From: Longimicrobiales bacterium | GTDB taxonomy: Bacteria; Gemmatimonadota; Gemmatimonadetes; Longimicrobiales; Gaopeijiaceae | NCBI GenBank assembly: GCA_965249725.1 | Contig: OZ252251.1 | Span: 480,001-544,000 of the forward strand | DNA length: 64,000 nucleotides | Reading direction: 5' to 3' | Part shown: positions 1 to 64,000 of the stretch, piece after piece | Position numbering within the stretch: the first letter of the stretch is position 1 | How the letters are laid out: each line of letters opens with the position of its first letter | Position numbers and translations under genes: made by a program | Notes under the pieces: model-generated | What the model was told of the DNA's origin: nothing | Databases searched by the model: none | The model's input: the letters and a program-made list of their open reading frames with translations, nothing else

Positions 1-1250
1 GGCGACGTCGGACGACACGTGAAGACCCGCTGACGGGTCGGCGTGTCCGACACTCCTGTAACCTCGTAGGGCCCCAGGATCGTGAGCCGCTGCAAATGCG
101 GGATGGTCGTGACCCCGTAGCCGATCCCGATCTGTCCGTCGGCCAATGTATGCTCGATCGGCCGGATCAGGTCGTCCACTTCACCTTCGAACGTGCGCAG
201 GAAGGCCGCGGTGACGCGCTTGGGGCCCGCCGTCACGTAGATCGAGTCCGACCGCATGTTCAAGCCGCTCGGCTCCGATTCGTGCATCCAGCGATCCACG
301 GTCATCAACGCGACCCGTGCACCGTCGAGGGAAACCTCGATCTGGACGTTGCCGAACGTGCGCCCGAAAACCTCACCCTCCACCGCTGGATAGGGCTGAA
401 TGTGGAAGACGTACTTTCCGTCGGCGGGGAAGTTGTGGAGCGTGGAGACGCCTCCGCGGGTGCCGAACGGGGCACCCTCTGCTCGGTCCTTCTGCGACGC
501 GGTGCGCGGGAGCCGATAGCGGGTCGAGTTCGGCTCTGCGTCCGGATCTCCCAGAGCGATCCGGCTGATGTGATTGGCTGCCCGCAGGTACCCATCCATG
601 ACCGTCGCGGAGGGCATCTGAACGTCCGCGATGTTGTCGAAGTTGGCACTCTTGGTATCGAGCGGCAGGAACGTGCCGACGTCGATCTCGAGTCCTAGGA
701 GATCTCGAACCGCGGTGGAGTACTCCGCACGATTCAGACGCTGGAAGGTTCTCCACCCGGGATTGGGGTTCTCGGCCGCGGCCTCGTCGATGCGGGTCTC
801 GAGCTCCCGGACCAGCATCATCAGGGTGTCGCCACCCGGTCTCGGCATGCCTGCCGGGGGCATCATGCCGGCGCGGAGCTTCCGAATCATGCGCTCGGCC
901 GTCTCGGCCATCTGAGGGGCCTTCTCCACCTCGAAGCCGATCAACGACAGGTTGCCGGTGAGCATGGCGTCGTTGTGACAAGCCATGCAGTACCGTTGGA
1001 CCATCACCGTGAGTTCTTCGGGTGTGGCGTCGGGCGCGGCTTTGCCGTGCAGCGTGACGGGGAGGATCTCACCGGCGCGGACGTCCGGGAGGATGGCGGG
1101 CAGCACCTTGGCCGCGGGCACGGCGGGGCCGGACTGGGTCGCCAAAGGCCGTAGCACGGTCTCGTCACGGGAAGTCCCGGCGTCCGCTGTCTGCCCTACG
1201 AGCACCAGCAGAATTCCCAACGTTGCCAGTGCGGCACTCAATGCTCTCAT
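1..1250 (-). CDS. DUF1592/DUF1587-type protein with N-terminal cytochrome c motif (runs off window)
   Basis: Hand translation from ATG 1250: signal peptide, YCMACHN heme motif, RKLRAGMMPP, QRLNRAEY, FDNIAD; not in ORF track because no stop in window. Confidence 0.85.
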   Translation of the reverse strand, partial: MRALSAALATLGILLVLVGQTADAGTSRDETVLRPLATQSGPAVPAAKVLPAILPDVRAGEILPVTLHGKAAPDATPEELTVMVQRYCMACHNDAMLTGNLSLIGFEVEKAPQMAETAERMIRKLRAGMMPPAGMPRPGGDTLMMLVRELETRIDEAAAENPNPGWRTFQRLNRAEYSTAVRDLLGLEIDVGTFLPLDTKSANFDNIADVQMPSATVMDGYLRAANHISRIALGDPDAEPNSTRYRLPRTASQKDRAEGAPFGTRGGVSTLHNFPADGKYVFHIQPYPAVEGEVFGRTFGNVQIEVSLDGARVALMTVDRWMHESEPSGLNMRSDSIYVTAGPKRVTAAFLRTFEGEVDDLIRPIEHTLADGQIGIGYGVTTIPHLQRLTILGPYEVTGVSDTPTRQRVFTCRPTS

Positions 1251-1584
1251 TCTCGCCTCACGCTCTACGACTGGAGTCCCGGAAAGGACCTGCGTTCTCT
1301 AAGGTTGCCCTAAGCCGGAATTTGCTGGAAGAATAGCGCCGATTTTAGCCTTTTGGCCAGCCTGCCGTTGAGTCCTATACCTGCCCGACGTGGGATTCTA
1401 CGTGTTCTGTACCGGACTCATGTGGTGGCACTACGTGAGGGAGAACGCGCCGATCAAGGTCTAGGGGGCCGTCGACGGTCGGCAGTTGAAGGACCCCGCG
1501 ATGGCTCGTGCCACCGCGGGGTCTCCAAGCCACTTCGCCCGAACCGGTGCGGTGGCCCGCCGCACCTCGTACCGAGAGGTCCTG

Positions 1585-2028
1585 CTACATCCCGCCCCCG
1601 GAATCCGCAGGGCCGGAATACCCGCCGCCGCCGCCGTCGGCCGCAGCGGGGGCGGCACCACCCGACATCTTCCCGTAGACCACGCCCACCACCACCCATC
1701 CGACGAGGAGGAGCACTGCGCTCGCTCCGGCGGCGGCGATTCCCCGCGTGCCGTTCATCACATAGAAGACGTCCACGAGGAGAATCTGTGACAGGGCGAC
1801 GATCAGACCCGACTTGACGGGATTTTGGACGGACACGTTCACCCAGTCGTAGAAGAGGACAAGAACCACGGACAACACCGCCAACGAAGCCCAGGCCGGC
1901 ATCATGGCGTCGCCGGGCATGTCGTTGGCACTGATCGGGCCGAAGAAGTACGTGAGCCCGAGGAAGAAGATGACGTACGCTGTAACCAGCGCACCTAGGA
2001 TCGGCTTCATTCTTGCACCCATAACCAT
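1585..2028 (-). CDS. small multi-pass membrane protein
   Basis: Four hydrophobic segments; start may be 2010 (MKPILG). Confidence 0.7.
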   Translation of the reverse strand: MVMGARMKPILGALVTAYVIFFLGLTYFFGPISANDMPGDAMMPAWASLAVLSVVLVLFYDWVNVSVQNPVKSGLIVALSQILLVDVFYVMNGTRGIAAAGASAVLLLVGWVVVGVVYGKMSGGAAPAAADGGGGGYSGPADSGGGM

Positions 2029-2214
2029 TGGCTCCCTTGTGGGGGAAGGAGGGATGGGCCATAGAAGTGAGCGGGCGAAGCTCGATTGTTAGGTACGCAT
2101 CAGGACTCGCCTGTGCAACGGTTTTCGTCGGGGCGTTAGATTCTCCATCCGATTCGGGCCACCGTCGGTTGGTCGATGTATGGACGGATCGGTTCACGAC
2201 AACGAAGGGTCGAA

Positions 2215-3823
2215 ATGGGATTGGCGAGTCGGACGTTGGTTATCGCGCTACTGTCGGTCCTCGTGTCGGGGTGTCGGACCGCAGACGAGGCAGCCGCGCG
2301 CGCGAGCGCTGTCGACGGGCCCGAGCTGGTTGTCCTTGTCGTGATCGACCAGCTCCGGACCGACATGCTGGACCACTACGAGACCCACTTCACCGGTGGT
2401 CTCAGGCGGTTGATAGACCGGGGGTATCGCTTCCCCAACGGGACCCACGACCACGCGGGTACGTATACGGCTCCGGGCCACACCTCGTTGGCCACCGGCG
2501 TGTACCCGACTCGGCACGGTATCGTCGGAAACGAGTGGTGGGAGTTGCGCTCGGGCGAGTGGCAGGAAGTCTACTTCCATGGAGGACCCCGAGGCCGCCA
2601 TCCTCGGCTACCCTGCCATGGCCGGTCGCTCTTCTGCGAACATGTACCGCGGAGGGCTCCCGGACTGGATTGCGGAGGCGAGCCCCGACGCCCGCGTGGT
2701 GTCCATCTCGCGGAAGGACCGCTCCGCCATTGGCATGGCCGGCCAGGTTGCGGGCGAGGTGTACTGGATGGACGACCCGGTGGCGGGGTTCATCACATCG
2801 ACCCACTACAAGTCCGAGTACCCTGGTTGGATAGAGCGCTTCAATGACGAGGTGATGCCGGAGATCTTCTCCGATACGGTTTGGGAGAGCCGTGTGCCTG
2901 AAGAGGCCGCGCAGCTGTCTCGTCCCGACACCTCCAACCATGAACGAGGCGGCCGACGTGGGGTCTTTCCCTATCGCCCCTCCCAGGCCGCGGTACGGGT
3001 GAACCCGGCAGCCCTGACGGTATGGCGCTCCGGCACTCCCGCGCCTGATGCGGCGGTGCTCGGTCTCGCGGAGGCAGCGATCGCTGAGTTCGACCTGGGC
3101 CAGCGGGATGTTGTGGATTACCTGGCTGTGTCGTTCTCGCAAGTCGACCGCATCGGCCATCGCTACGGTCCCTGGAGCCGCGAACAGCTGGACAACCTGC
3201 TGCACCTCGACGCCGTGCTCGCAGAGCTCTTCGAGTTGCTGGACGACGCCGTGGGCTCCGAAGGCTGGGTGGCAGGATTCTCGTCCGATCACGGCATTCT
3301 CGAAGTCCCCGAACACCTCGCTGAGACGGGCGTCGACGCTAAGCGGTTGGGGCGGGAAGAGATCACTGCCTATCAACGAGCTGTGCTCGGCGTCGTGAAT
3401 GGTGGTGCGCGGGGTGAAGCTCTCGCCCGGGCAGTCAAGGCGGCTATCGAGGAACTCCCCTTCGTCGGGGCGGCCTACACCTTAGCGGAGGTCGAGGACG
3501 CCCAGGCTCGGCCCGATTCATTCGCCGTCCTCTTCGCGCGCTCATTGTCTACGAAACGCGCCGTCAGCCTGTCTGCCCGATACGGGGTCTACCATCGTTG
3601 GAGACCCAATTACTTCGCGAGTAGCGACGTCACGACCCACGGAACGCCGTACTACTACGATCGCAGCGTCCCCATCATCTTCCTCGGAGCGGGGGTCGAA
3701 CCGGGCGTCTCGCAAGAGGCTGCGGCCACCGTGGATGTGGCGCCGACGCTCGCGCGTCTCGCCGAGATCGCTGCTCCGACCGACCTGGACGGCCGCGTGC
3801 TTCTGGAGCCGTCCACCCGCTGA
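2215..3823 (+). CDS. alkaline phosphatase superfamily (PafA-like) lipoprotein, frameshifted near 2575-2580
   Basis: VVIDQLR, TAPGHTSLATG in ORF 2176..2847; KDRSAI, DRIGHRYGP, SSDHG, HGTPYYYD in ORF 2579..3823. Confidence 0.85.
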
Positions 3824-3852
3824 TCTTCCCGCTGATCTTCACGCTGATCTTC
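3818..3852. repeat. 3 x 12-bp tandem repeat (CGCTGATCTTC core) over the stop codon
   Basis: Seen directly. Confidence 0.8.
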
Positions 3853-3898
3853 TCGCGTCTGGCCTAGCACGGCGATCGACCCGTACTCTCGGGGGAAG

Positions 3899-5029
3899 AT
3901 GCCAGACCACACCCTGCTAACCGGCGCGACCGGCCTTCTGGGCCGCTACCTGCTACGGAATCTCCTGAGTCAGGGGACCCCGGTCGCCGTCGTGGTGCGC
4001 CCCGCGGCGAAGCTCTCTGCGGTCGAGCGGATCGAAGAGATCCTCGCCCTTTGGGAGTCGCAGTCGAATGCCGAGCTGCCCCGCCCGCGATGCCTTTCGG
4101 GAGACATAAGGTCGGAAGGCTTGGGACTCGATGCCGAAGACCGATCCTGGATCGCGAACAACTGCGATCGGGTGATCCACTCCGCGGCCGTGTTGAGTCT
4201 GTCAGCCTCCACGAGGGACGGTGAACCCTGGGCGACCAACCTAGACGGGACCCGTCGAGTACTCGACCTGTGCAGTAGCGCCGGTATCGGCGATCTCCAC
4301 TACGTCTCGACCGCGTATGTCAGCGGGCGCCGAGAGGGCCGCGTTCTGGAGTCCCAACTCGACGAGGGGCAGGAGTTTCGAAACGACTATGAGGCCAGCA
4401 AGCTCGAGGCGGAGCAGTTGGTCCGAGCGGCCGACCACCTCGAGAGTCCCACGGTCTATCGCCCGGCGGTCATCTCGGGCGACTCGAACACCGGGTACAC
4501 CAGCACATACCACGGACTCTACTTGTATCTGCGCCTGATGGCCCTGGTCGTACCCAGGCAGCCGATCGGTGAGGACGGCCTGAGACACACGCCGATCAGA
4601 CTGCCGATGTCGGGAGACGAGCCTCGCAACGTGGTGCCGGTGGATTGGGTAGCGGAAGTCATGACCCACCTGCTCAACACCCCTGAGGCACGCGGCGGGA
4701 CGTATCATCTCGCTCCTGAGGTTCCGTTGACACCTCGAGCGATCATCGACGCGTGCTACAAGTACTTCCACTCGACCGGTGTCCAGTACGTAGGCCAGGA
4801 CTACCGACACGACCCGTCCGACATGTCCGAATTCGAGCGCCTGCTCCTCGAGAACATCACGGTGTATGATGCCTATACCGCTACGGATCCCGTGTTCGAC
4901 AGGACGAATCTGAAGCGATTCGCGAGTCATCTGCCCTGCCCTACCATCGACGAAGCCACGCTCCATCGATACCTGACATTCGCGGAGGAAGATCGGTGGG
5001 GGCGAAAGCATCAGACGGACCCGCAGTGA
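3899..5029 (+). CDS. extended SDR, thioester/fatty-acyl reductase-like (NAD_binding_4)
   Basis: LLTGATGLLG, HYVSTAYVSG, YEASK. Confidence 0.85.
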   Translation: MPDHTLLTGATGLLGRYLLRNLLSQGTPVAVVVRPAAKLSAVERIEEILALWESQSNAELPRPRCLSGDIRSEGLGLDAEDRSWIANNCDRVIHSAAVLSLSASTRDGEPWATNLDGTRRVLDLCSSAGIGDLHYVSTAYVSGRREGRVLESQLDEGQEFRNDYEASKLEAEQLVRAADHLESPTVYRPAVISGDSNTGYTSTYHGLYLYLRLMALVVPRQPIGEDGLRHTPIRLPMSGDEPRNVVPVDWVAEVMTHLLNTPEARGGTYHLAPEVPLTPRAIIDACYKYFHSTGVQYVGQDYRHDPSDMSEFERLLLENITVYDAYTATDPVFDRTNLKRFASHLPCPTIDEATLHRYLTFAEEDRWGRKHQTDPQ

Positions 5030-5142
5030 AGAAACCGTTTGTCTACGCCTGAGTCTCCGGTCTATATTCGATTCATGCCCGTCCATTCCCACACCTAATC
5101 GGCACCAGCGATCCACTAGCTGGCCAGCACCCCGGAGACAAG

Positions 5143-6873
5143 ATGAAGAAGCGGTTGATGCTCGTAATGCGGCTTTCCATGGTACTCCTCCTTGTAGGCG
5201 GGGTCGCCTATTGTGGTGGGGGAGATGACGGCGGCCCCACGGTCGTCCAACCACCGCCACCGCCACCTCCGCCACCGCCTCCGCCTCCGCCACCCCCGCC
5301 GCCGCCGGACGTAGCTACGCCGGCCGGAGGCACGGTGACGCTCGACGATGGCGCCGTCACGGTGGAAGTGCCTGCGGGTGCAGTGACTGCCGACATCACG
5401 CTGACCGCCGCGGCGGCTACGACGGCACCGGCCAGTGACCTTGCGGTCACCGGCGGAGCGGTCGATCTGGGCCCTGAAGGGACCACCTTCGCGGCTCCGG
5501 TTACGATCAACCTCACTTATGCCGAAGCCGACCTCCCGGCTGGGGTCGACGAGAGTGAGCTCCGGATGTTCAAGTCGGTGGACGACGCGTGGGAGCTCCT
5601 CGAGACCACCTCGGTTGACGCGGCGACCAACACGGTCTCCGGGAAGACCTCGAGCTTCTCCATCTATGGAATGCTCGGCCTCGAGGTGGACGGGGTTACG
5701 GTAACGCCGGCCACAGCTGGCGTTACGGTCGGCTCGACCGTGGCGCTGACAGGGACGGCCGTAAGTGGCAGCACGGAGCTGCCGCACAGGTCGCTCACCT
5801 GGAGCACGGATGACGCGGCTGTCGCGACGGTTGACGACATGGGCGTGGTCACCGGCGTCATGGGTGGGACGGCCACGATCACCGCGACCCACACATCAGG
5901 AGAGAGCACCTTCAGCGCGACGGCCACCGTCACGGTGACCGTCCCGGTCACGACCGTAACCGTAGCGCCGGCCACGTCGGACCTCCTGGTCGACGAGACC
6001 GTGCAGCTCACGGGCACCACTCTCGGACCCGGCAACGAGGATCTGGGAAGGACCATCATGTGGTCTTCGTCCGGCGAAGCGGTGGCCACGGTGGATGCGA
6101 ACGGCCTGGTGACTGCCGTTGGCATCGGCACTGCCACGATCACCGCCACCAGCGACGGCGTGTCGGGGACGGCCACCGTCAACGTGACCGATCCGGTGAC
6201 GACGGTGACGGTCGTCGCACAGGGAGCCGCTCCTGAAGACGATTCACCTATCCTCACCGTGGCCGGGACCGTCCAGCTCGAGGCTACGGCCACCAGGGCA
6301 TCCGGCGCAGACGCCAGCGGAGACCCCACGACTTGGATGTCGAGCGACGAGGCGGTCGCCACGGTCGACGATATGGGTCTGGTGACGGCTGTAGCATCCG
6401 GTATGGCGACCATTACAGCGACCGTCGACGGTGTAGAGGGATCTGAGATGGTGACGGTGAACACCGGCATCGCCTCACTGGTCGGCAGGTATGAGGGTGC
6501 CTGGGTCGACAACACGTTCGCCACCACGGGAACGGCCTCGTTCGTCATTGCGTTGGACGCGGGTGTGCTGACGGTGATGTCGGACCTGAATGGCTTCGTC
6601 TACGGCATTCAGGACTACCCCGAGGAGACATGGACGGCGGACTTCGATCCCTCGTCGGTCACATTCAACGAAGCCTCGGCCACGTTCGGTACCCTGACCC
6701 TAACGGTCAACGCGGACGGAAGCGTCACAGCCGAGGGTCTCGGCGCGGGCGGGTTCACGAAGGTCACGTGGACCGGGACGATCGACCAAGACACGATCAA
6801 CCTGACCTGGATGCTCTATACCGGAGCTACCGCTACGGTCTTCGGGACACACATCCTCAACAAGGTACCGTGA
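5143..6873 (+). CDS. surface protein with polyproline linker, ZU5-like region and three Big_2 Ig-like repeats
   Basis: Signal peptide, long Pro run, three (W)xSxDxAVATVDxxGxVT repeats. Confidence 0.85.
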   Translation: MKKRLMLVMRLSMVLLLVGGVAYCGGGDDGGPTVVQPPPPPPPPPPPPPPPPPPPDVATPAGGTVTLDDGAVTVEVPAGAVTADITLTAAAATTAPASDLAVTGGAVDLGPEGTTFAAPVTINLTYAEADLPAGVDESELRMFKSVDDAWELLETTSVDAATNTVSGKTSSFSIYGMLGLEVDGVTVTPATAGVTVGSTVALTGTAVSGSTELPHRSLTWSTDDAAVATVDDMGVVTGVMGGTATITATHTSGESTFSATATVTVTVPVTTVTVAPATSDLLVDETVQLTGTTLGPGNEDLGRTIMWSSSGEAVATVDANGLVTAVGIGTATITATSDGVSGTATVNVTDPVTTVTVVAQGAAPEDDSPILTVAGTVQLEATATRASGADASGDPTTWMSSDEAVATVDDMGLVTAVASGMATITATVDGVEGSEMVTVNTGIASLVGRYEGAWVDNTFATTGTASFVIALDAGVLTVMSDLNGFVYGIQDYPEETWTADFDPSSVTFNEASATFGTLTLTVNADGSVTAEGLGAGGFTKVTWTGTIDQDTINLTWMLYTGATATVFGTHILNKVP

Positions 6874-6894
6874 TACTCTGAGGATCCTCGGAGG

Positions 6895-6938
6895 GAAGAA
6901 CGGCCCCGTTCGGCATTGCCGGACGGGGCTTCTTCTTG
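6895..6938. terminator. bidirectional intrinsic terminator
   Basis: GCCCCGTTCGGC/GCCGGACGGGGC hairpin flanked by AAGAA and TTCTT between convergent genes. Confidence 0.7.
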
Positions 6939-6941
6939 TTG

Positions 6942-8213
6942 CTATCCGTCGTGGGCCGCGAGCACCACGCACGAGTTGAGTCCGGCGAATCCACGTGTGA
7001 CAACCACAGCCGCGCGGCCCCGGGGAGACCGCGCTCCGCGCGAGACGTCGGCCGCCCGACAGTCGTAGGCCTTGTCTTGTAGGGTCGGGATTCCCGGGAC
7101 CACGCCGTCGCGAAGTGACAGCAACGAGAGGATGCTCTCGATGACCCCGCTGGCCGCGATGGTGTGCCCCAACGACCACTTGAACCCCGTAGCCGGTGCC
7201 GTATCGGTCCCGAAGACACCTCCGAGGGCCTTGGCTTCACTGGCGTCGGAAGCGGGGGTGCCGTTCCCGTGGGTCGTCACCATGCCGATCGCCTCCGCGT
7301 CGATTTCGGCGTCGCCGAGGGCGCTCCGAATCGCGCTGGTAAGGCCGTCTCCGTCCTCACGAATCCCGAGGACGCCCAGAGCGTCAGAGCTGATCCCACT
7401 GCCTAGGATCTCACCGTGGACGACGGCCCCACGCGCCCGCGCCCCTTCCAGGGTTTCGAGGATGAGAGCACCGGCCCCTTCTCCTAGGACGGTGCCGTCG
7501 TGGGCCGTATCGAACGGCCGGAGGCCGGTCCGGCTCAATAGCCCAGAGGAGCCGTAGTAGGTCACGGCCTCGGGCTCGGCGGGACAGTCGAACGCTACGA
7601 CCACGGCCCGGGCGATGGACCCTTCGCGCAGATGGTAGTGCGCCTCCGCTATGGCCTGAGAGCCGCCCACGCCGTGACCCGTGAAGTTGTGATTGGCACC
7701 CTTGAATCCGTAGTGGATCCCCGTGTAGGCCAGGACGTTGTTGGGCAGCGTACGGAGGAGCCAGAGCGGGTGGACCCGGTCCATGGCGTCGGAGGCGAAC
7801 CGTGCGATGTCGTCGTCTCCCACCGACAGCGACGGCAGGAAGTCGTAACGCTGCAGGTACTCGCTCGCCGGGGCCCCTACGAACACGCCTGTCCGATCAT
7901 TGAAGGTGGCTGCGTCGGAGACGGTGTCCCGATGGGTCAGCAGCGCGCTGTGCTCCAACGCTTGAGAAACCGCGTTGAGACCCAGCACATCGGGGCGGGT
8001 GATCACCTTGAGTAGCTTGCGATCGGGCACAAGCTGGCGGGGATCGTACCTCGCTATCTCGGCGGCCAGGGGATAGAGCCAGTCCTCGGTGGCAGGGTCG
8101 GCCATTCGGCCGATCGCGGATCGGCCGCTCGTCACCGCGCTCCATGTGCTCTCAGCGTCCATACCGGCTGCCGTCAAGCACCCGAAGCCGGTCACGACCA
8201 CGCGCCTATCCAC
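6942..8213 (-). CDS. beta-ketoacyl synthase-like subunit, probably non-catalytic (chain-length-factor-like)
   Basis: KS fold motifs (GEGAG, HGNGT, GHT); HGVGGSQA where the catalytic Cys is expected. Confidence 0.8.
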   Translation of the reverse strand: MDRRVVVTGFGCLTAAGMDAESTWSAVTSGRSAIGRMADPATEDWLYPLAAEIARYDPRQLVPDRKLLKVITRPDVLGLNAVSQALEHSALLTHRDTVSDAATFNDRTGVFVGAPASEYLQRYDFLPSLSVGDDDIARFASDAMDRVHPLWLLRTLPNNVLAYTGIHYGFKGANHNFTGHGVGGSQAIAEAHYHLREGSIARAVVVAFDCPAEPEAVTYYGSSGLLSRTGLRPFDTAHDGTVLGEGAGALILETLEGARARGAVVHGEILGSGISSDALGVLGIREDGDGLTSAIRSALGDAEIDAEAIGMVTTHGNGTPASDASEAKALGGVFGTDTAPATGFKWSLGHTIAASGVIESILSLLSLRDGVVPGIPTLQDKAYDCRAADVSRGARSPRGRAAVVVTRGFAGLNSCVVLAAHDG

Positions 8214-9501
8214 CTGCCGTGCTCCTGAACACCAGGCAGCTGTTGGTGCCCCCGAATCCGAAGGAGTTCGATAGGGCCACGTCGACTCGGGTTTGGCGCG
8301 GAGCGTCCGTGACGTAGTCCAGATCGCACTCCGGGTCGGGATTGTCCCTGTTCCGGGTCATGGGGATGACGGAATCCCGGATCGCCAGCACACAGAGTGC
8401 CCCCTCCACGGCGCCCGCCGCCGCGATCAAATGACCGATCTGGCTCTTCGTCGAGCTCACGGGCAGGCCATCGGCCCGGCTCCCGAAGACGGCCTTGATG
8501 GCGTTCGTCTCCGTGAGGTCGTTCATCTGTGTGGACGTGCCATGAGCGTTCACATAGTCGACGCGATCCGGCGACTCCCCCGCGTCTAGCAGCGCGGCAC
8601 GCATGGCCTGGATCGGCCCGTCTCCGCTGGGATGAGAATCCGTGATCCGATAGGCGCTCAGCGACGATCCCTCGCCGGCGAGCTCCGCGTAGATACGGGC
8701 GTCACGCGCTCGCGCATGCTCCCACTCTTCCAGGACGAGGAAGGCGGCGCCTTCCCCCAGGACGAACCCATTCCGGGTACGGTCGAAGGGGCGACTGGCC
8801 CTTTCCGGCTCGTCGTTGTCGTTCGAGACCGCACCGAGAAGGCAGAAGCCCGCGAGCCCGAGAGGGTTGATCATCGAGTCGTACCCGCCCGCCAACACGC
8901 AGTCGGCGGTCCCCCTGCGAATCGCCCGGGCCCCTAATCCCAGCGCCTGGCCGCCCGAGGCACACGCCGTGTGCACGTTGTTCGAGTATCCTCGGATCTC
9001 GAACCTCTTCTGCAAGAGACCCAAAACGCAGACCGACTGATGCCGCGCGAACTCCACGGGAGAGATCAGGCGGTCGCCTTCGGTGCCGAGGCGGTGGAGG
9101 TCGAGCGTGCCGTCCGGGGCGAACTCCTTCTGAAGGCGGTCCAGCGATCCAAAGCTCGTGGTCATCATGCCGCTGCCGCCCACCACCCCCCAGCGGTCCG
9201 CCGTCGCCGAGCTGGGGCGGGCACCCGCGTCGGCCATGGCCTCCTCCGCGGCCACAAGGGCGAACGCGGCGAACGACTCGGCGTACCTCAAGAGCTTGCG
9301 ATCCTCCACACGGTGCTCAGGCACCAGCCCTTTCACCTCGGCGGCGATCCGGGTCGGGAAGCCCGACGGGTCGAAGCTCCCGATGCGGGCGACGCCCGAG
9401 GCTCCCTCGAGAATCCGGGCCCAGCTCGAAGGAGCATCGTTCCCGACGGGCGTTACCATCCCCACGCCGGTAATGGCGACCCTACGCGCCGGGATCGTCA
9501 T
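8206..9501 (-). CDS. fabF: 3-oxoacyl-ACP synthase II
   Basis: TACASG, AHGTST, KSQIGH, SNSFGFGG. Confidence 0.9.
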   Translation of the reverse strand: MTIPARRVAITGVGMVTPVGNDAPSSWARILEGASGVARIGSFDPSGFPTRIAAEVKGLVPEHRVEDRKLLRYAESFAAFALVAAEEAMADAGARPSSATADRWGVVGGSGMMTTSFGSLDRLQKEFAPDGTLDLHRLGTEGDRLISPVEFARHQSVCVLGLLQKRFEIRGYSNNVHTACASGGQALGLGARAIRRGTADCVLAGGYDSMINPLGLAGFCLLGAVSNDNDEPERASRPFDRTRNGFVLGEGAAFLVLEEWEHARARDARIYAELAGEGSSLSAYRITDSHPSGDGPIQAMRAALLDAGESPDRVDYVNAHGTSTQMNDLTETNAIKAVFGSRADGLPVSSTKSQIGHLIAAAGAVEGALCVLAIRDSVIPMTRNRDNPDPECDLDYVTDAPRQTRVDVALSNSFGFGGTNSCLVFRSTAGG

Positions 9502-10391
9502 CGTTGCGGGGTGGAGAATTCGACTTTGGCCTGGCAGATACGCCGGCCGTCCAGATCGCAACGGACCCGGAATCGTGCGGTGTGATCTCCCCGCTCCAGC
9601 AAGCGTACGGTGACCGTGATCGAATCCGCCGGCTCGATGAACCGGTTGATCTTTGCGTTCCGAACCGTGATGTGACTCAACGTATCCGCGTCGTCCGAAC
9701 CGTCACCCGAGCCCTCATCCAGCAGCCGACGAGCCAGCCGCAGGAGACACTCCATGAGCACCGTCATGGGTACCACGGGCTTCCACGGGAAGTGATCTGC
9801 GAAGAACGACTCCCCTGTGTCGAACCGCTTCTCGGCGACGATATGCTCGCCCGGCGTGTGGGCGAGGATGCGATCGCAGCCGTAGTCGATCGGCCGAGCA
9901 GCGTCGTAGGAGGTGAGCGGTGAGGGGGGTGGGTCACCCGGTTGATGAATGAGACGAAAGTGCTGGCTGAGGTCGCCCGATGCGTCGAACTCCTCAACGG
10001 GGAGAAGGGGGCTGTAGGCCTTCTCGAAGGTGAACACGTCCACCCCTTCGATCCGAGCTGCGCCTCCGTAGACCACGGCTTCGTCGTCGTGATTGGCGAT
10101 GTTCACTTCGAGACGCACCGGATCGTTGGCGCGCACCTGCCCGAGGATGTCCACCCTCTCGATCAGCGCCCCCACCGGGCGTAGCGTGAAGTCGTTCGCG
10201 GCCATGACGGTCCAGGCGGCCAGTTGCCCCACGGCCTCACCCAGGATACAGGGAGGCACCGAGAGCTCGTCGGTGTCGCGGAAGCCCGGGTGTCCCGTCC
10301 CCAGGAAAGCCTCGCAGGTACTCAACCGGGTAAGCCCGACGGCGCGCTCTCCAGGTACGAGCTCCAGAATGCGGTCGACGAAGAGGAACAC
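9498..10391 (-). CDS. double-hotdog FabA/FabZ-like dehydratase
   Basis: FLFVDRI and FFADHFPWKPVVP. Confidence 0.85.
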   Translation of the reverse strand: MFLFVDRILELVPGERAVGLTRLSTCEAFLGTGHPGFRDTDELSVPPCILGEAVGQLAAWTVMAANDFTLRPVGALIERVDILGQVRANDPVRLEVNIANHDDEAVVYGGAARIEGVDVFTFEKAYSPLLPVEEFDASGDLSQHFRLIHQPGDPPPSPLTSYDAARPIDYGCDRILAHTPGEHIVAEKRFDTGESFFADHFPWKPVVPMTVLMECLLRLARRLLDEGSGDGSDDADTLSHITVRNAKINRFIEPADSITVTVRLLERGDHTARFRVRCDLDGRRICQAKVEFSTPQR

Positions 10392-10400
10392 GCTGAGGCG

Positions 10401-10781
10401 CTAGGACCGAAGCACGACCCGACAGAAGGTTTCCACCGTAAACAAGGTGGGAATCTCGGAGACTCTCAAGCCTGATGTGAAGCGGTCTTCGGGGACCTCC
10501 TCGAGGTACGCCTTGAGATGCTCCAGCCCTTTGTCGGTGAGTCTGCCCTGCTGCTCGAATTCCGGTTCCGATAATTCGCCGCGAGCCTCTCGCTCGATTC
10601 GCCCCCGCGGGATCTTGATATCGAACTCGTGCTCCAACTGAAAGACGAGATCGGCGAGGTCGATCGACTCCGCACCGAGGTCGTGGATGAGGCTGGCGTC
10701 CCGCCGAATCTCGTCCTCTTCGATCGCGAGCACGTCGGCCAGGATCGTACGTATTTTGGGGTAGACGCTACTGATGTCCAC
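10401..10781 (-). CDS. acyl carrier protein with insertion
   Basis: DLGAESIDLADL phosphopantetheine motif; 126 aa. Confidence 0.9.
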   Translation of the reverse strand: MDISSVYPKIRTILADVLAIEEDEIRRDASLIHDLGAESIDLADLVFQLEHEFDIKIPRGRIEREARGELSEPEFEQQGRLTDKGLEHLKAYLEEVPEDRFTSGLRVSEIPTLFTVETFCRVVLRS

Positions 10782-10939
10782 GTGGCTCCTATGGCAACAG
10801 GGCCGGCCTCCTCAGGCCGACCCGGGGCATCGCTGAATCCGTCATCCACTTCGATGAGCGGTTCATAACGTAGTCTGCACAGCCGGGTGTGGGGAAGCAA
10901 TCAGGGACAGACGTCCCGGCCCAGATCGAGCAACCCCAG

Positions 10940-11695
10940 TCAGCCGAGGATCGAGAAACCCGAGTCGACGACGATCGTCTGTCCGCGGATGGGGGCGGCC
11001 TCGGGGAGGCAGAGAAGGTACACGGCGTCGGCAACGTCTTCCGGAGACAACGTCTGGCCGGTCAGGGATCGTTTGGCGAATCCCGCGAGTATCGCCTCCC
11101 GGTTCGGGAAGTTCTTGAGGGCGTCGGTGTCCACTGCTCCCGCGGAGATCGTGTTGACCGAGATGCCCAGCGGCGCCAACTCGAGACTCAAGGACCGGAC
11201 GAGCGCCTCAAGTGCGGCCTTAGACGCGCCGATAAAGGCGTAGTTGGCGATCGCCCGATGGGCGCCGAGGCTCGACAAGGCCAAGACTCGCGACCCCGGC
11301 TCCATCAACTCCTTGGCGTGCTTCACGAGATGGTTGAGGGCGAGTGCGTTGGTCTCCATGCACCACCGCCAGTGCTTCGTCGTCATCTCGGTGGCGGGCT
11401 TCAGCACGCCGCTCGCTGCGTTGCTGACCAGAATGTCCAGACGGCCGAATTCGGTGCCAACCGCACCCAGTAGGTCTTGGACCGACGCCTCGTCGCTCAC
11501 GTCGGCTTGGTATGTGAACGCTCGCAGACCGAGAGCCTCGATCTCCTCCCGCAGCTCGGCGGCGCGATCGGAGCTGTTGTAGTAGTTGATACCGACGTGG
11601 CATCCCGCCCGCGCGAGCCGCATGCAGGTCGCGCGCCCGATCCCTCTTGCCCCCCCAGTGACCAGGGCAAACTGTCCGTCCAGTGGTTGGCTCAT
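10940..11695 (-). CDS. FabL-like enoyl-ACP reductase (SDR)
   Basis: TGGARGIG, SNAASGVLKP, YAFIGASK. Confidence 0.8.
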   Translation of the reverse strand: MSQPLDGQFALVTGGARGIGRATCMRLARAGCHVGINYYNSSDRAAELREEIEALGLRAFTYQADVSDEASVQDLLGAVGTEFGRLDILVSNAASGVLKPATEMTTKHWRWCMETNALALNHLVKHAKELMEPGSRVLALSSLGAHRAIANYAFIGASKAALEALVRSLSLELAPLGISVNTISAGAVDTDALKNFPNREAILAGFAKRSLTGQTLSPEDVADAVYLLCLPEAAPIRGQTIVVDSGFSILG

Positions 11696-11814
11696 GGCTC
11701 CAAGTATAGTGGCTCCTTGTCAGGCCGGAAGCGTCGGGGCACCGCCGGCTCATCGCCACCTCGACCCTACTCTGCTATTCTCTTCGCCGTGCATCGACTC
11801 GACCAAGCTACGCC

Positions 11815-12222
11815 GTGATTCTACGCGTCTTCATCATACAAATCCTGTTATTCGGTGCCGGAGCCGCGCTGCAACTCCGTACCGGTTTACTATCGGTCCG
11901 TGGGGTGCCGGGGGAGGGTCTCGGATATGCTCAGGTGGGCATCCTTGCGGCGGCGGTCCTGGTGTACTTGCTGTCTCTCCTGTTCATGGGATGGAAGTTC
12001 GATCTGCAGCCTCGTCTGAACGGCTTCCGTTTCAATCGTTCCCAACGTCGGGAGAAGGTTCAGGAGCAACTCGTAGGATTCCCGACTTTCTACGACACCA
12101 CGGAACAAGGCTTCGCGTGGGTTGCCGAGCTAGAGGGGCGGGCATCGCAGATCGTAGAGGAGATCCGGGCCTTCCTCCTCAGAAACCCCACAGAACCCGT
12201 TAAACCGCACAGATACGCCTAA
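11815..12222 (+). pseudogene. membrane-anchored Asp/Asn beta-hydroxylase-like gene, apparently truncated at the left prophage junction
   Basis: TM helices then FYDTTEQGFAWVAELE..IVEEI, resembling the start of the hydroxylase domain; stops immediately after. Confidence 0.5.
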
Positions 12223-12405
12223 TACGCACGGTAGCGGGGGTAGCGGATCGCGTCGTTCCAGGCCCGAAGCGCGCCCGAAGGCCGGTACCTTTGTCAACGG
12301 TTTTCACAACGCCCCATTTTCGCGCAGGTCCGGCCCGGACCCCTTCCGCGAGCTCATAGACCGGATCTTCGACGACGCGGGTGCCTGGTGGCTCAGGGGG
12401 CCCGG

Positions 12406-13518
12406 ATGAGCGTCCGGATTCACGTGGGCGACTGCCTAGAGCGGCTGCGCACCCTCCCGGAAGAGTCCGTCCACTGCGTCGTGACGAGCCCGCCGTACTG
12501 GGGGCTGCGGGACTACGGGGTCGCGGGCGCTATCGGGCTGGAGCCGACGTTGCAGGAACACCTAGAAACGATCGTCACCGTGTTCCGCGAGGTGCGGCGA
12601 GTGCTGCGCAAGGACGGCACGCTCTGGCTGAACTACGGGGACTCGTACTCTAGCGGAGATCGTTCGACGCACAGAGCTGGAGCCTCGGACAATAAGGGTC
12701 GTCTCGTACAAAACGGCTTGGCACGCCCCAAGACACCGTCTGGCCTCAAGCCGAAGGACCTCGTGATGATGCCCGCCCGCGTCGCCTTGGCGCTCCAGGC
12801 GGACGGCTGGTGGCTGAGAAGCGAAATCGTGTGGCACAAACCGAACCCGATGCCGGAGAGCGTGAGGGACCGGCCCACCTCGGCGCACGAGAAGCTGTAC
12901 CTGCTCACGAAGGCCGCCCGGTACTTCTACGACGCGGATGCGGTGCGGGTGACATGCAGCCCGAACACACATGCCCGGCGAAAAGGTCGCGAGAGAGTAC
13001 CGCGCAAGGGTTCTGATACGTATGACCGCCGTGCAGGCACATGGAAGGAAAAGAGAACGGTCGCCGAACAGGCAGAAATAGGCGCGAACCTGCGCAACGC
13101 CTGGACGATCCCGACCCACGCATATCCCGGCGCCCATTTCGCCACGTTCCCACCCAAGCTGGTCGAGCCGTGCACCAAGGCGGGCACGAGCGAGAAGGGG
13201 TGTTGCCCGGAATGCGGGACGACCATTGGCTTAAGAACTCGTGTCGCTCCGGTCAAAGCTGCCAGTGGAGCGACCGGCATGAGCGACCCTTCCCCTGACA
13301 ACGCAGTTCCGTTTCTGGCCCATCTGACGCCGCCGAGCGTGCGGGAGATCCTGGCGACCCAAGACTTCGACCCCGGCGAACTCGTCGAGACGGCGCTGGA
13401 ACTCGTGTCCGGCATCGACGTGCGCCACGGCGGCGACGTCCTGCTTTTGGCGCTTGCCATTGGCTGTCTGTGCCAGGGAATCACCACACTCAAGAATGGG
13501 CAGGCCGTTGATGACTGA
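12406..13518 (+). CDS. N4/N6 DNA methyltransferase (beta class), C-terminally truncated and fused to an ~79 aa ORF starting 13279
   Basis: VTSPPYWGLRDY, WHKPNPMPES, HFATFP; no DPFxGxGT motif I. Confidence 0.8.
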   Translation: MSVRIHVGDCLERLRTLPEESVHCVVTSPPYWGLRDYGVAGAIGLEPTLQEHLETIVTVFREVRRVLRKDGTLWLNYGDSYSSGDRSTHRAGASDNKGRLVQNGLARPKTPSGLKPKDLVMMPARVALALQADGWWLRSEIVWHKPNPMPESVRDRPTSAHEKLYLLTKAARYFYDADAVRVTCSPNTHARRKGRERVPRKGSDTYDRRAGTWKEKRTVAEQAEIGANLRNAWTIPTHAYPGAHFATFPPKLVEPCTKAGTSEKGCCPECGTTIGLRTRVAPVKAASGATGMSDPSPDNAVPFLAHLTPPSVREILATQDFDPGELVETALELVSGIDVRHGGDVLLLALAIGCLCQGITTLKNGQAVDD

Positions 13519-14526
13519 GCGGGGCGACTATCGGGCGATCCATACAGTGCTCCTGGAGAGCCCCGAGTTCGTGGACATGAGCGCGCACGCGCAATTGATC
13601 TGGTTCCACCTGAAGCTGCGCCTTGGGGCCACGGGGATCGACGTCATTCCGGCTGCGGAGGCGGTCCTATCCGAGGCGACGAACCTGCCACCCGAAGACG
13701 TCCGAAACGCTCTCTTCGAGCTTCAAGGCGAATCCCCTTCGGAGGGGATACCCAATCCCATACCGGAGGGGATACCCAATCCCCCTCGAATGGGATGGCT
13801 GATGCGTGAACGCAACGTTTTCTGGCTGCGCAACGCTCTGAAGTTCGAGCCGAGCCGGACGCTCACGAACGACAACCACCGCAAGAATGTAATGAAGCAC
13901 CTTTGCGGCTTGCCTAAACTCAAGGTTGTCAACGACTTCGCGGATTACTACGAGCTCGTCAGGCCTTTCCCGGACCTATCCCCTCCCCCATCCCCTCAGG
14001 TATCCCCTCCCCCATCCCCTCCGAAGGGGATACCCGATCCCCTACCCGATCGGAAGAACGGGAACCGGATACGGAAGAACGGAATACGGAAGAACGGAAT
14101 ACGGAAGAACGGAATACGGAAGAACGGAATACGGAAGAACGGAATACGGAAAAAGAAAAACCCCCCTATCGGGGGGCCAAAAGAAAAGGGCCGTTGCCGG
14201 GTGATTGGGAACCGAACGCCACCCATTCGGAGATCGCCGGGGCGGCGGGCCGGGATCTCGCGTTGGAGGCCGCGCGGTTCCGCGACCATGCGCTGTCGAA
14301 CGGCCGGGTGCAGATCGACTGGGACGCGGCGTTCCGCAATTGGCTACGCAGCGGGTACGGGCGTCCGGTAGGCAACGGCACGGGACCGCCCGACCCGCTC
14401 GACATCGTCAACGACCGGGCGAACCGCGAGCGCTGGTACGAGATCCGCGACGAGCTGGAAGCCAAGGGCGTGGATGCTGAGGCGGCCGCCAAACAAGGCC
14501 TCGAAATGCTGAGGGCCGAGCTGTGA
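13511..14526 (+). CDS. phage replication initiator with DnaT-like C-terminal domain, split by a frameshift (~13980-14190)
   Basis: N-part in ORF 13454..14371; C-part LPGDWEPN..RFRDH..DWDAAFRNW in ORF 14194..14526; internal iterons. Confidence 0.75.
13732..14151. repeat. putative ori: palindromes ATCCCCT-N4-AGGGGAT plus 5 x 15-bp ACGGAAGAACGGAAT
   Basis: Palindromes at 13732-13749 and 14014-14031, extra half sites, tandem array 14071-14145. Confidence 0.7.
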
Positions 14527-15050
14527 GGTGCGTCAAGTTCATCGACGCACAGGCAGCGATCAACCGGCTGCGCTTCGTCTATCCGCTGCCGAGGGACGTG
14601 AGCGCGAACGAAGCCGCCAAGCTATGGGCCGAGGTGCTCGATGATCTGCCGGTGGATGATCTGGAGGCTGCGGTCACGGCCTACCTGCGCGACGGCGGGC
14701 GGTACTTCCCGAAGCCGGCGGAGATCAGGAAGCTGGCGAAGGCGCATCGGGCGAGCCGCAGCAACGGACAGCGGCCCTCGGATCTGCGCTCGCGTTACCT
14801 GCGCTGGGAGAGCGAGGGGGGCAGCGAGGGGCCGTGCCCCGTCTGCGGGGCCGAGCTACGCGATCTCACACCTGCGGAGCGGGGAGTCGAGCCGATCGTC
14901 TGGGACGCGGAGACGGGGCGGATGGTTCGTCGCACCACCCCCGGTCCGGTCCGGTTGGGCGTGCTCCACGACGGTCCGAGACACGACGCAGCGAGCATTC
15001 CCGCTATCGGATACTGGACCGAGGCCCGGACCGGTCGAGTGAATGGATGA
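14523..15050 (+). CDS. helicase loader/inhibitor-like replication protein
   Basis: LWAEVLDDL..AAV..YFPKPAEIR, directly after initiator. Confidence 0.6.
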   Translation: MRCVKFIDAQAAINRLRFVYPLPRDVSANEAAKLWAEVLDDLPVDDLEAAVTAYLRDGGRYFPKPAEIRKLAKAHRASRSNGQRPSDLRSRYLRWESEGGSEGPCPVCGAELRDLTPAERGVEPIVWDAETGRMVRRTTPGPVRLGVLHDGPRHDAASIPAIGYWTEARTGRVNG

Positions 15051-15056
15051 GACGAC

Positions 15057-16103
15057 GTGAGAGCCTACTACAACGAGATCGAGCCGTATGCCGCCGAGTG
15101 GCTGCGCAACCTGATCGCCGAGGGGCTGATCGCGCCTGGCGACGTGGACGAGCGGAGCATCGACGAGGTCGCGCCGGATGAGCTCGAGGGCTACACCCAG
15201 TGTCACTTCTTCGCCGGGATCGGCGGCTGGGGCCACGCGCTCCGGCTCGCCGGATGGCCCGACGAGCGGCCCGTCTGGACCGGCTCCGTTCCGTGTCAGC
15301 CGCTTTCGAGCGCTGGACAGCGACGTGGCCATGCCGATCGAAGACACCTGTGGCCCGCTTTTTTCCGGCTCATCGCCGAGCGCCGGCCTGCAACGCTCTT
15401 TGGAGAGCAGGTTGCGAGCAACCTTGGACGTGAATGGCTCGCCGGAGTACGCGCTGATCTGGAGCACGTGGGATATGCCTGCGGGGCCGCCGATCTGCCG
15501 GCTGCGAGCGTCGGCGCACCGCACATCCGTCAGCGGCTTTGGTGGGTGGCCGACGCCGATGGCCGGGACGCCAGCGCAGAAGGGATACAACGCAGCGGGC
15601 AACACGGATTCCAGCCGGAAGACGACGGACCTGCTGGCGGGCTGGCCGACGCCGAACGCCAGCGACGACAACCAGGACCGGCGAACGATGGCCGGGACCG
15701 TGAGGGAGTGGAATCGAGAGGGGGCGAGCCAATCCAGCCTCCCCTTGGTGGCGAAGATGCTCGCGGGCTGGCCGAGCCCGACGGGAAGCACGGGCGGCCC
15801 GGAGCCGGACGGGCAGACGGGCCGCAAGCTAGCAACCCTCGCGGGCTGGAATACCCCGGTGGCATCGGATCACAATGGCGCGGCGGAGAACAGGAAGGAT
15901 CCATGTGCCACTTTTCAGTTGAGGGATCGAGTTTTTTGGACTGTGCGGACGGAAAAGCGCGGCGCGTTGAATCCGGCACATTCCCGCTGGCCCATGGGGT
16001 TCCCAACCGCGTGGGACGCCTGCGCGCCTACGGCAACGCGATCGTCCCGCAACTCGCCGCGGCGTTCATCCGGGCCTACCGGAACGTGAGCGAGGTGGCG
16101 TGA
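15057..16103 (+). CDS. C5 DNA cytosine methyltransferase, main subunit
   Basis: FFAGIGG, PCQ, EQV, RQRLWW, YGNAIVP. Confidence 0.9.
   Translation: MRAYYNEIEPYAAEWLRNLIAEGLIAPGDVDERSIDEVAPDELEGYTQCHFFAGIGGWGHALRLAGWPDERPVWTGSVPCQPLSSAGQRRGHADRRHLWPAFFRLIAERRPATLFGEQVASNLGREWLAGVRADLEHVGYACGAADLPAASVGAPHIRQRLWWVADADGRDASAEGIQRSGQHGFQPEDDGPAGGLADAERQRRQPGPANDGRDREGVESRGGEPIQPPLGGEDARGLAEPDGKHGRPGAGRADGPQASNPRGLEYPGGIGSQWRGGEQEGSMCHFSVEGSSFLDCADGKARRVESGTFPLAHGVPNRVGRLRAYGNAIVPQLAAAFIRAYRNVSEVA
15331..16089 (+). CDS. nested alternate-frame second MTase polypeptide (motif IX)
   Basis: Repeated GWPTP units and LNPAHSRWPMGFP; start uncertain. Confidence 0.65.
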   Translation: MPIEDTCGPLFSGSSPSAGLQRSLESRLRATLDVNGSPEYALIWSTWDMPAGPPICRLRASAHRTSVSGFGGWPTPMAGTPAQKGYNAAGNTDSSRKTTDLLAGWPTPNASDDNQDRRTMAGTVREWNREGASQSSLPLVAKMLAGWPSPTGSTGGPEPDGQTGRKLATLAGWNTPVASDHNGAAENRKDPCATFQLRDRVFWTVRTEKRGALNPAHSRWPMGFPTAWDACAPTATRSSRNSPRRSSGPTGT

Positions 16104-16159
16104 GGATGGCGGGGGAGAATCGAGAAGGGTTGACTCACAGTCAAGAGAGGAGAACTGAT

Positions 16160-16405
16160 ATGCATCGAGGCATCGGACGCCGAGTGAAGGACCGTATCAC
16201 GGGCTTTGAGGGCGTGGTGACGGGATACTGCGAGTACATCACCGGCTGCAATCAGGCGTTGATTGCCCCGCCGACCAAGGACGATGGTGAGTTTGTGGGG
16301 TCACGATGGTTCGACGAACAGCGCCTCGTCCAGCTGGGCGACGAAGCGATCACCCTCGACAATGGCTCGCACCCCGGTCCAGACAAACCGGCACCGATCC
16401 GGTGA
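16160..16405 (+). CDS. phage hypothetical protein
   Basis: RBS GAGGAG; VKDRITGFEGVVTG..YITGC. Confidence 0.75.
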   Translation: MHRGIGRRVKDRITGFEGVVTGYCEYITGCNQALIAPPTKDDGEFVGSRWFDEQRLVQLGDEAITLDNGSHPGPDKPAPIR

Positions 16406-16569
16406 CCACTATCAGGCCGAGGCTGCCCCTGGGCACCCGCATCCGGAAGACGTTCTACGGCCTTCTGACGGTGCTCATCCTGGGGGGCCTGTTGAGCGGG
16501 CTGTTGCTATCGGTGATCGCGCTGAACGTCTGGGCTTGGCGCTGGATCCTGGAGGGCCTGGGCTGGTGA
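16402..16569 (+). CDS. small membrane protein
   Basis: GTGA overlap, one long TM. Confidence 0.55.
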   Translation: MTTIRPRLPLGTRIRKTFYGLLTVLILGGLLSGLLLSVIALNVWAWRWILEGLGW

Positions 16570-16766
16570 GCAGTGACGCCGGGGCCCAAACAGTTGCCGA
16601 ACTGGCACGCGCTCTCAGAGAAGCAGTCGGTTGCGGGCCTGGTTTCAGGGGCTCGATCATGCTCCACTTCGACGACGGAGAGGCAACCCGCTACGAGTGC
16701 AAGACATTCGGTAGAGTCGGGGAAGGAGTTGACCACCGAGAGGCGGGATCTGTAGCTTTGCAGTAG
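16566..16766 (+). CDS. phage hypothetical protein
   Basis: GTGA overlap; FRGSIMLHFDDG. Confidence 0.5.
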   Translation: MSSDAGAQTVAELARALREAVGCGPGFRGSIMLHFDDGEATRYECKTFGRVGEGVDHREAGSVALQ

Positions 16767-16856
16767 GAAAAGCTAGTCCGGGCACCAGACTTAACTGACC
16801 CCGGCACCACGAGCCCCAGAGAGCGCGAGGGGATGAGGTGTCGGGTTTTTTCGTTT
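16729..16856 (+). promoter_or_regulatory. putative late promoter with downstream intrinsic terminator (pR'/tR'-like)
   Basis: TTGACC-N18-TAGCTT then CCCGGCACC..GGTGTCGGG-TTTTTT just before HNH/terminase. Confidence 0.55.
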
Positions 16857-16878
16857 GAGGCGAGGAGGGCGTGACACA

Positions 16879-17235
16879 GTGCCAGTAGCACCAAAGCGTC
16901 CGTGCATGCAGCCAGGCTGCAACGTACTGGTGGAGCGCGGCAGGTGCGGTGAGCACACGCGGGCGCACCACCGGCTGGACACGAAGACGCGTGGCAGTGC
17001 GAAGGCGCGCGGTTACGGCGGGCCGTGGCGCAGGATCAGGTCACGTCAGCTGAAGGCCGAGCCGCTGTGCCGCCACTGCGCCGAGGACGGCCGCGCGACA
17101 GCTGCAACTCTGGTAGATCACGTCGTTCCGCTGGACGCGGGCGGCACGCACGAGACGTCGAACCTGCAGAGCCTGTGCCGGTCGTGCCATGCACAGAAGA
17201 CGCTCGCTGAGCATCCGAGGACGGTGCGGGCATGA
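16879..17235 (+). CDS. phage HNH endonuclease (packaging-associated)
   Basis: PLCRHC..VDHVVP..NLQSLCRSCHAQKT. Confidence 0.9.
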   Translation: MPVAPKRPCMQPGCNVLVERGRCGEHTRAHHRLDTKTRGSAKARGYGGPWRRIRSRQLKAEPLCRHCAEDGRATAATLVDHVVPLDAGGTHETSNLQSLCRSCHAQKTLAEHPRTVRA

Positions 17236-17244
17236 GCGGGCGAG

Positions 17245-17350
17245 AGACGATGGAGGGGAGGGGGGCTCGCAGCTCTGTGGCCCTCAGCCGCCGAAACCGG
17301 TCGGGTGCTTTGTCTTCACGACCGCAGGTTTTGGAGGGGGGGGTTGAGGT
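17245..17350. other. probable cos region
   Basis: G-run-bounded gap between HNH and terS, as in HK97-like phages; cut site not identified. Confidence 0.4.
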
Positions 17351-17418
17351 GAGCGAAGCGGTGGCCAGCCCCCTGATCTTGAACGGGCTGGACCTAGCGC
17401 CGCGGTTGGAGCCGGCGG

Positions 17419-17883
17419 ATGGGTAAGCGTGGCCCGTCACCGAAGCCCACGCGGCTGCGGGTGCTGGAAGGCAACCCCGGCAAACGGGCGTTGAACGACC
17501 GCGAGCCGGAGCCACCGGCGGGGCTTCCGCGCTGCCCGAAGGAACTCGACAGGGCTGCGCGGGCGGAGTGGCGCCGCGTGGGCAGCGTATTGGAGGAAAT
17601 GGGCGTAGTAACGCAGGTGGACGGAGCGGCGCTGGCGGCCTACTGCGCGCTGTACTCGCGGTGGCTCGAGGCGGAGTCACAGATCAAGAAAGACGGCATG
17701 CTGATCAGCTCACCGAACGGCCATCTGATGCAGTCACCCTACCTGAACATCGCGAACAAGTGCCTGGAGAAGATGCGCGGGTTCCTTCAGGAGCTTGGCC
17801 TGACACCCTCATCGCGGAGCCAGGTCACGGTGCTGCCGAATCGCAAGAGAGGCCGCAACCCATTCCTCGAGGACGTGGGATGA
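17419..17883 (+). CDS. terS: terminase small subunit (P27 family)
   Basis: GPSPKPT..GNPGKR, ELGLTPSSR. Confidence 0.92.
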   Translation: MGKRGPSPKPTRLRVLEGNPGKRALNDREPEPPAGLPRCPKELDRAARAEWRRVGSVLEEMGVVTQVDGAALAAYCALYSRWLEAESQIKKDGMLISSPNGHLMQSPYLNIANKCLEKMRGFLQELGLTPSSRSQVTVLPNRKRGRNPFLEDVG

Positions 17884-19631
17884 GCCACGCCGGCCGGGCT
17901 GAGCAGTACGCGAGGAACGTGGTATCGGGCGGCGTTGCTGCGTGCCGCTACGTCGCGCTCGCTTGCCAGCGCCATCTAGGCGATCTCAAGGCGCAGGAGC
18001 AACAGGACTTTCCGTTTGAGTTCAACACGTCGGCGGCCAACAGGATCTGCCGATTCATCGAGCTGCTACCGCATGTGAAGGGCCAGTGGGCAGAGCGCGG
18101 CGAGCAGCTGCGCCTGGAGCCTTGGCAGTGCTTCATGGTTGCCGTGCCGTTCGGCTGGCGGTGGAAAGCTACGGGGCTGCGCCGCTACCGGATCGCGTAT
18201 ATCGAAGTCCCCAGGAAGAACGCGAAATCGACGATCAGCGCTGCGGTCGGGCTCTACATGTTCGCCAGGGACGGCGAGCACGGTGCCGAGGTGTATTCCG
18301 GTGCGGGCACCGAGAAGCAGGCGAACGAAGTGTTCGGGCCCGCGCGGCTGATGGCGAAGAGCACGCCCGAGCTCTTGGAAGCGTTCGGGATCGGGGTGGG
18401 CGCCAAGAACCTGAGCATCCTGTCGAACAACTCGAAATTCGAGCCCATCATCGGCAAGCCGGGTGACGGGGCTTCACCGTCGTGCTCGATCACCGACGAG
18501 TATCACGAACATGCGACGTCCGAGCAGCTAGACACGATGCTCACGGGCATGGGCGCGCGTGAGCAGCCATTGGCGTGGGTGATCACGACTGCGGGGAACT
18601 CGATCGAGGGGCCGTGCTACGATCTCCGCTCGGACGTGGTGAAGATGCTGGAAGGCTCGGTCGATAACCCGGAGCTATTTGGGCTGATCTATACGATCGA
18701 CGAGGGCGATGCGTGGGACTCGGTCGAAGCGCTACGCAAGGCCAATCCAAACGCCGGGGTGTCTACGCGTGAGCAGTACCTGCTGTCCCAGCTTCGGGAT
18801 GCGATCCACAACCCGAGGAAGCAGTCCACGTACAAGACGAAGCACCTGAACGTCTGGGTGACGGCGTCGTCACCGTACTTCAACCTGGAGAAGTGGAAGC
18901 GTCTCGCGGATCCGGGGCTTTGTGTCGAGCAATTCGCGGGTGAGCCCTGTTGGGTCGGGCTCGACCTCGCGTCGAAACTAGACCTTACGGCGTACGTGCG
19001 GCTCTTCGTTCGCGAGCAACCGGGCAGCTGCAGCAGGTGCCGTGGCACGGGCCGACTCGCCGACGAACCGTGTCCCCGTTGCGATGGAGCGGGAGAGGCC
19101 GCCGAGGAGCACTACTACCCGTTCCTGAAGAGCTACCTGCCGGAGGAGCGCTTGGGGCCAGCGGAGAGTGCGCACTACCGCGGCTGGGCGGCTGGCGGCT
19201 GGCTGAGCGCGACAGCGGGCAACATGACCGACTACGACGAGGTCGAAGAGGACATTGTCGCGGACGCGGAGCGCTGCCCGGTCGCGGAGCTGGGCTTCGA
19301 TCCCTACAACGCCGCGCAGCTAATCACGCATCTGGTGAACCACGGGATCGAGTGCGTCGAGGTCCCGCAGACGGTGCCGCACCTGTCCGAGCCGATGAAG
19401 TGGGTGCAGGCGCTGATCGAGGATGGCCGGTTCCACCACGACGGCAACCCTGTTCTCACATGGGGGATCTCGAACGTGACCGCAAAGGAGGACCGGAACC
19501 AGAATGTGTTTCCACGCAAAGAAAAACCGGAGAACAAGATCGATCCGTGCGTGGCGCTCATCATAGCGGTAGGCCGGGCGATGTCATGCACAGCGAAGCC
19601 CGAGCCCAGCATCTTTGCGATCGGATCATGA
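17880..19631 (+). CDS. terL: terminase large subunit
   Basis: PRKNAKST, ITDEYHEH, GLDLASKLD, KIDP. Confidence 0.95.
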   Translation: MSHAGRAEQYARNVVSGGVAACRYVALACQRHLGDLKAQEQQDFPFEFNTSAANRICRFIELLPHVKGQWAERGEQLRLEPWQCFMVAVPFGWRWKATGLRRYRIAYIEVPRKNAKSTISAAVGLYMFARDGEHGAEVYSGAGTEKQANEVFGPARLMAKSTPELLEAFGIGVGAKNLSILSNNSKFEPIIGKPGDGASPSCSITDEYHEHATSEQLDTMLTGMGAREQPLAWVITTAGNSIEGPCYDLRSDVVKMLEGSVDNPELFGLIYTIDEGDAWDSVEALRKANPNAGVSTREQYLLSQLRDAIHNPRKQSTYKTKHLNVWVTASSPYFNLEKWKRLADPGLCVEQFAGEPCWVGLDLASKLDLTAYVRLFVREQPGSCSRCRGTGRLADEPCPRCDGAGEAAEEHYYPFLKSYLPEERLGPAESAHYRGWAAGGWLSATAGNMTDYDEVEEDIVADAERCPVAELGFDPYNAAQLITHLVNHGIECVEVPQTVPHLSEPMKWVQALIEDGRFHHDGNPVLTWGISNVTAKEDRNQNVFPRKEKPENKIDPCVALIIAVGRAMSCTAKPEPSIFAIGS

Positions 19632-19801
19632 GACAGCTGACGAGAGGCGAGAGAGCGGAGCTGGTCGGTGACTTGCACACCTACGGGGGAGCGGTGCTCG
19701 TTGCGGGCGGAGCGGGCTGGGCCTATCCACCGGCGGGGTTGATCGTGTTCGGAGCGGTGCTCATGTGGCTCGGACTCTTCTGGCGCAGAGGCTCCGGATG
19801 A
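19628..19801 (+). CDS. small membrane protein between terL and portal
   Basis: YPPAGLIVFG; coupled overlaps both sides. Confidence 0.65.
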   Translation: MRQLTRGERAELVGDLHTYGGAVLVAGGAGWAYPPAGLIVFGAVLMWLGLFWRRGSG

Positions 19802-21837
19802 TCGCGGAACTGCTGCGCGCCGTGCTGCCGAGCCTCGGGCAGCTCGAAGAGCGCCAGTCCGAAGGCGCCCTGGACGACTTCTGGTACACACCGGCGTGGA
19901 TGCACGGGCGCGGCGGCAAGGTCCAGAGTCCGGAGGACGCACTAGGCCTATCGGCATGGTGGAACGCGATCGCGATCATCGCGGGCACCATGGGCTCACT
20001 GCCTCTGAAGCTGTACAGGAAGGAGGGCGAGCGGCGGGTCGCGGTGCGCGACGATCCACGCTACCGGCTGATGTTCCGGCGTCCGAACGGCTGGCAGACG
20101 GCATTCGAGTGGCGCGAGATGGCGCAGGGCCACCTGCTCGTGCGCGGCAACCACTACTCGCGGATCATACGAGATCAGCTTGGCCGTCCGGTTGCGATCG
20201 TTCCGCTGCATCCCGATCGGGTGCAGCCGGAGGTCCGGGGCGGCGAGATCGCCTACCGGTTCCGTGCACCGAACGGTGGCGACGAGCTCATCCGAATGCG
20301 GGACATGCTCCACCTGCGGGGTCTCGGATCGAACGGGGTCACGGGCTACTCCGTGGTGGCGGTCGCGCGCGAGTCGCTCGGCTACTCGCTACAGCTTGAG
20401 CGGTTCGGCTCGCAGTTCATCGAGAACAAGGGCCGGCCGGGCGGGATCCTGCAATCGGACGAGGTGCTACAGAAGGAGCAGAGGCGCGAGCTCGGCGAGC
20501 AGTGGGACCGGATGTTCCAGGGCGGCGGCCTAGGCAAGACGGCGGTGATCGACTCGGGTCTCAAGTGGCAGCAGGTCGGGTTCTCGAACGAGGACGCGCA
20601 GTGGCTCGGCAGCCGCAGTCACCAGGTGACCGAGATCGCGCGCTGGACGAACCTGCCGCCGCACTTCCTGAAGGATCTCACGCGGGCAACGTTCTCGAAC
20701 ATCGAGGAACAGGCGATCGAGTTCGTCGTCCACACGATACGTCCGTGGGCAGAGCGCTGGGAACAGCGGCTCGACTGCATGCTCCTGAGCGAGGCGGAGC
20801 AGGGCGAGTTCGGGTTCAAGTTCTCGCTCGAAGCGCTGCTTCGCGGCGACGCCGCGAGCCGCGGCGCGTTCTACCAGCTGCTGTTCAACATGGGCGCGAT
20901 CACCCCGAACGAGATCCGTGCGAAGGAAGAGATGAACCCGCACCGGGCGGGTGGCGATCAGGCGTTCGTACAGGTGAACCTGATGCCGCTGGATCAGGCG
21001 GCCGAGCCGTTCGCTGCGGTGGACAGTAGCCTCGATCGAGCGTTGGGTGGGACCGAAGAGGCACGGGTCCTAGCGGCTCCCGCTGCAGAGAGCTTCGAGG
21101 AACGCTCGGTGCGTTCGGTCGCATCCAGACGCCGGATCATGAACACGTACCAGCGGCTCATGGAGGATGCGGCGGGCCGCATCGTCCACCGTGAAGTGCA
21201 GGATCTGCGGCGGATCCTGGACGCGGTGGACGATGGCGATGTGGATGAGTTCCTGCGGCGTCTGGACATCTTCGCGGAGGGCCTGCCGCCGGCGGTTCGC
21301 ACCATCATGGGTCCGGTACTGGCCACCTACATCGACCTGGTCGCCGCCGACGCATCGGATGAGGTCGAGCTCGAAGAGGTCCCCCAGGAGTCCGTTGACA
21401 GATTCCGCTCATCCTACGTCGAGAGATTGGCGGCCGGCCACACGTCGGAGACGGTTGGCAGGCTGCGGAACACGGCACTCGAGACGCAGGGCGACGCGTT
21501 CGCCAACGTGCACCGGATGCTGGACCGTTGGGAGGAGAACCGGGCCGCCGAGATAGGGCTGCGCCATGTGGTGGCGGCCGGGGCGGGTGCGGCGCGCATG
21601 ATCTACACCATGGGCAGGTTCGACACGGTGTGGGTCACGGTCGGCGACAGCTGCCCGTACTGCCGCAAGCTCGCAGGCCGGGCCGTAGGTCCCGGCGAGC
21701 GGTTCCTGAACGCGGGCGACTCGATCGACCCGGAGGACGGCGAGAGCGAGCCGCTCACGGTACGGCGCGCGATCGGCCATCCACCGGCACACAGTGGCTG
21801 CGACTGCACCGTGGCTTCACGGAGGAGGATCATCTGA
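19798..21837 (+). CDS. HK97-family portal with fused MuF/minor-head-like C-terminus
   Basis: LHPDRV, ATFSNIEEQ, TPNEIR; extension with CPYC..HPPAHSGCDC. Confidence 0.9.
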   Translation: MIAELLRAVLPSLGQLEERQSEGALDDFWYTPAWMHGRGGKVQSPEDALGLSAWWNAIAIIAGTMGSLPLKLYRKEGERRVAVRDDPRYRLMFRRPNGWQTAFEWREMAQGHLLVRGNHYSRIIRDQLGRPVAIVPLHPDRVQPEVRGGEIAYRFRAPNGGDELIRMRDMLHLRGLGSNGVTGYSVVAVARESLGYSLQLERFGSQFIENKGRPGGILQSDEVLQKEQRRELGEQWDRMFQGGGLGKTAVIDSGLKWQQVGFSNEDAQWLGSRSHQVTEIARWTNLPPHFLKDLTRATFSNIEEQAIEFVVHTIRPWAERWEQRLDCMLLSEAEQGEFGFKFSLEALLRGDAASRGAFYQLLFNMGAITPNEIRAKEEMNPHRAGGDQAFVQVNLMPLDQAAEPFAAVDSSLDRALGGTEEARVLAAPAAESFEERSVRSVASRRRIMNTYQRLMEDAAGRIVHREVQDLRRILDAVDDGDVDEFLRRLDIFAEGLPPAVRTIMGPVLATYIDLVAADASDEVELEEVPQESVDRFRSSYVERLAAGHTSETVGRLRNTALETQGDAFANVHRMLDRWEENRAAEIGLRHVVAAGAGAARMIYTMGRFDTVWVTVGDSCPYCRKLAGRAVGPGERFLNAGDSIDPEDGESEPLTVRRAIGHPPAHSGCDCTVASRRRII

Positions 21838-22487
21838 TGGAGATGGAAATCAGGCGTCTCGAACACTATCCCGGCGCGCTGTGCGAGATCAGGGCCGGCG
21901 ATGAGGGTGACTCGCCGAAGCTCGCCGGGCTCGGCGCGCCCTACGGGGTCTGGTCGGAGGACTTGGGCGGCGGGTTCGGGAAGTTCCGTGAGCGTTTCGA
22001 GGTCGGCGCATTCCGTTCATCGGTCGCGGCCGACGACATCCGGGCGCTTTATAACCACGAGTCGGGCCAGGTGCTCGGCCGCGTGAGCGCCGGAACGCTG
22101 CGGCTGAACGAGACGGAGAGGGGCATCGAATACGAGATCGACCTGCCGGATACGAGCTTTGCGCGTGACCTGGCGGTCTCCGTCGAGCGGAAGGACGTGA
22201 CGGGCAACTCGTTCGGGTTCACGGTCCCGGATCCGGATACGGACCAGCACTGGGAGGAACGCGACGGCACGGTATGGCGGACGATCACACGGGCCAAGAT
22301 GCTCGAGCTCGGGCCCCAGCCGTTCCCTGCTTATCCGCAGACCGACGTCGAGAATCGATCGCTACGCTCCGTGCTCGAGCAGGCGAGGCGGGCGCTCGGG
22401 CCGCAGGGAACGTCAGCTGAGTTGGCGCTTCGGTTGCTCGAGCTCGATGAGGAGGACGCGGCGCTATATCTTGCGGAAGGGATCTGA
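21837..22487 (+). CDS. HK97-family prohead protease
   Basis: SEDLGG.FRE, ALYNHE, SFGF, FPAYPQT. Confidence 0.92.
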   Translation: MEMEIRRLEHYPGALCEIRAGDEGDSPKLAGLGAPYGVWSEDLGGGFGKFRERFEVGAFRSSVAADDIRALYNHESGQVLGRVSAGTLRLNETERGIEYEIDLPDTSFARDLAVSVERKDVTGNSFGFTVPDPDTDQHWEERDGTVWRTITRAKMLELGPQPFPAYPQTDVENRSLRSVLEQARRALGPQGTSAELALRLLELDEEDAALYLAEGI

Positions 22488-22584
22488 ATGCACCACGACA
22501 TCCGGTGTCCAGTAGCCCAGGGGGGTTGACCTTTTCTTGAGAGCAGGTTAGAGGTTAGAGGACAATCGAAGGTAGGTGTCCGAG

Positions 22585-22900
22585 CTACGGCCCAAGGGCC
22601 TGGGCTCGAGGGACATCCGGTAGGACAGGCAGAACGCAGCGAGAGACGTTCGGGCGGGCCCGGCGGTGAGCTGCAGCGGTAAGTGGTAAGAACGGTGCCT
22701 GATCTACGGCCAGCGGGCCTGGGTCCCACGAAGCATCCGGTAGCGCGGACATGACGCAGCGAGAGACGCTCGGGCGGGCCCGGCGGTGAGTTGCCGACAC
22801 GACCACGGAATAGGCCGTGGTGTCGGTGGCTTCTATGCCAGGCTGGCCCGGTTTTCGTTTGAGGCCCCATCCGGCACCACACAGCCGGAGGGGCTTTTCA
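22585..22900 (+). ncRNA. putative tandem structured leader RNA of the capsid gene
   Basis: Two ~90-nt units (22585-22674, 22704-22794) with stem-compatible differences, then terminator and RBS hairpin. Confidence 0.55.
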
Positions 22901-22901
22901 A

Positions 22902-24272
22902 ATGAATCGGGAACAACTGCTAAGGCGCTACGAGGAGCTCGGCGCCGAGATCCGGGCGCTCATTACCGAGGCCCCCGAGGGGGTGATCGACGAGGAGCGC
23001 CAGTCCCAGATCGAGGAGCTGAAGGCAACCCGCAAGGGTGTGTTCGCATCGATCCAGGAGCTGGACGCACTCGAGACGGAAGCGCGGGAGCTGGGCACGC
23101 CCCGGAGCTCTGCAGGCCCGGGAGACGGTCTAGCGCCGGGCGACGAGCAGGCGGACACACGCGCGGTCCGGGTCGGGCAACCCCGTGAGGGCGAGGCGCC
23201 GTTCGGGTCGTTCGGCGAGCAGCTGCGAGCTGTAGCGGCGGCGTTCTCGCCGGGCGGCAGTGAATCGATCGATCCGCGGCTACTCCGGGTCCATGAGGAA
23301 GAGAGCGAACGGCGGGCTGCGACGGGGATGTCGCAGACCGATCCGTCGTCGGCGGGCTACCTGGTGGCGCCCGAGTTCTCGCAGCTGATCTTCGACGGTC
23401 TGAAGGAGGACTCCGAGGCGCTGATCGGGCTGACCGACCAGCAGCGGGTGACCGGCGAGTCGCTGACGTTCAACGCGAACGCCGAGACGTCGCGCGCTAC
23501 GGGCTCGAGGTGGGGCGGCGTCCAGGGCTACTGGATCGCGGAAGCGGACGAGATCGCGTCGAGCCGTCCGAAGTTCCGGCAGGTGAAGATCGAGCCGCAC
23601 GAGCTCGCGGTACTGGTCTACACGACGGACAAGCTGCTCCGCAACTCGCCCGCCTCACTCGGCCAGCACGTCGAGCGTGCGGCCCGCGACGAGATCAACT
23701 TCATGACCGGTGACGCGATCGTGAACGGCTCGGGTGCGGGCAAGCCGCTCGGGATCCTGCAGTCAGGCTCACTGATCACGATCTCGAAGGAGACCTCGCA
23801 GGAGACAGCCACGATCGTCCACGCGAACATCTCGAAGATGTGGGCGCGGCTCCATCCGCGCTCGCGTGCGAGGGCCGTGTGGCTGCACAACGTGGACATC
23901 GAGCCTGAGCTCGACAACCTGTTCATGCCCGTGACGAACGTGGCGGGCGCAGAGAACGTGGGCGGGCTCACGAACCTGCTGTTCAACCAGGGGCAGCGCA
24001 CGCTGAAGGGCCGTCCGCTGATCGCGTCCGAGTACTGCGCGACGCTCGGCGCCATGGGCGACCTCATCCTCTGGGATCCGACGGCCTACCTGACCGGGAT
24101 CCGCGAAGGGATCCGGACCGCGATGTCCATGCACGTCCGGTTCGTCTACGCGGAGACCGCTTTCCGCTTCATGTACGAGATCGACGGCCAGCCGTGGCTC
24201 AACGCGGCGCTCACACCGTTCAACGGCTCGAACACGCTGAGCACGCACGTCGCACTCGCAGCGCGCTCCTAA
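22902..24272 (+). CDS. major capsid protein (HK97 fold, N-terminal delta domain)
   Basis: GYLVAPEFS, NGSGAGKPLGIL, TAFRF..DGQPW. Confidence 0.93.
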   Translation: MNREQLLRRYEELGAEIRALITEAPEGVIDEERQSQIEELKATRKGVFASIQELDALETEARELGTPRSSAGPGDGLAPGDEQADTRAVRVGQPREGEAPFGSFGEQLRAVAAAFSPGGSESIDPRLLRVHEEESERRAATGMSQTDPSSAGYLVAPEFSQLIFDGLKEDSEALIGLTDQQRVTGESLTFNANAETSRATGSRWGGVQGYWIAEADEIASSRPKFRQVKIEPHELAVLVYTTDKLLRNSPASLGQHVERAARDEINFMTGDAIVNGSGAGKPLGILQSGSLITISKETSQETATIVHANISKMWARLHPRSRARAVWLHNVDIEPELDNLFMPVTNVAGAENVGGLTNLLFNQGQRTLKGRPLIASEYCATLGAMGDLILWDPTAYLTGIREGIRTAMSMHVRFVYAETAFRFMYEIDGQPWLNAALTPFNGSNTLSTHVALAARS

Positions 24273-24289
24273 AGGGGAGGACTGGAACC

Positions 24290-24787
24290 ATGGCTGAGAA
24301 GTTTCTGCAACACGCGACGATCGAGTCCGCGTTCGTGCCTGTGGACATGTCCACGGCGGCGAACACGGGGGACTGGGTCGGGCTGGAGAACTACGAACGT
24401 GTGGTCGCTGTGCTCTTCGGTGCCGTCGGCACCGCAGGCGACGATCCTGCGTTCAAGCTGCAGCAGGCGACGGACGCCTCGGGCACGGGCGCGAAGGATC
24501 TGGAGTTCACGACGATCCACGAGAAGGTCGGCACGCTGACGGATGTGACGGCCTGGACCCGTACGTCACAGGCTGCGGGCACGAGCTACACGAACGCGGC
24601 CAGCGCCGAGAGCCAGAAGCTCATCGCCGTCGAGGTGCAGGCGGACGAGCTCGACGTCGATGGCGGGTTCACGCACATCCAACTGAGCGTGGCGGAGGTG
24701 GGCGACAATGGCCAGATCGGCTGCGGGTTCTACATCCTGCTCGAGCCGCGCTATCCGCAGGCGAGCGTCGAGAGCGCACTGGCCTAA
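24290..24787 (+). CDS. probable capsid decoration protein
   Basis: Strong RBS, position after MCP, beta-rich. Confidence 0.6.
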   Translation: MAEKFLQHATIESAFVPVDMSTAANTGDWVGLENYERVVAVLFGAVGTAGDDPAFKLQQATDASGTGAKDLEFTTIHEKVGTLTDVTAWTRTSQAAGTSYTNAASAESQKLIAVEVQADELDVDGGFTHIQLSVAEVGDNGQIGCGFYILLEPRYPQASVESALA

Positions 24788-25086
24788 TGCGAGTGCTCAT
24801 GAGACACGGCTCGAAGCGGGGCCAGGTCCACGAGGTGCCGCTGCATGTGGCGCGCCGGATGCTGGATGCCGGTGTCGCGGAGCGGGTCCGCGACGATCTG
24901 CGGATCACCGACATCGAGCGGGCCGTGCACACGGTGCCCGAGACGGCCGAGACGCCGGATCTGGCGGGTCTCACGATCCGGCAGCTGGCCGAGATCGCTG
25001 CGGCCCGTGGGATCGTGGTGAGCCGGGGCGACGGCAAGGCGGGTCGACCGACGCGGGCGGACTATGTGCGTCACCTGGGAGCGTGA
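24787..25086 (+). CDS. small virion-morphogenesis protein (Rho_N/HeH-like C-term)
   Basis: LTIRQLAEIAAARGI. Confidence 0.6.
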   Translation: MRVLMRHGSKRGQVHEVPLHVARRMLDAGVAERVRDDLRITDIERAVHTVPETAETPDLAGLTIRQLAEIAAARGIVVSRGDGKAGRPTRADYVRHLGA

Positions 25087-25668
25087 ATGGACTACGCGAT
25101 CTCGGGAGTGACCCGAGTGGGAGCGAAGGAACCGCTGGAGCCCGAGGAAGCGAAGGCGCACCTGAAGCTCGACGGGACGGACGACGACGACCTGATCAAG
25201 GCCATGATCCCAGCGGTCGCCGGGTCCGTCGAAGACGTGCAGGCGCGGGTGTTCAGGAAGGGCACGATCGAGCTCTGGCTGCCGGGCTGGCCCGAGAGCG
25301 GCGTCATCCGGATACCGCGCTTTCCGCTCGTGAGCGTGGACGCGGTCGAGTACCTGAAGGCGGGCGAAGTCGGCTGGACCACGTATCCGGCGTCGAACTA
25401 CCGGGTGCTCACGGACCGGACGCCGCCGCGGATCGTGCTGAAGAAGGACGCGCGCTGGCCCACGGCCAGCCTCGAGGCCGGCGACGCGGTCAGGGTGAGC
25501 TTCACGGCCGGATACGAGGACGGGAAAGTCCCCGAGAAGGCGAAGCAGACGATCAGGCTCCTGCTCGGGCATTGGTACGAGAACCGTGGCGCGGTCGAGG
25601 TCGGCACGGCCGCCACCACGATCCCCGACAGCTACCGGGCGCTCGTGCTGAGTGACCGGCTGTGGTGA
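25087..25668 (+). CDS. head-tail connector (gp6-like)
   Basis: EAKAHLKLD, FTAGY, LLGHWYENR. Confidence 0.9.
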   Translation: MDYAISGVTRVGAKEPLEPEEAKAHLKLDGTDDDDLIKAMIPAVAGSVEDVQARVFRKGTIELWLPGWPESGVIRIPRFPLVSVDAVEYLKAGEVGWTTYPASNYRVLTDRTPPRIVLKKDARWPTASLEAGDAVRVSFTAGYEDGKVPEKAKQTIRLLLGHWYENRGAVEVGTAATTIPDSYRALVLSDRLW

Positions 25669-25991
25669 GGATTGGGGCGCTGGATCGCCGGATCGAGCTG
25701 CAGCGCTTCACGCTGACGATGGACGGCGATCCGACGAGCGGCGCCTGGGTGACGGTCCACACGGTGTGGGCCGAGAAGATGGACAAGGGCGGTGCGGAGA
25801 AGTTCGTGAGCGCGGCGGAGATCGCGGAGGCAACTGCGGTCTACCGGATCCGCTACCTGGCGGACGTGGATCCGAGCTGGCGGCTGAAGCATGGAGGCGA
25901 CCTGTGGGACATCGAGGGGACGGTCGAGGGGGCGGGCCGCAAACGTGAGACGCTGCTCCTTGTGAGCCGTCACGATCCGGGAGATCGCTAG
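25662..25991 (+). CDS. head closure / head-tail adaptor
   Basis: GALDRRIELQ, TVWA, IRY. Confidence 0.88.
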   Translation: MVRIGALDRRIELQRFTLTMDGDPTSGAWVTVHTVWAEKMDKGGAEKFVSAAEIAEATAVYRIRYLADVDPSWRLKHGGDLWDIEGTVEGAGRKRETLLLVSRHDPGDR

Positions 25992-26428
25992 TGGCCGAGG
26001 TGAGCGTACGCATCAGGGGCGAGAAGGACGTGATACGCCAGCTCAAGCGGGTCGAGGGCTCCGTGCGTGCCGAGCTGATCAAGGCGGAGTTGGAGGACGC
26101 GGCTGAGTTGGTTGTCGCGGATGCGAAGCGCCGGGCACCCTCATCCACGATCGCCGACGGGATCCAGGTCCTGAACACCGAGGTCGAGAGCAGCGGCAAG
26201 GTGACGACCGAGGTGGGCCTGGTTGGCGGCCGGAGGCCCTGGTTCTATGGGCTCTTCATCGAGTTCGGCACGGGACCACGCGTGCAGAAGACGACAGGCC
26301 GCCGGACGGGCTCGATGCCCGCGACGCCGTTCCTCAGGCCCGCGTTCGATGCCCAGAAATCCAACGTCGCCGCGCGCTTCAGTGCTGGTATCAAACGACG
26401 GCTCGCCGGGATCGCGAGTCGTGGCTGA
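25991..26428 (+). CDS. HK97 gp10-family protein
   Basis: FIEFGT, MPATPFLRPAFD. Confidence 0.9.
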   Translation: MAEVSVRIRGEKDVIRQLKRVEGSVRAELIKAELEDAAELVVADAKRRAPSSTIADGIQVLNTEVESSGKVTTEVGLVGGRRPWFYGLFIEFGTGPRVQKTTGRRTGSMPATPFLRPAFDAQKSNVAARFSAGIKRRLAGIASRG

Positions 26429-26825
26429 CCATGTGGCGGCGGTGCGTTCGCAGCTGCTCGCGCATGCCGGTACGGCGGCGCTCGTAGGGGACAGGGTATG
26501 GCACTCCGCGCTACCGCAGGAGGAGAAGGGCAAGCCCTACATGCCGGCCATCGTCGTCCAGCAGATCAGCGGCGTGGCCGAGCATGTGATGGGCGGCACG
26601 GCCGGGATCGTGAGCCTGCGCATCCAGGTCGATGTGTGGGCCAAGAACCGCCCTGACTGTCAGGCGCTCACCGAGCAGGTGAGGGCTGCGCTGCAGAGCT
26701 ACAGCGGCACGCACGGCGGCGTGACGCTGACGTTCGTGGGCACCTTCGAGGGTGCGCCCGCGTTGGATCCGGAAGCGAAGCTGTGGCGTGCGATACAGGA
26801 CTTCGAGCTATGGGGGAGCGAGTGA
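26421..26825 (+). CDS. tail terminator (DUF3168-like)
   Basis: ALVGDRVW, RIQVDVWA. Confidence 0.85.
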   Translation: MADHVAAVRSQLLAHAGTAALVGDRVWHSALPQEEKGKPYMPAIVVQQISGVAEHVMGGTAGIVSLRIQVDVWAKNRPDCQALTEQVRAALQSYSGTHGGVTLTFVGTFEGAPALDPEAKLWRAIQDFELWGSE

Positions 26826-26826
26826 T

Positions 26827-27540
26827 ATGGCCCAAGTGAAGCTAGACCAGAAGGTCTTTCTCGGTGGCTATGAACTGAGCACGCGGCATACTCAGGTCGC
26901 CGAGTCCGCCGAGATCGAGGAGCTCGACGCCACGACCTTCGGGTCGGACACGAAGATCGCCGAGCCGGGGCTCAAGGGTTACGGGCTGTCCGGTGAAGGG
27001 CTCTGGGCTGGCGGCGACCATGAGATCGACGACGTGCTCTTCGATCAGCAGCGCGCGCGCGACCTACCCGTCACGATCGCCGGGCTCGACGGCGAGGTGG
27101 GGAGCCCCGTCCGTTCCATGCTTGCCATGATCGGTAGCTACGAGTTCAGCGGCGGGCACGGCGAACTCATGACCGTCAGCTACGCACTCGGTGCGATGGA
27201 CGCGCCAGTTCACGGCCGCATCCTCCATAACGCCGAGGCCACGGGCGTTGTCACCGGAGAACCCGTCGAGCTCGGGGCCGTGGGCACCGGCCAGAAGATC
27301 CACGGCGTGCTCCACGTGTTCGCCGGTGACAGCGCGCTCACCGTCAAGATCCAGAGCGCGACCGACGAGGCGTTCACCACGCCCGTGAGCCGGATCGCCT
27401 TCGCCGCCGTCGCCACCGGCATCTCGCGTGCCTACCAGTGGGCCACGCCCGTCGTCGCGCCCGCTTCGCACACCTGGTGGCGGGCCACATCCGCCAACCG
27501 CAAAACCCGCCGTTTCGCGGTGATCGCAGCCATCCGATGA
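26827..27540 (+). CDS. tail tube-like protein with extra C-terminal domain
   Basis: Shares EELDA..GSDTKI.EPGLK and GGHGEL with next gene. Confidence 0.7.
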   Translation: MAQVKLDQKVFLGGYELSTRHTQVAESAEIEELDATTFGSDTKIAEPGLKGYGLSGEGLWAGGDHEIDDVLFDQQRARDLPVTIAGLDGEVGSPVRSMLAMIGSYEFSGGHGELMTVSYALGAMDAPVHGRILHNAEATGVVTGEPVELGAVGTGQKIHGVLHVFAGDSALTVKIQSATDEAFTTPVSRIAFAAVATGISRAYQWATPVVAPASHTWWRATSANRKTRRFAVIAAIR

Positions 27541-27562
27541 GGAAGAACTAGGAGAGAGATCC

Positions 27563-27973
27563 ATGCCACACGTGCTCACCAAAGCCTACCTGTCCGTCAA
27601 CTCGGTCGATTACTCGAGTTCCATCAAGTCGCTCAGCATGTCGATGTCCGTCGAGGAGCTCGACGCTTCGGTCATGGGCAGCGACACGAAGATCTCTGAA
27701 CCCGGCCTCAAGGAGTTCAGCCTACAGGCCGAGTTCCTCACCGACTTCGCAGCTTCCGGGCTCGACAAGAAGCTCTGGGACCTATGGGACGCACGCTCGA
27801 AGGTCCCCATCGAGGTCAGGCCCGATTCCGGAGCCGTCAGCACCTCCAACCCCAAGTACACGTTCAAAGGGTTCACCAGCAGCTTCGACGGGCTCGGCGG
27901 CGGCCACGGCGAGCTCGCCATGGCGAGCGTCACCATCAAGAACACCACCAAGCTCACTCGCGCCACTTCGTAA
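27563..27973 (+). CDS. major tail tube protein
   Basis: Size, position, VSTSNPKYT. Confidence 0.8.
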   Translation: MPHVLTKAYLSVNSVDYSSSIKSLSMSMSVEELDASVMGSDTKISEPGLKEFSLQAEFLTDFAASGLDKKLWDLWDARSKVPIEVRPDSGAVSTSNPKYTFKGFTSSFDGLGGGHGELAMASVTIKNTTKLTRATS

Positions 27974-27987
27974 GAGGGAGAGGTCCA

Positions 27988-28544
27988 ATGCCTGCAAAGA
28001 AGAAGCCACCGCTCGATAAGGCCGGCATCCTCGCGTTCGACGACCGGCCGATCGAGAAGTTCAAGGTGCCTGAGTGGGGCGGGCGCGAGGTGCGGCTCAG
28101 GGCGCCCAGCATGGGCGACATACTGCGCATCCAGAGCCTGGCCGAAGCGGAAGGCGGCCCCGAGCTCATACGGCTCGGCATGGTCGGTGAGGACGGCCTG
28201 CCGATCTTCGATGCCGCCGAAGTCGACCAGCTGATGAGCCGCAACGTCGGGGCGCTGAACCGGATCGCCACTCGGCTGGCCGAGATGGTCGGCGTCACCA
28301 CGACCGTGAGCGATGAAGCGGGAAACTGACGGCTCATCCCGCGCTCTACTTCGCGCACTTCCTCGCGCGGGAGCTCGGGATGAGCGTCAGCCAGCTGGGC
28401 CACTCGATGGGTTGGCCTGAGTTCATACGCTGGGCTGCGTTCTATGAACTCGAGGAGCGCGGCGACAGCGGCGGCGGGCACCGCGGACGAGCGCGCGGCA
28501 TGGCCCGTGAAGCGATCCGCCATACGCGGGGAGGTAGCGGCTAG
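27988..28544 (+). CDS. tail assembly chaperone G (27988-28329) and G-T by -1 frameshift
   Basis: GGGAAAC at 28320-28326 before TGA; -1 frame LARELGMSV..EFIRWAAFY open to 28544. Confidence 0.85.
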
Positions 28545-28547
28545 ACC

Positions 28548-31209
28548 ATGGCTACGCTAGGCCGTCTGCACGTCGACCTGATCGCCAACACCCAGGCGTT
28601 CCAGAAGGGCCTCGCAGGCGCACAGAAATCGTTCCAGTCCGTCGGGCGATCGATGGCCAATGTCGGCAAGTCGCTGTCGGCGGGAGTGACGCTCCCGATC
28701 GTCGGCGTCGGTGTCGCAGCATTCAAGATGGCGGCCGACTCGGCGGAAGCGGCCTCGAAGATGCAGGCCGTGTTCGGTGGCGCCACACAGGACCTGAACG
28801 CCTGGATCGCCGATCTGCGGGATACTATCCCGGAGACCACAGCGAGCCTTCAGGGCATGACTTCCGGGATTGGGGACCTCCTGGTCCCGCTCGGGATCGC
28901 GCCCGACAAGGCGCAGGACATGACCAAGAGTGTGGTCAAGCTCGCAGGCGATCTCGCGTCGTTCAACAACATCCCTATGGCCGAAGCGCTCGAGCGCATC
29001 CGCTCCGGGCTCGTCGGCCAGAACGAGCCCCTGTTGAACTTCGGCGTGGCCATCGACGCGGCGGGAGTGAAAGCCCGGGCCCTGTCGATGGGCCTCATCC
29101 AACAGGGCGAGGATCTCGACGCAGCCAGCCGAGCCCAAGCCGCTTTCGTGCTCATTGTCGAGGGCACTACGGCGGCCCAAGGGGACGCCGCCAAGACCGC
29201 CGCGTCTGCTGCGAATCAGCTGAAGTTCCTCTGGTCCGAGACGAAGGAGGCCGCTGCCGTGCTCGGCACCGAGCTCCTGCCGGTCATTACCCCACTCATC
29301 ACGAAGGCGGCTGACTTCGCGGAGAACGTCTCCAAGCTAACGGACAGCCAGAAGAAGATGGTCGTCGTGACCGCCGCGGCCGTCGCGGCGCTCGGTCCGT
29401 TCCTCATCGTGCTCGGGTCGATGACGGGCGGGTTCGGTTCGCTCCTGGTCGTCGCCGACGAAGATCCCGGCCGCCATAACAGCTATCAAGGTTGCGGTCC
29501 TGGCGGCGAACCCGGTCACGCTCGCGATCGTCGCGGCCATCGGCGTGCTCACTGCGGCGTTCGTCCTCCTGGATTCGGAGGGACGAGCCAAGGTGCTCGG
29601 CGCGCTCAAGAAGATGGCCGATAAGTTCAAGGCCTTCACCGCACCGATAGCGAACATGGTCAAGGCCGTCGGCCGCATGACCCTGCAGTTCATCGGCCTC
29701 TGGCTGGAGGTACAGGCGACTGTTCTCGCGATCGTCGAGGCCATCGCGACGGGTATTTGGGATTGGTTCGTCGAGTGGCTCGCCCCGCTCGGCCAATGGC
29801 TGTGGGACAAGGTGCTCGAGCCCTTCATCGGAGTGCTCGCGATGGTGGCCAACAAGATCTCCGGGTGGGCCGGCAAGGTCACGGGCTTATTCCGCAGGTT
29901 CCGGAGCAAGGTGACGGGCGAAGAGGTCGAGCCGATGGCCGAGCAGGTGCAGAATCTCTTCAGCGGCATGAAGGACACCGTGACGAACACGGTGACGGGC
30001 ATGAAGGACACCGTGACGAACACGGTGACGGGCATGGCGAGGGCCGTCGTGGGCGCGGTCAAGGGCATGGGAACGGATGTGGTCCCGCCAGTTCAGCAAA
30101 TGCGCCTCGCTGTGGTCGGAGAAGTGATCCAAATGGGTGTCGCCGTTCAGCCGCTGATGGAGAAGATGAAGGCGAACGTCACGGTGCCGTTGATCGACGC
30201 CGGCACCCAAGCGCAGATGTCGATGACGGCGATGAAGGACGCCATCGCCGGGCCTGGCGGGATCCTTAGTGAATTCGGTGGCGATACGGGCAAGAGGGTC
30301 CAGGCCATCGTCAGCAACGTCACGGGCAAGTGGGGCGCGCTACGTGGCGTGCTGGAGCGGGGCGATTTCGATGTCTCTGGGTTCACAGCCCTCAAGGAAT
30401 CGGGCCTGAAAATCCTAGGCGGTCTGCTGAGCAAGGCCGGCGGGATCGCCAAGAAGCTGTTCGGGCTGTTTAAGGGCGGTGGTGGCTTGTTCGGCAAGAT
30501 CGGCGGCCTGTTTAAGGGCGGCCTCGGCAAGATCGGCGGCGCGGTGCTGTCGGGGCTCGGTTCCGTCGGCAGTGCAGCGGCCGGCGTACTCTCGGCGGTC
30601 GCACCTGTACTCTCGGCGGCCGTGCCCGTGCTTGCAATCGCCGGGGCTGGCTATTTGGGCTTCAAAGGCATCAAGGCGCTAACGGGAGCCGGGGCCAGCC
30701 AACGCTTCACCGAAGAGGAGAAGCGCCAGCTCGGCGAATCGAATGCTGCGATTGCTGGTCGTCGCGGAGAGGCAGAGGGGCTCGGCCTTATACGGCCCCT
30801 CTGGACCGCAGCCGACGCCAAAGACCTGGGCGGTGTCGGTGGCGAAGTGGGGCGTCTCGGCCTTGGGCTAACGCCGGCCTTCGAGGCCACCAATCAAGCG
30901 GTATCTCGGATCATTGACGGCCAGGCCAGGACCGATAGCCGACTCGACGACGTGAGTGTCCACATCGCCCACGCCGTTTCAGTGCTGGAGCGGATCGCGG
31001 GCCACACGGAGCGTTTCACGTCCCAGATCAGGCGGGTGCGCGAGCGAATTGATCCCGGGTACTACGACGGCCGGATCCATGGCGGAAGCGAGCAACCGCT
31101 GGACGTCATAGTCAACATCAACGTGGACAGTCTGGACAGCGAGTTCGGGCTGGCCCAGCGGCGGACGGAGCGTGTCGTCGGGGGCCGCGGCGGCGACTAC
31201 GGCAAATGA
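28548..31209 (+). CDS. tape measure protein, frameshift near 29458
   Basis: GVTLPIVG, DLASFNN; frame of ORF 29545 is open back to KIPAAITAIK..ANPVTL. Confidence 0.88.
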
Positions 31210-33749
31210 GGATTACGCTGAGATCGGCCCCGGAGTTCGTCTCAAGCTCCAGGGTGCTGACGGTTGCGGACGTCGAGGTCGGCTCCCTGGCCGAACAGGT
31301 TGGCCAGATCCCCGGCGCTCTGACCTTCCGTGCGCTGCGCTCGGAGCACTGGATCGACGACGCGATGCCCGGCCGCGTCGTGTCGCTCGAGGCGCGGGGC
31401 CGGGTGCACGAGTTCTGGGTCTCGCAGCGTCGCGATACGCTGAGGTCCGAGCTGGCCGTATTCCAGTGCGACCCCATCCACACGGTGCTCCGCGACGCCG
31501 GTGTGCTGGACTGGCTGTCTTCGGACGGCATGTCGCACGTCAACCTCGGCGGCCCGGACGGCGGCATGAGCTTCCGCAATTTCTGGTGGACGTTCGTGCG
31601 ACCGTTCCTGCGGCGGCGTGACGTGACCTGGATCGAGCTCGGAACGGTCGAGAGCGACACGCGGCTCCGCCACTCGTGGGAGGGCGTCACCCCCCAGGCC
31701 GTCATCGTCGCACTAGCCGTGCAGCTGCGCCACGAATGGCGGTTGCGCCGTGACTCGGCGAACAGCGTCTACCGCCTCGACGTGGGCGCCGAGCTCGGGG
31801 CGGACGCGGACGTTGCTGGCGTCGGCGAGGGGCTCAACCTTCTGACGCTCAGGCGCCAGATGGACCGCGAGGATATGGCGACGGTCCTACGACCGATCGG
31901 CGTCTTGGAGTCCGGCGCGCCAGCCGACATAAGTCAGGCGCTTTGGGTCGTGACGGCCGTCAGCGGAAACACGATCACTCTGGCACCCCATTCGATGATC
32001 GGCGGTGACGGTCCGGTAGCCGAGAACGGCCAGTGGGTGGGCGCCTACCTCGAGGCGACAGACGGCTCCGCCCACGAGATCACGGCCTCGGGCACTCCGC
32101 AGGAGCTCACGCTGACGTCCGGAGGCTCCTCGTTCGCCGTGAACGACGAGGTCCGCTTCGTCGCGGACTCCGCCAGCGCGGACCAACTCGAGGTATCGTC
32201 GCCGGCCGCGATCGGCACCTACGGCCGCGTCGCCGTCGGGTCGCGGCTTCCGTTCTTCTCGCGGTCGCCGCTCGAGCGTGCCGGCCTCGTTGAGTGGGAG
32301 GACGCGCAAAGCGTGATCGGCATCAGGACACGCGAAAAGCTCAGCGATAACCGGCTCACCACTCAAGCCGACGCCGAGGACCACGATGCCCTGTTCGCAG
32401 CGACCGAAGGCGCGCTCGTCTTGGCCCACAAGACCGGCTCACCTCAGGAGACCTTCAGCTACTACGTCCTTTCCGGAGACGACCCGTCCAGCGACGGCGA
32501 CACGGAGCGAGTCTTTACGCTCAGCGCGAACCCCAGTTCGGTCGCGGCGAACCGGGACAGCGGCCATTTGGTCCACCCGGGGATGCCGAGCCCATGGCGC
32601 CGCGACGACACCTCGGCCAGTCCGATGCCGATCGTCCTGCGTCGCGACACGCAGACGCGCGCCTACGTAACCAGCGCATCCCGCCCGGACGGCTTGGTGC
32701 CGACCGAGGTTATGGGCCTACCGGCCGGCACGCACGTCGAGCCCGGCGACCTGATCTACTCGCTTTCCGGCGATACCTCCTACGACTACCCGTTTTGGGT
32801 CGTGGCGCCCGCGACCGCGGACGAGGCCGGAACCCTGACGGTGCGGCGGTTCCGCCACCTGACGAATACGTCCTCGCTGACTCCGGAGGGCACCCGAATC
32901 TACCGTCCAACTATAAGCATGGCCGCCTTGAGCCATATCCCGGCGGTACTGGCGGACCATCAGCAGGCCGAGCTGATCCTGCCGTCCGTCCGGCTGGCGC
33001 CGCGCACGAGCGCGAGCCTTTACGCTCACCTCCACTTCTCGGCGATGGCGGCGAAACCCCGCTCGTCCGGATGGTCGACGCTTCCGCGGCTATCCCTCTA
33101 CCGCGGCAACTCGAGCGCCGCCTCGATAGAGGCAACGAACTGGACAGCGACGTCTCCGGGCGAAACCACGGACGAGCGGCTCATCCTGGGACCGCTGGCC
33201 ATCGCAGAGAGTGGCGAATATCATCTGCGATTTCGGCCAGGAGACGCTTCCTATTACTACTGCCTCTACATCCTCTCGGCGAGTCTCTACGTCGGTGTTG
33301 ATGTTGCCTCTGGCTCCAATCTGGTGCCCGAGGCCGCAGTGGGCATCCAGCTGGCCAACCTCGAGCTAGGGCGCCGAAAGAGGTGGCGCGCCCGCTACAC
33401 CTGCTCGCTGCTCGAGCTCGCGGATCAACTCAAGCTCTCCCCGGAAATGATCCGAACGCAGATCGGCTCCAGGGTCCATATCGACTCCCCGGCTCTGGGG
33501 ATCAATGGCCGCTTCCGAATCATGGGCATCAAGTGGTCGCCGGACTCGCTGCGCTCGGAGGTCGAACTGGAGAGCGTAGCCGAGACCCTGACCGGCCGGC
33601 GGGCCGTCGAGAGCGCCCTCTTCGTGCACGAGACCGGCCAGCGTGTGTCGAGCGCTCCCCCGAGGGGCACAGGGTACTATCGTGCCGTCGAGGTCTCGGC
33701 CTCGCAGCTCAGTTCGAGCACGCCTATCGACGTCGAGCGGGTCACCTGA
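31206..33749 (+). CDS. large minor tail protein (tail tip/hub)
   Basis: 847 aa after TMP; GLNLLTLRR. Confidence 0.7.
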   Translation: MRITLRSAPEFVSSSRVLTVADVEVGSLAEQVGQIPGALTFRALRSEHWIDDAMPGRVVSLEARGRVHEFWVSQRRDTLRSELAVFQCDPIHTVLRDAGVLDWLSSDGMSHVNLGGPDGGMSFRNFWWTFVRPFLRRRDVTWIELGTVESDTRLRHSWEGVTPQAVIVALAVQLRHEWRLRRDSANSVYRLDVGAELGADADVAGVGEGLNLLTLRRQMDREDMATVLRPIGVLESGAPADISQALWVVTAVSGNTITLAPHSMIGGDGPVAENGQWVGAYLEATDGSAHEITASGTPQELTLTSGGSSFAVNDEVRFVADSASADQLEVSSPAAIGTYGRVAVGSRLPFFSRSPLERAGLVEWEDAQSVIGIRTREKLSDNRLTTQADAEDHDALFAATEGALVLAHKTGSPQETFSYYVLSGDDPSSDGDTERVFTLSANPSSVAANRDSGHLVHPGMPSPWRRDDTSASPMPIVLRRDTQTRAYVTSASRPDGLVPTEVMGLPAGTHVEPGDLIYSLSGDTSYDYPFWVVAPATADEAGTLTVRRFRHLTNTSSLTPEGTRIYRPTISMAALSHIPAVLADHQQAELILPSVRLAPRTSASLYAHLHFSAMAAKPRSSGWSTLPRLSLYRGNSSAASIEATNWTATSPGETTDERLILGPLAIAESGEYHLRFRPGDASYYYCLYILSASLYVGVDVASGSNLVPEAAVGIQLANLELGRRKRWRARYTCSLLELADQLKLSPEMIRTQIGSRVHIDSPALGINGRFRIMGIKWSPDSLRSEVELESVAETLTGRRAVESALFVHETGQRVSSAPPRGTGYYRAVEVSASQLSSSTPIDVERVT

Positions 33750-34567
33750 TGCTCGACTTCTATCTCAAACTCAATGGCCGCGACATCGGCGAGCTCAGCT
33801 GTGCGCTGATAGAAGGTGTGTCGCTTGGAACGCCCACCTCCGGACGAGAGTTGGCGGGCCTGCCGGGCCGCGTGGGCGTGTCTCCCGACCAAGTATCTAC
33901 GGGCGTTCCGCGCCGGATTGTTATCCCGCTAGCATTGCGCACCAGTACCGACATCACAGTCCGTCAAGAACGACTCGACGACTTGTTGGGATGGGTCCGG
34001 CGCCCGGGTCTGACAGAGATCGAGCTCGGCACGAGCACCGATCGGGTCTTCTGGGGCCTCCTGCAGGATACCGTGATCGATCCGCGCTGGAAGAGCGTGG
34101 CGTGGACCGCCGGTCCGGCCAGGGTCACGCTGGTATTCCTGGTGCCCGCCGGTGTTGCCCACGCGAAGGCGCTCAGCTCAGTAGGGTTGAGCGCGGACAC
34201 GTGGACGGATCTACAGGGCTTGGGGACCGCGCCGTCCGAGCCCCGGATATTCATCCCTGGCCCGGTCGTGGACCCCGTCCTTGAGGTTGCGCGGCCGGAC
34301 GGCACCGTGGAACAAGAACTCACGTTGTCGGGCACCGTCGCAACCGGCGGCTGGTGGGAGGTCGATTCCGCTACGCGGCGTGTGATCGAGCGGGTCGCGA
34401 CCGGAGAGCGTAGCGACGTTACCGGTGACGTCTACTCGTCCGGGTCGTGGCCTGTCTTCGACCCGTCTTTCGGGACCGAATCACTGGTGCCCATGGCCCG
34501 GTTCAAAGCCGGACGAATCATCTCCAACCACACGAGTGTGGCGTACTATAAGGCCAACTGGAGCTAG
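33749..34567 (+). CDS. distal tail (Dit)-like protein
   Basis: LPGRVG, PRRIVIP, GTAPSEPRIFI. Confidence 0.65.
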   Translation: MLDFYLKLNGRDIGELSCALIEGVSLGTPTSGRELAGLPGRVGVSPDQVSTGVPRRIVIPLALRTSTDITVRQERLDDLLGWVRRPGLTEIELGTSTDRVFWGLLQDTVIDPRWKSVAWTAGPARVTLVFLVPAGVAHAKALSSVGLSADTWTDLQGLGTAPSEPRIFIPGPVVDPVLEVARPDGTVEQELTLSGTVATGGWWEVDSATRRVIERVATGERSDVTGDVYSSGSWPVFDPSFGTESLVPMARFKAGRIISNHTSVAYYKANWS

Positions 34568-34568
34568 C

Positions 34569-35414
34569 ATGACTTCCCCCGCACTGGCCCGCCGTACTGC
34601 TCACCGGGCCCCACCCCCGTTCGATTTCCGGGCGCATGACTTCGGGTTCATCGGCCCGGAATGGATCGGCCTCGACGGCGACCCGGATGACGACGACAAG
34701 ATCCGAATCCGGAGCCGGACGAATCATCTCCTGCGGGTCGTACGCTCCGGAGCCGCCGCCGTCACAGCCGACAATGGCGTGGACGTCACCCTGCCGCCGG
34801 GGTTTCCACGCCTCGACTCGAATGGCCTGCTCCTAGCCGCGTCCGAGACCGAGTACGCGGTCGTGGACAGCTGGCCCTGGACGCCCGCCCGGATGATCGG
34901 CACCGACGGGTTCACCCTGCTCGTCCACTTCACAGAGGGCGGCACGATCAGTTCGTCGTCGAGCGTCGCGCTCTTCAACTTCGGCAAGAGCGGAGCGTCC
35001 GACGCTACAGCCCCGTCGTTCGAGATCACCAAGGGCAGCACGGGCAACAAGATCTATCAGGCGGCGCTCAACCACGCCTCAGGCCAGCTCATAACCCCGA
35101 ACACGGCCTATGCGAACACCGACATCACGCAAGACGACCAAGTGATCCTCCTGGCTGGCGTCGATCGTAGTAACGGTGACTTCGACGTCTTTCTCGACGG
35201 CTGGGTGGGCGGGACCCGGCTCACCGGAGCGCCCTTCCTCGCGGGAGCCGCCGAGCGCGGCGTGCCTTCCGCCTGGACCGACGAGACCGCTGCACTCAAT
35301 GCCCGCGACGACGGGACGGAGGTTGGCACCAACACGATCCGGCGGCTTGCCTGGGACCGCGGGGTGCATCAGGGCACCGCGGGACTCGCACACTTCGGAA
35401 TCACGCTCTCATGA
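34569..35414 (+). CDS. putative tail/receptor-binding protein (LamG-like beta sandwich)
   Basis: Last tail gene, beta-rich. Confidence 0.5.
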   Translation: MTSPALARRTAHRAPPPFDFRAHDFGFIGPEWIGLDGDPDDDDKIRIRSRTNHLLRVVRSGAAAVTADNGVDVTLPPGFPRLDSNGLLLAASETEYAVVDSWPWTPARMIGTDGFTLLVHFTEGGTISSSSSVALFNFGKSGASDATAPSFEITKGSTGNKIYQAALNHASGQLITPNTAYANTDITQDDQVILLAGVDRSNGDFDVFLDGWVGGTRLTGAPFLAGAAERGVPSAWTDETAALNARDDGTEVGTNTIRRLAWDRGVHQGTAGLAHFGITLS

Positions 35415-35430
35415 GCAGAGCTAGCGATCC

Positions 35431-35805
35431 ATGACAACGCCACTCGAGACAATCACTCATCTGGGAGAGCAGCCAGTCCACTGGGTCGCGGCCATGTGGC
35501 CGGCCGTGCTCGATCAGAACTGGAAGGCGCTCACAGTGATCGGCGGCGTCTTCGTGCTCGGCAACCTCACCTGGGCCGCGCTCGGTGAGCGCTGGCAGTC
35601 GTTCGACCGTATCGACCCGATCGAGGACCGGATCGAAGTGCTCGAAGGCGAGAGCCTGATGAGCCGCTCGGATCGTGACGAGCTCCGCATTCGCGTGGGC
35701 GGGCTCGAGGGCACGATCGACGAGCTGCAGCCGATGATCTACCGGCTGTTCTGCGACCGCTTCCCCGAGGACTGCGAACTCGGGCCCGCACTGAGGCCGC
35801 GGTGA
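35431..35805 (+). CDS. membrane protein of lysis module
   Basis: TM plus coiled coil. Confidence 0.55.
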   Translation: MTTPLETITHLGEQPVHWVAAMWPAVLDQNWKALTVIGGVFVLGNLTWAALGERWQSFDRIDPIEDRIEVLEGESLMSRSDRDELRIRVGGLEGTIDELQPMIYRLFCDRFPEDCELGPALRPR

Positions 35806-36077
35806 CCGGGATACTGCGTGAACCTCCGGTGAACGGTGAGCCCCAGGGCAAGCTGTCCTTCTCGCGCACGATGCCCTGCTTCTTCGCCGGGATGCTCACG
35901 GCCGCATGGGCCGGTGTCGGAGCCTGGATCGTGTGGGCGACTCTTGGCGATCAGACGACCGAGGTATGGCCAAGAGTCGAGGGTTGGCTCGACTGGGGTC
36001 GCGACTTCGCGTTCATCACCGTGCTGCCCTATCTCGGCATGCGGCTCGGGCAGATCGGCAGGGGACCCGGCACGTGA
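35802..36077 (+). CDS. holin-like protein
   Basis: Two TMs, GKLSFSR, before lysin. Confidence 0.55.
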   Translation: MTGILREPPVNGEPQGKLSFSRTMPCFFAGMLTAAWAGVGAWIVWATLGDQTTEVWPRVEGWLDWGRDFAFITVLPYLGMRLGQIGRGPGT

Positions 36078-36529
36078 GGGTCGTCGTCGAACGCTACGCT
36101 CACGGTGACGACAGTTCACTCGGCCGGATCCGGGTGCCGGGCGCTCGGCGTGCCTTCACGCTCGAAGACGAATGGCGGCCGACCAAGAAGAAGGCCGAGA
36201 CGCGCATCCCGTCCGGCGTCTACAACGTCGCGCTCCGCACCGTGGGCGGCTTCCATGAGCGCTACGCACGACGGTTCCCCGACACCCACAAGGGCATGCT
36301 GTGGCTGCGCTCGGTGCCCGGCTTCGAGCACATCCTGATCCACTGCGGCAACGACGATGACGATACGGCGGGCTGCATCCTCGTGGGCGAAGTGCCCGCC
36401 GTACTGCCGGACGGAGAGTTCGAGGTGCTCCGTTCGGGTGACGCCTACCGCAGGGTCTATCCGCCGATGGCCGATGCCGCCGCGCTCGGCGAACTCGAAA
36501 TCGAGGTCAGAAACAAGGTGGTCACCTGA
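36074..36529 (+). CDS. DUF5675-family putative endolysin
   Basis: FTLED..RIPSGVY..ILIHCGN..TAGCILVG. Confidence 0.85.
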   Translation: MRVVVERYAHGDDSSLGRIRVPGARRAFTLEDEWRPTKKKAETRIPSGVYNVALRTVGGFHERYARRFPDTHKGMLWLRSVPGFEHILIHCGNDDDDTAGCILVGEVPAVLPDGEFEVLRSGDAYRRVYPPMADAAALGELEIEVRNKVVT

Positions 36530-37159
36530 ATGCTGCTCGCCCACTGGAGGCTCGTCGCGGTTGGAGCGCTCGCGGCCGCGACCCTGACGCTCTTTGTCTC
36601 GTGGCGTACGGGGATCGAGGAAGCCGCCGCCGCTCGGGCGCTCGCCGAGGCCGCCCAGCAGCGCCTAGAACGCTCTCTCGTCGTCGTTGATAGCCTCAGT
36701 GCCCACAGCGTCCAGCGCGACTCCGTGGCCGCCGAGATCGAACGCGAGCTGGCCACCGAACGAGAAGAGAACCAGAGGATCGAGCAGGCCGCACTGGCGG
36801 CCACCCGACAGGCCGAGGCTCAGGTCGCCCTCACGCTCGACTCGCTCAGGGCCGCACCTTCGCCTAGGCTTGTGGATCAGCTCGAAGCCCAGATCGAGGA
36901 GGAGCGCGAGACACACCGCTCCGTTGTGGCTGCGCTACGGGTTCAGCTCACTACGGCGGACTCCATGACAGTGCTCTGGCGCTCCAGGCACATCGATGCC
37001 GTGAGGCTCAGCGACGCCCAGGCCGTGGCGCTCGAAGAAGCCCAGGCGGCCCTCGCCGCACGGACCGCTCAGAACCAGGGAAGCTGGTATGACCCGGCGG
37101 TCAGCGCCCTCAAGTACGTGGGCGTGTTCGCGGCAGGCTATGCGTTCGCGAATCGGTAG
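36530..37159 (+). CDS. spanin-like protein
   Basis: N-terminal TM, long coiled coil, after lysin. Confidence 0.6.
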   Translation: MLLAHWRLVAVGALAAATLTLFVSWRTGIEEAAAARALAEAAQQRLERSLVVVDSLSAHSVQRDSVAAEIERELATEREENQRIEQAALAATRQAEAQVALTLDSLRAAPSPRLVDQLEAQIEEERETHRSVVAALRVQLTTADSMTVLWRSRHIDAVRLSDAQAVALEEAQAALAARTAQNQGSWYDPAVSALKYVGVFAAGYAFANR

Positions 37160-37493
37160 GCTGAAAGCCCGATTCGATTGCTCGCCGGAGCGCCTGCTGC
37201 ACCCAGGCGTTCAGGCTCACCTTCTCGGCTGCGGCGGCGACGGCTGCGTTCCGATGGAGCTCCGAGTCCATCCTGATACGCAACTCGCCCGTGAACGGCC
37301 TATCGGGCTCGATCCCCTTCTCTTCGCATACCTCGAGGTACTGGTCCACCGCGCGCGTCATGGACTCACGCACTTCGTCGACCGAGCGCCCCTCGAAGTA
37401 GATCGTGTCCTTCAGATCGACGACGTGGCCCGTCAGCCGCTCGATCGTCGGGTCGTACTCGACGACCCCCGTGTACCCCTTGTGCTCAATCAT
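37110..37493 (-). CDS. hicB: HicB antitoxin
   Basis: HKGYTG.VEYD, VDQYLEVCEEKG, FTGELRIRM..ELH. Confidence 0.92.
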   Translation of the reverse strand: MIEHKGYTGVVEYDPTIERLTGHVVDLKDTIYFEGRSVDEVRESMTRAVDQYLEVCEEKGIEPDRPFTGELRIRMDSELHRNAAVAAAAEKVSLNAWVQQALRRAIESGFQPTDSRTHSLPRTRPRT

Positions 37494-37508
37494 GGTCGTG
37501 GAATCCTC

Positions 37509-37754
37509 CTATAGTTCCCCTATCTCTCGCATCCGGCCGCGCACCCGCTTCACGAGACCCAGGCCACACTCCTTCTGCGGGTGCGGGCGGTCAACCGTGA
37601 ATGGTCGGCCTTGGATCGTGAAGGTGACGGTTGATCCGTGGCCCTCTTTCACATCGCTGGCCAGTGACCCCAGCAGCGCCTCGACCTTCGTCCAGTGCAG
37701 GCCCGGGTTCAGCCTGTCGACCTGCTCCAGCGCCTTGCGATGTTTCTTCTTCAT
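37509..37754 (-). CDS. hicA: HicA toxin
   Basis: KKHRKAL, WTKVEALL, EGHGS, RPHPQKE. Confidence 0.85.
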   Translation of the reverse strand: MKKKHRKALEQVDRLNPGLHWTKVEALLGSLASDVKEGHGSTVTFTIQGRPFTVDRPHPQKECGLGLVKRVRGRMREIGEL

Positions 37755-37760
37755 GGTGTC

Positions 37761-37800
37761 ATGATACAACACCATACGGTCGGTGTCAAAGCTTGACACC
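37761..37800 (-). promoter_or_regulatory. hicAB promoter with operator palindrome
   Basis: TTGACA-N17-TATCAT; GGTGTCAA-AGC-TTGACACC over -35. Confidence 0.75.
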
Positions 37801-37914
37801 GCAACGTTCTAGCAGGTCAACGACCGCGGGTTGCTCGCATTCGGACGCCCGATTGAGTTCGGCGTCGGCTCACCCAGGCCCCTCGCCCTCGTACTCCGGC
37901 ACCCGGCCAAGGCA

Positions 37915-38073
37915 GTGAGGGTCATCGATGCTCAGGCCACGGCGCTCCAAGAGGCCCAGGCGGCGCTCGCCGCACGGATCGCCCAGAGCCAAGGCAGCTG
38001 GTCCGACCCGGTGGTCGGGGTCCTCCGGTACGCGGGGGTGTTCGCCGTTGGGTATGCGTTGGCGAGTCGGTGA
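37915..38073 (+). pseudogene. orphan second 3' end of the spanin-like gene
   Basis: Colinear with 37001-37159; 37/52 aa identical by hand count. Confidence 0.9.
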
Positions 38074-38159
38074 GGCGGGATTGTGCCCACGCAGTGACAG
38101 GACTCAATGTCCCACATAACTGACTCGCCAAGCGGACGCTTCAAGGTCCATCGACACCA

Positions 38160-40374
38160 TCATGACTCCTGGTCCTCTGCCATACCACCATGTGGCCGAG
38201 CGTCCGTACTGGCTGTCATGAACGTCGGGTCCCATTCTCGCGCTTCCTTTCTTCTTTCCAAGTCCTCTCTGCGCTGGGCTTCTATCGCTTTCTTTATGTT
38301 TTCCAAGCGCTCTAATGGTTCCCCTCCCGGTATGTCCCAGCTGGGAATGTCATAATGTGTCCGGAGGTCATTAGCGATCTGCCCAGCGGTTAGACCCAGC
38401 TGGGCGTATTGAAGCTGGCGTTCTTCATAGCATTCTTCGCCGTGCGGAGGACTGGATTCATATTCGAACACATTGCTGATCATACTCTCGGCTGATGCCG
38501 CCTTTGCGGGCAAGGAAAGAGCACGATACATCAGGTCATGGCTGATGGATTCCCAATCAACGTCCTCAGGATAGGCTAGAGATGGTGTGGGAGCGTGGGA
38601 GATGTGAGGATTCACGGGACCAGGATAGCGGAGCCTGTCAACGCCAGTGAGACACTCTTGGGAATTAATTAGAGAGCAATCTCCTGTGTCGTGAGGGAGG
38701 GGGTTGGAGGATTGATCCAGACGGCCTCCGGGAGCGGTTTGGGCTTCGGCTCACCGGAGACGAAGCGGTCGGGATGAGCGGCCCAGGCCTCGCGTAGCAC
38801 GGCCTGCCTGCCGGCGATGACCTGATCTGCATTCCCGAAGTGGACCTGTTCGGGGGTCAGCATCGAGATACCACCATGGCGGTGCTCGGCGTTGTACCAG
38901 CGGAAGAACGAGCGACAGAAGGTTTTGGCCTGGCCCTGATCCTCGAACCGTCCAGGAAACGAGGGATGGTACTTCAAGGTCTTGAACTGGGCTTCGGAGA
39001 ACGGATTGTCATCCGACACCTGAGGTCGGCTCAGCGAGCGGGTCACCCCGAGATCGGCGAGGAGCTGAGCCGTGCATTGGCTCGTCATCGGAGCTCCTCG
39101 ATCCGAGTGCAAGGTCAGGACCTGGGGCTGGACGCCATGCTTCAGGCAACTCTGCTGGATCAGGCGCCCGGCCAAGGCCGAGCTCTCCCGATCCGCCACC
39201 ATCCATCCCACGATGTAGCGGCTGAAGATGTCCATGATAACGTAGAGGTAGAAGTAGCTCCACTTCCTCGGCCCCAGCAGCCGTGTGATATCCCAGGACC
39301 AGACCTGGCCCGGGCCCGTCGCCATCAACTCGGGTTTCTGGTATTCGGGATGACTCCGCTGCGCTCGGCGCTCTCGAACTGGCACTTGGGAGGCCAGAAC
39401 GCGATACATCGTACGTTCGCTGCACAGGTAGACGTCTTCGTCGAGCAGGGTCGCCACAACCTCGGCCGGGGACCGGTCCACGAATCGCTCCGAACACAGC
39501 GTGTCGAAGACCTTGTCTCGTTCCTTCTCGCTCAAGGCACGGGCTGGGGTCGGGCGGGGCTGCTGATGCCCGGTCGATGGCCTCCGACGACGATAGAACG
39601 TGGCTCGGGCGACCCTGAGCGCATCGCACGCGGGCTTTACCCCTACGTACGTGGCCAGCGCCTCGGCCGCCTTCACGAGTTCGTCCCGTCCTTGAGGCTC
39701 AATCCCAGCAGCCCTGCAACTTTTCCCTGGACGTCGAGGATCAGGCGCGCCTTCTCGAGTTCCTTCTCCAGGCGAGTGTTCTCGCGCTCCAGCTTGCGCA
39801 CTTTCCCCTCCAGCGGATTCCGTTCGCTCGGCTTTCGACCTCGTCTCTTCGACAGCGCTCTCAGCGACCCACTCCGCACCGCCTTGCGCCATGTCGTCAG
39901 GTGCGACGAGTACAAGCCCTCCCGTCGCAGGAGTCGCCCTACCTCTCCCGGCTCCGTGCACCGGTCCGCTTCTTCGACGACCCGCAGCTTGTACGACGGA
40001 CTAAACCGTCGGCGCGTCGGCTTATCTACCACCTCCGCGTCCGGAGCAGCTGCCGCGCTTCGCTTACCCTCCCAGGTTAGTGGGGCGATTCCATTCTCTT
40101 CCATTCTCTCTCGGTGTCTCAGCATCCTCGGTTTCTCTGCCTTCGCCCTACTCTAATTCTTTACTCGTTCCGTGTCTCACCTAAGTTGGCAGAGAGGGTA
40201 GCCCGCAACTTCGACACAGCCCTGGACATACTCCTTAAGGGTGCAGACGACGCGGATAGCCAGATACTTCGCACGCCTCGTACGATTGCGCTTCTCGAAC
40301 AGCCAATCCTTGAATCCGACCATACCAACGCCGACCACAGCTCCTATAAGCGCCCCGAAGAACCCCTCGTTCAC
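38160..40374 (-). pseudogene. membrane-anchored cargo gene interrupted by IS
   Basis: Removing IS and one TAG joins CVEVAGY to PGPVNPHISH in frame. Confidence 0.85.
38629..40198 (-). mobile_element. IS3-family insertion sequence
   Basis: orfA 39673-40125, DDE orfB ending 38669 (WSWDIT, HSDRG, DNPFSE); IRs TGTCAAC..GTGAGACAC / TGCCAAC..GTGAGACAC; TAG duplicated. Confidence 0.93.
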
Positions 40375-40424
40375 CGTTGAGGCCTCCTATTCGTATTCGT
40401 CAATGGCTACCTAAGTGTACGCCT

Positions 40425-40476
40425 CACCCCAGATCCGTGTGCGCCCACCAGACGACGCGGCCCCATGATTCCTGGC
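40425..40476 (-). repeat. copy of cI 3' end (RVVWWAHTDLG*)
   Basis: Matches 44132-44177 with two 1-nt insertions. Confidence 0.9.
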
Positions 40477-40559
40477 GATCCACGCCTCTCCTTTATCCCC
40501 GTAGTGCGGTTCATGGGGGTGCACTCGGTGCCGTCCATTCTCAAGAATGGCCTCAACGC

Positions 40560-41510
40560 TCACATCTCATTGGGGTACCATCCCGAGCCCTGTTGGATGA
40601 TCTCATTCGTCCAGGCCAGCAACAGGCAGAGCCCCTTGTTCTGCACGCCCCACTTCCGTCGCGCGTCGCCACCGTAGACATCCGCGAAGCCCTTCATCTG
40701 GTCGTGGTAGAATGCGATGTGTTTCGAGTACGACGTGCCCGTGCCCGTATAGAGACTTAGGTCTGAGAATCCGCTAGTCCTCTCGGCAAGAGATGTGAAG
40801 ACCGTCTTCCCATCTATCCACTCAATGACTTCAGTAATCTTAATGTCATCAAACTTCCCCAAATCAATGAGGCAGTTGATCTCACGGATGAGGTCGGTCA
40901 GCACGCGAAGCCGGACGGCTGGTAATGCGGTGGTAGCGTCTATTCGTCCCTTCATTTGCGCCACCAAATCCCCATAGCGGCTAGCGTCTGTCGGCGAGAT
41001 CCTAATGCCCGCCGTATGAGCGATGTGGTTTTTCACGGAACGCAAGCCTGAAATGGTTCTGTTCTCGGACGGAGTTAGAATATTTTGGTACTCAAGATAA
41101 TCGATCGGTCGATCATGCGGACGCTGAAAGGTCTCACCGTCCGGCAAGAGTTCTCCGACCTTTCTTCCGGCAGACTCCTCTAGAGATCTCCATGACTCCA
41201 ATACGAGGCTAACTCCGGTCCCCTCCTCATCAGGGTGAGGTCGGTCAGGAACAGAACTGCTTGAGTCTCCGCTCACATCGGCCTCTATGGCGGTCAGCTG
41301 AAGAGAAACGTACTTCCCCCCGAATGTTAACCGCTGAGCGCGTTCGATTACTGATCCAATCTGATCTCTGAACACTAGTAAGCCGACCCCTATCACCCCC
41401 GGCCACGCCAGTGCTTCGACCAGATCGATCATATGGTCCGGCTGCAACAGCCAGAAGCCAAGGAAGAGCGCAGCCGCTACGGGCAGCACGACCGCGGCGA
41501 GGGTCTTCAC
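40560..41510 (-). CDS. membrane-anchored cargo protein with HEPN-like motif
   Basis: RBS AAAGGAGG + GTG; LAWP TM; LRSVKNHIAH; lower GC. Confidence 0.7.
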   Translation of the reverse strand: MKTLAAVVLPVAAALFLGFWLLQPDHMIDLVEALAWPGVIGVGLLVFRDQIGSVIERAQRLTFGGKYVSLQLTAIEADVSGDSSSSVPDRPHPDEEGTGVSLVLESWRSLEESAGRKVGELLPDGETFQRPHDRPIDYLEYQNILTPSENRTISGLRSVKNHIAHTAGIRISPTDASRYGDLVAQMKGRIDATTALPAVRLRVLTDLIREINCLIDLGKFDDIKITEVIEWIDGKTVFTSLAERTSGFSDLSLYTGTGTSYSKHIAFYHDQMKGFADVYGGDARRKWGVQNKGLCLLLAWTNEIIQQGSGWYPNEM

Positions 41511-41551
41511 AGCGTCCTCCTTTCCGGGCTCACTTGCCTGCCCCTCACCCC

Positions 41552-41593
41552 TCAATCCGTGTGCGCCCACCAGACGACGCGGCCCATGATTCG
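41552..41593 (-). repeat. copy of cI 3' end (RIMGRVVWWAHTD*)
   Basis: Same peptide as cI end, synonymous differences only. Confidence 0.93.
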
Positions 41594-41624
41594 AAGATGA
41601 TTTCTCGCCCTTCACGCGGTAGTC

Positions 41625-42506
41625 TCACCTCTCGCAAACCACACCATCCCCATCTCCGTCACGCATATAGCGATACGCCGGGTGGCCGCGGCGGACCGGT
41701 GCGATCCCGTGGCGCCGAGCCTCGGCACAGGTGATCCTGCCATTGCCGTTGTCGTCCCACTGTCGCAGCGCATCGGTTGTTGGCACCGGGCTCGGAGCCA
41801 CACGGCTTGGTGCGCTGGTTGCTTGTGTGACGACCAGACTGGTTGAAGCACAGCCGTTCAGCACGCTCTCCAGGGAGGTAGCCTCAGTCGCGTCGATGGT
41901 GAGAGCGTACTTCCGCCGAACCTCGACGACCCGATCTGCGAACCAGCACTGGTTGAGGCTAGGCAGCCACTGGGCCGCATCCTTGTCGCTCTTCTCGTAT
42001 CGGTTCACCGCGGGACTGGCGAGCGTGAGGTTCAGGATGTCGGTTGCGAAACGGCGCCGCGTGGCGTCATCGGCAGCACACAGTCCGCTGTCATGCGCCT
42101 CGGACCGGGCCACGATGTGCTCAATATCGGTGTCGCCCCGACCGGAGAACCACTGGCCGGTGTAAGGGCCATAGACGCCCCCCAGCGAGCTGATAATCTT
42201 CAATTCAACCGACTGCGGGTAACGGTAGTCATCCGCGTCGTATTGTGAACAGCGCACCTCGGGCGCGACCACAAGGCCGCGCCATCTCGTTTGTGAAGGG
42301 TGCGGCAACACAGATGCATCGGCACCGGATTGGCCAGCAAGCACGCGGGCCACTCGGTCGTAGCAGTCTAGCCGCTCCGACACGCTTTGGATGGCTGCGC
42401 ATTGCGTGATCTGTGATGCCAGCCCTTCCTGGGCGGAAACGGGGCCTGGCCCAGCGACGGCAGCCCCAACGGCCGCGAGCAGGAGCGTACACGCCGCTCG
42501 CGTCAT
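41625..42506 (-). CDS. secreted DUF1524/HNH nuclease with excalibur Ca-binding domain
   Basis: Signal peptide, DIEHIVARSEA, NLTLA..VN..KSDKD, RDGDGDGVVCE. Confidence 0.85.
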   Translation of the reverse strand: MTRAACTLLLAAVGAAVAGPGPVSAQEGLASQITQCAAIQSVSERLDCYDRVARVLAGQSGADASVLPHPSQTRWRGLVVAPEVRCSQYDADDYRYPQSVELKIISSLGGVYGPYTGQWFSGRGDTDIEHIVARSEAHDSGLCAADDATRRRFATDILNLTLASPAVNRYEKSDKDAAQWLPSLNQCWFADRVVEVRRKYALTIDATEATSLESVLNGCASTSLVVTQATSAPSRVAPSPVPTTDALRQWDDNGNGRITCAEARRHGIAPVRRGHPAYRYMRDGDGDGVVCER

Positions 42507-42588
42507 CCCTGTTCCTCCTCCTCCTCTCAAGCGGAAGCTCAATATGTTCCTTTCCTTCCCTTGTCTCTATTCACGAACGATCCTCGCC

Positions 42589-42639
42589 TCACCATGATCG
42601 TCGCATCGATTGTCCAAACCATATGACCTGCCCGCGTGG
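42589..42639 (-). repeat. probable divergent S24-repressor 3' end (RGQVIWFGQSMRRSW*)
   Basis: Peptide resembles S24 terminal strand; same position relative to next cargo gene. Confidence 0.5.
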
Positions 42640-42676
42640 CTGGAGCACCCCCCTCAGCGTGTGCGGAACTCGCCGC

Positions 42677-44110
42677 TCATCCGCCCCCACTGATGCGGGC
42701 GAATAGGGTCGTGCTGAGTTCCTGCGCCTCAGCGATTTGGGCAGCGGTCATACGTGGCTGGAGATCTGCCTTTACACTGACGGCGCCCTCGTGCCCTTGC
42801 GCGGCGGCAAGGTTGAGCCAGGCATAGGCCAGGACGTAATTCTCGGGCACGCCTTCACCGTTGGCGTACATGAGACCCAGGTTGTTCTGAGCCGGGGCGT
42901 TCCCTTGCTCGGCGGCCATACGATACCAGCGCACGGCCTCAGCATCATCTTCGGGCACGCCTTCGCCGTTGGCGTAAATGACACCCAGGTTCTTCTGAGC
43001 CAGGGCGATCCCTTGCTCGGCGGCCATACGATACCAGCGCACGGCCTCAGCAATATCTTTGGGCACGCCTTCACCGTTGGCGTACATATACCCCAGGAGG
43101 GACTGAGCCAGGGCGTTCCCTTGCTCGGCGGCCATACGAAGCCAGCGCACGGCCTCAGCATCATCTTCGGGCACGCCTTCACCGTTGGCGTACATATACC
43201 CCAGGAGGGACTGAGCCGGGGCGTTCCCTTGCTCGGCGGCCATACGAAGCCAGCGCACGGCCTCAGCATCATCTTCGGGCACGCCTTCACCGTTGGCGTA
43301 CATATACCCCAGGAGGGACTGAGCCGGGGCGTTCCCTTGCTCGGCGGCCATACGAAGCCAGCGCACGGCCTCAGCATCATCTTCGGGCACGCCTTCACCG
43401 TTGGCGTACATATACCCCAGGAGGGACTGAGCCGGGGCGAATCCTTGCTCGGCGGCCATACGAAACCAGCGCACGGCCTCAGCATCGTCTTCGGGCACGC
43501 CTTCGCCGTTGTCGTACATGACACCCAGGTTGTACTGAGCCAGGGCCAATCCTTGCTCGGCGGCCATACGATACCAGCGCACGGCCTCAGCATCATCTTC
43601 GGGCACGCCTTCGCCGTTGACGTACATGACACCCAGGTTGAACTGAGCCAGGGCCAATCCTTGCTCGGCGGCCATACGATACCAGCGCACGGCCTCAGCA
43701 TCATCTTCGGGCACGCCTTCGCCGTTGACGTACATGAAACCCAGGCTGGACTGAGCCGAGGCCAATCCTTGCTCGGCGGCCATACGAAACCAGCGCACGG
43801 CCTCAGCATCGTCTTCGGGCACGCCTTCGCCGTTGTCGTACATGACACCCAGGTTGTACTGAGCCGAGGCCAATCCTTGCTCGGCGGCCATACGAAACCA
43901 GCGCACGGCCTCAGCATCGTCTTCGGGCACGCCTTCGCCGTTGTCGTACATGACACCCAGGTTGTACTGAGCCAGGGCGTTCCCTTGCTTGGCTAAGCGT
44001 CGGGTTTCCAAGAGGGACGAGTCCTGCCCGACCGCCAGGGTAAGTAGCGCTGCCACCGCCAATGCGGAAAAAGCAAGGACCGCCGTTGCGATCCTCTGTG
44101 TTCGTGTCAT
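42677..44110 (-). CDS. secreted Sel1-like repeat protein, 11 x 36 aa
   Basis: Signal peptide; AQxxLGxMYxNGEGVPEDDAEAVRWxRMAAEQG; 108-bp tandem DNA repeats. Confidence 0.95.
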   Translation of the reverse strand: MTRTQRIATAVLAFSALAVAALLTLAVGQDSSLLETRRLAKQGNALAQYNLGVMYDNGEGVPEDDAEAVRWFRMAAEQGLASAQYNLGVMYDNGEGVPEDDAEAVRWFRMAAEQGLASAQSSLGFMYVNGEGVPEDDAEAVRWYRMAAEQGLALAQFNLGVMYVNGEGVPEDDAEAVRWYRMAAEQGLALAQYNLGVMYDNGEGVPEDDAEAVRWFRMAAEQGFAPAQSLLGYMYANGEGVPEDDAEAVRWLRMAAEQGNAPAQSLLGYMYANGEGVPEDDAEAVRWLRMAAEQGNAPAQSLLGYMYANGEGVPEDDAEAVRWLRMAAEQGNALAQSLLGYMYANGEGVPKDIAEAVRWYRMAAEQGIALAQKNLGVIYANGEGVPEDDAEAVRWYRMAAEQGNAPAQNNLGLMYANGEGVPENYVLAYAWLNLAAAQGHEGAVSVKADLQPRMTAAQIAEAQELSTTLFARISGGG

Positions 44111-44131
44111 CGCTTCTTCCTCACGTCTTCC

Positions 44132-44968
44132 TCAGTCCGTGTGCGCCCACCATACAACGCGGCCCATGATTCTGGCCAAGTCGTCTAACAGCTGAGGCTC
44201 GTAGCTATCGTTGTCACTGTCCGCCCACCAGCGGTGGTCGCGTTTGCGAAGGCGCTTGACCAGTAGGCCGTCTCCCGCCTGAAGTGCGTAGATCTTGCCG
44301 CTGCGTGGGGATGTGTGAATCTCATGGACCAGTGCCGCGTCTCCGGCGAATATCGTGCGCTCCATACTATCGCCCAATACATCGACCAGGAAGACGTCCT
44401 TGGCCTTCAGCCTTCGCTTGCGCAGCCAGCTTGTGCGGAATTTGACCTCACCTGCGACGGGTTCTTGCTCGGCGAACGTGCCGGTTCCCGCTGCCAGCCG
44501 AATATCCTCGGGCGCGTACCGTCTGACGGTCTCGTAGTCTTCGTCCCGCCAGCCTGGCGCGGATTGGATTGGCGACACGTCGGGGTCTGGGGTCTCGGCC
44601 GTAGCGGCGGCCTGCGCCCGCAGGCGGTCGAGTTCTTCATCTCTGCGGTCCAGCTCGTTTTCGGTGCGCTGGAGCATGGCTTCCAGCTCGGTCCGCCTCT
44701 TCCATTCCTCGCGCACCCTCTTCTCAGCTTCGCGCGTGCCCTCTACTGCGGGCGTGGGGTCGTCGGTGAGGCCCGCCAGGTAGTCGAGCGAGACGTCGAG
44801 AATGCGCGCGGCCCGGACTGCTCCATCAAGGAGCATGGCTGACCGATCGTGCTCCACATGCCCGATCATTGTCCGGTCATATCTCTCGCCAAGCTCCATT
44901 GCCAGTTGGCGTTGCGACAACCCGGCCCGTCTTCGTGCCTGAACTAGGCGCTCTCCAATTGCAATCAT
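44132..44968 (-). CDS. cI: CI-like repressor (XRE HTH + S24 peptidase)
   Basis: GLSQRQLA..VSLDYL; VLGDSME, VKRL. Confidence 0.93.
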   Translation of the reverse strand: MIAIGERLVQARRRAGLSQRQLAMELGERYDRTMIGHVEHDRSAMLLDGAVRAARILDVSLDYLAGLTDDPTPAVEGTREAEKRVREEWKRRTELEAMLQRTENELDRRDEELDRLRAQAAATAETPDPDVSPIQSAPGWRDEDYETVRRYAPEDIRLAAGTGTFAEQEPVAGEVKFRTSWLRKRRLKAKDVFLVDVLGDSMERTIFAGDAALVHEIHTSPRSGKIYALQAGDGLLVKRLRKRDHRWWADSDNDSYEPQLLDDLARIMGRVVWWAHTD

Positions 44969-45001
44969 AACTCTGAACAAATAACAGCATCAGCCGCCCT
45001 G

Positions 45002-45053
45002 TTGACAGGGGAATTCAGTTCCTCTATTCTTGGGATAGGGAATTCAGTTCCTC
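45002..45053 (+). promoter_or_regulatory. PR-like promoter with two operators
   Basis: TTGACA-N17-TATTCT; GGGAATTCAGTTCCTC at 45009-45024 and 45038-45053. Confidence 0.88.
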
Positions 45054-45090
45054 CATAACAGAGGTCTCTCCTAGGCAATAGGGCTGCGCA

Positions 45091-45315
45091 ATGCACTCAG
45101 AAATCAAGGCCCGGATCTTCCAACTGGGCATCAGCCAAGAGCGAGTCGCTCTTGCGGCTGGCTACGACCCAACCCTCTTCAGCCGCATCCTGAACGGGAT
45201 ACGACCGACGCCCCCCGACTTCGTGGAGCGGGTCAACGCGACACTCGACCGGCTAGAGGCGGCCGAGCGTGCGGCCACCGAGGCTCGCGAGCGGGTGCTG
45301 GCGGGGGGCGCGTGA
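45091..45315 (+). CDS. cro: Cro-like HTH protein
   Basis: ISQERVA..FSRILNG; divergent from cI. Confidence 0.85.
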   Translation: MHSEIKARIFQLGISQERVALAAGYDPTLFSRILNGIRPTPPDFVERVNATLDRLEAAERAATEARERVLAGGA

Positions 45316-45420
45316 TGGACGAGCAGCGTGTCCGGGAGATCGTGCGCGAGGAAGTGCCCCGAGCGATCCGGGAACGTCCCGCCGTCACCGGCAGCGATGA
45401 GATCTTTTGGCAACGCTACT

Positions 45421-45639
45421 TCATGCTGGACCATCCCCCTGCTCGAACGCCGTCCGGCAGCTGCTTATGTAATCGAGCAATCGCTCGGCTTCGGCGTTGT
45501 TCCCGGAAGCTTTGGCGGCCAGGGCGACCGTCCCAACCCCGAGCAGATAGTCCTCACGAAAGTCGATGATGCCTTTGTTGATGGCTGATCGGTTGTTTGG
45601 CGACGCTGATCGTATCGGCGGGGGAGCATTCCCGTCCAT
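45421..45639 (-). CDS. possible small counter-oriented gene
   Basis: MDGNAPP..AERLLDYISSCR; lies between cro-end repeats. Confidence 0.35.
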   Translation of the reverse strand: MDGNAPPPIRSASPNNRSAINKGIIDFREDYLLGVGTVALAAKASGNNAEAERLLDYISSCRTAFEQGDGPA

Positions 45640-45825
45640 GCGCGAGCGGGTGCTGGCGGGCGAGGGGAAGCCAGAGAGAGGTCGGCGATGAGCGAGCAGC
45701 GGCAGGCTAGACCGAATGGAGGCCTTCAACGCCGAGGATTAATGTCACGGCGGGTGAGGGAGCCGAGGAGGTGGCGGGGTGAAGCGCACCGAGGTTCATG
45801 CACCAGAAGCGAGGGGGTAAGGCAG

Positions 45826-46389
45826 ATGAGCGTCAAGGAACTCAGGGAATTGGAGGCGGCGTCGGAGATGGCGTGGGACGATGGCGAGGAAGCACGAGCG
45901 GAGATGCTCGGCGAGGACGCGCATTCGCTTCGCAAGCGGATAGGCCTGGTGCCTGCGGGCGGCACGAACGGGCGTGTGCCGGACGATCTGCCGGCGTGTG
46001 AGACGTGCGTCGATGTCGTCTACATCGACCGGCAGGGCGAGGAGCGGCCGGAGACCATGCGCGCCGATCTCGCCCGGGACTTCACCGACCGCAAGGGCCT
46101 GCGCGAGTGCCGCGAGTGCTCGAAGCTCTGCCTGCCCGTGCTCTACGAGGACTACGAGGACGGCCACACCGAGCACACGTGCTACCTGTGCGATTTCGAG
46201 TGGATGGTGCGGGACGGGACGCAAGTCGACCCCACCGGCAAGTCCGGGGCAGAGCTCGCAGCAGAGTACGCTCATCGTCAGGACAGCTACTACCGGGCGG
46301 CCAGCCCCGTGAGTGCGGTCCGCAAGGTGTGGGAGGGCAGTACCGAAATGAAGGTCCGCGAACCTGCCGCCGGCCCCCTAGGGATCTAG
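45826..46389 (+). CDS. Cys-rich phage hypothetical protein
   Basis: Several CxxC pairs. Confidence 0.65.
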   Translation: MSVKELRELEAASEMAWDDGEEARAEMLGEDAHSLRKRIGLVPAGGTNGRVPDDLPACETCVDVVYIDRQGEERPETMRADLARDFTDRKGLRECRECSKLCLPVLYEDYEDGHTEHTCYLCDFEWMVRDGTQVDPTGKSGAELAAEYAHRQDSYYRAASPVSAVRKVWEGSTEMKVREPAAGPLGI

Positions 46390-46608
46390 GGAGCTTGGCG
46401 GCTCCAGATCATCAGGAGTCATGACAGATGCCAGCTTCAGCAGAGCCGCAGCCAATTCTCTCAGGTGTGTTTCAGTGGCCACGAAAGTTTGCCATCCGTG
46501 AGGGGTCCGAAATCTCAGTAAGGCAAATTCTGCGAGGCCGTCTTTCATGGTCGCCATTGAATACTCAAGCAGGCGATCATCCATGTCACGAATCCGAAAG
46601 GTCGTCAT
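46378..46608 (-). CDS. small counter-oriented gene
   Basis: Protein-like 76 aa ORF, lower GC, no better + strand ORF. Confidence 0.55.
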   Translation of the reverse strand: MTTFRIRDMDDRLLEYSMATMKDGLAEFALLRFRTPHGWQTFVATETHLRELAAALLKLASVMTPDDLEPPSSLDP

Positions 46609-46659
46609 CCGATGTCTGATTGTACCCGCAAGGTGTGGTCATGAGCGGACGCGGGAATA

Positions 46660-46706
46660 AAACGAAACGCCCCGGGCAGGCGACCAAACCAGTCCCGGGG
46701 CGTTCG
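46660..46706. terminator. hairpin/terminator upstream of exonuclease
   Basis: AACGCCCCGGG..CCCGGGGCGTT with A-tract on left. Confidence 0.6.
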
Positions 46707-46743
46707 ATCCAACAACCCACAACCGGAAGATAGGAGGGAAACG

Positions 46744-47640
46744 ATGACAACGGCAACCCTTAACCCGGGATGGACGCGCGACCTAGCGCTGTCCGACTAC
46801 TTGGCGCTCCCGGCGATGAGCGCGTCGTTGCTGGAAGAATTCAGGCGGTGCCCCGAGCATTACCGCTACACGCTCCAGGCGCCACGCAGCGCGACCCCGG
46901 CGCTAGAGCGGGGCACGGCGCTACACCTGGCGACCCTGGAGCCCGAGACGTTCGAGGGCCGTTACGTGACGCTGGGCCGGTGCGAGGGGAAGAGGAAGGA
47001 CGGAGAGCGCTGCGCATACCAGGGCTCGGTCTACCGGGACGGCCAGAGCTTCTGCAAGTCCCACGACCCAGGCAAGGGCGAAGCGCCGGATGATCCGACG
47101 ATCGCGGTGCTCGCGGAGGCCGACTACGCATCGGTGCTCGGCATGCGAGATGCGGTGCTAAGGCACCCACGATCCGGCAGCCTGTTCGAGGGCCGTGGCG
47201 AATTGGAGGTCACGGGCGTCTTTGAGGACCCCGAGACCGGGGTGCTTTGCAAGATCCGGCCCGATCGGTTGGTCGAGCGTGCCAACCTGTCGGTGAACCT
47301 CAAGAGCACGCGCGACGCTTCACCGTGGGTATTCGGCTCGGATGCCGCGCGGCGTGGCTACCACCGCAGGGAGGCATTCTATCGGCGTGGACTGGCGGCT
47401 CTCGGCACCGAGTGCACGGCGTCCGCGCTGGTCACCGTCGAATCGGCTCCACCCTACTCGGTGGCCTGCTACCTCATCGACGAGGATGATCTGCGCATCA
47501 CGAGCGACGAGGTCACGCGGCTTCTCGATCACTTCAAGTACTGCGAAGCCGAGGACTACTGGCCGGGCTACGGCGACGAGTTCCTGACGCTGCGCCTACC
47601 TGGATGGGCCACCCGCAACGAGGAGGACACCGATGTCTAG
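46744..47640 (+). CDS. RecE/ExoVIII-like PD-(D/E)XK exonuclease (DUF3799)
   Basis: GTALH..LEPE, CKIRPDR..NLKST, YWPGY. Confidence 0.88.
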   Translation: MTTATLNPGWTRDLALSDYLALPAMSASLLEEFRRCPEHYRYTLQAPRSATPALERGTALHLATLEPETFEGRYVTLGRCEGKRKDGERCAYQGSVYRDGQSFCKSHDPGKGEAPDDPTIAVLAEADYASVLGMRDAVLRHPRSGSLFEGRGELEVTGVFEDPETGVLCKIRPDRLVERANLSVNLKSTRDASPWVFGSDAARRGYHRREAFYRRGLAALGTECTASALVTVESAPPYSVACYLIDEDDLRITSDEVTRLLDHFKYCEAEDYWPGYGDEFLTLRLPGWATRNEEDTDV

Positions 47641-48370
47641 CAACGGAACTGCGCTGACTCGCACCGAGCCCGGAATCCTATCGACCGACACGGAAGAGGG
47701 CTGGGATCTGGTAGCTCGCAAGGCCAAGGCGCTATCGGAGAGTTCGATCATCCCGAGCGACTACCGGGACAATGCCTCGAACGTGCTTGTGGCGATGGAG
47801 ATGGCCCAGCGCACTCAGGTCCCGGTCCTGGCCGTGATGCAGAACCTTCACATCATCAACGGCCGTCCGAGCTGGAGCGCTCAGTTCCTGATCGCTGCCG
47901 TGAACCGTTCGGGGCGCTTCTCTCCCCTGCGCTTCCGCTTCGAGGGCACGGAGGGCGAGGACTCATGGGGCTGCCGAGCCGTGGCGGTGGACCTAGGGGA
48001 TGGCGAGGAGCTGATCGGAACACTGGTCACGGTCGGGATGGCGAAGGCGGAGGGCTGGGCGACGAAGAACGGCTCGAAGTGGAAGACGATGCCGGAGCAG
48101 ATGCTGCGTTACCGTGCCGCCGCATTCTGGTCCCGGACGCACTGCCCGGAACTCGCGGTAGGGCTTCACACAGCCGAGGAAGCCGAGGACATCGGCCCCT
48201 CGATCGCCGACCGGAAGGCCGCGCTCGCCGAGCAGCTCGACGGTGGCGATCCACCGGAGGTGATCGAGGCCGAAGAGTTGGAACAAGCCGAGCCCGAGCC
48301 TACCGACGACGGCGAACTGCCGCTCGGGGATCACCACACCCGGCCGACCGCCCAGGTGGAGGGCCACTAG
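47633..48370 (+). CDS. RecT-like ssDNA annealing protein
   Basis: VMQNLHIINGRPSWS, SKWKTMPEQMLRYRAA. Confidence 0.85.
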   Translation: MSSNGTALTRTEPGILSTDTEEGWDLVARKAKALSESSIIPSDYRDNASNVLVAMEMAQRTQVPVLAVMQNLHIINGRPSWSAQFLIAAVNRSGRFSPLRFRFEGTEGEDSWGCRAVAVDLGDGEELIGTLVTVGMAKAEGWATKNGSKWKTMPEQMLRYRAAAFWSRTHCPELAVGLHTAEEAEDIGPSIADRKAALAEQLDGGDPPEVIEAEELEQAEPEPTDDGELPLGDHHTRPTAQVEGH

Positions 48371-48482
48371 ATGCGGAACGAGGAGCGCGAGCTGGCCCGT
48401 CACGAGTACTGGGCGATCGAGGCCCGGCTCGACTGGGACCACAGCGCCATCCAGCACGCCAACGCACTCGCCCGGCGATGAG
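48371..48482 (+). CDS. small hypothetical protein
   Basis: ATG abuts upstream stop. Confidence 0.4.
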
Positions 48483-48744
48483 CATGGAGCCGTCCACGGA
48501 GACACAGGCTGGCACAGGCGCGGCGCCCAAGATCCCGCCGCCCGGCGAGGGGCGAGCGCGGGTGTTCGGCGAGCTGCGTTCGTGTCGGAGCACAATTGCT
48601 CGGCTTGAGGCCAAAAGACGCAGGGCGAATGACGACGAGGACGAGCGGTTCCGGCTGGGCGCCGACATCGAGAGTATGGTCGCCGAGCTTGCCAAGCTGG
48701 AACGCCTCGCGCTGGCGATCCATGAAGAGGAGCTGGCCACGTGA
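48478..48744 (+). CDS. hypothetical coiled-coil protein
   Basis: Coupled overlaps. Confidence 0.55.
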   Translation: MSMEPSTETQAGTGAAPKIPPPGEGRARVFGELRSCRSTIARLEAKRRRANDDEDERFRLGADIESMVAELAKLERLALAIHEEELAT

Positions 48745-49877
48745 AAGCAACCGTCGAAGCCAAGGCGTTACGCACCGCACTGGCCACTGTTTCCAAGGTC
48801 CAGGCGTCCCGCTCCGTTTTGCCGGTGCTGGACATGATCCATGTTGCGGCCCGCGAGGACGGGTTGGAGCTCCAGGCCACGGACCTGCAGCGTTGGGGCT
48901 CTGTGCAGGTCGAGTGCGACGTGTGCGAGGAAGGCCGGATGTTGATCCGGCCCGACGGCCTGTTGGCGCTCGCCGAGCACGCATCCGGCGAGACGATCGA
49001 GTTGTCTGGAAACGGTGAAGGGCCACGCACGGCGCGCGGCGGTTCCGCCTCGGTGACCCTGCCCACGCTATCGGTTAGCGACTGGCCTCTGTTCGGGGAC
49101 ATCGAGTCGGCGGGAGAGGTGGAGGTGCCGGCATCCGTACTACGCGACGCGCTGGACCGGACCACCTGGGCCGCGTCCACCGAGGACGTCGCCCGCCCGC
49201 TCCTCGCCTGTGTGCATTTTCGGGAGCGCGAAGGGCACCTCACAGTCGAAGCCACGAGCGGCCACGTGCTCGGCCGGTACGACTCACGGATCGAGGCGCC
49301 CGCCGGGCTGTCCCTGATGATTGCGCGACAGGACGCACCTCTGCTGGCGGCATTGGCCAAGCGCGCGGGCGATAAGGATGTACGCTTTCGCTGGGATCGC
49401 CGCTGGGCCGATTTCGCCGCTGGGTACGAGACGCTTCGGGTATCGCAAAAGGAAGGGAAGTATCCCGACCTCGATCGTGTGACCCCTGACGCCGCCGATT
49501 GCCCGGTCAGCGCCGAGCTGGAAGCGACATCCGTTGCCAGAGCCTGTGGGCTGGCTGTTTCCGTCATGCGCGAGGATTTCTTCCGGCTTCAGGTCGATCT
49601 CTACGACGGTAGGGCGCTCTTCCGCTCGGACTCCACAGACAGGGGCGGATACGAGGAGACGCTCGCCGCCGACGTTCAGGGAGACATCACGTTCGCTGTC
49701 AACGCTGTGTATCTGCGCCAGATCGCGCGCAGTGTCAGTGGACGCATGATCCTGAGATTGAGCGAAAAATTGAGCGAAGCCACTAGGCCGATACGCATCG
49801 AACCCGTAGACGGCGACCCGGTGGTCTTTGTGGCAGTACCTCTGCGGGCAGAACACTCCATCCCGAGGCCGGTGTGA
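48741..49877 (+). CDS. dnaN: phage DNA polymerase III beta-clamp homolog
   Basis: LQATDL, AASTEDVARPLL, EATSGHVL, GKYPD, VNAVYL; 378 aa. Confidence 0.85.
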   Translation: MKATVEAKALRTALATVSKVQASRSVLPVLDMIHVAAREDGLELQATDLQRWGSVQVECDVCEEGRMLIRPDGLLALAEHASGETIELSGNGEGPRTARGGSASVTLPTLSVSDWPLFGDIESAGEVEVPASVLRDALDRTTWAASTEDVARPLLACVHFREREGHLTVEATSGHVLGRYDSRIEAPAGLSLMIARQDAPLLAALAKRAGDKDVRFRWDRRWADFAAGYETLRVSQKEGKYPDLDRVTPDAADCPVSAELEATSVARACGLAVSVMREDFFRLQVDLYDGRALFRSDSTDRGGYEETLAADVQGDITFAVNAVYLRQIARSVSGRMILRLSEKLSEATRPIRIEPVDGDPVVFVAVPLRAEHSIPRPV

Positions 49878-50224
49878 GGCCGGCCGAACTGACGGGCCTG
49901 CCGCTCTTCCTCGATGAGCGGCAGCCCTACGGAGGGCTGCCCCCGCACCAGAAGGGCTCCGACACGTCGCGCGAGGCGGCACGGAGCGCAGCTGAATGTG
50001 CGCCGACCAAGCGGGCCGAGGTCTACGGCTACATCCTGGCACGGGGCGACGCTGGGGCCACCGACGCGGAGATAGAAGGCGGCCTGTCGATGCTGCGCCA
50101 GAGCGTATGCGCCCGCCGTAACGAGCTCGTGAAGCTCGGCATGATCCGCGACTCCGGGCACCGTAGAAATTCTCCGCATACCGGACGGCGGTGCGCCGTC
50201 TGGGTCGTGAGGACAGGCCAATGA
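49874..50224 (+). CDS. winged-HTH phage protein
   Basis: DTSREAA, GATDAEI, RRNELV..DSG. Confidence 0.75.
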   Translation: MRPAELTGLPLFLDERQPYGGLPPHQKGSDTSREAARSAAECAPTKRAEVYGYILARGDAGATDAEIEGGLSMLRQSVCARRNELVKLGMIRDSGHRRNSPHTGRRCAVWVVRTGQ

Positions 50225-50717
50225 CCGCCGCCCAGTGGATAGCGCTCGACGTGGTGGTGCCGTGCCTTGCGCTGCTCGCCGGGCTCGCGTGGTTCGAGGC
50301 CAGCGAAGAAGACGAGGAGTCCGAGACCCAGGAGGCGCACCACCGATGATCGACGTCGAAGCGCTGAAACGGTTCCTGCTGCTCTTGGGCCTGCTCTTCA
50401 CGGCCATCGGCTGGTGGAGGGCCGAGGTACACAACGCTCGCCTGGCCGAAAGCGCGGTGGGGTTCCGCGACCTCGCTCAGACGTGTGTGGACACCTCGTT
50501 CACGCGGCTCGACGACATCGAATCGAAGCGGCGCGAGCTTGTCCATGCGCTGCGCGTGGGCGGCCCTGAGGCCGTGGTGGAGCTAGACCAATGAGTTGGC
50601 TCGGGCTCGCTGTGGTGGTCCTCGGTTTCGCTCTGCTGGTCGCAGCGCACTGGGCGATGAAAAGCGTGGACCCGTTCGATTGGGACGACGACGAACAAGA
50701 CACAAAGGGAGCTTAAG
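50221..50717 (+). CDS. three coupled small single-TM ORFs (50221-50349, 50346-50594, 50591-50717)
   Basis: ATGA overlaps; MTAAQWIAL, MIDVEALKRF, MSWLGLAVV. Confidence 0.55.
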
Positions 50718-50719
50718 TC

Positions 50720-51640
50720 ATGGAAGAGACACGTAGCGAACCGTGGTTCTGGCGGAGCGCGGAGGAGTTCGGGCGCCTGAGGCTGGAAAATGGATCGCAC
50801 CAGGGCCCGGACGAAGGCGTGTGCCTCATGGAGGCCGTCGCCTGGCTGGCGCGCGAGCCGCACAGCGATGAACCGAAATGCGTCTGCCCGGTGCTCGGCG
50901 CGTTCGGGCGCGACCTCAACGACCGTCTGGACGTCGAGCGACGAGGGCGGCTGAAGCCACTCATCCCGGCGCTCGTCGGCACGGCGAGCGATGGCCAGGC
51001 CGAGGCTCGCGGCTTCATGGCGATGGATTGGATCGTCCGTACCTATACGCCCGCATGGCTGCGGCTGGCCCGCCTGGACACGGACGCTGAGGGACTGGAG
51101 TCGCTCCCCGAGATCGTAAACATGGAAACGCTCGATGCTGCGCGAGGGAGGTTAGGAGCTGTTCGCAGATCGGACGGGGTCGCCGCCTGGGCCGCCACCA
51201 GGGCCGCCGCCTGGGCCGCTGCCTGGGACGCTGCCGGGGACGCTGCCTGGGCCGCCACCAGGGCCGCCGCCGGGGCCGCTGCCTGGGACGCTGCCGGGGC
51301 CGCTGCCTGGGCCGCCGCCAGGGCCGCCGCCGTGGACGCCACCAGGGCCGCCGCCGGGGCCGCCGCCGGGGCCGCCGGGGCCGCCGCCTGGGCCGCTGCC
51401 TGGGACGCTGCCTGGGCCGCTGCCTGGGACGCTGCCGGGGCCGCTGCCTGGGCCGTCGCCAGGGCCGCCGCCGGGGACGCTGCCCGGGACGCTGCCGGGG
51501 CCGCTGCCGGGGCCGCGCTGGAGCCCACGAAACGCGCACTGCAAGACAGCGCGGTCCTTTTGTTCCGGCGGATGGTGGAGCGGGGCAGCGGGTCGTGCGC
51601 CCGAACTCCCTGGGCCACTGAAGCCGTAGAGGCGTGGTGA
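50720..51640 (+). CDS. phage protein with AAWA/DAAG low-complexity tract
   Basis: CLMEAVAW..HSD.P.CV.P..LND; 12-bp repeat units ~51180-51520. Confidence 0.75.
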   Translation: MEETRSEPWFWRSAEEFGRLRLENGSHQGPDEGVCLMEAVAWLAREPHSDEPKCVCPVLGAFGRDLNDRLDVERRGRLKPLIPALVGTASDGQAEARGFMAMDWIVRTYTPAWLRLARLDTDAEGLESLPEIVNMETLDAARGRLGAVRRSDGVAAWAATRAAAWAAAWDAAGDAAWAATRAAAGAAAWDAAGAAAWAAARAAAVDATRAAAGAAAGAAGAAAWAAAWDAAWAAAWDAAGAAAWAVARAAAGDAARDAAGAAAGAALEPTKRALQDSAVLLFRRMVERGSGSCARTPWATEAVEAW

Positions 51641-51641
51641 G

Positions 51642-51887
51642 GTGAGCAGAACGAAAACCCCAGAGCAGTACGAGGCCGAGTACAACTGGCTCTCCCCGAA
51701 ACAGGCGGCAGAGCGCATCGGCGGAATGTCCACCGGCTTCGTCCTCAAGATGATCCACGAAGGCCACCTGAAGTCTCCGGGGGTGCTGAACGTGTCGCGC
51801 TCTGGCAAGGCACGCTACCGAATCTCGCCGAAGGCTGTCGATCGCTTCGTCCAAGAGTGTGAGGAGCTGGTGGGCAGTGAGTCCTAG
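51642..51887 (+). CDS. xis: excisionase-like HTH protein
   Basis: WLSPKQAAERIG..YRIS..VDRF, before integrase. Confidence 0.8.
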   Translation: MSRTKTPEQYEAEYNWLSPKQAAERIGGMSTGFVLKMIHEGHLKSPGVLNVSRSGKARYRISPKAVDRFVQECEELVGSES

Positions 51888-53127
51888 AAAGCGCTCACGT
51901 GCCCCCAAGGGCCTCGTATGGCGAGCTGGCCGCGCCTACTTCGACCGTAGGCACTCGCGGTTCAACGGCGGCCGCCTGGCGATCTCGCTCAGGACCGGCG
52001 ATCGGGATGTGGCCACCGAGCGCCATACCGTTTTGACTCAGCTCATGGATCGTGGCGACTGGAACGTGCTTGAGGCGATCCGCCGTGGCGACATGCACAT
52101 CACCGACGCTCAGGCCGCGCTACGTAACGGCGACGCCACCAAGCTGCGGCGCATGGGCTCTGATTCGCCTAGGCTCGGGCCGGCCGTCGAGAGGTTCCTG
52201 AGGCTCAAAGAGGCCACACGCGGCAGGGCCACCATCAAGAAGTATCGGACCGTTCTCGGGCACCTTGAGAGAGACGTCGGCCCGGACTTCCCTATGGAAG
52301 AGCTGACGGTCGACGAGGCGCGCGCGTACCTGCACGGCCCGAAAGCAAGCACAGCGGGGCGTCCGTGGGCACCTGCCAGCCAAGGGGCTTGCCAGGTCGT
52401 GTGCGGGGCACTCTGGAGCATGGTCATGGACGAGGAGGCCGATCTGCTCGCTCGCCGCAACGTACAGCCCGCGATCCGTAGCAACCCCTGGAAGGGCATC
52501 GACATGCCCGAGATCCGGCCCACGCGGGCCGTGTTCCTGACTCCGCCGGAGTGGGCGGACCTGGATCGTAGCATGATTGGGACCCCACACCGCGCCATGA
52601 TCGCGATTGCGTTCCTCGCGGGCCTGCGCCAAGGCGAGATACTACATCTAAGGACTGGCGTTGATGTCCTTCTAGATGGCAGCGAACCACTGATCCGGGT
52701 ACAGTCCCGAAAGGATGTTTACTCCTGGAGGCCGAAGACGCGGCGTGGTGAAAGGGACGTACCGATCACCGAGAGCCTCGTCACGATCATCGAAGATCAC
52801 ATCCGCAGAGGGTATGCCGGGGAGCGGTACTTGATTCTGAGCCCTCATCGCGGGGACCAGCCTGTGGCGGCCGGCACCTCGGCTCGCTGGACCCAGGACG
52901 CCTTCGAGCTGGCCGGGATCAAGTACGGAAGGGAAGGCGACGGGCTCACCTTACACAGTGGCCGTCACACCTATGCCTCATGGCTGGCCCAGGACGGCGT
53001 GCCGCTCAACGTGATCGCCACCCTGCTAGGTGACACGACCAAGGTCGTCGAGGAGACCTACGCCCACCTTATTCCTGACACCTACCGGGCCGCCGTTCAG
53101 TACATCGAAAGGAGGATTCAGGCGTGA
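51877..53127 (+). CDS. int: tyrosine integrase
   Basis: GLRQGE, PKT, HSGRHT, LLGD, TYAH. Confidence 0.93.
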   Translation: MSPRKRSRAPKGLVWRAGRAYFDRRHSRFNGGRLAISLRTGDRDVATERHTVLTQLMDRGDWNVLEAIRRGDMHITDAQAALRNGDATKLRRMGSDSPRLGPAVERFLRLKEATRGRATIKKYRTVLGHLERDVGPDFPMEELTVDEARAYLHGPKASTAGRPWAPASQGACQVVCGALWSMVMDEEADLLARRNVQPAIRSNPWKGIDMPEIRPTRAVFLTPPEWADLDRSMIGTPHRAMIAIAFLAGLRQGEILHLRTGVDVLLDGSEPLIRVQSRKDVYSWRPKTRRGERDVPITESLVTIIEDHIRRGYAGERYLILSPHRGDQPVAAGTSARWTQDAFELAGIKYGREGDGLTLHSGRHTYASWLAQDGVPLNVIATLLGDTTKVVEETYAHLIPDTYRAAVQYIERRIQA

Positions 53128-53189
53128 CAGCAAAAACAACGGTTTGCCATAAGCCAGGCCACAGAGTGTTGTATTTGCTCGATTGTGGT

Positions 53190-53430
53190 AGAACGCACAG
53201 ATCATCTCGACACCCGGGGGATACACGAGCAAGACTCGTTCGCCGGGCTCGAGGGGTTGGGTCCGATGGAGGTGCGATGCAATGTCGGCCGCCCTACGCA
53301 AGAACGCTTCGTAGGTGTACGACTCCGTGGCCCCGCACTCTGAGTCGAGGAAGGCGAAGAGGAGCTTGTCGGGGTGCTTCTCGGCGTGGGCGCGAAGGGG
53401 GGTCAAAACCGACATGCCATCTATGTTCAT
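53190..53430 (-). pseudogene. 5' fragment of fatty acyl-AMP ligase cut at right prophage junction
   Basis: PDKLLFAFLD..YTY..PGERVLLVYPPGVEMICAF then unrelated sequence. Confidence 0.85.
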
Positions 53431-53436
53431 GACCGG

Positions 53437-54240
53437 CTATCCGAGAAGGACGAACGACAGAACAGCGAGCACAGCTCCGAGCACGGCATCTATCGCGTAG
53501 TGATATCGGAGGACCGCAGTGGCCAATGCGATGCTCACGGCGATCGCAAGGAAGACAACGCCGGCGACCGGAATCAACTTGAGCAGCACCAGGGCGATGG
53601 CCAGGGAGTTCGCCACGTGGCCACTGGGGAACGTGTTGGCTCGGATACTGCCGGTCCGAAGCACCCAGATGGTCAAAGACCGAATGTTCGAGCGGCCAAT
53701 CCCCACGCCGGTAGCGGCGTCGATCTCCCATGGTGGTAGGCTCTGAAAGAGCACGGTGGTCGCATAACAGATGTAGGTGGGCGGCAGGACGACGAGCCAA
53801 AAGAGGCCCATCGAACTGCTCTGGCCCATCAGGTAAAGGACACCGATGCCGAGCGGCACGGTGGGATAGCACATTAGGTACGCGGCCTCGAGGTAGGCCG
53901 CGAAGACGGGTCGCTCGCCCAAGCTCGCCGTGATCCGAGCCACGCCCGGGAACCAGCGCTCATCGATCGCACTGAGAGACGCCTGGACCTTCGAGTTGTT
54001 GCCCGTGAAGAACTGCCCGGACTGCCAGTAGGTCATGAGAAGGAAGAAGCCCGGGATCACGTCACGGATCACCCGGCCCCCAGGCAACGCATCGAGAGAA
54101 GGCAGGGTTAAGGCAACGAGGATGCCGGCCAGCCCGATTCCGATGGCTTTTAGCCGCTTCCTTGGCGCGAGTGGGGTGAACACGCTTGCGCCCAGAAAGG
54201 CCGCGAAGAAAGCGACGCTGATCCATTCGGCTGCACGCAT
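53437..54240 (-). CDS. PAP2-family membrane phosphatase
   Basis: FPSGH, RYHYAID. Confidence 0.88.
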   Translation of the reverse strand: MRAAEWISVAFFAAFLGASVFTPLAPRKRLKAIGIGLAGILVALTLPSLDALPGGRVIRDVIPGFFLLMTYWQSGQFFTGNNSKVQASLSAIDERWFPGVARITASLGERPVFAAYLEAAYLMCYPTVPLGIGVLYLMGQSSSMGLFWLVVLPPTYICYATTVLFQSLPPWEIDAATGVGIGRSNIRSLTIWVLRTGSIRANTFPSGHVANSLAIALVLLKLIPVAGVVFLAIAVSIALATAVLRYHYAIDAVLGAVLAVLSFVLLG

Positions 54241-54392
54241 TCAAGCCCCTCTAAGCTCACGCTCGATGACGTAGCGGCTAGTCACCCCCCCAGTTCCGCC
54301 CACCCGTACACTACCTGACAATGCCGAATCGGAGGAGCCCGGCCCCTACGTCATCTTACGTAGCGGTGGGGCACTGGGTACGTAGCGGCCGC

Positions 54393-55115
54393 TCACCGGA
54401 TCACGATCCCCATCGCGACGGCCTGCCGATCCCCGAGCCCCGCGCTCGCGCTGAGTGAATACCGACGCGCCGGATCCAGCGAAAGCAGGAAGCCCAGATC
54501 GATCGCGACGCCGGTGCCCCACTCGTCCTCCGGAGCCCGATCGCCAAAGCGGAAGTCGATGCTCACGCCCGTGTGCACATAAGGGCTGATCCAGAGCTTG
54601 CCGGCCGACCAGCTCCGTCCGGCCGTCACCCCGATCGGCACGGTGACCACGGCGTACTCCCCCACCCCCGCACCCACGCCCGTCGTCCAGGCAAGATCCA
54701 GGGGAAGCGCAGATGATCGGGCCGCCAGCGGGCCCCAGAGGTCGATGCCCCCGAATCCGGCACTGGCTCCGTAGGCACCCTCAGCGAAACCCCCGCGCAG
54801 CTGGGCCCGGTCATGCAGGCCCGGACCCGCATAGGTGATCAGCACGCCCATCCCGTCCCCGGGCAGGGTCCCATAGTCCACCCAGTGTGCTCCGAAGCTC
54901 CCGGGCGGGGTAGCGCCCAGGAGCCGGGGGCCTTCCCAGGCCACCTGGGCAGTGACCGAGCTGGCGATCACGGCGGTGGCGGCCAGCGTGGTCAAGGCGA
55001 CGGCGACGATCCTCGTGACGACGACGATCCTTTGCGGAGGTCCGGCGGGTTGACGTTCTCGGTGCCCGCCTGCGGGAGCTAGTGGCTCAATTCGGCGCAT
55101 GGACACCCTCCGCAT
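54393..55115 (-). CDS. exported hypothetical protein (start uncertain)
   Basis: Signal-like segment, beta-barrel-like pattern. Confidence 0.65.
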   Translation of the reverse strand: MRRVSMRRIEPLAPAGGHRERQPAGPPQRIVVVTRIVAVALTTLAATAVIASSVTAQVAWEGPRLLGATPPGSFGAHWVDYGTLPGDGMGVLITYAGPGLHDRAQLRGGFAEGAYGASAGFGGIDLWGPLAARSSALPLDLAWTTGVGAGVGEYAVVTVPIGVTAGRSWSAGKLWISPYVHTGVSIDFRFGDRAPEDEWGTGVAIDLGFLLSLDPARRYSLSASAGLGDRQAVAMGIVIR

Positions 55116-56319
55116 CGTAGTCGCGGCTCTTCCCGAGCACGGGCCCGTGCAGGTCCAGACCGCTGTTGTCGTGCGAAGCGATCCACTGCCGGATCGATCC
55201 CGGGAACGGATCAGGAGACCCGCGCCTACCGAGCGGATCGGTGTACCAGACGGTGGGCCCCCCCTCGTTCTTCACCCGGTTGCTGTTGCTGTCCACGAAG
55301 CGGCGTGTGCCCTTGAAGGGCGACCGCGTATCGTCCCAGGTGACTCCATCGGGAACACTCTCGCAGCGATCCTCGCCGCGTGTGCCGTCCTCGAAGCAGA
55401 GTTCGATCGGTCGCCCCACCTGACCGCCGGCCCCCGGATCGAAGAACCGGCTCGGGTCGAGCACCTGGAAATAGGGGTTGAAGGACACCAGGGTCCCCCG
55501 ACCCTCGGCGCGGAGCGATACACTGATCTCCCAGCTCTCACGGAGAGCCGAATCGAAGCGCGGGCGCGAGCCGTCCTCTCGCCTGACGTGTTCTTCGATG
55601 CACGACGCGTCGGGAATCGCCCTCTTGCCGCCCCCATCAGGAGAGATGAGGGGGTTGGGGTCGCCCGCGTGGATGTGCCGGTCTCGGTTGCAGCCGACCA
55701 CCAGCTCTCCCGCCGTTCCGATCGGGGTCAGCACCGTGGCGCTGAAACCCGTGCCGTCCAGGCAGCGCACGTGATAGGCCACCTCGTGCATGTTGTTCGT
55801 GAAGGCATCGGCGGAGTGGGAGCCCTGATGCATCTTGACCAGGATGTCACAGGTCACGCTCAGGACCGCGGATGCGCCCTCACCCAGGCGCATCTCGACG
55901 TCGTTCTCCCACTCGACCTTGTGGCCTACGTGGTCCTCATGGCGGTCCGCCGCGAAGCCGCTCTCAGCCAGATGCTGGTTCGCATAGCCGAAGGGAATAG
56001 GACCGACGAGCTCGAAGATGTCGGAGCCAGCCGGGTCACGACCGTGCTCGTGACCGAAGGTGCACCCGGTGGCGGGGTCGACCGGCGGGTGCCAAGTCGG
56101 GTAGGTGATCCCGTCCGGCCCACGTGTCGAGTAGCTGTCGTGGATCGCCTTCGAGCAGCTGTCCTGATCGCCCGGGCTCCAGCGCCCGTAAGCGACCGAG
56201 AAAACCGGGTTCGCCGGCGCGCCATCCACTGGGTTCGTCACCGTTTCCGGGTTGTCGCAGGCGGTGGCCCACACCGTCGCGCCCAGAACGGCCCATGTAT
56301 AGAAAAGGCCTCTAGCCAT
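55087..56319 (-). CDS. His/Cys-rich lipoprotein
   Basis: ATAC lipobox; YPTWHP, FGHEHG, HEDHVGHK. Confidence 0.75.
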   Translation of the reverse strand: MARGLFYTWAVLGATVWATACDNPETVTNPVDGAPANPVFSVAYGRWSPGDQDSCSKAIHDSYSTRGPDGITYPTWHPPVDPATGCTFGHEHGRDPAGSDIFELVGPIPFGYANQHLAESGFAADRHEDHVGHKVEWENDVEMRLGEGASAVLSVTCDILVKMHQGSHSADAFTNNMHEVAYHVRCLDGTGFSATVLTPIGTAGELVVGCNRDRHIHAGDPNPLISPDGGGKRAIPDASCIEEHVRREDGSRPRFDSALRESWEISVSLRAEGRGTLVSFNPYFQVLDPSRFFDPGAGGQVGRPIELCFEDGTRGEDRCESVPDGVTWDDTRSPFKGTRRFVDSNSNRVKNEGGPTVWYTDPLGRRGSPDPFPGSIRQWIASHDNSGLDLHGPVLGKSRDYDAEGVHAPN

Positions 56320-56451
56320 CGGACCTTCCTCCATCGAACGTTCGACAAAGAGGGAGCCGGTGGCCGAAAGGCCTGACACACTCACCAGATTCAGTTGTAC
56401 CTGAAAGCTCTTACCGACCCCTTGGGAAAGGCAAGAGATTCTTCATTCGGG

Positions 56452-57084
56452 TCAGAATCGCTTTACCGAGACCTCCACTCGCATGAGGCGCAGTCCGACG
56501 TTCCTGGCGACGGTGGCATCCTCGTTGCGGAGGCTTCCGAACGAAGCGGCTTCCAGCCGGAGCGCGTTGCCAACGGTCCATCCTCCGATGATGGCCACGT
56601 CCCAGCCCACGCCGACCGACAGAGCGCCCGAGTCGTATCGGAGCTGATCGGCTCGGTAGCCGACCCAGTTCACTCCACCCAGCAGGTGAAGGCCCCGGTT
56701 GGGGAGCGGATATACGTAACCGGTTACTCCGGCGCGGAAGAGCGTCTCCCGCACCCCGTCATCGTCGTACGTCCATCCTCCAGCTTCGGCGGCCACCCGC
56801 ACCGATGATGTGGCGGTAGCGCCGAGCATGATGTTGACGGCCGGTCCACGCTCTCGATCTGCGGCGCAGATGTCGCAGGTGAGGCGCATAGCACCCGCGC
56901 CCAGGCCCACACCCCACCAGATGCCGCTGCCCGCTGCGGCTGATGCGGCCGGAGCGTCCGTGGTCTGGACGCCGGTCGGGAAGGTGGTCTGGGCATGCAG
57001 AGCATCGACGGCCCCCCCGAGCGTGAAAGCAGCGAGAAGAAGACCGCAAGAGCGCATTCGTCGTCGGCCTGATTCGGTCGACAT
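56452..57084 (-). CDS. outer-membrane beta-barrel-like protein
   Basis: Signal peptide, terminal Phe. Confidence 0.65.
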   Translation of the reverse strand: MSTESGRRRMRSCGLLLAAFTLGGAVDALHAQTTFPTGVQTTDAPAASAAAGSGIWWGVGLGAGAMRLTCDICAADRERGPAVNIMLGATATSSVRVAAEAGGWTYDDDGVRETLFRAGVTGYVYPLPNRGLHLLGGVNWVGYRADQLRYDSGALSVGVGWDVAIIGGWTVGNALRLEAASFGSLRNEDATVARNVGLRLMRVEVSVKRF

Positions 57085-57194
57085 AAGCCCTCCGTTGCAG
57101 GAATGACGGGCACGCCGGAAGGACGTCCCCCTCCAACAACGCTAGGCACAGGTCGTGGGCAACCGCCACAACCTTGTTCCGAGGCCGCACCTCC

Positions 57195-57992
57195 TCACCC
57201 CGTCTGCAGACCGCCCAGCAAGAACCCTCCATCAACGGGCAGCACGACGCCCGTGATGTAGCCCGCCTCCTCGGATACGAGGAACAACACGGCGTGCGAG
57301 ATGTCCCGTGGGGATCCGACCCTCCCCAGCGGAATCCCGCGCGCGATCCGTTCAGCTCGTTCCGGATCGGCCAGGGAATGGTGGGTGCTGAGTCCGTTGC
57401 GGATGACCCCGGGGGCGACGGCATTCACGGTGATGTTGTGCGGTGCCAACTCGAGAGCCAGCTGTTTCGTCAGGATGTGCACGGCTCCCTTGGATGACGC
57501 GTAGTGCGGCACCTTTCTCGGCGGCATGATGCCGGCTATGGAGCCGAGGTTCACCACCCTCCCACCTCGGCCGTCGGCGATCATCTGATGCGCCACGACC
57601 TGTGTGCACAGGAATACGCCCTTGAGATTGGTGTCGAGCGTTCGATCCCACTCCTCCTCAGGGATCTCGAGCAGCGGCGTTATCTCCTCGACGCCCGCGT
57701 TGTTGATCAGGATGTCGACGGGACCCAGCTGCCGCGCCAGGTCGACCAGCGCCTCGATCTCCGGTTTCCGAGTGACGTCCGTTCGGACCGCGGCCGCCCG
57801 GCGGCCGAGCGCCTCGATCTGGCCGGCGACGGCCAGCGCGGCACTCTCGTCGATATCACCGATGACGACGTCGGCTCCCTCCTCCGCTAGGCGGAGGGCG
57901 ATTGCCTTGCCGATTCCCGCGCCTCCCCCCGTCACGATGGCCACTTTGCCTCCGAGTCTCATCGAACTCCCCTCCGAACCAGGTAGATTCAT
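57195..57992 (-). CDS. SDR oxidoreductase
   Basis: TGGGAGIG, NNAG, YASSK. Confidence 0.92.
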   Translation of the reverse strand: MNLPGSEGSSMRLGGKVAIVTGGGAGIGKAIALRLAEEGADVVIGDIDESAALAVAGQIEALGRRAAAVRTDVTRKPEIEALVDLARQLGPVDILINNAGVEEITPLLEIPEEEWDRTLDTNLKGVFLCTQVVAHQMIADGRGGRVVNLGSIAGIMPPRKVPHYASSKGAVHILTKQLALELAPHNITVNAVAPGVIRNGLSTHHSLADPERAERIARGIPLGRVGSPRDISHAVLFLVSEEAGYITGVVLPVDGGFLLGGLQTG

Positions 57993-59740
57993 GCCCCAAC
58001 CGCGGCCGTGCCGGTCGGCGCCTGTGCCTTGGACGACCCGCCCTTCGGCGCCCACCGATCGAGGGCGATTCGCATGACCACATACAGGACCGCCATGAGG
58101 CTCACCAGAATGACCGCAAGAGACGAGCTCTGGGGGGTGAGTCCCTCGCCCCAGAGATAGTAGATACGCTGGGAAAGCGTAGACGTCTCCGCCGTGCCCG
58201 TCCCCAGAAATAGCGGAGTGAGCAAGTCCCGCATGCTCGCCATCCAAAGAAGAAGAAACGTCGCCACCGCCACGGGGCGGATCACTGGCACGGTGATGCG
58301 GCGGAGCATGGTGAACGTCCCAGCGCCGCAGGTACGGGCCGCCTCCTCGAGCTCGGGCCGAATCTGGCTCAGGCCGTCCCTCAGGTGTTGGACGCCGAGG
58401 GGTAGGAACCTTGAGATCTGGCACACGACGATGATCCAGATCGTTCCATAGAGGACCAGCGGAGGCCGAAGCCACGCCCACGCCACGCCCACCACAAAGG
58501 CCACACCCGGGACGGCGATGGGGAACGTGGCAATGAACGAGAGTAGGTCCTTGAGCGGGCCGCGCCCCCGGACATCGAGATAGGCCACGAGCAAGGCGAT
58601 CAGGCTGGTCGCCACAGACATGACGAGAGCCACCTGGAGAGTGTTCCAGAAGATCTCGTGAAACACCGGGCTCCTGAAGTGATCCAGATAATGCCGCAGC
58701 GTCAGGTTCGAGAGGGAAAAGCTCTGGTAGATGTTCGCCGACAGCGACAGCATTGCGAGCGTCACATAAGGGATGACGAGTGCGAACGCGAGCACGGTGA
58801 GATTAAAGGCCGCCAGGGGATACTTCATCCAGCCGACCTCGATCTGAACCGCCCGGTGGCCCTTGCCGGCGATCACCTGGAACCGGCCTCCGTGGTGCCG
58901 CCGTGCCACGCGCAGCCCCAGCCACACGGTGAGCCCGGCCGTAACCGCGAAGAACACGGCGATCGCCGCCGAGAGGCCGAGATCCGGAGGCGGGGTAATG
59001 AGGAGCCGGTACAGATAGGTGGCGAACACGAAGATGTTGCCCGGCGTTCCCAGAATTGCCGGGATGGAGAAGCTCTCCCAGAGAATCACGATCGAGAAGA
59101 CGATGCTGGTGATCATCGTGGGCGTGACCAGCGGCAGCGTTACCCGCCGCAGCATGCTCCAAGGGGAAGCGCCCGCGGTGCGCGCCGCTTCCTCATAGCT
59201 ACTGTCGACATTCTCCAGGGCGGCGCTCAGCGTGAGAAAGAGGTAGGGATAAAGGAAGAGGGCGGCGACGAACACCATGCTGGGCATCGAAAAGGCATTG
59301 AACGGCTTTACGCCGAACAGCGCATCGGTCCACCGGTTGAATGTTCCGGCCTGCGGCGACAGTAGCCACGCATACGCCATGGCGGTGATCCAGGGTGGAT
59401 TCACGAAGGCGATGACGCTCGCCGACCGAATCAGGCCCGCGAATGGGGTCCTCAAGCGCGTTGTGCTCAGAGCGGAGATGGCCGCCATCGCCATGCCGAG
59501 CACGAGGGCGCCGCCGCTGAACACCATGGAGTTCTTCATGGCGTCGAGGGGACCGAGCCCCCGAAAGACCGAGCGGTAGTTCTCGAGGGTGAAGCCGGCT
59601 TCTCCCCCGAAGCTCCCGAGCGCCAGCCACATCATGGGGTAGACCGTCACGAGGCTCACGGCCAGCAGCCCGAACAACGTGGCCGGGGTCAGGGGATTTG
59701 CGCGCCATCGCTCTTTCAGCGCAGTGATCACTCTCGGCAC
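57989..59740 (-). CDS. FbpB-like ABC permease
   Basis: Two EEAAR motifs. Confidence 0.9.
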   Translation of the reverse strand: MPRVITALKERWRANPLTPATLFGLLAVSLVTVYPMMWLALGSFGGEAGFTLENYRSVFRGLGPLDAMKNSMVFSGGALVLGMAMAAISALSTTRLRTPFAGLIRSASVIAFVNPPWITAMAYAWLLSPQAGTFNRWTDALFGVKPFNAFSMPSMVFVAALFLYPYLFLTLSAALENVDSSYEEAARTAGASPWSMLRRVTLPLVTPTMITSIVFSIVILWESFSIPAILGTPGNIFVFATYLYRLLITPPPDLGLSAAIAVFFAVTAGLTVWLGLRVARRHHGGRFQVIAGKGHRAVQIEVGWMKYPLAAFNLTVLAFALVIPYVTLAMLSLSANIYQSFSLSNLTLRHYLDHFRSPVFHEIFWNTLQVALVMSVATSLIALLVAYLDVRGRGPLKDLLSFIATFPIAVPGVAFVVGVAWAWLRPPLVLYGTIWIIVVCQISRFLPLGVQHLRDGLSQIRPELEEAARTCGAGTFTMLRRITVPVIRPVAVATFLLLWMASMRDLLTPLFLGTGTAETSTLSQRIYYLWGEGLTPQSSSLAVILVSLMAVLYVVMRIALDRWAPKGGSSKAQAPTGTAAVGA

Positions 59741-59746
59741 CAGCGG

Positions 59747-60859
59747 CTACTCGTCTGGGTCGCGAGGCAGGAGCATCAGGTCCCCGGGCGCCAGTCTCAC
59801 CTCGACCTCCTCGCCCGGGCGCCAGTCGTTTTGGCCGGAGTCCCTGGCCTGCAGCATCAAGTCTCCGATCTGCACCTGACAATCGACTTCTTCTCCGAGA
59901 AAGGTGACGCGGACGATCCGTCCCGGCAGCGTGTCCGTCTGGCCCGTACCGTGTGAGGCCCGGCGGTGAAGCCTCACGCGGCTCGGCCGAACGGCCACCC
60001 AAACCCGGCTATGCACGGCGCCCTCACCGGTCACCACGACCGGACGACCGGTGCCGGCTAGCTCGACCTCGACGCGCCCGTGCTCTGGCACGGCGACGAT
60101 CTCGCCAGCAAGGCGGTTCGAGACGCCGAGGAAATCGGCGACGAACGGGTGCTCGGGGTCCGAGAAGATGTCCCGCGGCGCCCCCTGCCTCAGGATCCGC
60201 CCATCTCGCATGACGATCACGTGATCAGATAGCGCCATGGCCTCTGCCTGATCATGGGTCACGTAGATCGCGGTCAGACCGAGGCGCTGCTGAACGTCCC
60301 GTAGCTCGAAGCGCATCGCCTCGCGCAGCCGGGCATCGAGATTGGCCAGCGGCTCGTCGAGGAGCAGTACGCGCGGGCGGTAGACCAGCGCGCGTGCCAG
60401 CACCACCCGCTGCTGCTGTCCCCCGCTCAGCTCCGAAGGATAGCGGTCCTGGTAGCCATCCATCCCCACGCTTCGGAGAACCTCGACCACCGTGGCTCGC
60501 ACTTCCGATCGGTCGTTCGACCTCTTCTGGTTGAATTGGAGCGCCAACGCCACGTTGTCGAAGACGTTGAGGTGAGGCCATATCGCGTAGGACTGAAACA
60601 CCATGCCGACGGCCCGCTTTTCGACGGGAACCGCTCTACCCGTCTCGCCATCGTGAACCACTTCGTCTCCGATCAGGATCCGACCCGCCGACGGCGTCTC
60701 GAGTCCGGCGATGCAACGGAGAATCGTCGTCTTGCCGCAGCCGCTCGGTCCCAGCAGCGTCACGATCTGGCCTTCTTGAGCGGTAAAGGAGACGTCGTCA
60801 ACCGCACGGGCGTCCGGACCGAAGTCCTTCGTCAGGCGCTCTACTCTGATCTCAGCCAT
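59747..60859 (-). CDS. ABC ATP-binding protein (FbpC/PotA-like)
   Basis: GPSGCGKT, LSGGQQQ, TOBE tail. Confidence 0.93.
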   Translation of the reverse strand: MAEIRVERLTKDFGPDARAVDDVSFTAQEGQIVTLLGPSGCGKTTILRCIAGLETPSAGRILIGDEVVHDGETGRAVPVEKRAVGMVFQSYAIWPHLNVFDNVALALQFNQKRSNDRSEVRATVVEVLRSVGMDGYQDRYPSELSGGQQQRVVLARALVYRPRVLLLDEPLANLDARLREAMRFELRDVQQRLGLTAIYVTHDQAEAMALSDHVIVMRDGRILRQGAPRDIFSDPEHPFVADFLGVSNRLAGEIVAVPEHGRVEVELAGTGRPVVVTGEGAVHSRVWVAVRPSRVRLHRRASHGTGQTDTLPGRIVRVTFLGEEVDCQVQIGDLMLQARDSGQNDWRPGEEVEVRLAPGDLMLLPRDPDE

Positions 60860-60889
60860 TTATGAAGACGGCCGCTCGGCGCAACCCTC

Positions 60890-61957
60890 TCAGCGGGGGA
60901 GGGAGCGCCACAACCGAATGATCCGCTCGCGGTTCTCGTTGAAGGTCTCGGCGTCGATGGAGACCGGATCCAGGTCTTCCAGCTCCGGAAACCCCTCCGG
61001 GGGCGAGACTCCCGAGACCACCGGATACGCTTTCAGCTCTTGGGCGACCCCGTCTTGGTGTGACTGCGAAAGAAGAAAGTTCACGAACAGCCGCGCAGCA
61101 TTGGGATGGGGCGCGAGCTCGGGCACGATCGCCCAGTACGTATCGACCTTCGTGCCCTTCACCCAGCGGTAACCCAGTGGAGCGCCCGCCTGGATCTGCG
61201 CCGCCGGCGACGTCTGGCTCATGGGTCCCAGGAGCCGCTCGCCCCGGGCGATGAAGTTGGCGGCCTCCACTTCCCGATCGGTCTCGAGTAGTTGGTTCGC
61301 TGCGAAGCTCCGGAGCCAGGGCATGCCGAACAGCCGTTCCCAGATGTAGATCAGCCCCACGACGTTCGAGGAGTTCTCCGGGCTCCCCATCGCGATCTTG
61401 TTTCGGTATTGGGGATCCACGAGGCCCTCGTAGGTCTCGGGCAACTCGTTGTCGGAGATCAGGTTCCGATTGTAGACGATGGGGACGACGAGGGCCGCCA
61501 TGGGGTGCGCCCCCGGCGTACGCTCACGGTAGCGCGCGGTATAGCCGGTCTCGTTCGGGACCGTGAACTCGGCCATCCGCTCGTCGGCCGGCATGCTCGC
61601 GGCGATGCTCGACTCGATTTGGATCACGTCGGCCAGGTGCGCCCCGGCCGCCACCTCGGTGAGGTAGCCCTGGAGCGTCGGTGCAGACCCACCCCTCCGG
61701 CTATAGTTCACGCGGATCCCGGTCGCCTCTTCGAAGCGGCGGAACAGGTCCACCTCGACCGCCTCGATGAACACGCTCCGCACCTGGACCTCGCCCTCTG
61801 CTTTCGCCGCAGCGACAATCGCCTGCCACGACTCGTCGCCGCTGGCGATCTCCGCCATGAGGGCCGTGGCGTCAGCGCCTCCGCTGGTCCGTTGCTGTTC
61901 CCCACAGCCACCCGCCGCGAGAGGGATCAACACAAGCAGGACGAGTCTCACGCTCAT
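60890..61957 (-). CDS. ABC substrate-binding lipoprotein
   Basis: AAKAEG, APHPNAARLF. Confidence 0.88.
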   Translation of the reverse strand: MSVRLVLLVLIPLAAGGCGEQQRTSGGADATALMAEIASGDESWQAIVAAAKAEGEVQVRSVFIEAVEVDLFRRFEEATGIRVNYSRRGGSAPTLQGYLTEVAAGAHLADVIQIESSIAASMPADERMAEFTVPNETGYTARYRERTPGAHPMAALVVPIVYNRNLISDNELPETYEGLVDPQYRNKIAMGSPENSSNVVGLIYIWERLFGMPWLRSFAANQLLETDREVEAANFIARGERLLGPMSQTSPAAQIQAGAPLGYRWVKGTKVDTYWAIVPELAPHPNAARLFVNFLLSQSHQDGVAQELKAYPVVSGVSPPEGFPELEDLDPVSIDAETFNENRERIIRLWRSLPR

Positions 61958-61971
61958 GAACTCTCCGCGGC

Positions 61972-62835
61972 TCAGCCGTCGAGGCCGAGTAGTCGGGCCG
62001 CGTTCTCTCCGAGACAGCGGCGGCGAATCTTCTCGCTGTCGAAGTCGAGCGCCGTGAACTGGGCGACACTTTGCTTCAGCGGACGCACCGGATAGCTGCT
62101 GCCGAAGAGCAACCGGTAACTCAAGAAGTAGTTCGCCGAGCGGACGTATTCATCCGCGCCCGGCGTGTTGGGAATGTGGCCGTAGAAGTCCGGAACCAGA
62201 TGGACATTCGGGTTCTGGAACGCCACCGCGCACATCTGCGTCGTCCAAGGCCAGGCCGCGTGGGGCACGACGATCTTGAGCTCCTTGAAGCGACTGGCGA
62301 CTCTCTGGATGTGAACCGGCATGCAGTACGTCATGTCCGGCCCTACGAAGATGCTGCTGGTGAGGGAGACGATCAGCCCATCATCCATGCACTTCTCGTA
62401 GATGGGAAAGAGCGTTTCGTCGTCGTCGTAGAGCGGCGGATCGCACCAGCCGTTGTCGAGCGCCACCCCCTTGAACCCCATCGCACGGCAGCGGTCGATC
62501 TCGGCCAGGGCCTCGTCGGTTTTGGTACCGTTGATCCCCCCGAAGGCAACGAACCTTCCGGGATACGTCTCGACCAGCTCGGCCAACTCCTCGTTGGGGA
62601 TCCAGCCGTAGGGGGGCGGTGACTGCCGCCCCATCAGCACCCCGACGTCGATCTTGGCCTCGTCCATTTCATCCACGAACGCCTCGATCGACAACTCCTC
62701 GAACGAGCGATAGCTGGGCAGATCGAGCCGCAGTCCACTCACCGTCACCGGATCCGGGTTGGGCGCCCGCGGCCGGTAGAGGTGAAGATCACGGAAGCCC
62801 TTGAAGGGAGGACGAACCCGGAAGTCAACGATCAC
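61972..62835 (-). CDS. Amidohydro_2-family protein
   Basis: DFRVRPP, HAAWPW, FGSSYP. Confidence 0.85.
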   Translation of the reverse strand: MIVDFRVRPPFKGFRDLHLYRPRAPNPDPVTVSGLRLDLPSYRSFEELSIEAFVDEMDEAKIDVGVLMGRQSPPPYGWIPNEELAELVETYPGRFVAFGGINGTKTDEALAEIDRCRAMGFKGVALDNGWCDPPLYDDDETLFPIYEKCMDDGLIVSLTSSIFVGPDMTYCMPVHIQRVASRFKELKIVVPHAAWPWTTQMCAVAFQNPNVHLVPDFYGHIPNTPGADEYVRSANYFLSYRLLFGSSYPVRPLKQSVAQFTALDFDSEKIRRRCLGENAARLLGLDG

Positions 62836-63069
62836 GGTCGGCAGCCTCCTGAGGGAAACGCCGAGCTGAGTCGTGCGTCCTCTCGAGTAAACCCGCGGCT
62901 CGGCTGGTCTGTCGCCGAAGCGACGAGTTATTGTATGCGCCAATCGCCGATCGTCACTCGCCGATCGGTCGGCAGCATGTTAACAGGCGGTCCCGTTGCC
63001 CAACAGGGAATGACGCAGAGCAGGCGGCGTCATGCTCCTTGGCACCAACCCTTCATCCGGTGGAGAACC

Positions 63070-63864
63070 ATGCCCGTTATCGACTTTCGCGCCCGACCCA
63101 ATACCGAACAGTACATGAGCATGTATCCCGATCCGCGTCCCTGGGCGCGCTTCTTCCACTGTTCCAGGCCGGAGCCAGTCTCCTTGGCGGCGTTCATCCA
63201 GTCCTTGGACGAAACAGGAGTCTCTCAGGCCGTCTTCACCGGCCGGCAAACGCCCGCGAACACACTCAGCAATGACTACGTGCACGGTTGTGTGCAGGCC
63301 CACCCCGACCGCCTGTTCGGATTTGCCGGTATCGACCCCACCCAGGGTGAGGCGGCGGTGCGGGAGATCGAGCGCACGGTGGGCGAGCTCGGCATGAAGG
63401 GGATCTCCATCGATCCGCATTCCTCCAAGCGCCCGCCCGACGACGACATCTGGCATCCGCTCTACGACAAATGCGTCGAGCTGGGAGTGCCGGTCATCGT
63501 CACCATGGGCCCCATCGTCGGGAAGTGGGCGCCGCCGGTTAGCATCGACAACGTCGCCGAGCTGTTCCCGAAGCTGACGATCGTGTGCTCGCATGGAGTG
63601 TGGCCGTGGGTGACCGAGTTGATCGCGCTCGCCTACAAGTATGAGAACGTGTATCTCGAGGCGTCGATCTACGAGTTCCTTCCCGGCGCGGAGCCGATCT
63701 TCGACGCTGCCAACACCATCCTGCAGGACAAGATCATCTACGCCAGCGGGTTTCCGTTCAGGCCCCTCGCCGACTTGCAGCGTTTCCTGGAGTATCCGTT
63801 TACCCCGGAAGTCGTGGACAAACTGGTGTACGGTAACGCCGCACGGGTGTTGAAGATCGAGTAA
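63070..63864 (+). CDS. Amidohydro_2-family protein
   Basis: DFRARP, HGVWPW, YASGFP. Confidence 0.85.
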   Translation: MPVIDFRARPNTEQYMSMYPDPRPWARFFHCSRPEPVSLAAFIQSLDETGVSQAVFTGRQTPANTLSNDYVHGCVQAHPDRLFGFAGIDPTQGEAAVREIERTVGELGMKGISIDPHSSKRPPDDDIWHPLYDKCVELGVPVIVTMGPIVGKWAPPVSIDNVAELFPKLTIVCSHGVWPWVTELIALAYKYENVYLEASIYEFLPGAEPIFDAANTILQDKIIYASGFPFRPLADLQRFLEYPFTPEVVDKLVYGNAARVLKIE

Positions 63865-64000
63865 ACCATAGACCCTACCGCGGCACCTCCGTATCCCCGT
63901 AGAACGCCGGAGCGTCCGGGCTCGCACGCGTCTTCCGGAACGGTGCGTCAGGCCGGATTTCGGGGCGCGTCGGCGAGTTCGCGAGATCCCGGACGAGGTA

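Follow-up and report, generated by a model that had tools for sequence, protein, structure and literature searches.

The window, the 64,000-nucleotide stretch analysed here, holds an apparently complete prophage in which four co-oriented cargo genes lie downstream of a cI-like repressor gene on the minus strand, separated by three short remnants of repressor 3' ends, called stubs below. The features of the prophage relevant to this arrangement are as follows.

36530..37159, plus strand: final late-operon gene, no family match, bounding the accessory slot on its far side
37110..37789, minus strand: HicA-HicB cassette, flanked by the late-gene stub and the intact late gene, with a promoter-like site of its own
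37912..38076, plus strand: stub derived from the last late gene, 3' end (81% over 165 bp)
38160..40374, minus strand: cargo 4, PDC-S67-like candidate defence gene (PADLOC) split by an IS
40424..40471, minus strand: type-B cI stub, read-through at its end (HTDLG and stop), 1-bp insertion upstream
40493..40518, minus strand: decayed remnant of a DNA-methylase cassette start, recognized by matches elsewhere
40560..41510, minus strand: cargo 3, low-GC (55%), N-terminal hydrophobic segments
41552..41593, minus strand: type-B cI stub, same peptide as the cI tail, synonymous changes only
41625..42506, minus strand: cargo 2, putative secreted nuclease (GmrSD_C and Excalibur, Pfam)
42589-42633, minus strand: stub of a different repressor type, recognized by alignment with a C3-prophage stub
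42677..44110, minus strand: cargo 1, Sel1-repeat protein (PF08238, 11 stretches) with a hydrophobic N-terminal leader
44132..44172, minus strand: intact cI 3' tail, type B, counterpart of the stubs
44132..44980, minus strand: cI-like repressor, HTH and S24 (Pfam PF00717 2.5e-19, PF01381; phrog_4 1.8e-35)
45091..45315, plus strand: Cro-like HTH gene, divergent from cI
46744..48370, plus strand: RecE-like exonuclease VIII and RecT-like annealing protein (phrog_412 4.8e-64, phrog_561 2.5e-74)
51859..53127, plus strand: tyrosine integrase (PF00589), right end of the prophage

The cI gene, for which an alternative start is possible at ATG 44968, sits 8 kb within the prophage, whose homology to sister prophages stops at about 53194. 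Three prophages of the same genome have a common 7.6-kb early module (98.5-99.4%), yet differ in their cI genes and cargo. Pfam agrees with the labels that the original prediction had given to cI, the Sel1 gene and the nuclease. The HEPN-like label of cargo 3 fared less well, as no Pfam or PADLOC match was found; what stands is a lead to Atlas clusters (score 0.91) in which 27% and 11% of the members carry DUF4145, and a DUF4145-type domain is possible as such a lead. In a Bryobacterales array, a short Sel1 cargo gene between stubs shares 71% identity with cargo 1 over 111 aa. Both halves of cargo 4, separated by the IS (approximately 38628-40199, multi-copy in the genome), matched the PADLOC candidate model PDC-S67 (PDLC05063). 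The methylase remnant resembles an intact methylase start in region L035 and two remnants in L002, while the late-gene stub at 37912..38076 is a mirror-image scar from the opposite side of the slot.

All four repressor-tail elements predicted between the co-oriented genes, namely the intact cI end and three stubs, were found in their minus-strand places. The stub at 42589-42633 is missed when the profile is built on intact tails only; it aligns with a C3-prophage stub (77% over 78 bp, E 1e-8), its 20-bp leader (42634-42653) is also present at a C3-prophage stub, and judged by these alignments it is a genuine second tail type, grouping with tails ending GxVMWxG. The other two stubs are closer to the cI gene of the co-resident C2 prophage than to their own: 38/38 versus 35/38 identical positions at 41552..41593, and 30/30 versus 28/30 at 40424..40471. 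The 6,970-bp slot holds two copies of a 16-bp core, against 0/200 base-shuffles. A dispersed host repeat, which would have refuted the original prediction, was rejected, since all 7 core copies (at most 1 mismatch) in the 4.16-Mb genome are either cI ends or parts of cI-downstream arrays. No promoter or terminator was called on any stub, and a consensus promoter scan returned promoter-like sites at HicAB and cro only (2 found versus 1.8 expected). Attachment-site features were likewise absent: none of the 8 folds examined was attC-like (z from -0.97 to +1.92), paired R boxes were not found, a single RYYYAAC being present among 4 regions, and the stubs showed no likeness past 8 bp to the prophage's own att ends. 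An action of the phage integrase on the stubs was rejected on the last of these grounds.

Recurrence of this arrangement was examined in 16 related cI-downstream regions (107 kb, 6 genomes), a small and related sample with limits set by the analyst. Using a profile of intact cI tails only, we found 37 stubs in 11 of these regions, in 4 genomes and across two phyla, all co-oriented and none on the opposite strand; the remaining 5 regions had no stub. The stubs comprise just the final 7-45 or so codons of cI. Their length, predicted to be a uniform 40 bp or so, runs in fact from about 20 to 140 bp, several being shorter than 30 bp, and there is no fixed left end, which lies 0-117 bp before the core. 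The 4 bases following the core occur in 14 variants among 33 copies. Several unrelated tail types occur as stubs, and the genes downstream of them belong to unrelated families, including lipoproteins, secreted proteins, toxin-antitoxin pairs, restriction-modification and candidate defence genes; an integrase was not found among the 53 cargo ORFs scanned. As for the source of the stubs, for the 6 located behind a type-B cI another cI was closer in 5 cases and tied in 1, and a type-C cI is followed by 4 further type-B stubs. Thus, the suggestion that stubs derive from cI genes of related phages, rather than from local duplication, is supported by these comparisons, a foreign cI usually being the better match.

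Evidence that stubs take part in gene exchange comes from cassettes shared between regions, whose cargo sets proved variable rather than fixed, in accordance with the original prediction. A 1,457-bp (1.46-kb) cassette lies directly after intact cI in L035 and after a 138-bp stub in L034, with 99.93% identity. In three pairs of regions (L034/L036, L037/L038 and L034/L035) a common left junction leads to a differing next cassette, and three downstream units are each preceded by different upstream parts at the tail. The occurrence of one cassette at two positions and of shared stubs leading to different cassettes supports the idea of a recombination handle. The junction between intact cI and a foreign stub in L092 reappears as a stub-stub pair within L091 (97.7% over 130 bp), by which double stubs would be explained. 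Of the scored block ends, which are not independent and in whose count stub-versus-cI alignments are left out, 14/32 lie within stubs or cI tails, versus 11.7% expected. The other 18 lie outside, and remnants of the last late gene, of a methylase start and end, and of a nuclease end play the same part, so that the predicted integron-like, ordered capture is not supported. One joint in the L035-to-L034 difference falls within a methylase gene, where exact microhomology amounts to about 1 bp.

Contigs from 4 of the 13 listed sequencing runs were compared with positions 40200-42670, a stretch without cI and Sel1. The nuclease unit and its flanking stub sequence are present in runs of three other studies, and in one of another study's runs (record 24) a contig spans the unit from stub to stub. 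No contig covers the full stretch in the runs compared, and cargo 3 and cargo 4 are uncovered in three runs, an absence that is uninformative. Stub-to-stub joints in these assembled contigs were double stubs with short sides and foreign spacers, none counted as an excision or circle of the locus. Matches to the core in metagenomes included tRNA 3' ends (4 of the 7 loci run through ARAGORN, of 13 distinct); a tRNA-derived att core was nevertheless rejected as a coincidence, the best host tRNA differing at 6 of 18 bases.

Beyond the related regions, a family-wide search found the exact tail pattern in 4/314 genomes, and this tail type is therefore narrow. The search of viral_contigs gave no relative, whether by protein or by pattern, the metagenome scan yielded 14 stretches, none with an array, and the 198 records of isolated phages were all below 60% identity, the best among the matches listed reaching about 35%. 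At 13 loci of some 30 distant matches to S24 genes no convincing stubs were seen; these loci form a weak control because the 5 inspected look conjugative-element-like and not prophage-like. A phylum-wide PF00717 search (148/151 genomes) gave roughly one top match for each genome, taken to be LexA. No description of repressor-tail arrays was found in the accessible literature; the analogues that it did provide are PeSL and orphan CDI modules.

On this basis, we consider it fairly probable that the junctions were born by illegitimate recombination between related phages and have been reused through short-homology recombination, plausibly by RecE/RecT. The slot from cI to the end of the late operon would be an accessory-gene hotspot of a related temperate phage family. 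In a rare illegitimate crossover, the end of a cargo gene or a new heteroimmune cI would become joined just before the stop codon of another cI, and the recombinant would retain the cargo of both phages, the orphan cI tail remaining as a variable-length scar. Each scar would then offer 20-140 bp of homology to all related cI ends, which is what we propose would allow co-resident or superinfecting phages to re-sort, add or remove whole units by short-homology recombination out of register. The three prophages of this genome with their common early module would be ready partners for such exchange. Array growth might thus be a by-product of mosaicism and of selection for cargo, which, judged by its orientation alone, the lysogen probably transcribes by read-through from the cI promoter. 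The pattern of the second step is apparent in the shared cassettes, and RecE/RecT is a plausible enzyme: the predicted RecE/RecT-like pair is encoded by the prophage, and among 8 same-lineage prophages with an examined early region a RecE-like protein occurs in 8/8 and a RecT-like one in 6/8. Phage Rad52-like recombinases, RecT included, are described as working on short diverged homology, and the minimum for Red-beta is given as about 30 bp, in the accessible part of PMC3945230. Counting against the model are the 18 of 32 ends off stubs, the joint within the methylase gene, the stubs below 30 bp, the stub-free regions, RecT-like matches in 6 rather than all of the 8 prophages, and the lack of any excision joint or circle of the locus among the assembled contigs compared; the variability of the 4 bases after the core likewise exceeds the needs of reuse.

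Some of these points would fit passive scars, where each stub marks a single illegitimate join that passed selection, with no preferential reuse afterwards. Variable left ends, the many boundaries outside stubs, the equivalent remnants of other genes and the decay of some stubs (the 1-bp insertion at 40424-40471, and one L092 stub cut off ahead of its core) all agree with such a history. We regard it as unlikely, as it leaves unaccounted for the three pairs that part ways at the stub end after one left junction, the three units found behind different upstream parts at the tail, and the excess of block ends that lie in stubs. An assembly artefact (collapsed or chimeric), or a local duplication that repeated the resident cI end in tandem, would agree with the L091 stub identical to the resident tail and with the lack of a contig spanning the whole stretch in the runs compared. 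Either is highly improbable, given that the stubs of the window are closer to other cI genes than to their own, that arrays occur in four independently assembled genomes, and that the three other studies also contain the nuclease unit together with the stub sequence that flanks it.

A separate problem is whether a recombinase might cut just after the core at the cI stop, insert circular cassettes and leave variable overlap bases. The right ends of stubs do cluster at the stop codon. Entropy at positions 18-21 is 1.15-1.68 bits between conserved flanks, these bases being linked to neither the upstream nor the downstream unit, and in L091 a 60-bp exact copy of the resident cI tail is placed after a four-gene block. 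However, the unremarkable folds, the lack of paired R boxes, the dissimilarity to the att ends and the use of several unrelated tail types speak against a site-specific system. The variable bases are free last codons of cI before a back-up stop, a synonymous site nearly equals them in variability (1.24 bits), and conservation of the core is in part a product of the search itself. Such a recombinase is therefore quite doubtful in our opinion. We attach equally little weight to the broader idea that a phyla-crossing phage family shares the cI 3' end as a gene-capture platform under selection, with single-gene units excised as circles and inserted at the stop through a defined strand exchange at the hypervariable 4-base site; if true, this platform would bring Sel1, lipoprotein and defence genes under lysogenic expression by arrival order, and would be an integron equivalent made from coding sequence.

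Integrons are IntI/attI/attC systems. The array resembles them in its co-oriented, mostly single-gene units of variable order and number behind one putative promoter, and differs in its imprecise unit boundaries; the originally proposed lack of IntI and attC beside the array stood. The single match above cut-off to TIGR02249 in the genome lies on another contig (C3:1028977-1029906), and the prophage integrase was unmatched. Judged from sequence, the array is not integron-like in mechanism, because the left end of its stubs is not fixed, attC folds are absent, more than half of its boundaries are off stubs, and remnants of other genes occur. It also differs from a tandem att-site island array, having no close host tRNA match and no integrase among the cargo ORFs scanned.

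Closer parallels are found among systems of homologous exchange, described here from the accessible parts of the papers. In PeSL shuffling of T4-type phages (Arbiol et al. 2010, PMC2839356), which its authors likewise compare with integrons, short repeats between accessory genes are homologous-recombination linkers with no dedicated integrase, and here too a repeated short linker between accessory genes is enriched at exchange points. PeSL consists, however, of a promoter and a stem-loop in lytic phages, with mini-circles demonstrated, whereas the linker of these temperate phages, known from sequence, is a repressor coding remnant that carries neither a promoter nor a hairpin signal. Orphan cdiA-CT/cdiI and Rhs modules (Poole et al. 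2011, PMC3150448) also form an array behind an intact gene, their units start with a 5'-truncated, variable-length piece of the lead gene, and shared units extend from conserved motif to conserved motif. In those modules the toxin tip is variable and the homology precedes it, so that recombination alters the protein; in the present arrays the invariant end of the gene is what remains, the downstream passenger is exchanged with cI unchanged, and stubs supply no alternative functional C-terminal domain with an immunity gene. Relaxed Rad52-like recombination (PMC3945230) shares the short diverged homology, the setting of temperate phages and prophages, and RecT among the enzymes tested; it replaces in register, whereas out-of-register reuse of scars would stack units in one slot. 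The hotspots for defence genes in P2 prophages and P4 satellites (PMC13586616) are fixed accessory slots with fast turnover, in which small intergenic pseudogenes, part of them with homology to core genes, are read as traces of intense recombination; the accessible text describes swapping, leaves its mechanism open and mentions no repeated repressor ends bounding single-gene units. In mycobacteriophage BPs, recombination also occurs at the repressor 3' end, attP lying within it as the basis of integration-dependent immunity (PMC4557955), whereas here cI is far inside the prophage and the stub is unlike the prophage ends or any host tRNA.

How genes are gained and reshuffled in prophage hotspots is an unsettled question. 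Explanations of phage mosaicism, summarised in PMC2839356 as far as its accessible part goes, set conserved linkers against random, illegitimate joins followed by selection. The arrays suggest, from their sequences, a share of both: random joins may create linkers that are later reused. Stubs mark points at which cargo has been swapped and stacked between related phages, and probably also serve as such points. They represent defined substrates of 20-140 bp alongside phage RecE/RecT, and they delimit accessory units without annotation, which offers a practical way of mining candidate defence and surface genes. Finally, the stubs tell which repressor types have taken part in DNA exchange, which here crosses two phyla.

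An apparently complete temperate prophage extends from ~12.2 kb to 53.2 kb of the window, in the order terminase, portal, capsid and tail genes (named from ORF translations), then, between the last late gene and cI, a minus-strand cargo region (the slot), cI, cro, RecE/RecT, a beta-clamp homologue and integrase. One cargo gene stands behind each repressor tail or stub, a stub being the leftover 3' end of a cI-like repressor gene; remnants of other genes in the slot are listed with them:

44132-44172, minus strand: intact cI tail
42589-42633, minus strand: stub from a different repressor's tail
41552-41593, minus strand: stub, recurrence of the resident cI tail
40493-40518: methylase start remnant
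40424-40471, minus strand: stub, recurrence of the resident cI tail
37912-38076: stub of the last late gene's 3' end, from the slot's other side

The repressor tails before the cargo genes, as originally noted, were confirmed, all four being found on the minus strand at the stated places. The 16-bp core of the cI tail (tail types A, B and C are distinguished) is present two times in the slot and in none of 200 shuffled versions, and the proposed check against the genome itself was favourable, all 7 near-exact core copies being cI ends or array stubs. In the Sel1 cargo gene (42682-44061) a 108-bp unit is repeated eleven to twelve times, and the DNA of several units is near-identical, which suggests recent intragenic expansion. 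A tape-measure-like reading frame seems split (28548-29624 and 29545-31209), and a short tandem RKNGI repeat lies at 13454-14371; a frameshift or assembly error is possible.

Among 201 family genomes, 19 gave any match to the cI protein and close relatives occurred in the window's own genome (G000), G198 and G009, while the exact tail pattern matched in 4 of 314 genomes. A genome scan added loci from Gemmatimonadales, Bryobacterales and Binatia, and a second tail pattern detected arrays in a Bryobacterales genome. The nearest relatives bearing a name were Gemmatimonadales and Longimicrobiales MAGs, which makes a host in Gemmatimonadota probable. With a DNA profile made solely from intact cI tails, 37 stubs were detected, spread over 11 of 16 cI-downstream regions (107 kb; limits chosen by the analyst, two duplicate loci counted once), and none lay on the opposite strand. 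No cI was found in the fetched DNA of three further cases: a HicAB pair flanked by two stubs (L074), a double stub in G058, and a stub-HicAB-late-gene-end unit in a separate prophage region of the window's genome (L076, G000:C2:86420-87700). The last is placed after a head-morphogenesis-like gene, and its HicAB shares 96% identity with a HicAB of the L034 array. Cargo comprises lipoprotein-like and secreted proteins, toxin-antitoxin pairs and restriction-modification genes, with AbiU2, SocA/Panacea, RelA/SpoT-domain and PADLOC candidates; many of the ORFs in the family scans (53 in one, 22 in another) were without any match. A Bryobacterales Sel1 gene between stubs is 71% identical to that of the window over the C-terminal 111 residues, and has only about two 108-bp-type units. 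In G005, G190 and G056 (L040-L052) a single genome holds as many as eight near-identical S24 repressor genes. Behind each lies different cargo, of restriction-modification or defence-like kind, with no tail stubs; the elements that carry these genes look conjugative (adjoining TrbC-like gene, by ORF reading).

The window's genome carries two further prophages, on contigs C2 and C3, which have a 7.6-kb early module in common with the window prophage (98.5-99.4% identity), and cI genes 73% and 41% identical to its cI. Stubs are absent from the C2 prophage; in the C3 prophage, whose late genes are 96.7% identical to the window's, eight stubs belonging to two types stand between a HAD-family gene, a DUF6694 lipoprotein, a Bor-like lipoprotein and further genes. 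Near-identical modules with different cI and cargo in one genome indicate that recombination partners are co-resident. The beta-clamp homologue (48741-49877; DNA polymerase III, 25% identity to the host copy) is near-identical across all three prophages. Seven prophages with the window-type integrase (94-100% identical; window 53128-53205, G000 C2 and C3, L082-L085) end at seven different host sites in a conserved arm, GTAGAA, ~7 variable bases and, in many cases, TTC; in the window, these variable bases are found again close to the prophage left end (12206). Such ends suggest that the tyrosine integrase has relaxed specificity and that its overlap region is free.

As regards the source of the stubs, 11 longer ones were compared with 8 intact type-B cI genes. 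Where the resident cI was of type B, a foreign cI matched better in 5 of 6 cases and tied in one; four other stubs stand behind a type-C repressor and one lacks cI in the fetched DNA. The window stub at 41552 matches the co-resident C2 cI at 38/38 positions versus 35/38 for its own cI. The expectation that stubs derive from cI genes of related phages, not from local duplication, is therefore supported, and duplication or artefact is highly improbable, although in L091 a 60-bp stretch matches the resident cI tail exactly. Between 0 and 117 bp separate the left ends of stubs from the core; the left cut is therefore not fixed, and the supposed uniform ~40-bp handle is not supported. Site-specific capture appears unlikely: the stubs showed neither an attC-like fold nor paired R boxes, and did not resemble the prophage ends. 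The host IntI is on another contig than the array. This integron-integrase gene (G000:C3:1028977-1029906) exceeds the TIGR02249 cut-off, and copies of the IS that breaks the window's fourth cargo gene lie ~5 kb from it. A tRNA-derived core was rejected, as its resemblance to tRNA does not hold in this host. About 20 tRNA genes are densely clustered at G000:C3:1903222-1906030, together with two degenerate tRNA-Pro copies.

That stubs are merely passive scars is a somewhat less improbable alternative, though still a doubtful one. More than half of block boundaries lie outside cI tails and stubs, and one end of the L035/L034 difference falls inside a methylase gene with microhomology almost nil. 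As an ordered capture system, the proposed integron-like stacking is not supported. Late-gene-end stubs occur in four related arrays too, once directly before a cI stub. On the other side are cases of reuse. L035 and L034 share an amidohydrolase cassette (99.93% over 1,457 bp), which in L035 immediately follows intact cI and in L034 stands after a 138-bp stub; L034 and L036 have the preceding gene and this stub in common and part at its end, and different sequence likewise follows a common type-C cI plus stub in L037 and L038, and a common methylase remnant plus stub in L034 and L035. Inside L091, a double stub repeats the L092 junction between intact cI and a foreign stub, from which we infer that double stubs are fossils of immunity swaps. 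Of 46 ends of shared blocks, 32 were scored after exclusion of 14 that touched an IS or the edge of a region; 14 of these 32 fell in a cI tail or stub versus 11.7% expected (p 6e-6, overstated because block ends are not independent), and roughly 10 of 22 after hand collapse of repeats.

We consider it probable that each junction began as a rare illegitimate join close to the cI stop and that short-homology recombination later made use of it again. The pattern of reuse is seen in these loci; the initial join and the recombinase are putative. Of the 8 early regions examined, all had RecE-like genes and 6 had RecT-like genes, in more than one family; short diverged homology is a substrate for Rad52-like recombinases (PMC3945230). 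The 33 copies differ in the four bases 3' of the core, which have 14 forms and track neither neighbour. Read from the sequence, they are free last codons of cI before a back-up stop; they could have become unlinked from their neighbours through heteroduplex annealing, and might mark a strand-exchange point. An imperfect palindrome of ~48 bp, not cI sequence, often precedes type-A stubs or decayed forms (L033 9579-9633, L034 12326-12392, L039 17721-17778, L002 9256-9312, L075 ~9950), and a ~30-bp leader with a C-run, upstream of lipoprotein-like cargo in L033, L034 and L036-L039, marks many non-stub block boundaries.

In assembled contigs from four of 13 listed runs, compared over 40200-42670, no excised circle was found. 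The nuclease unit was present in runs of three other studies, once stub to stub on one contig. Six different spacers join the two stub types in run X1, possibly the source sample, one being equal to the C3 array spacer; they are read here as other arrays, not excisions.

In operation the array resembles PeSL linker shuffling (PMC2839356), and in construction it resembles orphan CDI arrays (PMC3150448), but it lacks defining features of both, as well as of integrons. Small remnants have been noted in phage defence hotspots, with no repressor-tail array structure in the accessible part of that report (PMC13586616), and a literature search of partial coverage found no description of such arrays. 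Repressor-tail arrays are real and well replicated, and represent a new form of known phage mosaicism.
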